Assembly (NCBI RefSeq): GCF_001186125.1
Contig: NW_014039762.1
Location: 1-42,232, forward strand
Direction: 5' to 3'
DNA from: Sphaeroforma arctica JP610
Taxonomy: Eukaryota
DNA: 42,232 nucleotides
In this document: positions 1-42,232 of the stretch, piece after piece
How positions within the stretch are numbered: position 1 is the stretch's first letter
Layout of the letters: every line of letters starts with the position of its first letter
Program-made: the position numbers and the translations under genes
Notes under the pieces: model-generated
What the model was told of the DNA's origin: nothing
What the model saw: the letters and a program-made list of their open reading frames with translations, nothing else
The model's database searches: none

Positions 1-706
1 TATATATATATATATATATATATATTGTTATAGTAGTTGTAGGTCAGGCGGCCAGCACTCCAGTGACCCAGTCTCCAGATCTATAGAAGGTAAAAAAAAA
101 TATTGAAAAATTCCGTTCCTAAAATTCTAGCTATTTATTGGCTTTCGCCTCAGGTTGTTGCCTTTCTAGCCATTCAATAATTTTCAGCTTGATGAGTGAT
201 GACTGATGATGACCCCCCTGAGCGGATCCTTGAGACCGGATCACTTTTCCAGTTTCCCAGTTTCCCTTTCGTGAAATCTATCACTTGTGTGAGTATCTGT
301 TATGAAATCGTCATCGAGTGTCTTTTTTTCGAGATAGAAATGAGGTGGTATGAAACATTTCATATATTTGTTAATCAGTATATCTGTATCAAACAAATCT
401 CAAATATGTATCTATTTTTAAACTTCTCAAAAACTGAAACGTCCCTCTGGGCCAGGGGGCCCTGGCTGTGTAAATGTATAAAAATAAGAAACACATTTTT
501 CTAACATTCATAAATGTCGATTATTAGCTTACTAAACGGGCGACAGTTTCTTGCGATCTGAGAATTCCTCTTCTAATCCTCTGGAGATCAGCATGCTGCT
601 TTCTATCCGTTATATACATCAGTAAATCACAGGTGACATGATATCACTATAAAGCTTTCGAGTTTATGTATTCTTTTCGCATACTTGTTCAAGGACTTTA
701 AGAAAA

Positions 707-1165
707 ATGTTATTGTCTATCAACTCTCAGCAGTATCAATTCACTGAGAATGAGAATGCAGATAAAAGGCACGCATATCTCCGCAAGCAAGTAGAGAGCT
801 TGCTACAAATGAGCGAAATTGAGTTGCTCGACATAGGCGCATGTGAGAGAAGTTCGAGGTCACATTTGGCCCGTACAATTCTGGCTAGGAGATGGTGGGC
901 AGATATCGACGCAAAGAATCGAGCAGCAGCGCAGCATAAAGATGAGGTGCCGGATGATACTTCATACACAACTAATATGGACTGGTCTCTAAGTGATCTT
1001 GACGATACAGTCAGCTACACAAGCGACTATACTGAAAGTGGATACGAAAGTGACTGCGATAGTGAAGATGATGACGAATGGTGCCAAGATATTCCCAATT
1101 CGACACAGCCAGTGCAGCCATACGTTTCATTAACACAAGTCGTTTCAAAAATGTCTGATCTATGA
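707..1165 (+). CDS. Hypothetical intronless 152-aa protein with acidic Ser/Asp-rich C-terminal half
   Basis: ATG-initiated ORF in an A-rich context (agaaaaATG). TATAAA at ~648 and AATAAA overlapping the stop at 1165. Protein-like composition. No family recognised. Confidence 0.5.
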   Translation: MLLSINSQQYQFTENENADKRHAYLRKQVESLLQMSEIELLDIGACERSSRSHLARTILARRWWADIDAKNRAAAQHKDEVPDDTSYTTNMDWSLSDLDDTVSYTSDYTESGYESDCDSEDDDEWCQDIPNSTQPVQPYVSLTQVVSKMSDL

Positions 1166-2319
1166 ATAAAAAAAATTACAGTAAGGTAGCACAGGTTGGA
1201 GTCGGACAATCAGGGCAATTCTCCATTGTAAACGATGGTCGTACTTACGAACACATTGAATCTCGACCGCAAAGCTGTGTTTGTTGACGATCGATCAAAC
1301 ATTGCAGCGTATATTTGATACTATCCTCAGGAAGCTTTTAGCGATTTCAAGCGATGATAGGGAATATAGCTTATCAAGATAATATTGAGTACTGGTTATA
1401 TTGAATACTGGTTTGTTTTGGCTTCCTAGTACGAGATTGTATGTATACTATCAGACTAGCAATTGATGCACTATGTGTAGATTAGTTTTACTGGAGAACT
1501 GATCTGTTGTCTGCATGTATGCACTTGACGTGATGTTTCTAAAATCAGCACCAGAACACTCCCGTGTCTCACAATCCCTCAGCGTGGCTCATAGCTCAGC
1601 ATATTAGGTGGTGATCATGCCCTGAACGAGTCTCGTACCGCGTGTGACCGTAGAACAAATGCAACGATATCAGGTACATGTACGGGTGTGACTTGTTTCT
1701 GCATCGAACTGCCTCCCTGCGATTGAGTTGTGGCTAAACAATGACGCTTCTTTGTGTGGCATTCCAACAGATTCGTAGGCACAACACTGCTGTATATTTT
1801 CCTGCATTGCGCTACATGTCAAATACTGTATGATTTCCGGACTATACGCGAACAGACACTCGGCAGAATTGTACATCTTTCTATAAATGTTAGACTGATA
1901 GTTCTATGGAATTTTATTGGCATCAAGAGTAATAGATATCGCGTACCTACGCTCTCGATACACAAACTAGCCTGTTTCATAACATATTACACAGCCCCCC
2001 CCCCTAGTCTACCTAGTGGGCCAACCAAGCTTCTACGATGTGACGTGTAATTTTCGGAATGCGCAATACTTAAAATCATTTGAGCCCAGTATTTCCTCGA
2101 ATAATAAAAATCATTGAATCATTGACGCTTTCAACCTTGCGTACGTATGGTGCCCAATATATGACCGCTTTAAAGAATTGGGCTATTGAGACGGAGACGC
2201 GAGTCAGTTATAAAAATGACCGTCATGCTACTAGTGTATGCTAAATACTCACTTAAATTCGAATTGCACAAGTTACACCCGGGCGCCGCGTCCGAAGATG
2301 CAATTTCACATTTTATTTA

Positions 2320-5300
2320 TTATAAGAAGCTATGCAAGACAACTGCTAAGCTGCCGGCAAACAAAGGTTTGGATCCCCTACAGGTGAGTCGCCATTTCTG
2401 CAAACGGAGAGTGAAGTAGGGGCGGGTGTTCAATCGACTGAAAGCCAAAAGTTTCATACAACCGAACAATTAAAAGGTAGTGATGATATTAGACAACGTA
2501 GCATACAAGCATAATCAGATATACAAGTCACAACACACGCATCTCTATTTGCAACTTGGATTCCAAACTGCCAGGCAACGCGCATGACACAAAGAGCTGA
2601 TGAAAAATGCTACAACATTGACTAGCAAATTCGGTGCGATACCAATTCCCATTCATCACGCACAAACTCTTTGCAGCAGATTCAGCTATCACTGCACCAG
2701 AAAAGCCACTTGCGCCACCGTGCCGACAACACCTACAGCTACTATAACCTGGCACAACCACACGCAAGACCAGATAGTTATAAGTTGTAGAACAAGAACA
2801 CGCACCTGTGTTTGCGCATTCGGTTCCAAACGCACCAGAACACCCACTTGGCCAACAGTGCTCATAATGACACCCGCGGCTACTATATTGTCGTTGTTTG
2901 GATCTACCCCGTCCAGCACAGTGAGCTTAAGCGTGCTCAGTTGTTGCTTGCACATGGCTGGGGTAAGGCCAGCCGTTGGCGAGAAAACAACCTGTGCCTC
3001 TAATTGAGGTCTGTTTGTTTGTTGATGAGGGGTAGTAAAGATAACAAGTACATGAGATTATGAGTAGGTAGCAGTGGTGTGCTATAGCTTACACACATCC
3101 GGCGTAAGCCAGGGCAGAGTATTGTACTTGTGCAGTGGATTGTTAACAGTAACTACCATACGAGATCGCATGGAGAAGAAAAGTAAGACATGGACCTCCA
3201 ATTGGAAACTTGTCAGTCGATGAGTGAGAAATACGCACTACTGTAAGTTGGGCATAAGCTTGCTCAGCTGTTACACACTCGTGTCGGGGGTAAAGCCAAT
3301 GAAGTGATGGGTACCAGCCCGATCTAGGACTACAATTGGGATTTATTTGTGTGGGAAATGGACATCATTGTATAGTATCGATGAGTATCGGTTCAGCAAC
3401 AAACCACAAAGGCTCCATGTATACCAATACTCTTGCCTCATCCATGCACGCATCAATCTCACCTAGCAACTGATACAACAAACAAACATAGCAGTGACAT
3501 ACAACACCACCGCGTGCCATTTGCTGGTGCCCACACCCGCACACTCTCACTGCACAAGCACGCGTACATCCTATTACCGGCTATCTAGTGCGATATAGGC
3601 CTATGTGGCAGAACATACCCTCCCAGCGCTTGCCACCTGCTGCCAAACTGGGCCTTGTCCATGCTGAACGGGTTGAGGAACTGCGCGATGTATACTGGCA
3701 AGCGGATGACTAGCGACTGTGGCGCACCATTGGCCCTGTAGTGTGAGTTGGACAGGATTACTATAGGGCGAAGTAGGCGTCTATCTGGAACGTCTAAGGT
3801 AATGTGGGGCTTGGGCCAGGAGTACTGATACACTGACAACTGGTACACTTGGGATGAGCGTACGTGAAATTAAAGTTGTACTATCGACGACGGGCCACAA
3901 TGCCGAGCACGGGCTATGGTGGTAGACAGGCAGGGTGACATGGGCGCAGTCGGATGTATCTACTAGTGTCAAATATTACTAACAAACTCAAACAGGCCTG
4001 CATCTAGAACACACCGCAACACATAGGCTACGTCTCATACTACCGAGACCGTCTGCATCCTAACACCCACATTAGAAACAGGACACGGACATTGGTACAT
4101 TTCAGAATTACACACACACAGAAGGCGGGATGCACATATCACCGGTGCGGTTAGACATAAAGTGATGTTGTCTACGTGTACGTAAGCGATCTGAATGAAC
4201 CCGAACGTTCTCCTGCATGTGTACATACTCGAAGAGGAGTGTCATCAACGGTGGCTTCATGTAGATATTTGTGCATTGAAATTGGAAGACCTGTACGGAA
4301 GAGAGGCAGGCGGCCAAATGCAAGTATGTAAGCAAAACAAATAAACTTTAGAGCAAGCATAACAAAAACATTCAGAGAGTATTGTCCAACAAGGGCAATG
4401 CCGGACGAATGCAAGAAAGTGCATCATCAGGGTGCGTACACCAGTAATACAGACGATAGGCCGCAATGTACGAGGAATCATATACTGCAAGTGGATGCGA
4501 TCAAGCGGATATACATCCAGTCGTGCAGCAGTGGCACAACGAACCCCGACACAGCACCTTGAGCATTCACATTAAAAAAACCACCCCCTCCCCACAACTT
4601 CATGCAACTCCTCAGGCTTCGCCGGGCCAGTGCTTCGCATGGCAACGGAAGGCTTGCCTCGCACTCGACACTCAACTGACTGCAGATAGTTGTACCGAAG
4701 TGCATCAGAGTGCACACGCGCTCGCACCTCAGACACTGGTCGAGGAGGGGACCAATGCAATAGTCACTACAGAACAGTTCACACACTATGAATACGTACG
4801 TCAACACACACACTGGAGTCCATTATGCACCTGGAACACTTGCTGTCCTGGTGCCACCACGGGAGGACAGGGCTTGGCTTCAACGCTCAGCCCAGAACTC
4901 TCGGGGGCCTCCGAATGAACACGTGTGCGCGTATTGACAAAGGTCGAGGATGTCTTATTGAAGTAGTACAGCGCCAGACGGCCTTGGCTGGTCTTGTATT
5001 CGTCTTTAACCATGATGCGAATGCGACTGTCTTCAAACAGAATACTCCCCGTTGCCATGACAACGGATTTGAGGTAGGGCTCAGAGCCTACGGGGTAAAC
5101 ATAGGAGAGGCGAGTCATGTGTAAACGATGTTGTCACAACCAGCGGTCACGCAAATGAAAACACATTCGCGAGAGCACTCGTATACACCTGTATAAACGT
5201 GCACACCGGTATTTATACTATCACAAACATGCGAATCACGCAATAAATGCATGCTTCATATACATCTAATATATATATATATAATATAAATATTGTACAC

Positions 5301-8300
5301 ATAAAAATATACATATACATACATATATACATATACATATATNNNNNNNNNNNNNNNNNNNNNNNNNNNNNNNNNNNNNNNNNNNNNNNNNNNNNNNNNN
5401 NNNNNNNNNNNNNNNNNNNNNNNNNNNNNNNNNNNNNNNNNNNNNNNNNNNNNNNNNNNNNNNNNNNNNNNNNNNNNNNNNNNNNNNNNNNNNNNNNNNN
5501 NNNNNNNNNNNNNNNNNNNNNNNNNNNNNNNNNNNNNNNNNNNNNNNNNNNNNNNNNNNNNNNNNNNNNNNNNNNNNNNNNNNNNNNNNNNNNNNNNNNN
5601 NNNNNNNNNNNNNNNNNNNNNNNNNNNNNNNNNNNNNNNNNNNNNNNNNNNNNNNNNNNNNNNNNNNNNNNNNNNNNNNNNNNNNNNNNNNNNNNNNNNN
5701 NNNNNNNNNNNNNNNNNNNNNNNNNNNNNNNNNNNNNNNNNNNNNNNNNNNNNNNNNNNNNNNNNNNNNNNNNNNNNNNNNNNNNNNNNNNNNNNNNNNN
5801 NNNNNNNNNNNNNNNNNNNNNNNNNNNNNNNNNNNNNNNNNNNNNNNNNNNNNNNNNNNNNNNNNNNNNNNNNNNNNNNNNNNNNNNNNNNNNNNNNNNN
5901 NNNNNNNNNNNNNNNNNNNNNNNNNNNNNNNNNNNNNNNNNNNNNNNNNNNNNNNNNNNNNNNNNNNNNNNNNNNNNNNNNNNNNNNNNNNNNNNNNNNN
6001 NNNNNNNNNNNNNNNNNNNNNNNNNNNNNNNNNNNNNNNNNNNNNNNNNNNNNNNNTTATACATACACACACACAAATATGCGTATGTGTGTATGGGCGT
6101 ACCTGCACTCGGCGCAGTAGGTGCAGGACCGTCGAAGCCCAACACGATTCCACCCGGCGCTACCGGAACAGTAGGATCGTCCATATTCAATAGGTCCACT
6201 TGCGGTGCATTTTGGCTTTGGGGTTGGTTATTATTGGTAGTGACTGCTGAATCGTTGGCATCCGTGACTGTCAGTGCCGTGGACTTGGCAGCGTTACGAC
6301 CCTGTTTGCAAGGTTTTAGGTCGCAAAGATACCTTAAATAAAAATGGGTCGAAACTACGGTAGGAAATGACACGAGGTGTGTGGGTGGTATAACACTGTG
6401 ACGACACTATAAAAGGGCGGTAGTAGCATACGATAGTATCTCGTAGGCTATCCCAGTACAATTATCCCTATCTGAGCCGGAAAGTATGTAAACACATCAC
6501 GTGAGAGAGAGAGAGAGACAGAGAGAGAGTGTGTGTGTGTGTATGTGTTGATATATGGACGTATATACACATACCTTCGATTGGCCCCATGTTTTGTCTG
6601 TGACAAAGTTCTCCTTCGCGTGCAGCTTGGCCAGAATGGTACTGTCTCGCTCGGGATACGGCGGCATCTCCTCCAGCACCGCTTGCTGTGATGCGATGAA
6701 ATATCAATGTACATTCAGCGACTTTGTTCATGATTTTTTATTTCCAGTTAACATTCAGAAAATAAGTTTGAGTAAGGAATTTGATGCGATACAAAGTAGG
6801 TAGGTATGTCAGTTACTGTCCGCATGTGGACCTGACATGTGGTCAAGCGCTCAGATCTGTGGCGTTTTGTCTGGTCCGACTTTTTACGCAACTTGGGAGT
6901 GAGTCGCGGGTTGCGCTGGGAAAGCCTATATCTTCTGAACTGTGTGACTATGAAGAGTTTATACATGCGGTATGGGTGCTAAGTAACGGGCAACGGTGGC
7001 GGAAGGGACATGCGACTCTGGTGGGTGAATCCGGGTGCACTCTGTCACCACTAGAGCCGGGTATTGCCCACCTCCAGCCATTTATCCCATACGGAACGCG
7101 TCATACAATGCCTAAATTGCCACAGATCCATATTCCTACCAATCAAGGTAGCACTCACTGCCTCACCGCAAATGATCAGGATGTTGAACTGAATGAGGAA
7201 CTCGTGAGTAGACTAGTGCACACTCTCGAAGGACTGACCCTACGCCTCGCAACACTTGGTTGCATGTGCGACTGTCGAGGTCACCACAAGCCCCCCCCCC
7301 ACCCCCCCTGGAACCTCAACCACCCATCTCCTAATACCGTGTATATGAAATACATACAACTTCTCATATCCTAGATACAATACGGGTCACGGATCAGCGG
7401 CACCTATGTACTTACTGTTATAGAGCATAGCGCCAAGCCAATTCACAAAAACTTCGGAGAAAAAACCTACCAGTAAATCTTCATTGACAATTGTGCCCAG
7501 CATTAGGTACTCTATGGCCCTTTGTTGCAGCTCCGGGTTGTGGTTCTTGGAAATCAGATCCGATTTGAACAGCTGAGGGTGTGACACATTGTAAGCGATA
7601 TACATTTGGTGAGGCGGGGGAAGGCGACAACTGGGGCGTCAGATGATTGTATACACAGATTATCTACACAGCAGGTGAATATATAATATATAACGAACAC
7701 ACACGGGAGACCTTCAAACGATACTGAGGGTTCCATAGACATGTCACATAGTGCCAAGTAGATCGTCAAAGGTGCGAGATATATGTACATAAGGTAGAAC
7801 CTCATGCGAACAGGCTATTGGCATGTCACACAATGTTGAATGAAACTCGCAAATAACCACCACAAACTTCAACATTTAAGTTTAGGTGAGTTTGAGATCC
7901 AAACAGAAGGCATACAGTATTGACTGCGCTCCGTAAAGTGTGCAGCACACACGGCCATTGGGGTCAAACCCACGACAAAAGGAATCACACACATCTCGCA
8001 TACTTATTTACCTACCAACTTACCTACCCAGAAACACACACTGTACTCGGTGCTATTGCAACCAGCCTAGATAGAATCACATACTAGACTTAACCTCAAC
8101 ATACCTGAGTAATCGTAGGTTTTAGCTCCGGGAAAAGATTCATATACTTGGCAAAGGTAGACAGAAGTATAGCCTTTGCTTCCGGAGACACGGTCAAATA
8201 TAGGGTTTTTAGAGTCTCGAACTGATTCCACGGCCTGTTCCAAATGAATTGTGTATTAGATACTTGTTGCATGTCTGTGCGAGGCGTATATACACTTATT

Positions 8301-11300
8301 TGTATATCCGATATAACTGAACTTGCCATCCACTACACATGTATATTAAGAATATCTCGAGGCGCCACCGTATGTCCTTATATACAGACCTGGTTGCAAA
8401 GAGTCGTTGCACAGTCAAATTGGTACTATGAGATGACACCAATTGACCGGCATTCAACAACACGACATGCAAAGACACGTCAGCTGGCACCTTCATACAC
8501 ACACATCTAAGTGTCCCATCCCTTTATCATTAACCACCCTGTTATTCAGCCAACGTTAAGTAGAGCCTGGAGAGAACAAGATAACGATACCGTGCACGCA
8601 CACTACAAGCTCAAAGCGCCCGCTCACTGAAATATATGGATAACAGGTGAGGATGTCCCGATTCCCTAAGATGCGTCTACAAATAGATTCTATGAACCGT
8701 ACAGCTGTGTACGCAGGAATTCTCTGATTTACTAGGACGCGGTTGTACAAAAATGCTATTGCACTTGATATACATNNNNNNNNNNNNNNNNNNNNNNNNN
8801 NNNNNNNNNNNNNNNNNNNNNNNNNNNNNNNNNNNNNNNTATATATATATAAACATATGTATACATCGATCATTCCTCTGACATACGATGATGCAGGCGT
8901 ATTCGCAATCAGATGGCCGAACTCGCCCAGTAGGTAACTGCCTACTTTGACCATTGTTTCGTGCACAGGCGGCGAACTGAGAGCCTGTAAGATATACACG
9001 AGAGTGATTTAAGGGCCAAATAAGGTGGAATGAAAGTGAAATGCAGGTGACATATAGGCGAAATATGGAATGTTGTGCACACTGATTTGAGCAATTTACT
9101 CTGACATTTTAACGTTTTACCAGGCATTGAATATCACGTAGCGTGTACTATATGCCCCAGCCGTTGTGTTCAGCGCATCAACTGCTAGCACCGTATCTAT
9201 CACTTCTGTGGATAACGTATACACATGCAGACAAGACGTGCTCATGTCAAGCAATGGTGAACAGATGCAGACCTTTGTGAACCCGTTTGTTATAATAACT
9301 GACCATGGAGCTGTATACATGATTTGACAACCTATCACTATATCGCGACAATACTTTAGAAAGATATTATACACAATCAACCCGGACAGACACCAGATAA
9401 GACCGACTACTAGGGCGGCTGAAATGGCCGCATCTGGCAAAGTGATGTAATTGTGCATACAAATAAGTGCATACAACTAACCTGGAAGCAAACGCGGCAC
9501 GCATACTCCTGCACATCCTGACGGTTGGTGATGATTTGGATCACTCGTTGCCAGACCTGAAATGTGAGAAATTAGGACCAATTTTTCGTGTTCAGTATTT
9601 GGATTCCCAGTCCAAACTGATTTAAGCAGTGGCTATTTGAATTGTGTTAAGGATCACTACGACGTAAATTGATCAATGCGTGGTACCCACGAATTTGCAC
9701 ACGTCTGTCTACAAACGCTTCCTCACTTGCGACTTCACCTTCGCATTGGTGTAGCTCAGTCCAGAATCAATTTGAACCGAGTTGTAGGCTACCCGTGCTA
9801 GGTTGAAGGTCACATCGACGTAGAACGGATGCTCTCGTGATACCGACAATACTACACGCGTATAACATCACACACATATTAAGATATCGATATCACTTCT
9901 CACAGGTGCAGCTTAGGCACTTGACCTAAGACTGGCATAAACAACCCGCGCTATGAGAAGGAATACATAGACAGAACGGATGCTCTCGTGATACAGACAA
10001 TACTGCACGCGCACATAACATTATGTAGATATTCAGATACCATACTACACGCTTATAACATTACACACATATTCAGATACCACTTCTCACTTGGTGCCGC
10101 TCAGACACTTACCTCCAGACTGACATAGTCGCCGGCGACGCGGGTTAGGTTGAGGATCACATCGACATAAAACGAATAGTCTCGGGCCTCAGTCTCAGCC
10201 AGAATGGCAATGCGTAGCACCATTTCCTCGCGGATGATGTATTCTGTGAGGTGCCACAAATGATATATAATATTATATGATGTATTCTGTGAGGTGCCAC
10301 AAATGTTATATAATATTATATGATGTATTCTGTGTGGTGACACAAATGTTATATAATATTATATGATGTATTCTGTGAGGTACCACAAGTGTTATAAAAT
10401 ATCATATGATGTGCAAGTCATCCATGCATGTTCTGTGTCGCACGATCCCGATGCGTGTGTGCTCTATATACACAGCCCGTTGAGTGGTCGTGCCGAGCGA
10501 CCTGTACTTCTTGGTACTAGCTACAAGGGGTATACCGTATACCGGGTGCATCTACGCTTTAAGTCGGTAACAGAAAGACGATGCATGTCCCTAATTGGGC
10601 TGAATAGCGTTATACGAAAGGGGGAGAGGAGGGGGGGGGGATGTAAAACCCTAAAACCCTAAAAACCACTTGCCTGCGTGCTCTAGGAAGCCAACAAGCG
10701 CGGTGATGATGGTGACCGCATTCTCTGGGCCACACATCTTGAATAGCAGATCCAAGGCCCTGCCAGATGGGTAGAGAGTATTAGTGCGAGTGGGGGTTGT
10801 GGTATCACAGAGTCGGCAAGTACGTGATATGAGGCACCTGTCCTCAGAGAGATGTTCAGGGAGGATTTGTACTATAGCATTTAGAATGGTACTGTACTGA
10901 AGCCTTGAGACTCCAGAGGCTACCGATAGACGGCATTCGAAACAGAAGCTCATGCCGGCACAACACTCGCAGAATCACAGCCACGCAGTGGTCCACCAGT
11001 CACAATACTCGAAGTACAAAAAATAAACAGCAGTTTGAATCTGAAGAGCACTACATACACCCAACACACACACAAGTACCTACCTCCGTCGTACACTGAT
11101 ATCCCGCTCGAACTTGAGCGCCTGTATGATGTTGGGCTGGTGCTTGATGATGCCCTTCTTCGCAATCTCCAGCGAGCACAGATTGCACATGATGTCCAGA
11201 GCCATGTAGCGGGTGTTGGTCTCACGCACAGTCATGTACCGGCCCAGGATATCCACCGCCATCTCTGTGAGCTTCGCCTCAGTCTGCAGGTGGATAACTG

Positions 11301-12752
11301 TGTTCATGGCCTCGAACAGCACACTCTGGCGGCAGTTGTTGGTCTGCACAATCTGTGGGGTCGGAGCGGTCGCGGTCGGTATATAGATATATGGTTGGTT
11401 CATTTCTCCTATAACCTCATGTATTGCTATTATAAAATAACTATTTATAGTCCTCCCGGGGAGAGCACGGTACGCAAACAACCCATGGGTATGAGTTTTG
11501 CGTGACCGCCCTAACTGTGGCTATGGTATTGTTCAGGACAACTCCGAAACAGCGGCTATGCATGGCCATGGCTTTTAAATCGATATTTTTCTGTGGTTGT
11601 CGCTTGATTTGATTCATGTTCATGGGAATACAACACACCAAAGCAGGAGAACTACAGACAGTAGGTGTGGTGTAGGTGTGGTTGGGATAAGGTAGTGTTA
11701 CAGGCGGGTAATTGTCAGGTATTGTGTCGTCTTTGCATGCTACGACAGTATGGCTGCTAGATATGAAGTAGATTTTTTGTGGAAGAGGTATTATCTATGG
11801 GGCAGTAGACAGAATAAAAAGTATCGCGAGCCTTTGCTATCCCACTCATAGGAATACAGGGAACCCTACTTCTCACACTGACCAGTTCATTCTATGTCAA
11901 CATGTAATCTAGGTACAACTCAAGCTAACAAAACCAGTACTACAACTAAAAAAAACATGGATACTTTAATACAATACAATACAAGGTCGCGTACCCTGCC
12001 ATACTTTGACCACAGGAGTCTCTGTCCGTACGAGACCTAGACGGTAACGGCAAATGATATTTTACGCATACAACCATAAACCGTGAATTGGCAATACTAA
12101 TCCATGAAGGAATGCGGTCTGGACAGGACCTCTGCTCATTGACGCAGCCTCTATCTCTATACACGCACAGTGTATTTGAACACGTGATCAATGTCCCTAC
12201 CCTGACCAAGTCATTCTTTACGAAGATGCGGTCCAGACATGACCCGAGCTCCACCAATTGTACACATGCATCAAATATCGGATTAATATTTGACACTAAA
12301 TCCTTAACCGAATACACACACATGCCAATAAATTACAATCAAGCACCCCTCAGCCTTGCCCAGATCATTCTCTGCAAGTATGAGATCCAGACAAGAGAAC
12401 ACATATCCTCACACAAACGACTTTTAAACCAATACACAGACCGAATCTACAGACCATGCACTCACTAGACAAGCGCAAGACCTGAAGTCCTACCTTAACT
12501 AGATCGTTCTTGGCCAGTATGCGATCTAGACAGAATCTGAGCTCTTCCTTGACAGCAGCGTCAGTGGGTGGGGGGTATGTCTGGATTAATCGCAGGATCT
12601 TAACTTGGATCCAAGGAGCTGGCACCTGCGATAGTTAAAGAAAACTAGCTTTGTGTGAAGGAGAAATAAACCTGGATGTATCGTAGGGATGCATCTGAAT
12701 GGAAGAGCTAGTACTTTTTTGAAACATGATGAACTTGGGCCACATACATACG

Positions 12753-12788
<36 letters not shown>

Positions 12789-12833
12789 CATACATACATA
12801 CATACATACATACATACATACATACATGCATAC

Positions 12834-12867
<34 letters not shown>

Positions 12868-15800
12868 GAGAGCGTCTGTGTATATAAAAACAGCATCAAA
12901 CCGCATACTTTGTAGTACACATAGCCATTGAGGTCCTCTCTTTCCATGATAATATTTTTGAGTCGGTGAATAGCTACAGCTACGCAGGGCTCGTACGTAT
13001 CGTATTCGTCTGCCGCCAGCGCATGGACCAACGTGAGCGACGATGTGAGCACCCTGTTTAAGAAATACGCCAGTATTAGTTTGCTGTAAATACCATCATG
13101 TAATATGCATGTATGCCTGTAGTTAACTCGTTCCGAAACTATCATGTAATATGCATGTATGACTGTAGTTAACCCGTTCCGAAGCATATTTGTGGTTTGT
13201 GTTTAGGTGCCCGAACTGCAATACCTGACGATGGGCGTACCCTGTGACCAATCGTCGTTTGCCGTCAACACGCACGTATCAGCGAGCAATATGTGCGTGC
13301 AAACATATCTCAAAAAGAACCCCTCCCCATAAAACCCCGTGAGTTTATACCTGTATCGTTGGGTTTGGAACACATGTACGTACATGAATGACTATTGAGC
13401 GCATGTACCAGCGGTAGGGCCGATAAACCACCGCATGGAGGTGTGAATACATCGGTACTGAAGAGAAGCAATTAGCAAAGGCCAATTCCGCGTGCATTGA
13501 GTCTACAGGGACCCACAACACAACCTCTCCCACACGCGAAACTCACCCCAAGTCACGCTCGTTGAGCAGCGCAATGATCTGGCCACTCCACTGCTTCACA
13601 TCCAACACTTGTGGGTACTTGCGGTATAAACGCAGCAACGCTAGAGCCGCCTGAATGCATTAATGTGGCGAGGTGTTAAGGTGTGATATGGGTTGGCTTA
13701 GGTAGAGATGGATGGATATGTATTCATGCGTGAATATCCGGTAGCACACGATGAGTCTGCAACTGCAACGGCAACAGGTGATGTACAATATCTAACACCT
13801 ACAAATCTCGCGATATCATAGCAGCAAGGTAAGTACCTCCTGCGTTGAGCGCTATCAGATTGAGATGTGCAGACATCAATTGGTAGGGAATGCTAGAGCT
13901 ATGTATTTAACATGTGTGTGATGCTATGCACGTAACGATGAGCGTGGACGTGACTACAATCCAGTCAACAAACGCGCTATGCAATCATAGAAGCAAATGT
14001 ATATATGACTCCGCCTCTAAGTTCTTCCCAGAGGAAGCGTTCGGGTCCGCTAAGGTGAATAATGGGAAAGCCACGAGCAAATCAATCAATCTAGGACCAC
14101 TCTACAAAGACAACCTCGCCTGTGTATATACATATGATAGTGTTCGGGTCAACAACAAAAATACAGCGGATATACCGTAGACAAATGTCACATACTTACC
14201 TTCTTCTTCACAAATGCATTACTGTCGGAGGCAGTCAGCAGTCTGTAAACATCATCACCCAGCGATTCCGCCACTTCCGGTCCCCCAACGTTCGCAATGC
14301 AATTCAAGGCCAGGCACACATTGGTCTGGGTTTGTGACAATGGTACAAGACATCGGCATGAGCCATGAGAGAGCATCAGGAATGCAATGGAGTAGTCCAA
14401 GAGATTCAAATCAATGGAAGAGATGGTAATACAATGCCTTGTAATTGTTAAATGGCAGGCTTACTCACCTCGTTGTAGTCTATGAGATCCTTCTTCATCG
14501 ATTGCACCAGCAACCGGATCAACTCGTGTTCTTCATTCAGCACCACGGATACAAAGAGATAGCCCTGAACGAGCAATAATCAAAGCAAAAAATCGCAAAA
14601 GTTATTTTTTTGCACTGAACCGTTACGAGACTATACAGTATGCGGGTTCAAAAATCAAAGTCCCAGGCTGTGGCTGCTCGGACGTTGCAAAGATGACCAC
14701 ACACACCACATATATATATCGAGATGTCTGTTGTGGAGTCAGTCACACGCTGAAAACTCGAATACAGATGAGGGCAGCGTTTCTCGTTCAGGCTTGCTTA
14801 CGTTGTTCGCCCGAGCATCAAAATGTGAGCAATCTATTGCACTGATATCTGTCGATGCTGGTTGTCTATGAATCCGAAAAGTCGACCTAGAACTTGCAAT
14901 CTGCATTTTGCATGTAGGTGAGATATTCTCTACCCTACCAACACAAACCTGTAGCTATCACTTCCGCGAGTTTTGCGTGAACGTGACCAAATGCGGTGCA
15001 CGTTACACACATACGGATGATGTCACAGCTGTTCAACATCTACAACACGATTCAGTACAGTACACTCTTGCCAATATCAGCGCAACAGGATCTAAATTCT
15101 GTGCATTTTCGTATGTTATTCGGCCAGCTCCCAGATACAGCGCAAACTGCTGACGACACTAACCTCCCGTACTGCGTAGACAGACACGTGTATACATTGC
15201 TGCCAACCGGATTTTGAAAGTATGTTTGTGGCAATGGTGCCCTCTCCTTTGCATGTGGGCGAGTGGGTGATTATCGCGACTTGTACGTTGGGACGACAAA
15301 GTCGGACACTATACCACTATGCCAAGACATAGTGCGATTTGAACCCACCTACACATAGCGTGAAAGTGTTGCAAGAAGGTTTCAGAACAGTGCACACAAA
15401 GTATGGGTCATTCTTCACATACCACGTGCTTCTCCGAGTACTTCGACGAAGAGATCAGACTCACGGCTTCGATGTAGCCAAAGTCAACTGGATACCCCAG
15501 GAGGTAGATGTACACCAGTTTACTCACATATTTCTTCTTTTGGTACCCGTCCAATTGTTTATCGGTCTTCAGAATGCTTTTTCCCTCCCCTGATGGATAA
15601 GAGCGAATGTCGGCGTTGTTATCATTTCAAAAAAATGAAGATCTTCTAGTAATATAGCGTGTGTATGCTGCATGTATGCTGCATACATATTGAACAACGG
15701 CTCGAGATTAGATATCCCAATTTGTATAACGAACCGTAACGGTCACTCAACAACGAGGACACAGGCAATAAATATAAGTATGCATGTATTCACACGCTAT

Positions 15801-16579
15801 AATATGAACATATCTACACGNNNNNNNNNNNNNNNNNNNNNNNNNNNNNNNNNNNNNNNNNNNNNNNNNNNNNNNNNNNNNNNNNNNNNNNNNNNNNNNN
15901 NNNNNNNNNNNNNNNNNNNNNNNNNNNNNNNNNNNNNNNNNNNNNNNNNNNNNNNNNNNNNNNNNNNNNNNNNNNNNNNNNNNNNNNNNNNNNNNNNNNN
16001 NNNNNNNNNNNNNNNNNNNNNNNNNNNNNNNNNNNNNNNNNNNNNNNNNNNNNNNNNNNNNNNNNNNNNNNNNNNNNNNNNNNNNNNNNNNNNNNNNNNN
16101 NNNNNNNNNNNNNNNNNNNNNNNNNNNNNNNNNNNNNNNNNNNNNNNNNNNNNNNNNNNNNNNNNNNNNNNNNNNNNNNNNNNNNNNNNNNNNNNNNNNN
16201 NNNNNNNNNNNNNNNNNNNNNNNNNNNNNNNNNNNNNNNNNNNNNNNNNNNNNNNNNNNNNNNNNNNNNNNNNNNNNNNNNNNNNNNNNNNNNNNNNNNN
16301 NNNNNNNNNNNNNNNNNNNNNNNNNNNNNNNNNNNNNNNNNNNNNNNNNNNNNNNNNNNNNNNNNNNNNNNNNNNNNNNNNNNNNNNNNNNNNNNNNNNN
16401 NNNNNNNNNNNNNNNNNNNNNNNNNNNNNNNNNNNNNNNNNNNNNNNNNNNNNNNNNNNNNNNNNNNNNNNNNNNNNNNNNNNNNNNNNNNNNNNNNNNN
16501 NNNNNNNNNNNNNNNNNNNNNNNNNNNNNNNNNNNNNNNNNNNNNNNNNNNNNNNNNNNNNNNNNNNNNNNNNNNNNNN

Positions 16580-16649
<70 letters not shown>

Positions 16650-16679
16650 TGTGTGTATAATATATATGTGTGTGTGTTG

Positions 16680-16711
<32 letters not shown>

Positions 16712-17151
16712 CGTGTGTGTGCGTGTTAGTACGTATTTGTGTGCGCATGTGCGTATGTGTGTTTTTATGTGTGTAATTATGCCTGTATTTGAATGCATAT
16801 ACAGTTCCATATTCAATCCCATAGATTTTCGTACAAAGTACAATTGATAGTACGTAGTCTACGTACAAAAACATCTTCGAAGCATTTTTGGGTGTCGTCG
16901 GGGAGACTCTACACGTGCGAACAAACTAATGAATCACCCATCACCTCAAAATCTAGATGAAATCCTCACATGAGCACCAACTTACCTTTAAAGTTCTTCC
17001 TTATGTTGGCCAGTTCTTTATTGACACGAGCTTTCTCACCCTCCTTCGACTTGCATTCTCTGATGTCGTATATGAAATTTTTGAGTCCCTTCATCCCACC
17101 GGGTACACCCCCGGTGAGCTTGTTCTCCAATTTGGAAGTGAAATTCTCCAT
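2320..17151 (-). CDS. AP2A: AP-2 adaptor complex subunit alpha (alpha-adaptin), 21 exons, 951 aa
   Basis: Hand-spliced exons in transcript order: 16986-17151, 15423-15589, 14469-14564, 14200-14325, 13547-13650, 12909-13053, 12494-12625, 11084-11352, 10674-10759, 10113-10243, 9482-9556, 8887-8984, 8105-8234, 7471-7572, 6575-6685, 6103-6301, 4831-5087, 4229-4290, 3619-3735, 2806-3010, 2320-2397. All phases agree (2856 nt). Diagnostic alpha-adaptin motifs: [108 protein letters not shown], and ear platform [13 protein letters not shown]...VRLEPN. A small extra in-phase exon inside an N gap cannot be excluded. Confidence 0.96.
10234..10412. repeat. 43-bp tandem repeat (4 copies plus partial) spanning the AP2A intron 9/exon 10 acceptor
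   Basis: Unit atgatgtattctgtgaggtgccacaaatg(a/t)tatataatattat starts at ~10234, 10277, 10320 and 10363. Confidence 0.9.
12759..12867. repeat. (TA)n/(TACA)n compound microsatellite, intronic
   Basis: Read directly from the sequence. Confidence 0.95.
16580..16646. repeat. (CGT)n-(GT)n compound microsatellite at the edge of an assembly gap
   Basis: Read directly from the sequence. Confidence 0.95.
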
Positions 17152-17929
17152 GATGACTAGCCTAGTAGTTCACCGATCTATGACCGACTTAGTTGCTGAA
17201 GTAATAGCCACCGTACGTGCCTGTTATTTTAAATATTACGACCGACACCACGAAGTAAATTGTAAAGACCTCTGAGAGATTATGAGATAAATAGTATTAT
17301 TATTTTTATTCACATATACTGCAGTATTTCTTTATATTTATTTTATTCAACATGATTTTGGGTTTTAATTTTTAAAGTATCAAAAATTAGGAATGTGAAA
17401 TATGGTTTTAGTGACTACATTCCTGAAACCGGAGGGAGAAGTTGACAAAAAAAAAAATTTAAAAAACAAGTTTTTATTCTTAATTTTTTTTCCTATTTTT
17501 CCTTTTCTTTTTTGTGAGGCGTAGTTGCCCATTTCAGATCCAGGGCACGTTTGGCCCCAATATTGACATTCATAGGTGCAAACTGTCCTAGGAAGTAACA
17601 AGAGTTGACATCAAGTTCACAACAAGTTTTGGATGCGAAAAAATGGGTTTCCACATGTTATATTGTGAGATGACTTTGTACATCTGATATTGATGTCTTG
17701 GACTATGGCCAGATAGCAATGTGCAGTGCCTGTCAAGGGGTGCTTACTGTCACATGACTTCGGCCTTAATATGTTGAAAACATATTGAAAACCAATATTT
17801 ACATGGATTGGTTGTGTTGGATTGCACATGTAAATAGGTATAATATTATTTATTTCAAAAGAGATCAGTTACAACGTAAGTACATGTGGTATGGCTCTTA
17901 TAGCCGTTGTAGTGGTTTAGGAAAGATCT

Positions 17930-18940
17930 ATTGGAAGAAGTGGTCAGCAAATTCCCATTTGAAACTTGGGTCAAGTGAGTCGACGATGGAGGATGTGTGC
18001 TGGGTCAATTCCGGCCGGTGCTGACAAACAAACTGACACCATCGAGTGCACCATGTATTTGCTTGCTGACCTACTATGTAGCGCACCCACCTTTGTGGTA
18101 CGGATCGGGTCTGCACCGTATAGTGCCGTGGAATGGGTTAGTGCAAAGTATGAAATACCGAGTAGGACCAGGTTATCCGTCCTAATTCGGTCGAGGAGCG
18201 AGATTGGGGGTAAGCCAGTGCCTCATCAGACCACGGATGCACTTGATATGTTCTAGCTTGCCTGGATAGGAAGTATTATAAGCGGAATCAACAAGCGCGA
18301 TGACTTGGTTTGGACCGAAATTTGGAAGTAGTACTTCAACAGCGTGATTAGCCGGTGTATGGGGGACATCTGTTGATGTGTCAGAGACGGGTGAGGGTAC
18401 GGTGGATGTTCTACATGCTGGAGAAAGGATCCGAGGTGTTCGTGACAGAAGATCCAGATTTCTTGGAAGTCATGGCGCTCCTGTAATGAGCCTACCAGGA
18501 TGCGTCGAATCAGTTGTTGAATGTAGGTAAAGTGGATGGTGGTTAATTTGTGGCTACCGGGGCAGACAGGGCAGAGACAGCCGTCAGTGCGGTAGTCGAG
18601 CAAAGTAAACATGTATGTATTTGTTACAACCATAGCACACAGCCGGATTAGTGTAGGCTCAAAGCATCGGTGGAAGCTGTCGTGTCTGGCTTTGTCTCGA
18701 TTTGAGGTTGGCGGTTAATCCATGACCAGTTGGTAGTAGTATTTGTGCCGGGCCATTGCCGCAATCTCCTTGTTGAGTTCTTCCTAATATTGTCACAGCG
18801 TTGGCGGAGTGCTACAAGGTAGGGTGTATGCCCGCCCGTGATTATGTGTGCAGTTTTCAGGTGGGCATAGATACTGTACGGGAAGCGTAGTGATGGTTTG
18901 TCGTGGGCCCAAGCGGGTTGCGATGTAATAAGCCGGGCCT
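17930..18940 (-). pseudogene. Possible degraded 3' fragment of a non-LTR retroelement ORF or other decayed coding sequence
   Basis: GC-richer island with broken coding-like frames including CPVCPGSHKLTTIHF, reminiscent of the C-terminal CxxC..H zinc motif of LINE ORF2. No RT motif seen. Confidence 0.25.
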
Positions 18941-18957
18941 CTACATTAGACTCTATG

Positions 18958-19110
18958 TTATAAACGTACTCTTAAAGAGTACGTAAATTATAAACGTACT
19001 CTTAATAGTACGTGGAGCTTAAGTTTCTTAGATGTTCTCTTATTAGTACGAGGAACTTAAGTTTTCTAAATGTACTCTTAATAGCACGAAGAACTTAAGT
19101 TTCCTAAAAT
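18958..19110. repeat. Diverged tandem array (30-38 bp units) built around tactctta(a/t)(t/a)agtacg and cttaag palindromes
   Basis: Four units are visible. The first contains the perfect inverted repeat cgtactct-taa-agagtacg. Confidence 0.75.
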
Positions 19111-19851
19111 GGTTTTTAATGGTTTTATTAATTAATATCTTTTCTATTATACATATCAGATATTCGGACGAGGCCATTAAAAGGCCTGAGTAAAATACCA
19201 AACATAAAGAGCTGGTCTAGCTCTATTAATAGAACTTCATTTACTTTCCAACTTTATTTATATCTGAATACTTCGGTAGCGAGATGGCTCAACCGAATAT
19301 AGGTTTCTAAAGACTATTAACGTTACCTAGTTGATCCTCCGATCAGCCAACCAGATGTGCCAGTCTGATGAAGGCTAAGTCGGTAATTCTTGATAAGTGG
19401 CATGTTATTGGTTAAGACAATAACTAAGGACATCAAAAGTTTTTTATTTCTTTCATTTCTTTTTCTACAGATAGGATTTTATTCGCCCCAATGAAACATA
19501 CAATAGTTTCTAATAGAGCGACAACGAAACACTAAATAAAACCCCTTCGGCGGTGACAGTACTTAGAAAATTATATATCGGCAATGTCTCAGCCTCACAA
19601 TCCCTCAGAGTATTGCTGTTTTCACGAGGCATGCCTAACTTTACTAAATGTCTTATTTCGTTTATTTACTTTGATATTTTCACGATACTTAGAATTTACC
19701 TACGCGTTTATTTATTCTAAGGCGTTAATATCGCCTTGAGAGACCGAATCTTACAGCGACAGAGGGGTGAGTGGGTTTGTGCTGGCCATTGAGTTGAGTT
19801 GTTTTCCCAGGAAACCTCCAAGGTAGTCTGCGAATGGTCGCGTGGGGAGCA

Positions 19852-20779
19852 TGTAAAATTCGGTCTCCTCTAGGCTGACTATACGATACCAAGACGTTTA
19901 CGTTAATAAGACAATACGTGAAAACGTTAAAATACAAAATGTTAAAATAAGTTTAGCTTCAGCCCTTGGTAGTGAGCAAAAGATTAGGGGATTATAGACT
20001 GAGACTATTGTCTATATGTTCCGCTCTAATCACTCACTACTTCGGTCTAGATTTATTTATGTTTTAGTTACTAGGTATCATTTCATTTTCGTTACTCAGA
20101 CTAGGTATCATTTCATTGGACACATATTTTACATACCACGCCTCGAAACAATTATCTACTCAAAATACCAATAAATTATCTCTAAGTCCAACTTAAGAAA
20201 ATAAAAAATCAAATCAAAATACCAAGCTGGTGCAGTATATATCTGTACCTAAACCCCATCACTTGGTACCTAGCTCTCCATCCCATTTAAGGCTTTGACG
20301 GGCACATCTAGTTGGCTGGTTAGGAGGAATCAAAACCAGGTTGTCCTAAATTCTAACAACTCTGATCCTGTCCTTTTCTCAGTGGATTATCTTGCTCTGA
20401 GATTATTATCGAATTATACCATAGGTTTGTACCAACAACCATTTCATTTCTGAGGCCCTCTCTCATGGTACTCCCATTAATTAGAGATTCCCAAAGTGTC
20501 ATTTTCAGGTTTCAGATTTGTATCATTCCTATAATTTGTATCATTCTAAATTTCAGTGGTAAAAACCAACCTATATTTGGAAAGCCACCTAATTGTCCAC
20601 AGTAGAGTCTCATACTCTACTGAGTACTATCACACTTTCAGAATCTTGAGTATCTCAATTCTTGTTCATGTTCAAAACGTTAGACGTATTCCAGTATTAT
20701 AAGTATAACCGTTAATACGTTAGTACGTTTATAATATATGTTAATTGTGCAATACTATTAGGAACCCGCTATTTCTACA
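19852..20779 (-). repeat. 3' LTR (928 bp)
   Basis: TGTAAAAttcggtctcctctagg...ggaacccgctatttcTACA, a direct repeat of 27898-28815. I counted 8 mismatches in the first ~175 bp, plus small indels. Confidence 0.95.
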
Positions 20780-20797
20780 TAGCCCCACCCCCCTTCA
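20780..20797 (-). promoter_or_regulatory. Polypurine tract (plus-strand primer) of the LTR element
   Basis: Minus strand reads gaagggggggtggggcta immediately before the 3' LTR. Confidence 0.85.
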
Positions 20798-20960
20798 GCT
20801 TGAAAATTACAATGTTGGCTTATATGTGGTATTAGCACATAGACTCGAAAAGCTCACATGAATTGTACAAGCGAAAAGAAAAGAAACGGGTTTCGATCAT
20901 ATAACGGCCTCAATGCTTATGTTATATTCTCTTAGACAAAGTATACTTAGACGTTATATG

Positions 20961-22390
20961 TTACTCGGTCACTCTATTACGTTTGGGCTTTGGTCCTTGT
21001 GGTCCCCGATGGTGGATGGGACGTGCCTTAATGCCTTTTGGAGATACGTACATTCCATGCTGTTTAAAGCTGGGAATGTATGATGTCTGTTGATAGATCT
21101 CAACCACGTCGGGTTGCTTGTCCGATGGTAAGATTGCTTCTGCATCAGCCTTATTTTTGTGTAAGCGTTTGCGAAATTTCTTATTAAAGGCATTTAGTAT
21201 ATCCGGATCATCAAATGCTGATAGAGGAAGATTATACTGTGCTCCATCGGCGAACTCCGTAGTGTAATATGACATATCCTCATGTTTGTACTTCCCTAGA
21301 ATCTTTTTAAATTCGTAAGACATAAGGGGTGTATTAGCTTCACGTGTGCGACGAAGGATGATCACTGTCGTCGGGATTCGATGCGACCCGATATTTAAGG
21401 CACCAGAGCCGTCATCGTTGTTAACTTCATGCGTTCCGCTCTTCTTATCGGCCACTGAGATCACAAATGGTCCAATATATTTAGCCGTAAGCACAGTTGT
21501 ATCGGAGTTGCGAGCCATAATGTTGACTATATCGCCTACCTCAAACTCGACTATTTTCTTGGTATCTTTCCATCGCTTTTGTCTCTTCTTGAGAGCGATG
21601 TCCTTCATCTCCTTTAAGCAAGGATAGACCACATATCTGGTCCGACGCAACTTCTCTAATCATGGTAACACATGGTCATCTTGAGACTCCTTGTTGAAGG
21701 GGATCTGTAATTCACTATAACGGCCCCGGAAATAGTGAGCGGGTGTTGTACCAGTGACTGAATCAGGGAATTCGTTCATCTGTGTCTGTACCCAGTTGAT
21801 TGAGTAAGGCCACATGTCAGCATCATCAAGGAGTGCTGCTCTCGCATGAACTCCTTCATCTTTCTGTGTCGTACCTCGTTCGCACCTTGTGTCTGAGGCT
21901 TGTAAGGTACACCCATCTTATGGCATGATCCCGCAACGAGTAACAGTGTCGTCATGACATCTCCTGTAAACTTACTACCGTTGTCGGAACATACAATAGC
22001 TGGCCAGCCGAAATCTGCGAAGCACTTACATATGCACTCAGCCACAGTTTGTGTCGATTTGTCTTTCAGCGGATACAAAACATTATATCTTGATGCGACA
22101 TCAAACACGTGACAGACATACTTATCCTTCGTGTGTTCGGACGTGGGTAGCTCAACCAAATCAATGATAACCCGGCGCCACGGCTCGTCTTCTGATACGC
22201 TGCGTAAAGGTGCGTATCCGTAGCGCTTGATCCGGTTAACTTCGCCGTTGTTACATTCGTGATACACCTGAGATATATATTGCTTGAGGTTTGGGTGTAC
22301 GATTCCGTACCTCTTGCAATCTTTCTCAGTGCTAACCTTATCCATGTGCTTAAGAGCATGATTTTGTCTTAACCACTTCAGAATCGCCTC
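20961..22390 (-). pseudogene. DDE integrase with degenerate HHCC zinc finger, GPY/F motif and C-terminal chromodomain-like module
   Basis: HALKH...HECNNG (last Cys lost), PWRRVIIDLVELP, DVASRY, VCSDNGSKF, PYKPQTQGANE. After a frameshift near 21835: WPYSINWVQTQMN...TGTTPAHYFRGR, then a TGA at ~21660, KYIGPFVI, and YEFKKILGK...YYTTEFADG...AFDDPDILNAF (21177-21317). Confidence 0.9.
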
Positions 22391-22822
22391 ATGTGATTTA
22401 CTTGTTACATCGAAATCAGGAGGTGAGGATTCCACCGCGTCATCACCTGGACTCGAAGACTCGTCTTGCCCAATCTCGCCTAAAGCTTCTACATCGTGAA
22501 TCCGACTAATGTTTGATCTATCCAATAGTTGGGTCACATGATCATATACCTCGGGAAAGTCATTCATCAATTGCTTAAGCAATCGAGTTTCTGCTTGGTA
22601 TGCAGTTTCCCTGTCAGACCGTATTTTGTTGTAGAAGGCTTTCGCTAGTGATGCGCTCCTCTTTGATTCCTTGGAATTTGGCTGTATCTCAGTTACACAT
22701 ACTGCAGGTGCTTGTGTTGTCCCAGTCTCTGATTGAGACTTAGTATTCAAGAGTGGAATCTTGGATTCCTCAACTTTCTGTTTGAAAGTTTTGGATGGTG
22801 TCCACTTGGTTGTTCCAACTGG

Positions 22823-23224
22823 ACCTATTCGACATATAATAGTATGTCGCCAAGGCGTCTTTTGGATTGCACGGATACCCTGGTAGAGAAAAGTATCTAC
22901 CTTTCTATCCACATAGATCGGCTCACATTGTATCATTGAGATCAACTGCGGTAGCCATTTATCTGAGTGTCTTAAAGGACAACACAACGTGATGGTAGCA
23001 TCTTGAATATGTACATAATTCAGCAACTGTGGTATTAATAACCATGGAGGATTTGCCCAGGCATTTTCGAGAGACAAATCAAACTGGAATCCATCTCCTT
23101 TCGGATGTTCCAGTGTCCGGTACCTCGGCAGTAGTGCATTGTGATGAGCAGCAAACATATCTATGGTATGTGGTCCATATATGTTGTCAGCGATTTTAAA
23201 CCACTTAGGATTGACCATCCAATC
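22823..23224 (-). CDS. Phage Dam-like DNA N6-adenine methyltransferase domain within Pol
   Basis: Uninterrupted ~134-aa segment: DWMVNPKWF, GPHTIDMFAAHHNA (SAM-binding-type D-x-FA motif), DGFQFDL, WANPPW (catalytic NPPW at 23042-23053), and LCCP..SDKWLPQL. Same motif order as the methyltransferase domain of DIRS1 retroelements and phage Dam (PF05869-type). In frame with the RNase H C-terminus upstream and the integrase downstream. Confidence 0.88.
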
Positions 23225-23269
23225 CGTAGCTAGTACCTCCCTAACCATCTTATTAAAGTCTGGTACGAA

Positions 23270-24470
23270 GCGAGACAACATGTCGGGTAAGTGATTGTGA
23301 ATACCCGGTATGTGTGTTACGATCGTGTCATGCCACCGACTGACTAACTGTGAGTTAGGTTCGTGTCCTTTAGGTGTTGCAATGATTTCTGATCACATAG
23401 CACATTAAAGTGTGTGCCATATAGATCATCCTTAAAATGAGTGAGTGCAGTAACAATAGCCAAAAGCTCTTGTTGCACGGTTGGGTAATTGATCTGAGGC
23501 GAATTCATAGCTCTGCTAAAGAATTGTACATATCTCGGTTTCCCATCAATCATTTGATACAGAACGCCCCCGAGTGCCATGTCGGACGCGTCTGTTGCTA
23601 CCATGAATGGAATACTATCCTTTGGTGGCTGGACTACTGGTGCCTGCTGAACCACTGTTTTGGGCTGCTTAGATGCGTCATCACATTCTTTGGTCCACAG
23701 TGCGCCTAGTTTGCCTTGATGACATCTCAAATGTCCAAAGGGCTTTAAATAACTTGCCAAATGTGGTACTCCGTCAGACAAAAAGTTGCCGAATCCGCAC
23801 ATGCGGTTGACATCCTTACCCGTGGTAGGAGTTCTCCAGTCTAGCAAGTGGTCGACCTTCCCGGGATCGATCATGATTCCATCCCCGGATACTCGGTAAC
23901 CCAACAGCTGAATCTCGTTACCACCGAAGTGACATTTCTTACTGTTGACCTTAAAGTTGTGCTTGTTGAGTCTATCTAGAACCTCTCGCACAACCTTGTT
24001 GTGCTCCTCCTTGGTTTTGATGAATACCACAATGTCATCAATGTATACTTGTACATTGTCCATGTCTCTAAACAAGTCTTGCATAATTTGTTGAAAGAAC
24101 GCAGGTAACATGTGTAACCCAGATGGGGCACCTTTAAACGAATATTGCTGACCCTCCCAGGTAAAGGTGAAATACTTCCGATGTGGTCGGTAGATCTTCA
24201 TCTGGTGGTAGTCCTGCGTCAGGTCGATAGTGGAAAATATCTTAGCTCCCTCCATGCGCCTGAGCGGTTCGTTTATCCTTGGTAAGTGAAAATTGTGTGT
24301 CGGTATCAAAGCGTTAATTGGGCTCATATCCAAACACACTCGAACTTTCTCCAATGTCCCGTCAGAGTTGAATTGGTCGACGGCTAAAAGCGCTAGGTTG
24401 ACGGGAGTCAGCTAATAGTTGACTGCGATCACTTCGTCATCTAACCATGCTTTAACTTGCTCTCGTACGA
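23270..24470 (-). pseudogene. Reverse transcriptase and RNase H of Ty3/gypsy type
   Basis: RVCLDMSPIN, FSTIDLTQDYHQ, FTWEGQQYSFKGAPSGL, VYIDDIVV, KCHF...LLGY. RNase H: VATDASD, YPTVQQELLAIV, CDQKSL, and after a frameshift/deletion near 23340, RWHDTI..HIPGIHNHLPDMLSR. Confidence 0.95.
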
Positions 24471-24749
24471 CCTGCTCATGACGCCATGCAACATAGTTAC
24501 GTGTAAGACACTTAAGCTTCGAGAAATCTACTCTCGTCAGGTCTAGACTAACGTATCCGTTATTGAACTTGAACTTAGCCCAGTCCGTGATCCGAATCTT
24601 GTCATTCTCGAAAATCAAGTCCTTGATTTTCTCTGTAAAGTGAGGGATCATCCCCTTCACAGTCTTTGAAGGTTTATATACCGGCTTCAACAAATTGTCG
24701 TCCGACTGATCCTTCTGTGGTCCAATGTTAGTAGGTAAGCCTGTAATTG

Positions 24750-25060
24750 TTATTCCTAATGACAATAAATCACCCATACCTACTATGAGATCATAGTCTG
24801 GTGAAGTGTTACATATGACTGCCTTAGTAATTGTAGTACGTTGGTCTGTCAATGTAAACCTAAAATCGATGGCCATTTCTCTGCAAGTGATCTCCCTTTC
24901 ATCAGCTAATTTCAACATAGTTGGCTCTGACTTACGAGTAACGTCTGTGATTTTACAGAATCTAGAGAATATACATGAAATTTGCGAGCCCGGATCTAAC
25001 AACGCTTTTATTTCATGTCCGTTAACTCGTACGTCAAGGATTACACGCTCGTCTTGAGGT
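24750..25060 (-). pseudogene. Retropepsin-type aspartic protease
   Basis: VRVNGHEIKALLDPGSQISCI...YDLIVGMGDL (D-P-G in place of D-[ST]-G). Same frame as Gag and RT. Confidence 0.85.
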
Positions 25061-25098
25061 GCGTCCTATTGTCTTAGTGACAAGACCCGGTATGTTTG

Positions 25099-27865
25099 TC
25101 ACTTGACTTCAACTTTTGGTTTCACCTTGCACGTATGCTTGTGGTAACCTCCAGTTCCGGTACAGTCGGCACACTTCTCGATAAAGTGCTTACACTTTTC
25201 TGCGTGCCTTCCATTCCATCTGCCATTCGGCTCCTGTTGGGTCATTCGCCAATTGCAATCAGTCTCACTACAGTTCTTGACCTTCCTATTCCTGGGCTTA
25301 GGGTTGCCTGCCAGCGGTCCATTTCTGATGGTCTGGTTACCCTTAGGGATGACATTGTTCTTGTGGCTTTCAGAAGCATTTGTATTTTTGTTCTTATTGC
25401 CACCCTTGTCACCCCCTTTGTTTACCTTCTGACCTTCATTCATGGACTAAGAGTCTCGACCATTGCCTGATTCCCCGGTAAGATTGCCGTCGACATTCCT
25501 CTGAGCATTAGTAACTTTCACCACGGAACTAGGGCGTTTGGTAAATGTCTGATCCGCTCTCGTGTAAAATTCTGCCCAGGTTAAGTCCGCTAGCTTCATT
25601 ATACCGTAGGTAGGTCCCTCAATGGAGATCTCTCGTACCCTATCCGGGTAAGATTGATGCATATCGGCGTACATAATCTCTTGATCTCTCCTATGTAGGT
25701 TTGACTAAAAGATTGTCTGCACCCATAGTACACACATGGATAGCTTATCAGGTGACATCTCCTGAGTTTGAGCCCGTGACATGTGTGTGTCCAACTTTAA
25801 TAAGTAGTGGGACACCGGCGTTCCTTCTTCCGGTGGTATCATGATCGATACAAGCAATTCCGGTCGAGGGTCCGTCGAAAATAAGTGGACGATCATCTCA
25901 CTTTGCTCATTCCACGTTTTCAGCTTAGTGATCGCTTGTTTCGCCTTCTCTAACTTGTTATACTTGTAAGAGGACAGCTTAAAGCTCTGCTGCGCTTCTT
26001 CGAACCATAGGTTCTTTCGTAGATTGGCTGTAAGCATAATCTGTCCAAACTCTTTCAAAGACCTAGATAACAACGCCAGACTGCTAGTATCGATTGGATC
26101 CTTTCGGTCTTTTCGATCAGATCTGTATGTCGTTGGTAGTTTACTTATGTCCTTTACAAACTTCTTGCCTTCCACAGCCTTCTCGGTCTGAATCACTCTC
26201 AGTTCTGAATCAATCTTAGTCTGGAGATGCGTAGCCATTGTCATATAAAAACTAGCGGCATCAATCCTACCTAGATCCATCGCTTCGAGTGAAGCTGCCC
26301 CAGCCTTGTTCATTTGAACAGTGAATTCAGCAATTTTCAGATCACTACTAGAATGATCTGATCCCTTCTTTTCTGATTGCATTTGACCATGCAGTCAGTT
26401 ATCTGCCTCATCCTTTGATCCATCGATCTGTTCAATGTTAGTGAACGCTTCGGATGGGGCAGCATCTTTCTTCGTCTTTGAGATAACCGCTGGGGGCGAA
26501 CTGTCTTCCGATGACGAAAATAATTTTCTCGCTTTCACCTGATCAGGTTTCGGCTCTTCGGTCGGTCTGTCCTTCTGAAATACCTCTGGGGCATTCTGTG
26601 GATTCCTTCCGGTAATGGATTTGGATTAGACTCTTGTTCAGATGCCATTCGCGACACTACTGTTGCGTCCAATCCAGGCGAGGGTTGATTTTCGGGTGAT
26701 GAAGATCGGATTCTGTTTGCCTCTCCATTGCCTGACAACATCTCGAACGCCAATATGGCTTGATAGAGTGCCAAATGGTTTGATATCAAGTCGGGAAGAT
26801 CTACCAGAAGATCCCGAATTGCGTACCAAATTAAGTATGCAAAGCTTCCATCGCTCCTAGTTCCGAATACCTCCGGCAATATCTTTTGAAACTGACGGAA
26901 AAGTTTGCGTGCTTGCTTACCGTCGTCAGTTTTCTTTAGTTTTAGCCGATTGTAATACCTATTATCCTTAAACAAATCGTAACCAAACTTTCTTACCGCT
27001 GCATACATAACATACCTCGGTGAGATGGTACCATCTGGTTTGGTCTTCAATACGTCCGGAAAGAACGTTCCATACGTATTTCGAAACAACCATGCCCTGT
27101 TGGCCCGCCGTCGGATCAACTCTCGTTGATTCTCCTCCTGAAGATCAATCTGTGCCTGATAGGAATTACCCAGATCAAAGTTCTGTCGCCAAGCCGGTCG
27201 GAGTTCCTGCTGTCCGAATCGTCGTCCTGACTGTGAAATGTCTGGGCCACATCATCCGGACCTATATTCACGAATCGCAGTTGTTCTTCCGATACATTGA
27301 TTTGGGGTTGATCCAAAAGTGCTGGTGGATTCTACTTCGAGTCATCCTCCCCTGATTCATTCTGACTTTGATCCTTCGCTGCGGCTTGCTTTTTCTTCCG
27401 CTGCTTAGTAGGTCTCAAATCATGAACCATTGGTTGGTAGTCCTTCAGGAAGGCTCTCATATCCCTTGCTATCATGTGATACGTAGGATCTCGCCTACGT
27501 GCTTTGCGCGTATCCACTGGTGGAGATGGTACATCTGATCCCAGTGCATGTCGGAGTTCCTATGAAGTTGAGTTGTCCGATGAATGCGTTTTCTCGGCTT
27601 TTCCCTTTCGAGATCTCGCCTTCTTCGCAGGTGGCTTCTGTGGCTCTGTAGTCACATTACCTCCAGATGCACCTATACCCGAGTCAGCCAACTTCTTACG
27701 TTTTTGTTTAGTCAGAATTGGTACTCTTTGTCTCGGTGTGATCTCTGTTACGTCAGAATCCACTGATGATGCCGGGGGTGTTTTCAGCTTTTTATCGCCT
27801 TCAGTAAACCAATTTACTTTTGCAGCCTTAGCTACATTCGCTGCCTTATTGTTTCCTTTCGTCAT
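25099..27865 (-). pseudogene. Gag-like region with long N-terminal extension and atypical Cys/His knuckles
   Basis: ATG 32 nt downstream of the 5' LTR. ORF fragments 27560-27865, 27332-27517 and 27116-27316 share one frame. Fragments 25705-26382, 25447-25674 and 25099-25443 share the PR/RT frame. C-terminal CADCTGTGGYHKHTC knuckle. Gag identity is inferred from position. Confidence 0.7.
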
Positions 27866-27897
27866 AATATCGATAGCGTATTATAAACTTAAAAATA

Positions 27898-28815
27898 TGT
27901 AAAAGTCGGTCTCCTCTAGGCTGACTATACGATACCAAGACGTTTACGTTAATAAGACAATACGTTAAAACGTTAAAATGCAAAATGTTAAAATAAATTT
28001 AGCTTCAGCCCTTGGTAGTGAGCAAAAAATTAGAGGATTTTAGACTGAGACTATTGTCTATATGCTCCGCTCTAATCACTCACTACTTCGGTCTAGATTT
28101 ATTTATGTTTTAGGTACTAAGACTAGATATCATTTCATTGGACGCATATTTTATATTTCACGCCTCGAAACAATTATCTACTCAAAATAACCAATAAATT
28201 ATCTCTAAGTCCAACTTAAGAAAATAAAAAATAAAATCAAAACACCAAGCTGGTGCAGTATATATCTGCACCAAAACCCCATCACTTGGTACCTAGCTCT
28301 CCATCCCATTTCAGGCATAGACGGGCACATCTAGTTGGCTGGTTAGGAGGAATCAAAACCAGGTTGTCCTAAATTCTAACAACTCTGATCCTGTCCTTTT
28401 CTTCAGTGGATTATCTTGCTCTGAGATTATTATCGAATTATACCTACTAGTTTGTACAATCATTCTATGTNNNNNNNNNNNNNNNNNNNNGACCACCTCT
28501 CATGGTAGTCCTCATTAATTAGAGATTCCCAAAGTGACATTTTCATGTGTCAGATTTGTATCATTCCTATATTTTGTATCATTCTAAATTTCAGTGGTAA
28601 AAAACCAATCTATATTTGGAAAACAACCTAATTGTCCACAGTAGAGTCCCATACTCTACTGAGTACTATCACATGTTCAGAATCTTGAATATCTCAATAT
28701 TCATGATCAAAACGTTAAACGTATTACAGTATTATAAGTATAAACGTCAATACGATAATACGTTTATAATATACGTTAATTGTGCAACTACTATTAGGAA
28801 CCCGCTATTTTTACA
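27898..28815 (-). repeat. 5' LTR (~918 bp, contains 20 N)
   Basis: TGTAAAAgtcggtctcctctagg...ggaacccgctatTTTTACA, with a 7-bp terminal inverted repeat TGTAAAA/TTTTACA. Confidence 0.95.
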
Positions 28816-31229
28816 AACAGGCCACAAAAGTGGAGTAAATTTGTTTAATGTTTGGGAAACCTAGGGTATTTAGTGCCCGTGATGATAGCTGCTACTAGGA
28901 TGAGTGCTGAAGTATAGCGTTCAAACAGGGAGTACAGCGCATCTTTCCATATAGGCGGAGCCCAGGCAACAATGTTCAGGCCATCAGTCGGTTGCGGGAG
29001 TGTCGCCAGCTAAAGCCATGGAGCCATAAGCGCGGAAAGAGGCGATACTCAGGGACAATGGCTACAACCAGGGATTTTGTAAACTTCGAGGGATATTTCT
29101 ATGTTTTAAACTATGTTATATCAACTAAAATACAATTTAAATCAGTTAGGATTTAGCAGTGGTAGCTTGTGTAAGAATGATCGGGACTGCCTCTTGGTAA
29201 GAGTCTTAATATCCTCGATCACACAGGACATACCTCTAGCTGTTCTTTATTGAATTATTTTCACTAGAAGTACTAAGTGTTCACGACCACATGTCATTTG
29301 TAGATAGACATAAGAACGTAAGTCAAGTTAATATATTAGCTAATATAAATAAAGTTCTATCTAAAGAAAAGTTAAAAAAACGAAAAGACTTATTGGATTT
29401 TGGAGATTGGCGGGAAGACCAAAACCTGTAAGTAGTAGTTCAGAAATTATAAAATTTAGTTTATAATATCTTACATCTACTATCGTCTCAAATAGGTCCA
29501 AGTAAATGGGTCCTACCAAATACTCAGGCTAATGAAGCCATCAAAGTGAATTTAGAACACTTTGGAAATATTGGAAAACAACTTGTCTTAAATACAAATA
29601 ACACCCAATGTGTTATCTCATTTGATCTAGATATTTTAGACTGACCGGAGGCCGTATTTCTACAATTTCATATGTCTGGCGAGGTTGATCCCTGGTATTC
29701 CGTGAGAAAGTGGGAACCCCAAATATTTAGAGCGTTTCGGCTTGGCATGTGTGGACGCCATCTTCAGAAGGAGGTAGCGTGTGTTCCAAGGTGCCACGCC
29801 TTGCAACTACCTGGCGTGATTACTACGGTATATAAGTGACAGGCAATGTGTCATAGCGGCTTGGTATGATTATAATATATTTAAATAAATGTATTTCTAG
29901 GGTAGAAAATTTTGGTTTAAGAGGAGATATCGAAAAATAGAGTAGATCAGTTCTCTGCAATCACGTATATTGGCTCTGGTTCACTGAACAACTTAAATTT
30001 TACTACTGATTCAATGGTTTCTTGTACTTACATAAGTGCGCTATATGCTACATATGAAAAAGTGACCCCACCAACCTAATGCTATGGATAACACTGCTAG
30101 CCTAGTGCTAGGTTAGTTGGTTCCATCAATCGCACAATTTACTACAAAACCCTAAAGATGATGAGTTTGTATGATTCTTATCCTTGATCAATTTTGTGAT
30201 GGGAATTGATCAACAATTGGTACAAGACGAGTACTATTGCCTAGCGAGAAAGGGTCAGGGAAATTTGTTCAGAAGTGGTGATTCCAGCGAGGTAGATTCA
30301 GAGAAGTCTACCCAGAAGTGGATCGTGCGGCCTGAGATCGAAGTTCTTGCTATCGTACACGTTCCATTTTTTTTAGTAAAAAAAGTGAATGACTAAACCA
30401 ACCACTCTAGTACTAGGATAATTTAAAACTCTAGTACTAGTAAGAATACAAAAAGACTATACCGACCGCAACTTGGACTTTTTGGTGAAATGGGGGAGCC
30501 ACTATGTTCCAGTTGAAAGCCTCCACGAATGACCCGTTGTACGAGTATAAGTGCAAAAGACAAATACTTTTATCTTTTAAATCCTCATTGTGAAAACCAA
30601 GTGGTGAAAGGAGAATAACAACACTAGTTTGTGTTTGTGGAGTACTTGTCGAAACAACGGTTTCATGAGGTAGCATGTTTGGTAGGACCTGTGCTGGCAG
30701 ATACCTACGCAAGGGCTGATATACATTGCAATATTTTGCCTTTAGCAATGAATCTTATGCAAGATAAGTGAAGTAGACATTAGGATAAAGACAGAATGAT
30801 AGTAGATAAGTAGAACGTTCGTATGAATTAAAACAGGAGGTTAACGTTGATTGTTATGTATACGTAGACCTACAGCTCAGGAAGAACCATTGTCAGGAGG
30901 TGTGGTTCGTTGAGTCAAGTGTCAGGTTCTAAACGATACTTCCATTGTCACACATGTGACAGCGCTACCTAAGGCACTGTCATAGGACAGCAGGTAATGG
31001 GATAGGTTGGAAGCGTACAACCGGCAGCACCACATAAAGGGTTGTCAAGAAAAACTATAAAAGGCAGATGCACTGGCTAGTGTCAAGGATAAGATAGCAG
31101 TTGTGTAACCAACTTTATTACACCTGGACAACAGTGACTTGCTGGCGTGTATCAGGTCATGGGCTGAATCAAGGTGGGTTTAGATTTAACTAAATGGACA
31201 TCATGCACAAGAAAAGCGTCTACGGGTGT

Positions 31230-33560
31230 CGCCGATATGGGTCTACTGGATTCTTTGTGTACTACAAGTGTCAGAGAAGGTTTGCGTTGAGTGCTGTGTT
31301 TAGTGGTGACTGAGATATCATTATAACCAGAACTTCAAATGATATCTGATATGGAAGGATAATGTGTTTTGCGTGGTACCATAAAGTGAGTTAGCTGTAT
31401 TTACAGTATCGTGTTTAAAACTAACAGAGAACACAACATCAGTACGTCCTGATATACTGTGCTGCTGAATATTTTCCTGAAGAACAGGAATATAAAGTTT
31501 GCGATAGAAGTGAGGACCGTCCTTATACACTCAATGAATAGAGCTAGTAAAGGCCTGTGATGTACCCCATAAAGTGCTGCAGCAACTCTTGGCAGACTTT
31601 GAAACCATTGCATATGACTCTAAGTATATGCAATATCTTATCTTACCTGACGTGAATCTTCAGAAATCTGAAGCCATACCGCGGTATGCGAGTTACTTCG
31701 ATAAGGGCACTGTAAAGTTAAACCACTTAAGCCAAAAGTAAAGGCGTGGGTGGCGGCAGGGGTAATGGAGAGGATAGATAAGTGTTCAGAGTTGTGTTCA
31801 GCACCGCATCTAGTGTACGAGAAACCAAGTGGCAAGCCTGTGACTGTAGATGGTTGGCGCTGCTGCATTAACCTCAAACATGTAAATACTCGATTGCGAG
31901 CGGAGTCATACTACAAACCTACGTAGCGAGAGCGTTGAAATGCAGACGGTGGGTAGCACAGTAGATTCAAGAAAGTATTTGTCCTTCGTCACACCTGAAG
32001 GTCGGTTCGCGTTTGTAGGATTGCCTTTAGGTCTTAAGGAGGCGTCTTGGTGTTGCCAACAGATGCTGGGGAAATGTGTTTGCGGGACTACAAGAGTGGT
32101 TTGTTACATAGATGACATATCGTTCGCCCAGGATGACGCGCGTTAACACTCGTTCTGTCTGCTGGCACTGGTGTCTTGCTGTGTCCATCATGATTTACAG
32201 CTAAGGTTTTACACGTACAGTGTGGCTCAGTACATGAAAAAAATGGTCATTTTAGGCAGATTTGTAGACTACAGAGGGTCAAAGATTGACATGGGACGTT
32301 CAGAGACGTCACTTACTCTTAGTGAACCAACGTCTAAGGACTTGTTAAATAGTGATACCGCACTGTTGGATGGTGGTTAAGGTATGTCGCAAATTTTGCG
32401 CGCATACTGGCCCGCTCTCTGCCCTGTTACAGAACAAGGCGCTACAAAAGCTTTCGGGGCACTCAATGAGTTAGCCGTGCGGTACTGGCAGAGCCGCGGC
32501 CAGATGCTTGTGAATCTGCGGGTGTGTACGGAGTTATGCCTGTCATCAGAACAGGTGTCCTACTAACCCTCTGCTTCTTCGCTTCGGGGTATGACAGTGC
32601 CCAGCTAGCATATCACATCACCGACAAGAAAGCTTTGGCTCTAGTCTATGAGATTTTGAAGAATAGAGTCCTTCACCGGGTAATTCTCCCTGCCCGCTTG
32701 TACTCGAGTAAGTCACGCGCGACCTTTCCGGATGATGTCCGAGGTCGACGTATGTGACGATACTATGATGTCCTTCGGAACTTCGACATTGAACTGATAC
32801 ATGTTACGGGGGTATAGATAATACATTTTGTCTCGCCTGTGTATGCCTGTGGGCCCAAGCTTGCGGGTAAAGGGGCAAAGGCTGGACTTCACCGTGTCTT
32901 GGGCGGAGGCGGTACTAAAGGAGGTCAAATCTGATCAGAAAAAGTGTACATTGGTCTATCTTTATTGGCCATCGGCTGCTTGGCTTCCACTCTTGTGCCC
33001 TCTTCTTACAGACGAACCTCTGCACATTCCAAGTCGGGTGGGATGGGCACTCGTCTACCCGCTCGCCTTCGTCCGTCATACTCGCTTGCTGTCTCGTCCC
33101 ACGTCCGCGTGTGGTCTCTCCGGAGCTGTAGCACAGTTGCGTTTTTTTTTTGCTTCAGATGTAAACTTAGGGGGAATAGTTCGGGGCAGAGTAATTATAC
33201 GTATGGATGAGTGTCGACGTATGTATCAACAGCAGCAGGGCAACAAAGCTCGTTGATACCTGTTGGTACTTGTCAGATACGTTTTTGACGAGATATTGCG
33301 CACCATAAGTTGTGATCACCATGGTTTGTACCAGCTGTATCGACATAGCAGGATACCCCTGTTAAGCAAGTTTTCGACGTTAAAGTCAAGTAATTACGTT
33401 TGTATCGCACTTACTTGGACGTCTTTCTTGCGGATTCGGTGGAGAATGCCTCTGCGGTGGAGACAGCCCGTTTTCTACGGGTGTCAGGAGACTACCAGGT
33501 GTGACTCTTCCGTGAATGAGAGGGGCGTTATCCTGCTTGCTATTGGTCTTGTGGGTGCTC
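31230..33560 (+). mobile_element. Highly degraded LTR-type retrotransposon pol relic (PR-RT-RH-MTase remnant, possible IN)
   Basis: GLLDSLCTTSV (~31240, protease-like). VKAWVAAGVM...DGWRCCINLKHVN (31738-31890). LSFVTPEGRFAFVGLPLGL...CYIDDI. RNase H remnant FFASGYDSAQLAYHITDKKALALV. Then CTLVYLYWPSAAWLPLLCPLLTDEPLHIP, and weakly LAIGLVG. No LTRs recognised. Confidence 0.8.
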
Positions 33561-35390
33561 ATGTTGTGTGGGGATTCCCACGGATACACGGATTGCTACA
33601 TACTGGTACCGACATTGCTTGGCTACTGACCTAGTGTTACTTTCTGTAGTCATTTTTAGCGATAGATTGTCAGGAGATGGTCTTGTACAGACCGAAGATA
33701 ATATATTTTTTGTGTCACACGAACACACAGTCAGAACAGTATTACAATATGCTTTGTTGTCATGTACTCGGGCAGTTGTTTCTCTGTGACATACTTTAAT
33801 ATCTTCGATCTCGTTGCGATCGATTGAATACGCAGACTTCATCGTAGTGTTGTCGGTCGAATTTTCCGCTTTCCCAGTTGATGTGATCTATTGCCTTGAC
33901 TTCTCTTGAGCACAACGACACTTGTGGCAACTGACAATAGTCATTATTCATGTTCTACGTACAAATTGTGTGTAGGTAGCTACATTAGAATCATATGTTT
34001 GGTTCTCGTCCCATGTTAAGGGAGTACAATGGGATGAACTATTTGGATCATTTTCGCAGTTATTTGTTAGGTATGGAGTCATCTAGACACTACTCATGTC
34101 GCTATGGACTCGGTTCGATTCGCACGAAGCTGCCCAGGGGTAATTGGATCGATGGGGATATACACTGAGGTCATAGCTTTAAAAAAGAGCTGTAGTTATG
34201 TCTCAGATATTTGGTTTGTTATAGTAATTGTCGTGGATAAATTATACTTTTGTAATGTAAGACACAGGTACGTTACAGTATTTATGGCCTTATCAGTCGT
34301 TATGTGACTCATTGATTAACTTTATTAGTGTAGGTGCTATTGTGCATGATAGCATAAAAAGAGCTATATAACCAATTCATCCCTTATACGGCTTTTGGAA
34401 TAGGGACGCACGAACCCTTTTATGTTTTAATTATACTGAAGTTGTTAGCTATTGCAACTTTATTTATTTTTATTACTTTTTGTTGGCCTCTCGCACTGGT
34501 TGCAATCGTCTTCACGTTTGTCGTTGCCTTCTTGGCGTTTGCAATCATCTATACAATTTTTATTTTGACTCCGATACAAGCTTCATCGTCATTCACACCA
34601 ATATTTAAAAGTTACATACGGTGCTTTCGCTCCCAAGTCTTCAAACTTCTGCTTCCCCAGTATTGTCAATGTCGCCCTTTCGATAGCCACACACTCAACC
34701 GTTTTCTTCGTCTCTACTTCCTTCCCATTGTCTCGGCGTACCATCAATGTCGTCACGGTAGACACCATCATAAACTTTGATGCGTACAGTGCTCGGAACA
34801 GCAGGACTGTTTTATATACACACTCCAGTCTATAACTAACATTGTTATCTGGTGGTCTGTCACGTCACACCCCTCACTGGGACCGTCGGAGTTGTCGCAG
34901 TCTACAACGGCCGCAGATTCAATCCTGTCCTCAATAAACTTCTCAAAGTTCCGAATGAATGTCATTACGTACGTATAGTCCGAAAAGAATTGGTTACTAA
35001 AATATTACTTGTCGACTGCGCTTACCCCGGTCGATCTGCAACCAATGTCAGGCCACTAGCTCGTGTATATTAAATCGATAGACGTACTTCTCTAGAGTAA
35101 CAACTTACGTCATGCACGCAATGTTGATCTGAAGGAAAATAAACAGTATTGCTTCGAGAGCAAATCTGCCGAGAATACGCCCACTCTAAATGTGTTTAGA
35201 TTGCAGAAAACAGCAGACACCGTTTCAGGTGAACATAATAACGGCAATTTCGCATTGTGTCAATCATTTTACTATTTTAGCTATGTAGTAAATTTATCTG
35301 CACTTTTCGCTACATTAACCATGAACTCTCAGTTAACTCAGTCTGTATTTGCTACAAATTTCGATGTTCTACTTATGTTGAATCTTACCT

Positions 35391-35483
35391 CTATATATAT
35401 ATATATATATATATATANNNNNNNNNNNNNNNNNNNNATTACTTATTACTTATTATATACTTACTACTTACTATACTATACTA

Positions 35484-35578
<95 letters not shown>
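35391..35578. repeat. (TA)n microsatellite with TACTA-like repeats and a short gap
   Basis: Read directly from the sequence. Confidence 0.95.
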
Positions 35579-35582
<4 letters not shown>

Positions 35583-36146
35583 CACATATATAGTCGTATA
35601 TACGCGCATATACTTATTGCACGTGCATGTGGCTGTCAATAGAAAATACGATTAGTCCAATTAACAGGCCGATAGCCAAACATTCACAGAGAATATATTT
35701 ATATTTAAATGTCGATTTTCGCCTTTCCACGATTTTATGTTTGTGGCATTTAAGTATAAATATGTTGAACTTGACTACATATGACTGCGGTGGTATTTTT
35801 GAAGTGAAATAAGCAGCTTGAAATCAAAAGTTAATATTGAAAACAAATAAGTGAATAAAGTTTCACGATGGAATGGTTTATGTGGTACATGCCCCTAAGT
35901 ATACATAGGCATTCATACTTGAGAATGTACTCAGTGTAGGTCATTGTGTATTTATGCTGCCAGTCATACATGCACATCAATTTTAAAATGTGTATTCAAA
36001 AAAATGTATTTGGATACAAACAATATGAAATTTCATTATACACCTAAGCCATATAGTCCGCGTCAACACAAGCTTTCATATCACTGCAATTTACGCTTGC
36101 CGTGCGCACGAAATCGTACTACTAAAATTTATTTCGTGCCGCCAGT

Positions 36147-39100
36147 TTATAGAAGTAGGTTCTTGAATGTGTTCCTTTCTCGTTGCTGGAGCTCAATATC
36201 TAGTTTGTGCACTAACGCGAGTTCCTTCCGAGCCTCGGGTAGTCTGTCGTCATTCACTCGCAGGGATTTCTCCAAATCAGTCCTCGCTTGGACAACGTCC
36301 GACTGTATGAACAATTTCAGGTTGGATTTTCGATCAGGATTTCGTCAGTTGTCTCAAAACGAGATAATCTATGCAACAGCTGCATTCCAACGCACGCATT
36401 ATGTATTCAATGCCATCCAGATTGTAAACTAATGAAATAACTTTGCTGCGCTACCCATAAGCACCTTGAAATCACGAGTACGCCCTCCAATCCCTAGAAC
36501 GGATTGAATACATCCGGAGGCAATGTGAAAATATCAGTTGCCAGTCAATACCTCTTCCATGGCACATTAGCTCTATAATCGTATCCTCGTTGCAAACCGT
36601 GGTCCAATTTTTAGTTTGATCTGTGCTATAAACAATCGACCAAAATTCTCACCATTAAACGGTGTGCTCGTCCGCGTCGCAACAGCGCCTTTGTATTCTC
36701 AGGATCGTGCTTCAGAATTTTCGTCGCGTATTTCACTGTCTCGTCATACCTACCAGTCTTCAGTGTGCATAGACACGCATTCAGGCCTAACGGCGTTTCT
36801 AACTCGTCGATTGACTGATAAAAAGAATCGCGGAATTCAATGTGGTGTCGAGATGCTACATGGATGCGCCAATTGCACCGTATGTAGAGTACTATGCGCG
36901 ACACTCACCAGTAGATGTAAAACAAACATCGATTTGTGCTGGACTTTTAGTCAATAAAACACCGTGAGGCGTTAAAGCCGGCCGTTAAGCATAGAGGATA
37001 CACATCGAGGTTAACAGACGTGTGAAATGTTCGCGTTACGAGTCCTGCCTACGAGGTGCGCGGCGCACACAGAAAAAAATTTGTGAGAACTAGTGAGTTT
37101 TCTGCACACGATGCATAGAGTGTGTATCATGAATGGGCTGTGAATGACAAACAAGTGAAGAGTATAATGCTTGCGACAAGTATATAGTACACAAATTTGC
37201 CAGGGTTTGTCGACAATGCACAGCACACAGCTAGCAATACAGAACGCAAACGTAGGCTACAGATCCCCCCAACCCAATATCCGTCAAAATCACCATTCTA
37301 ATACTTCACAACATGCGGATAACCTAATTTACCTTCGGGATTCCCAGAGGCTCGGCCCTCACACGTTCCAAGTACCGCAGTGCACGCACATAGCACTCTA
37401 AGGCTTCTGCGTGCTGGCCGTTTCGGACCAGCGTGTTGCCCTCCTCGCGCAATCTGCGTGGCTTATACGAAAGGCGGCAGTAGAATTGCGAGAGTATGAT
37501 ATAAGTTGGATCCTCGACAGGTGGAAACCCCTGCAAAGCCGAGCAGGGGAACACCTGTATTGTACCCCCCCCTCCCCTCGGAGATATGAGTTGTGCGCGA
37601 TATGTTGGTGTTATGCAGAGTAAATGTCAGCCTGAAGGTTAGTATCGAGTAGGCTAATTTGTTGGAGCATCAAGGAGAGATATTCATCCGCTCGGTTTGA
37701 GCACCCTAAGCTTCTGAGAACAGGCGCGAGGTCTGTATGGCAACATGGAAGAGTTACGATCTGCGTGTATATTGTAGACATAACGGCACAGTCTCAGCCT
37801 ACACTCCCATAGGTTCTTTAGATAAACTACTGATTCGGTGTATAGAGATAACAGGAGGTAAAGTCTCGGGTTACTATTGATTAACGATGTTTCATGCCTC
37901 GCAGCTGCGTATTCCAGGGATATGTTTTGGTGGCATATTTGTCAGACTATTGTAATGCATAACATTCATCCGTCCAATGAGGATTTCAAAGCACAAGCTA
38001 CATTTCATGACCACAGAAAGCGAAGATTAAGAACAAACTCACTAGTACCACGGGTAATCCAAACGTCGTCCTGGCCCTCTCACTTACAACGGTATCAATC
38101 GGATTTTCTCTTCAACATCAATTTCCCAGAACTCTTCTTTGTAAGTGTGGGGAGCGATGTAATCTACAACTTCCAACTCAAACACCAGCTGGTCCTCGTT
38201 CAGAATCTCAATGAGCCCATCACCCAGCTCCAGTGCCAGCGCCTGCTTTTCAACGCAGGAGTGCGGTTGTGCATGGTCCTGTTTGTGGTCGTGATTTGGT
38301 CACATGTTAATGTGACAGTTGTGGCGAGAAGACAACACCAGGCGAACGTCTAGAAAGCAGAAATTGTGAGCCAAAATAAAGAAATAATAATTTACTTAAT
38401 CATTAACTGCGGGTCCAATACCAAAAAATATCCAGTGCTATCATACGATAGTTCGATATAGTAAGTACCTCAGAAATTGTGCCTTATGCAGCTAACAAGC
38501 GCAAGGTACATGAACTATGATAGAATTGCAAACTATTTATCGTTACAGAATGGCTCATAACAAGTTCTCCACATTTTCACTGTACAAAGCATAAAAGCTC
38601 ACCACAAACCTACAGGAATACTAAAGAATACACAACCCCTCAGACTGCCTAAGGCGACCACGAACATTACTCCTGAAAAATCATAGGTAACTTTAGAACC
38701 GACAACTGCGCCACGCTGTAAGCCAACAGAGGCTAGTGACTGAGTACAATATAGTTCTCTCCGAAAAACCGGGTTAAACAACTAGCGCACACGCAGGGCA
38801 ACACCCGCAAATATAACTGGAATCGCACTCATACATGAGACTGGGGTGTGTTCGACTCTGGCACTGCATGCCTTTGTCTCTGCACCAATGAGAATTGGGG
38901 ATACGGACTCGCAGCCAATTGGGAGCACTCTATGCGGGCCACCTCACCCAATCGCATGGTGGGCACTGCGAGCTCCCACGCCTTGAGCTTGAAGCTCTTC
39001 CCTAGTAGCGGTACATGCGGAGCAATAGTTTGTGTGTTCAAATATGGACTGTGGTACTACCACCGTATAGTTGCCGGGGATTTGAGCATATACAACAGAT

Positions 39101-40479
39101 GTACAGAAATGGATGCCCTCAGACTGGGGCGTTGTGAACAGGGAAGATCAGAAACGCCGTTCGATCGCGGACGAGTACTTGCGCAGAACCTCTCCAACGC
39201 CCACAAGACAACTCCTGACCTTGTAGTCCGAGCTTTTCAGCCACTAACCGGTGCTATAGCACAATGCACAACGATGTTATATATATCCGCACTTGAACAA
39301 CCCCAATGATTCCACAGCACTACATGGGACGCCCAATTGATGGGGAATGATATTAGTCCACAAATGCGCACAGTTTTTGCAGTAGTGGCATGCCTGATAT
39401 ATAAAATAGGTAGCTCAGACTTCCACATACGTATATCAGTCATGATACAATTATATCAAGCCAGCGAAAGGACACGAGCACGCCAATTCAGTCTGTGCTC
39501 AGCAGAAACAGGGCTACGAGCTGAGGCCGGGCGTACATACAGGCACACATCCGTCTAGAATCAGTACACACAACATACACACAGGAGCAATACAGTAATA
39601 ACAAACACAAGAGTATACCTACCTAATACCAGATCAAAGGGTGGCCAGCCACTGGCGCGGCTATTGTCTATCACGCGCCCGTCTGTATACAAGGCCTTGA
39701 AATGAAGCAACACCTGAAGTGAATGGTCGAGTGCTTGGATGTGAGTGGCGATTCCTGATACAGGGTGTCAATCGGAAGCCTCCACAGAGTATGGATATAC
39801 TATTTGTGTCGGATATATCAATCTCAGGGACGTCATAAAAACTATCCGAGATTATTGAAAGACAGTGATGACCGATAGCAACTGACAAGTGACAACAGCA
39901 GCGTACAGCGTACTTTACAGTACGTCTCAGCCCGACTACACTGTACTCCGGGCCCTGGGGCATAGTACATCGTAGGAGGCTCTGCTGAACAGTAGCAGGG
40001 GCTCTGTAGACAGCAATACACTATACCGAAGTATTGCTGGTGTGGTATCACGAACTTGCTTGTCTCAGTTGATACTAAACTGTGCCAAGTTATATCATAA
40101 CCTAATTATTCATTACTTGACAAAGATTTTTCAGGTCTCTTGGGACTTGGCCCTTACCGAGTTGGACTGATCGTCGAAGCAAATACTGGAGCCTGGTACT
40201 GGATTTAGGACTGTAGTAGTATATAACTGACTGGGACAGAGCATACAGTTGTGTAGCAAACTTCACAAGCCAGATTTTGTCAGAACACACTAGACTGCTG
40301 CTGCGGCTGGATATAGAGGGTTATAGCTACAAGCTTATACTTAGCAGTGTACGAGAATGTACAGATAGATACGTTGCCCTAATCATTTATGTGTGTGGCG
40401 TCGGGTACATGCATCAAGTCAAGACTCCATCATTCAGAAACAGTATTCCATGAATACACATTGGTGTTTAGAAACAGAG

Positions 40480-40511
<32 letters not shown>

Positions 40512-40941
40512 CACATAACCTAACGAGGCTTTGTGCATGCGATCATGGAGATTGGCATCTTGAAGGAGGGCATACATGAATGATTTCAAGTGATTGTTCA
40601 CACGCATGTTGTATAGTACCCATGCAGCGTTGTTCCTGTACACGTCAGCATACCTTCCCACCGGCTTTGCAGTGACTACCCAGCTCGGGACCAGTGCCCT
40701 CATGCAGCACTCTAATCTTGCAGATACCCTCATCTAACACGATGATTTCATCTGATTCGGTCGCGCTAACTAATTTGGTCGTTTCATCTAGTGGGAAAGT
40801 GACGTTCTGTGCGATATGTTTGCCCGTTGCGACCGCTTCATCTGATGTGATTCCCTTTGTATCCTCCACTTCTCCGAGACATTTCGTCTGTGACTGTGTC
40901 AGTGCCATTGTGTTGACTATGCCGGCTAAAGCAGTGGACAT
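36147..40941 (-). CDS. AIP: AIP/AIPL1-like FKBP-type PPIase-fold plus TPR co-chaperone, 7 exons, 391 aa
   Basis: Exons in transcript order: 40654-40941, 39623-39713, 38835-39001, 38088-38278, 37333-37453, 36653-36814, 36147-36302. All GT-AG with consistent phases (1176 nt). Motifs VLHEGTG, FKALYTDGRVIDNSR, LVLGKSFKLKAWELAVPTMRLGEVARIEC, LVFELEV...YKEEFW...EEK..LIPLLREEGN, PLGLNAC, NTKALLRRGRAH follow the AIP/AIPL1 pattern (GKKFKLxVWE...TMxxGE, EEK..AVP.IHxEGN, NVKAYxxRxxAH). Confidence 0.88.
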
Positions 40942-41127
40942 ATAAACTCGTACTCAATAGATAGTAGCAATGGCGAATATAGCGATGGTGAATGTAGTTA
41001 GACTTAGTATATATATATATATATATTCTATACTACTTACTGATACGCAATGCACCAACTACGATAGCAAGGTGTGTACTCTGAGCTTTGTAAATGTTGA
41101 AGAACACTGTTTGTCTATCACTCCCTG

Positions 41128-41203
41128 TCGTGGAACTAGTTATATATACAGCGCAATATTGGACCGTGGAACTAGTTTAAATACATAAAGCGCAATATTG
41201 GAC
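41128..41203. repeat. ~38-bp tandem duplication in the intergenic region between divergent genes
   Basis: cgtggaactagtt...agcgcaatattggac occurs twice. A second short duplication, atgatgaatatataaattgtgtca, lies at ~41352-41402. Confidence 0.8.
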
Positions 41204-41811
41204 ATAAAATAGTGTTCTACCCAACAAAATGCATAAAATATGTGCATGACTGCATGTCCCCGTTTTGTTGACCCATTAATGTGTCTGGGTTTAGGGTTTT
41301 CGAGTTTGTAATCACTACAATCAGCTCGTCACAATAATAAATAAATAATGAATGATGAATATATAAATTGTGTCAGTCATGATGAATATATAAATTGTGT
41401 CATGAAAGTTGAAGGTCTACTTTCACGACAAGGTGTTCGTGTTCGTATATTGTGAGCCAAACCAACACCTCCAGTCGTAGTCATAGCAACAGTACTTCAC
41501 CTCGGGCTAATCCCGTATTGTATGTCCGAGTGAGCTGTGTTGAGTCCTCTACACAATCAACTAAGTTCAAATTAAACGTTGAACTTGTGGATGTCTTTAC
41601 AGCACAGTAATCCCATATGATTGATTGACAGGGTCACCCTCGATTCGGTTCGACGACGCCAGCACTCATAGAGAGAGCCATACACCACCGGCTGACATAT
41701 ATGCAGATATATAGGAGAACTATATCTGTATTTGAACACTTTAAAACCTATAACCTATACTAGAATATCTACAACACACACCACCAATAACTACAAAGAT
41801 ATACTTTAGCT

Positions 41812-41989
41812 ATGCCTCTTCTAATATCCAAGAAACGCCAGAACAGTCTGCCGGACGAATTCAGGGGCACAAAGGCCAATTCCTCAGCAAGAAGGATTAG
41901 AGACTGGGTACAGTTAAAATATCGGAATTTTAGACTGACGACACGCACAATTGTACTATGTATTCTACTGTCGATCATCTATTTCTACG
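41812..41989 (+). CDS. Probable first exon of a type II membrane protein gene that continues beyond the window
   Basis: ATG, basic cytosolic N-terminus, then a hydrophobic stretch (TIVLCILLSIIYFY), ending at a G|GTATGT donor of the type used by the other genes here. Confidence 0.55.
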
Positions 41990-42232
41990 GTATGTGATGA
42001 ATCGAGGTGTCAAAGGCACACTTGATGACCATAAAAAGCAGCATTCGATGGAGTGGTAATATTCGTGATATAGAAGTACTAGCATAGTTATAAACAAAAA
42101 CACATACTATATACACACATATCTACATTATGCACACACATTAATATATACACAAGCAAATACATCTATGATATCTGTTACACCCAACCACCCAAACTAC
42201 GCACACACACACACGCGCGCGCACATACACAC

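What the first reader, a model, noticed from the sequence alone, without database searches (positions are those of the whole stretch)
21177..24470. Integrase-encoding Ty3/gypsy LTR retrotransposon with a Dam-like N6-adenine methyltransferase fused between RNase H and integrase
Seen: the RNase H terminal motif HIPGIHNHLPDMLSR runs in frame into a ~134-aa domain with DW..P..F, DMFAAHHNA, DGF and WANPPW motifs (22823-23224). A ~145-aa linker then leads, still in frame, into an HHCC/DDE integrase. All of this lies inside two direct TG...CA LTRs with a PPT. Established: NPP[YFW] is the catalytic motif of amino-(N6A/N4C) methyltransferases, and a phage-Dam-like domain directly after RNase H characterises DIRS1-group retroelements, which use a tyrosine recombinase rather than a DDE integrase. 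Canonical Ty3/gypsy Pol has no such domain. Inference: this is a gypsy/chromovirus-like lineage carrying its own adenine methylase, either captured from a DIRS element or shared with one. It could mark its own cDNA or the insertion site with 6mA, for self-recognition, protection, or mimicry of the 6mA that marks active chromatin in several unicellular eukaryotes. I cannot verify from the sequence alone whether such elements have already been described.
Basis: partly seen in the sequence, partly recalled or inferred. Interest (0 to 1): 0.92.

Follow-up and report, generated by a model that had tools for sequence, protein, structure and literature searches.

The report
Broken gypsy retrotransposon carrying Dam-like methylase
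This is a broken copy of a gypsy-type jumping gene in a single-celled relative of animals that carries a conserved, predicted adenine-methylating domain between its RNase H and integrase; the design was described in a 2026 preprint for this very species, and what this copy adds is a likely overlooked chromodomain.

Summary
A 9-kb Ty3/gypsy element (19852-28815, minus strand; LTRs 94% identical, PPT, 4-bp TSD) has a Dam-like domain (PF05869; 22823-23224) 15 residues after RNase H and in frame with a DDE integrase. Two uninterrupted relatives keep the same order, and the domain is as conserved as RT (66-69%; linker 26-30%). The host gene identifies Sphaeroforma arctica. This scan also noted such elements in other genomes. 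Corrections: this copy is broken (two frameshifts, two stops in Pol; HHCC has lost its last Cys); no PBS was found. Two additions. (1) The integrase ends in a divergent chromodomain without a full aromatic cage, although the preprint says the lineage has none. (2) The domain's closest predicted folds are small phage Dams, and its closest solved structure is the RNA cap methylase PCIF1/CAPAM, which the preprint's text does not mention. This favours a hybrid or single-stranded substrate. Activity is unproven.

The parts
19848..19851 (.). left target-site duplication (4 bp, AGCA)
   Evidence: a joint that fits the empty site was seen in 3 of 4 laid runs
19852..20779 (-). 3' LTR, TG...CA, 928 bp
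   Evidence: 834 of 887 aligned bases identical to the 5' LTR
20783..20796 (-). polypurine tract, 3 nt before the 3' LTR
21177..21320 (-). divergent chromodomain at the integrase C-terminus, below Pfam detection, aromatic cage incomplete
   Evidence: Pfam Chromo not hit
21348..21548 (-). integrase GPY/F motif and SH3-like C-terminal domain
   Evidence: (Ty3 integrase is the top Foldseek row, E 3e-3)
21660..22168 (-). integrase catalytic core with D-D-E; frameshift near 21842, stop at 21662
   Evidence: Pfam rve E 5.6e-12
22241..22360 (-). integrase zinc finger, last Cys replaced in this copy
22361..22822 (-). poorly conserved linker of about 150 aa
   Evidence: 26-30% identity among the window copy, P0001 and P0002
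22823..23224 (-). Dam-like (PF05869) N6-adenine methyltransferase domain with DxFA and NPPW motifs
23270..23700 (-). connection and RNase H; frameshift near 23360-23370 and a 6-codon gap against both relatives
   Evidence: Pfam RT_RNaseH_2 E 2.4e-27
23890..24411 (-). reverse transcriptase (YIDD); in-frame stop at 24414 just before it
   Evidence: Pfam RVT_1 E 5.5e-26; best PDB sequence match Ty3 RT, E 9.5e-52
24775..25035 (-). aspartic protease (DPG)
   Evidence: Pfam Asp_protease_2 E 1.2e-5
25066..27850 (-). gag-like region, interrupted by stops; Cys/His cluster near 25130-25270
   Evidence: position and translation only; the three ORFs scanned gave no gag Pfam hit
27898..28815 (-). 5' LTR, TG...CA, with a 20-base N run; no PBS found behind it
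28816..28819 (.). right target-site duplication (AACA, one mismatch to the left copy)

Best explanation
This is a broken copy of a Ty3/gypsy DAM-LTR retrotransposon of Sphaeroforma arctica whose Pol carries a conserved Dam-like domain that, in intact copies, likely methylates adenines on the nascent cDNA during reverse transcription, which would seed the host's active-chromatin 6mA mark on new insertions. Shown: the order PR-RT-RH-MT-linker-IN-chromodomain, the fold, the intact motifs, conservation at the level of RT, and the host. Inferred: (1) the domain stays attached to RT-RNase H after processing, because only 15 residues separate it from RNase H while a variable 150-aa linker separates it from integrase, and DIRS elements have the same RH-MT fusion; (2) the substrate is an RNA:DNA hybrid or single-stranded cDNA inside the particle rather than bulk double-stranded DNA; (3) host AMT1 then maintains the mark (the preprint's model); (4) the divergent chromodomain helps integrase engage chromatin, probably not through a classical methyl-lysine cage. 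Odds: identity as a DAM-LTR about 0.95; catalysis on nascent cDNA or hybrid about 0.45.
For: Same order in uninterrupted P0001 (1400 aa) and P0002 (1376 aa). Of 32 longer hits scanned with Pfam, 8 carry RT, RNase H, Dam and an integrase domain in that order (P0013, P0016, P0017, P0034, P0045, P0048, P0082 by Pfam alone, plus P0001), and P0010, P0012 and P0015 join them when the integrase is sought with the window's own core. Identity among the three closest copies: MT 66-69%, RT 63-72%, RH 67-70%, linker 26-30%. N-P-P-aromatic is kept in 16 of 19 LTR-type rows and 119 of 152 aligned domains. Fold: phage Dam models are closest (Foldseek E 2.4e-9, TM 0.69-0.75 for the top rows); CAPAM fills the top 5 PDB rows and ranks first in VIA-align (Z 10.3, rmsd 3.5, 144 aligned; T4 Dam Z 8.0, rmsd 2.7, 106 aligned). 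[quoted passage not shown] The preprint reports more 6mA and more expression on S. arctica DAM-LTRs than on other LTRs. Host gene is 99% identical to SARC_08642, on a contig of the window's length.
Against: No activity has been shown: the preprint's expression of eukaryotic DAM domains in dam-minus E. coli gave no rise in 6mA. Iyer et al. judged DIRS1 domains likely inactive. P0001, an open relative, has CPPW in place of NPPW, and two other LTR rows have NIPF and HPPW. The 6mA excess on DAM-LTRs is a correlation and could follow from transcription alone. A shared fold shows no substrate, and the CAPAM lead over the next VIA row is only 1.3 Z units. No GATC-like self-target signature survived controls. 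The protease cleavage sites were not determined.
Confidence: 0.55

Rival explanations
1. The domain is a catalytically weak or dead methyltransferase fold kept for binding nucleic acid or SAM, or as a structural appendage of RT-RNase H; the 6mA seen on these elements comes from host AMT1 because they are transcribed.
For: Negative heterologous assay; Iyer et al. call DIRS1 domains likely inactive; 3 of 19 LTR-type rows and 33 of 152 aligned domains depart from N-P-P-aromatic, gaps included.
Against: DxFA, the DAF-like motif and NPP are the most conserved columns (D34 97%, A37 95%, P71/P72 97-98%, N70 82%); the window copy and P0002 keep NPPW.
Confidence: 0.2
2. The domain works like PCIF1/CAPAM on RNA: it puts m6A on the element's own transcript (cap-proximal or internal) to stabilise, translate or package it.
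For: Closest solved structure is CAPAM; 13 of 74 aligned members hit Pfam PCIF1_WW weakly (best E 0.0016); Iyer et al. place DIRS1 domains in the PCIF1 clade; explains the negative DNA assay.
Against: Sequence and predicted folds are closer to phage DNA Dam (67 of 74 members hit PF05869, best E 9e-17; viral PCIF1-like models first appear at rank 13). CAPAM's cap binding uses its helical domain (PMC8287941), which this 134-aa domain lacks.
Confidence: 0.15
3. The domain travels with integrase and methylates double-stranded cDNA or the target site at integration, like a phage Dam protecting its genome.
For: Closest predicted folds are phage DNA adenine methyltransferases; in frame with integrase.
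Against: The negative assay on dsDNA in E. coli; the domain abuts RNase H, not integrase; DIRS elements carry it without a DDE integrase.
Confidence: 0.08
4. The arrangement is an artefact: a misassembly or a nested DIRS fragment in one copy.
For: The assembly has N gaps; no laid contig spans the whole element; one contig in each of 3 of 4 runs joins 22341 to 23360, skipping the domain.
Against: Two independent uninterrupted proteins and more distant LTR polyproteins share the order; RT and MT trees group the same LTR rows; all 30 bins are covered in all runs, and contigs bridge the RH-MT and MT-linker junctions. The skipping joint has only 28 letters on its short side and also removes the RNase H end and part of the zinc finger.
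Confidence: 0.02

Closest known systems
Ichthyosporean DAM-LTR lineage (Fernandez-Moreno et al., bioRxiv 10.64898/2026.05.21.726589, May 2026)
   Same: Same host species (S. arctica), Ty3/gypsy organisation with a DIRS-related Dam domain, Asn-Pro-Pro pocket, same proposed 6mA role.
   Different: The preprint says the lineage lacks chromodomains; this element has a divergent one below Pfam detection. The preprint says eukaryotic DAMs lack the first catalytic half by alignment with prokaryotic Dams; here the 157-aa model aligns with whole methyltransferase cores. Its sequences and figures could not be seen, so membership of its clade was not tested by tree.
DIRS1-group retrotransposon methyltransferase domain
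   Same: Homologous domain directly after RNase H; most hits among the top 150 look like DIRS RT-RH-MT proteins.
   Different: Direct TG...CA LTRs, TSD, protease and DDE integrase; RT falls on the LTR side of the tree (SH-aLRT 99).
Small phage DNA N6-adenine methyltransferases (PF05869, PHROG 111)
   Same: Best sequence family and best predicted-structure matches.
   Different: 16-22% identity in the top structural rows; embedded in a retroelement polyprotein; substrate unknown.
PCIF1/CAPAM cap-specific adenosine methyltransferase
   Same: Closest solved fold; NPP-aromatic motif.
   Different: 11-16% identity; no WW or helical domain; not a stand-alone host gene.
Chromoviruses (Ty3/gypsy with integrase chromodomain)
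   Same: GPY/F motif, SH3-like domain and a C-terminal chromo fold.
   Different: Cage positions are Y/F/G here and H/F/N and S/F/G in the two closest relatives, so neither a group I cage nor the conserved Trp; RT placement among chromoviruses not tested.

Membership tests
Ty3/gypsy LTR retrotransposon | Direct LTRs with TG...CA ends | tested here: met
Ty3/gypsy LTR retrotransposon | Order PR-RT-RH-IN | tested here: met
Ty3/gypsy LTR retrotransposon | Ty3-type RT | tested here: met
   best PDB match Ty3 RT E 9.5e-52, next family E 7.5e-27; the tree had no named references
Ty3/gypsy LTR retrotransposon | DDE integrase with HHCC finger | tested here: met
   D, D, E present; HHCC complete in P0001 and P0002, last Cys lost in this copy
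Ty3/gypsy LTR retrotransposon | PPT and 4-6 bp TSD | tested here: met
   PPT; 4-bp TSD with one mismatch and a joint that fits the empty site
Ty3/gypsy LTR retrotransposon | Primer-binding site (tRNA or self-priming) | tested here: inconclusive
   no TGG after the 5' LTR; no complement in either LTR of 9 or more bases exact, or 11 or more with one mismatch; host tRNAs not available
DAM-LTR retrotransposons (2026 preprint) | Dam domain inside a non-DIRS LTR element | tested here: met
DAM-LTR retrotransposons (2026 preprint) | Asn-Pro-Pro-aromatic pocket | tested here: met
   NPPW
Ichthyosporean DAM-LTR lineage | Host is Pirum, Abeoforma or Sphaeroforma arctica | tested here: met
Ichthyosporean DAM-LTR lineage | No chromodomain by Pfam search (the preprint's method) | tested here: met
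   no Chromo hit for the window, P0001 or P0002
Ichthyosporean DAM-LTR lineage | No chromodomain at all (as worded in the preprint) | tested here: not met
Ichthyosporean DAM-LTR lineage | Falls in the preprint's clade in the Dam tree | not testable with these tools
   its sequences and supplements were not available; the window's Pfam E-value (1.5e-5) lies near its 1e-5 screen threshold, so this subfamily may or may not be in its set
Ichthyosporean DAM-LTR lineage | Raised 6mA and expression | not testable with these tools
   no methylation data; only contigs could be laid
DIRS1 group | Tyrosine recombinase, no protease or DDE integrase | tested here: not met
   protease and DDE integrase present; no recombinase hit in the 7 element ORFs or sub-ORFs scanned
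DIRS1 group | Inverted or split terminal repeats | tested here: not met
   direct LTRs
DIRS1 group | DIRS-type RT | tested here: not met
   window on the LTR side against 26 DIRS-like rows
N6-adenine methyltransferase, PF05869 type | Profile match | tested here: inconclusive
   25.1 bits against a cut-off of 28.1; close LTR relatives pass at 31-54 bits
N6-adenine methyltransferase, PF05869 type | Rossmann methyltransferase fold | tested here: met
N6-adenine methyltransferase, PF05869 type | Methyl transfer to DNA adenine | not testable with these tools
   negative in E. coli for other representatives
PCIF1/CAPAM | WW and helical domains around the methyltransferase domain | tested here: not met
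   134-aa domain between RNase H and a linker; no PCIF1_WW hit for the window; domain layout from PMC8287941
Chromovirus | Chromodomain at the integrase C-terminus | tested here: met
   divergent
Chromovirus | Group I aromatic cage (Y24, W45, Y48; PMC3350952) | tested here: not met
   Y/F/G in the window, H/F/N and S/F/G in P0002 and P0001 by alignment
Chromovirus | RT inside the chromovirus clade | not tested
   no named chromovirus references were in hand

The most novel reading that the evidence does not exclude
Ichthyosporean DAM-LTRs are cryptic chromoviruses, and their 'Dam' belongs to one small-methyltransferase clade with phage PF05869 Dam and the cap methylase PCIF1. Fused to RT-RNase H, it methylates the RNA:DNA hybrid or the element's RNA rather than duplex DNA. 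That would explain the failed E. coli assays, and it makes the long-open question of what the DIRS/LTR methyltransferase does directly testable.
Probability: 0.25. Interest if true: 0.65.

Novelty: already known. Interest (0 to 1): 0.22.

Why it matters
As an architecture it is no longer new: the kind, the species and the hypothesis are in a 2026 preprint. It still offers two checkable corrections to that account. A hidden chromodomain would change how the ichthyosporean lineage is classed and how many independent captures are counted. The PCIF1-like fold points to hybrid or single-stranded substrates for an enzyme whose activity has never been shown. If retroelements mark their own cDNA with the host's active-chromatin base, that is a direct way of escaping silencing.

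Tried and rejected
No whole genome is held for this window, so copy number and intact genomic copies could not be searched. Sequence searches of the PDB with the domain alone or with its 74-row profile found no methyltransferase. Pfam missed the chromodomain in the window, P0001 and P0002, and gave only sub-threshold Chromo hits for 6 of 6 relatives tested. GATC looked enriched inside the element (54 against 35.5 in dinucleotide shuffles, 0 of 300 as high), but it ranks 36th of 256 four-mers under a trimer model and is unremarkable in Pol under synonymous-codon shuffles (25 against 22; 246 of 1000 as high): rejected as a self-target signature. No tRNA-type or self-priming PBS was found. The AU test rejected holding the 17 LTR rows together (p 0.0012), but two ungrouped rows that sit among them (P0011, P0060) were counted as 'others', so the test is void and was not repeated. 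Both trees use hits chosen for likeness to the window's domain, are unrooted and carry no named references, so they neither confirm nor refute the preprint's four or more transfers; the bootstrap had not settled. No RNA holder was listed, which says nothing on expression. The two homolog searches for fused relatives found only P0001 and P0002. A paper search for the caulimovirus Dam assay found only the preprint. A complex prediction was not run: no binding is claimed.
Full report
What is there. The minus strand carries one LTR element from 28815 to 19852. The LTRs are 27898-28815 and 19852-20779, start TG, end CA, and share 834 of 887 aligned bases (K2P 0.062). A polypurine tract lies at 20783-20796. 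The flanks read AGCA and AACA. Contigs in 3 of 4 laid runs join 19849 to 28818, which is what an empty site with a 4-bp duplication would give, though the tool marks the letters between as not known. Pfam finds protease, RT, RNase H, Dam (PF05869) and integrase in that order. The best PDB sequence match of the RT is Ty3 RT (E 9.5e-52). No primer-binding site was found.

The observation. The copy itself is broken: a stop at 24414, frameshifts near 23360-23370 and 21842, a stop at 21662, a lost zinc-finger Cys and an interrupted gag. Some laid contigs differ in length from the window at both frameshift points, so these look like defects of this copy.

Not an artefact. Two uninterrupted proteins, P0001 and P0002, have the same order. 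Among the three, identity is 66-69% in the methyltransferase domain, 63-72% in RT and 26-30% in the linker, which points to selection on the domain. A search of 1.84 billion representatives gave 1099 hits at E<=0.001, of which the best 150 were returned. I scanned 32 of the longer ones with Pfam: the closest are LTR polyproteins with the domain between RNase H and integrase, and others are DIRS-like RT-RH-MT proteins. An RT tree (41 rows) and an MT tree (48 rows) both put the window with the LTR rows against the DIRS-like rows (99; 99/92). Rows without enough RT were left out, the sample is biased towards the query, and the labels are mine, from domain content. Contigs of all laid runs cover all bins, and some bridge the RH-MT and MT-linker junctions; some runs may be the window's own source. 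Against: one contig in each of 3 of 4 runs skips 22342-23359, which also removes the RNase H end and part of the zinc finger.

The domain. Pfam Dam scores 25.1 bits, below its cut-off of 28.1. AlphaFold2 on a 74-row alignment gives pLDDT 90.3. Among predicted viral structures the closest are small phage N6-adenine methyltransferases (E 2.4e-9), with giant-virus PCIF1-like proteins from rank 13. Among solved structures the closest is PCIF1/CAPAM (top 5 Foldseek rows, E 4e-4 to 3e-3; VIA Z 10.3, rmsd 3.5, 144 aligned, ahead of DIMT1 at 9.0, M.TaqI at 8.2 and T4 Dam at 8.0). No PF05869-like methyltransferase was found in the PDB by sequence, so CAPAM is the nearest solved relative, not the nearest relative. 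N-P-P-aromatic is kept in 16 of 19 LTR-type rows. The reading of DxFA as the SAM-binding motif is recalled and fits the fold; SAM binding was not modelled.

A hidden chromodomain. After the GPF motif, 21177-21320 encodes a chromo-like segment. Pfam misses it. The ESM Atlas, restricted to named clusters, returned Chromo clusters for 26 of 30 hits (top score 0.91, 176 shared features). A profile built from ten relatives only scores the window's ORF at 12.1 bits, against a best of 9.9 in 3000 shuffles. The 12-row profile hits HP1-type chromodomains at E 1e-10, but that profile includes clear chromodomains. The model, also built on those rows, matches chromodomains at rmsd 1.6-2.0 over about 50 columns (Foldseek E 0.04-0.1) and VIA Z 6.9-7.0. 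Each line is moderate; together I put it at about 0.85. The cage positions are Y/F/G here, and H/F/N and S/F/G in the two closest relatives, so classical H3K9me reading is unlikely.

Host. The neighbouring adaptin exon is 99% identical over 62% of the query to SARC_08642 of Sphaeroforma arctica, recorded on a contig of 42232 bases.

Prior art. I read the whole main text of bioRxiv 10.64898/2026.05.21.726589; its figures and supplements could not be seen, and they may show this family's architecture or a chromodomain. It defines DAM-LTRs and names an ichthyosporean lineage in Pirum, Abeoforma and S. arctica that 'lacks chromodomains'. It reports more 6mA and expression on these elements, finds no activity in dam-minus E. 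coli, and proposes methylation of RNA-DNA intermediates followed by AMT1 upkeep. PCIF1 and CAPAM do not occur in its text. Passages of PMC4738411 place DIRS1 domains in the PCIF1 clade and call them likely inactive. The abstract of PMC9178792 gives PCIF1's order ssRNA > hybrid > ssDNA > dsDNA. Passages of PMC8287941, PMC3350952, PMC5890265 and PMC6338049 supplied CAPAM's layout, the cage residues and earlier methylase-carrying elements. A search for ichthyosporea, chromodomain and LTR retrotransposon listed three papers; apart from the preprint I saw only their listings, so the chromodomain point is 'not found', not proven absent. Earlier notes of this scan report the same kind in other genomes and none in this genome.

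Mechanism. Shown: architecture, fold, motifs, conservation, host. Inferred: the domain stays with RT-RNase H, methylates adenines on the hybrid or single-stranded cDNA in the particle, and so seeds a mark that host AMT1 maintains after integration (about 0.45). Rivals are a dead fold (0.2), an RNA target (0.15), a duplex or target-site activity (0.08) and artefact (0.02).

Verdict. The feature is real and the kind is already known, in this species; this copy is defective. Interest 0.22, for the likely chromodomain correction and the substrate lead.

Noticed in passing
window 31964-33049, + strand: Remnant of a second, very different gypsy-like element: RT and RNase H pieces (20-36% identity to DAM-LTR proteins) followed by the C-terminal half of the same methyltransferase domain (own profile E 6.8e-8 at 32909-33049), without the DxFA and NPP motifs. 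No integrase was seen after it in the tblastn rows. It suggests a second Dam-bearing family in this genome.
   Followed up: partly
window 19756-19851 and 28816 onwards: The flanks of the element look repeated elsewhere: the joint that fits the empty site has a higher depth than most other listed joints. The element may have inserted into an older repeat, possibly the one holding the remnant above.
   Followed up: partly
window about 18957-19755: AT-rich segment of about 0.8 kb with three 43-base repeats 38 bases apart. A loose contig end at 19756 resembles 18889-18920 by eye, as if this segment were a further insertion such as a solo LTR.
   Followed up: no
window about 25130-25270, - strand: The end of gag has two Cys/His clusters with spacings unlike the usual CCHC knuckle (read by eye).
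   Followed up: no
window 11083-11520, - strand, and neighbouring exons: Exon of the host AP-2 complex alpha subunit gene, SARC_08642.
   Followed up: yes
window 25060-27897: GATC is more frequent in the gag region than dinucleotide shuffles give (28 against 15.2), but trimer composition explains it.
   Followed up: yes
P0060: A 2144-aa hit with an endonuclease/exonuclease/phosphatase domain, then Dam, RT, RNase H and an integrase zinc finger: the Dam domain lies before RT here.
   Followed up: no
P0001: An uninterrupted close relative has CPPW instead of NPPW.
   Followed up: partly

What the first reader, a model, noticed from the sequence alone, without database searches (positions are those of the whole stretch)
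31230..33560. Second, older and divergent retroelement relic appears to keep the same RT-RH-MTase order
Seen: on the opposite strand ~2.4 kb from the first element, decayed PR, RT (YIDD) and RH remnants are followed at ~32870-33030 by KGWTSP (shifted frame), then AEAVLKEVKSDQKKCTLVYLYWPSAAWLPLLCPLLTDEPLHIP. This aligns by eye with NAWANPPW-LLIPQLLNYVHIQDATITLCCPLRHSDKWLPQLISMIQCEPIYV of the first element and with the DIRS MT pattern P.W....W.P.L. Its RT start VKAWVAAGVM parallels VKAWLDDEVI. I see no obvious nucleotide identity, so it is a different family. Inference: the MTase fusion is old and was retained through diversification, which argues for function.
Basis: partly seen in the sequence, partly recalled or inferred. 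Interest (0 to 1): 0.7.

Follow-up and report, generated by a model that had tools for sequence, protein, structure and literature searches.

The report
Dead Gypsy relic with half methyltransferase
This is an old, broken jumping gene of the Gypsy type that still carries half of an adenine-methyltransferase-like domain right after its RNase H, a design already described in a 2026 preprint, and it likely gained that domain separately from the intact element next to it.

Summary
Real, but of a known kind. The + strand holds a decayed Ty3/Gypsy-type RT and RNase H followed by a Dam-like methyltransferase (MT) remnant: one collinear alignment over 31735-33031 scores 294, against at most 51 in 15 shuffles. 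An MT profile built without the relic hits it at E 9e-8; its only other hit in the window is element 1. The protease and KGWTSP matches are not above chance. No integrase, tyrosine recombinase or terminal repeat reached significance; an integrase remnant is only suggestive. It is not an ordinary DIRS element: RT-RH scores 245 on a Gypsy profile and 128 on a DIRS profile. The design (DAM-LTR) is described in bioRxiv 10.64898/2026.05.21.726589. The inference 'one old fusion retained' is not shown: in both trees the relic falls outside element 1's clade and its MT keeps DIRS-type residues. That favours a separate capture, but AU tests do not reject shared ancestry (p 0.47 and 0.38). A dead relic cannot itself show function.

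The parts
31243..31257 (+). Possible aspartic-protease active-site remnant (LLDSL); by eye only
   Evidence: Best local hit of the protease columns, but 216 of 300 shuffles score as high; no protease family in Pfam for these frames
31708..32445 (+). Decayed reverse transcriptase with thumb/connection, Ty3/Gypsy type; YIDD at 32105-32116; stops, frameshifts and a deletion of about 17 profile columns near 31960
   Evidence: Pfam RVT_1 E 0.0024; profile alignment; 21-27% identity to 22 of 23 Gypsy-type rows (one row 16%), 13-20% to 9 DIRS-type rows
32473..32839 (+). Decayed Gypsy-type RNase H, ending in ILSRL (32825-32839)
   Evidence: Profile score 59.9 for 32473-32649, 0 of 300 shuffles; end of the domain aligned; sister copy matches 32723-32791
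32877..32905 (+). Possible worn NPPW catalytic motif across a frameshift; the MT's N-terminal half is deleted just before it
   Evidence: Joined to the MT hit only at a low frameshift cost; alone 102 of 500 shuffles as high; spacing; sister copy has 375 nt where the window has 171
32903..33124 (+). C-terminal half of a Dam-like (PF05869-type) adenine methyltransferase domain; significant core 32909-33043; ACGLSG at 33107-33124 aligns with the domain's last strand
   Evidence: HMM E 9.3e-8; 0 of 300 shuffles; alignment; sister copy matches 32963-33007
33125..33634 (+). Same frame stays open for about 170 more codons with one stop; likely the Pol linker after the MT; no family recognised
   Evidence: 197 codons with one stop after 33040, 11 of 1000 shuffles; no relevant hit in Pfam, PHROGs, PDB sequences or the atlas
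33710..34250 (+). Possible integrase remnant; suggestive only
   Evidence: 6 of 200 shuffles for 33650-34400 and 3 of 300 for 34110-34300, both in ranges picked by eye; not above chance over 33050-34600; sister copy matches 34058-34115
19851..28815 (-). Element 1, the neighbouring near-intact DAM-LTR: LTRs 19851-20779 and 27897-28815, PR-RT-RH-MT-integrase
   Evidence: LTRs 842 matches, 50 mismatches; Pfam Asp_protease_2, RVT_1, RT_RNaseH, Dam (E 1.3e-4, under the curated cut-off), rve
22793..23260 (-). Complete MT domain of element 1, used as query and structural reference
   Evidence: 1105 relatives at E up to 0.001; model pLDDT 90.9; best solved folds are N6-adenosine methyltransferases, PCIF1/CAPAM first

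Best explanation
The stretch is a dead, internally deleted Ty3/Gypsy-type retrotransposon whose RNase H is followed by the C-terminal half of a Dam-like methyltransferase domain; it likely belonged to an old DAM-LTR family with an integrase downstream, and likely gained the domain from a DIRS element separately from element 1's lineage. Shown: RT-RH-MT order, Gypsy-type RT-RH, loss of the MT's N-terminal half, stops and frameshifts, and a sister copy with the same order. Inferred: when alive it would have made one Pol polyprotein (PR-RT-RH-MT-IN) and copied itself by reverse transcription and integrase-mediated insertion; the MT would have acted on the element's own RNA or new cDNA, as the preprint proposes but has not shown (its enzymes gave no 6mA in E. 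coli). Today it would make nothing active. Odds that it is a DAM-LTR relic at all: about 0.8; separate capture against shared origin: about 60 to 40.
For: Collinear RT-RH-MT alignment 294 against at most 51 in 15 shuffles; 3 stops and 7 frameshift marks in it. MT hit E 9.3e-8. RT-RH: Gypsy/DAM-LTR profile 245, DIRS profile 128; DIRS rows split off at 100/100. A single-copy sister contig of 6.7-7.2 kb matches at four places in the same order, among them the RNase H end and the MT half, in 4 of 4 runs, so the junction is older than the split of the two copies. The frame runs on about 170 codons past the MT; 42 of 44 non-LTR RT-RH-MT proteins end within 100 residues, whereas 22 of 23 integrase-bearing rows run 43-263 residues on to the integrase (several rows are near-duplicates). 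For a separate capture: none of the 25 best single-sequence matches to the MT half is LTR-type, the best integrase-bearing one ranks 44 and element 1 ranks 113 of 152; the relic keeps a W found in 121 of 126 non-LTR MTs and 2 of 22 LTR-type MTs; its five nearest rows in the MT tree are DIRS-type; its RT-RH groups with Gypsy rows outside element 1's clade (bootstrap 82).
Against: No integrase above chance in any scan over the whole downstream stretch: 98 of 200, 80 and 17 of 200, 41 of 300 shuffles; no Pfam rve hit. No LTR pair (74 of 100 shuffles as high). AU tests do not reject the relic as sister to element 1's clade (RT-RH p 0.465 with 2000 resamples; MT p 0.384), nor inside element 1's own family (p 0.098). 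The relic is a long branch (1.8-2.1 changes per column), and DIRS-type residues may simply be ancestral. Its group score is only +5 bits (range -13.5 to +20.3), between the core clade (-13.6 to -67.2, 17 rows) and the non-LTR mean (+35). Its best single RT matches are DAM-LTR proteins (124, 111, 111; ordinary Gypsy up to 89).
Confidence: 0.5

Rival explanations
1. One reading: a DAM-LTR relic that shares one ancient capture with element 1 and branched off before that clade changed its MT; the fusion was then kept through diversification.
For: Same place of the MT (right after RNase H) in the same genome; best single RT matches are DAM-LTR proteins; AU tests allow it (p 0.465; p 0.384); one capture is more parsimonious than two.
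Against: Best trees of both RT-RH and MT put the relic outside the clade; MT residues are DIRS-like; the position after RNase H is also the native DIRS order and recurs in independent captures, so position does not show common origin.
Confidence: 0.3
2. A Gypsy-type RT-RH joined to a DIRS MT without an integrase: either a chimera that used a tyrosine recombinase, or a DIRS fragment that once landed behind a Gypsy RNase H and was copied passively.
For: No significant integrase or LTR; MT half is DIRS-like; the preprint mentions chimeras and nested insertions in Euglena.
Against: No recombinase signal on either strand (115 of 150 and 58 of 100 shuffles; 57 of 100), though the profile rests on 4 partial sequences; the frame continues past the MT; integrase-like pieces at 33710-34250; the RH-MT order is shared with a diverged sister.
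Confidence: 0.12
3. An ordinary DIRS element, hence a candidate donor of the MT and not a second example.
For: RT-RH-MT is the DIRS pol order (PMC3266345, passages); the MT half is DIRS-like.
Against: RT-RH fits the Gypsy profile far better (245 against 128), and the DIRS profile's best hit stops at the end of the RT core; tree separation 100/100; no inverted terminal repeat and no recombinase.
Confidence: 0.03
4. The MT match is chance in decayed DNA behind an ordinary Gypsy RNase H.
For: Pfam and PHROGs do not call the stretch; the significant part is only 42-45 residues; the motif piece is not significant.
Against: E 9.3e-8 in a scan of the whole window, the only hit besides element 1, at the expected place; shuffled windows reach at most 1.1 bits against 20.6; the same bases are among the four spots conserved in the sister.
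Confidence: 0.02

Closest known systems
DAM-LTR retrotransposons, ichthyosporean lineage (Fernandez-Moreno et al., bioRxiv 10.64898/2026.05.21.726589; whole main text read; supplements closed)
   Same: Ty3/Gypsy-type RT-RH with a Dam-like domain behind it. Element 1 groups with a named Abeoforma whisleri protein (P0012), so element 1 very likely belongs to this lineage.
   Different: The relic is dead, has only the C-terminal half of the domain and no demonstrable integrase or LTR, and falls outside that clade in the best RT-RH and MT trees. The main text names one ichthyosporean lineage; the supplementary trees, which I could not see, may hold this family.
DIRS1-like tyrosine-recombinase retrotransposons (PMC3266345, passages read)
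   Same: RT-RH-MT order in pol; the relic's MT half is most like MTs of non-LTR, DIRS-type proteins.
   Different: RT-RH is Gypsy type; no recombinase or inverted terminal repeat found; the frame runs on well past the MT.
PCIF1/CAPAM clade of N6-adenine methyltransferases (PMC4738411, passages read)
   Same: That review puts DIRS MT domains in the PCIF1 clade; the model of element 1's MT finds PCIF1/CAPAM structures first (4 matches at E up to 0.001).
   Different: The review holds DIRS MT copies to be likely inactive; element 1 keeps NPPW, while the relic has lost half the domain.

Membership tests
DAM-LTR (Ty3/Gypsy with Dam-like domain) | RT-RH of Ty3/Gypsy type | tested here: met
   Profile 245 against DIRS 128; on the Gypsy side of a 100/100 split
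DAM-LTR (Ty3/Gypsy with Dam-like domain) | Dam-like domain within pol | tested here: met
   C-terminal half, E 9.3e-8, directly after RNase H; N-terminal half deleted
DAM-LTR (Ty3/Gypsy with Dam-like domain) | DDE integrase downstream | tested here: inconclusive
   Not above chance over 33050-34600; 6 of 200 and 3 of 300 in ranges picked by eye
DAM-LTR (Ty3/Gypsy with Dam-like domain) | Long terminal direct repeats | tested here: inconclusive
   No pair above chance; best candidate 31081-31171 with 34229-34311, 6 of 100 shuffles; decay could have erased them
DAM-LTR (Ty3/Gypsy with Dam-like domain) | Aspartic protease upstream of RT | tested here: inconclusive
   LLDSL at 31243 by eye; 216 of 300 shuffles as high
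DAM-LTR (Ty3/Gypsy with Dam-like domain) | Intact NPP catalytic triplet | tested here: not met
   Reads WTSP then a frameshift; not significant alone. Expected in a decayed copy, so it says nothing about the live family
Ichthyosporean DAM-LTR clade (element 1's lineage) | MT and RT-RH fall inside that clade | tested here: inconclusive
   Outside in the best trees; inclusion not rejected (p-AU 0.465 and 0.384)
DIRS1-like | DIRS-type RT-RH | tested here: not met
DIRS1-like | Tyrosine recombinase ORF overlapping or following pol | tested here: inconclusive
   None found, but the profile came from 4 partial sequences and the DNA is decayed
DIRS1-like | Inverted terminal repeats and internal complementary regions | tested here: inconclusive
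   No inverted pair above chance (70 of 100 shuffles; list)
DAM-LTR (Ty3/Gypsy with Dam-like domain) | Raised 6mA and transcription of copies | not testable with these tools
   No methylation data; only assembled contigs could be laid

The most novel reading that the evidence does not exclude
The relic marks an extinct DAM-LTR lineage that captured a DIRS methyltransferase independently of the described ichthyosporean lineage, so the same host genome saw the same domain captured twice at the same place in a Gypsy pol: a further origin beyond the five lineages named in the preprint's main text.
Probability: 0.4. Interest if true: 0.45.

Novelty: new member of a known kind. Interest (0 to 1): 0.27.

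Why it matters
It shows that DAM-LTRs in this host are not one recent family: an old, now decayed family with at least three diverged copies had the same RT-RH-MT junction. If it is a separate capture, repeated gain in one host would support the idea that the domain pays off where the host uses 6mA; if it shares ancestry with element 1, it pushes the fusion far back. It also shows that ORF-level Pfam screens can miss such relics (Pfam does not call this MT). It does not make the enzyme's substrate or activity testable; element 1's complete domain is the better object for that.

Tried and rejected
Word search with element 1's MT among proteins of 295-942 residues: 0 of 48 candidates. Word search with the relic's RT+MT frame among proteins of 687-2000 residues: 1 of 2790 candidates at E 8.4, an ordinary Gypsy Pol, so no intact relative of the relic's family was found; shorter proteins were not searched. 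Atlas: no usable hit for the MT piece, only low-score unnamed clusters for the following frame. A cytosine-methyltransferase reading of 33125-33634, from recalled motif spacing, was dropped: no hit in Pfam, PHROGs or PDB sequences. Two by-eye integrase placements (33300-33520 and 33930-34250) were tested; neither passes outside hand-picked ranges. Attempts to collect more DIRS recombinases found no loci. No RNA holder listed; this is no evidence on expression. No tRNA gene in the window. Look-ups of earlier findings by place and by sequence were blank. The wide structural search was not run.

Full report
Setting. The window is eukaryotic: it has pieces of an alpha-adaptin gene and a TPR gene and many TA repeats. 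Element 1 lies on the minus strand between LTRs at 19851-20779 and 27897-28815 (842 matches, 50 mismatches) and encodes protease, RT, RNase H, a Dam-like domain and an rve integrase. It groups with a named Abeoforma whisleri protein (P0012) in both the RT-RH tree (83/90) and the MT tree (90/62), so the host is likely an ichthyosporean; this is inference, the host was not identified.

What the relic holds. I wrote a frameshift-aware aligner and scored it against dinucleotide shuffles. A Pol profile built from 18 DAM-LTR database proteins gives one collinear alignment from 31735 to 33031, through RT, RNase H and into the MT: score 294, at most 51 in 15 shuffles, with 3 stops, 7 frameshift marks and 137 skipped profile columns. 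The breaks are real: one contig covers 30500-35300 with 0 differences in each of 4 runs; these runs may include the window's own source. That the stretch is one unbroken contig also means no near-identical copy exists. There is no nucleotide similarity to element 1.

The methyltransferase remnant. A search with element 1's MT gave 1105 relatives at E up to 0.001, of which the best 150 were returned. An HMM from 151 database segments plus element 1, with no relic sequence, has two hits in the six frames of the window: element 1 (E 2.8e-52) and 32909-33043 (20.6 bits, E 9.3e-8, model positions 82-126 of 174). In 20 shuffled windows the best hit was 1.1 bits. Pfam and PHROGs do not call the piece. 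The N-terminal half is not found (174 of 300 shuffles as high), and KGWTSP plus SWA across the frameshift is not significant alone (102 of 500). From the RNase H end to the motif the relic has about 22 codons; 78 intact proteins have at least 71. On the model of element 1's domain (pLDDT 90.9) the missing part is the first two helices and strands with the conserved G29, D34, F36 and A37; that these bind SAM is recalled, not tested here.

Sister copies. Laying contigs at 80% likeness shows, in 4 of 4 runs, a second single-copy contig (6733-7245 nt) that matches at 31103-31138, 32723-32791, 32963-33007 and 34058-34115 in the same order, with 6 of 36, 15 of 69, 8 of 45 and 7 of 58 letters different. 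Between the RNase H end and the MT half it has 375 nt against 171, room for the missing half; my count of these offsets does not give one open frame, so the sister is likely decayed too. A third contig matches the RT start (31786-31826). I saw only these anchors and 30-letter loose ends, not the contigs. So this is an old family, and the RH-MT junction predates the split of two copies.

Gypsy or DIRS. On RT-RH alone the Gypsy/DAM-LTR profile (18 proteins) scores 245 and a profile of 44 non-LTR RT-RH-MT proteins scores 128, its hit ending at the RT core. I call the latter DIRS-type from their domain content and their separate clade (9 of them, 100/100); a recombinase is seen in only one full row (P0155) and three fragments. 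The relic lies on the Gypsy side. The protease is not above chance. An integrase is not shown: 98 of 200, 80 of 200, 17 of 200 and 41 of 300 shuffles score as high over the whole downstream stretch. Ranges picked by eye give 6 of 200 and 3 of 300, and the sister's fourth anchor falls in that range. The frame after the MT stays open for 197 codons with one stop (11 of 1000 shuffles), more like a Pol running on to an integrase than a DIRS pol (42 of 44 end within 100 residues). No recombinase was found with a thin profile, and no direct or inverted terminal repeat.

One capture or two. For two: none of the 25 best single matches to the MT half is LTR-type, and element 1 ranks 113 of 152. The relic keeps a tryptophan present in 121 of 126 non-LTR MTs and 2 of 22 LTR-type MTs; W-P occurs in 60 of 126 and 0 of 22. 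In an MT tree of 53 rows (17 core, 5 other LTR, 30 non-LTR of which 10 were picked as close to the relic and 20 at random, and the relic) its five nearest rows are non-LTR. In RT-RH trees it falls outside element 1's clade (the second left out the 9 DIRS rows and P0062). For one: neither placement is significant (p-AU 0.465 and 0.384; even inside element 1's own family 0.098), the branch is long, both trees used a model without site mixtures, retained residues may be ancestral, the group score is intermediate (+5 bits, range -13.5 to +20.3), and the best single RT matches are DAM-LTRs. I put it at about 60 to 40 for a separate capture.

How it most likely worked. Shown: the anatomy above. Inferred from the family: one Pol polyprotein, reverse transcription and integrase-mediated insertion. 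Proposed in the preprint and unproven: the domain lays 6mA on the RNA-DNA intermediate and the host enzyme AMT1 maintains it; DAM-LTR copies carry more 6mA and are more transcribed in two ichthyosporeans, but the expressed enzymes gave no 6mA in E. coli. Element 1's domain is structurally closest to the RNA cap methyltransferase PCIF1/CAPAM, as an earlier review held for DIRS MTs, which it thought inactive; an RNA substrate or a binding role therefore stays open. The relic itself would be inert.

What is known. Searches of the held library: five terms gave the preprint and PMC5890265 (listing only); 'DAM-LTR' and 'ichthyosporea, LTR retrotransposon, 6mA' gave only the preprint. I read its whole main text; its supplements are closed and may show this family or a second ichthyosporean lineage. 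PMC3266345 and PMC4738411: passages only. Earlier notes of this scan report similar elements in other genomes; they are unchecked and give no support here.

Verdict. A real second example, decayed and of a kind described in 2026. The open and mildly interesting point is whether it is an extra, independent capture. Interest 0.27.

Noticed in passing
window 28820-29800: A very high-copy short repeat sits between the two elements: thousands of short contig pieces lie on it, with summed depth up to about 2000 times the single-copy level, and joints that skip about 604 nt (29060-29665) suggest one small element nested in another. No protein family was found in it.
   Followed up: partly
window 22793-23260 (-): The predicted fold of element 1's complete MT finds the cap-specific adenosine methyltransferase PCIF1/CAPAM first among solved structures (E 1e-4, TM 0.55-0.65), ahead of any DNA methyltransferase in the list; it keeps NPPW. 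A capped-RNA substrate is worth testing.
   Followed up: partly
window 19851-28815 (-): Element 1 is itself broken into several ORFs across PR, RT-RH, MT-IN and its tail, and its LTRs differ at 50 of 892 aligned bases, so it is not a fresh insertion. Two intact sister-family Pol proteins exist in the database (P0001, P0002; 52% and 47% identity).
   Followed up: partly
P0062 (database protein): A 2144-aa protein with endonuclease, Dam-like, RT, RNase H and integrase zinc-finger domains, the Dam-like domain lying before the RT: another order than in the elements here.
   Followed up: no
window 30098-30420: An inverted repeat of 52 nt (71% complementary, 219 nt apart) with slightly raised contig depth nearby; possibly a small decayed MITE.
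   Followed up: no
window 4801-5133 and 11080-11520 (-): Pieces of an alpha-adaptin gene spread over several kilobases (Pfam Alpha_adaptinC2 and Adaptin_N); ordinary host gene.
   Followed up: no
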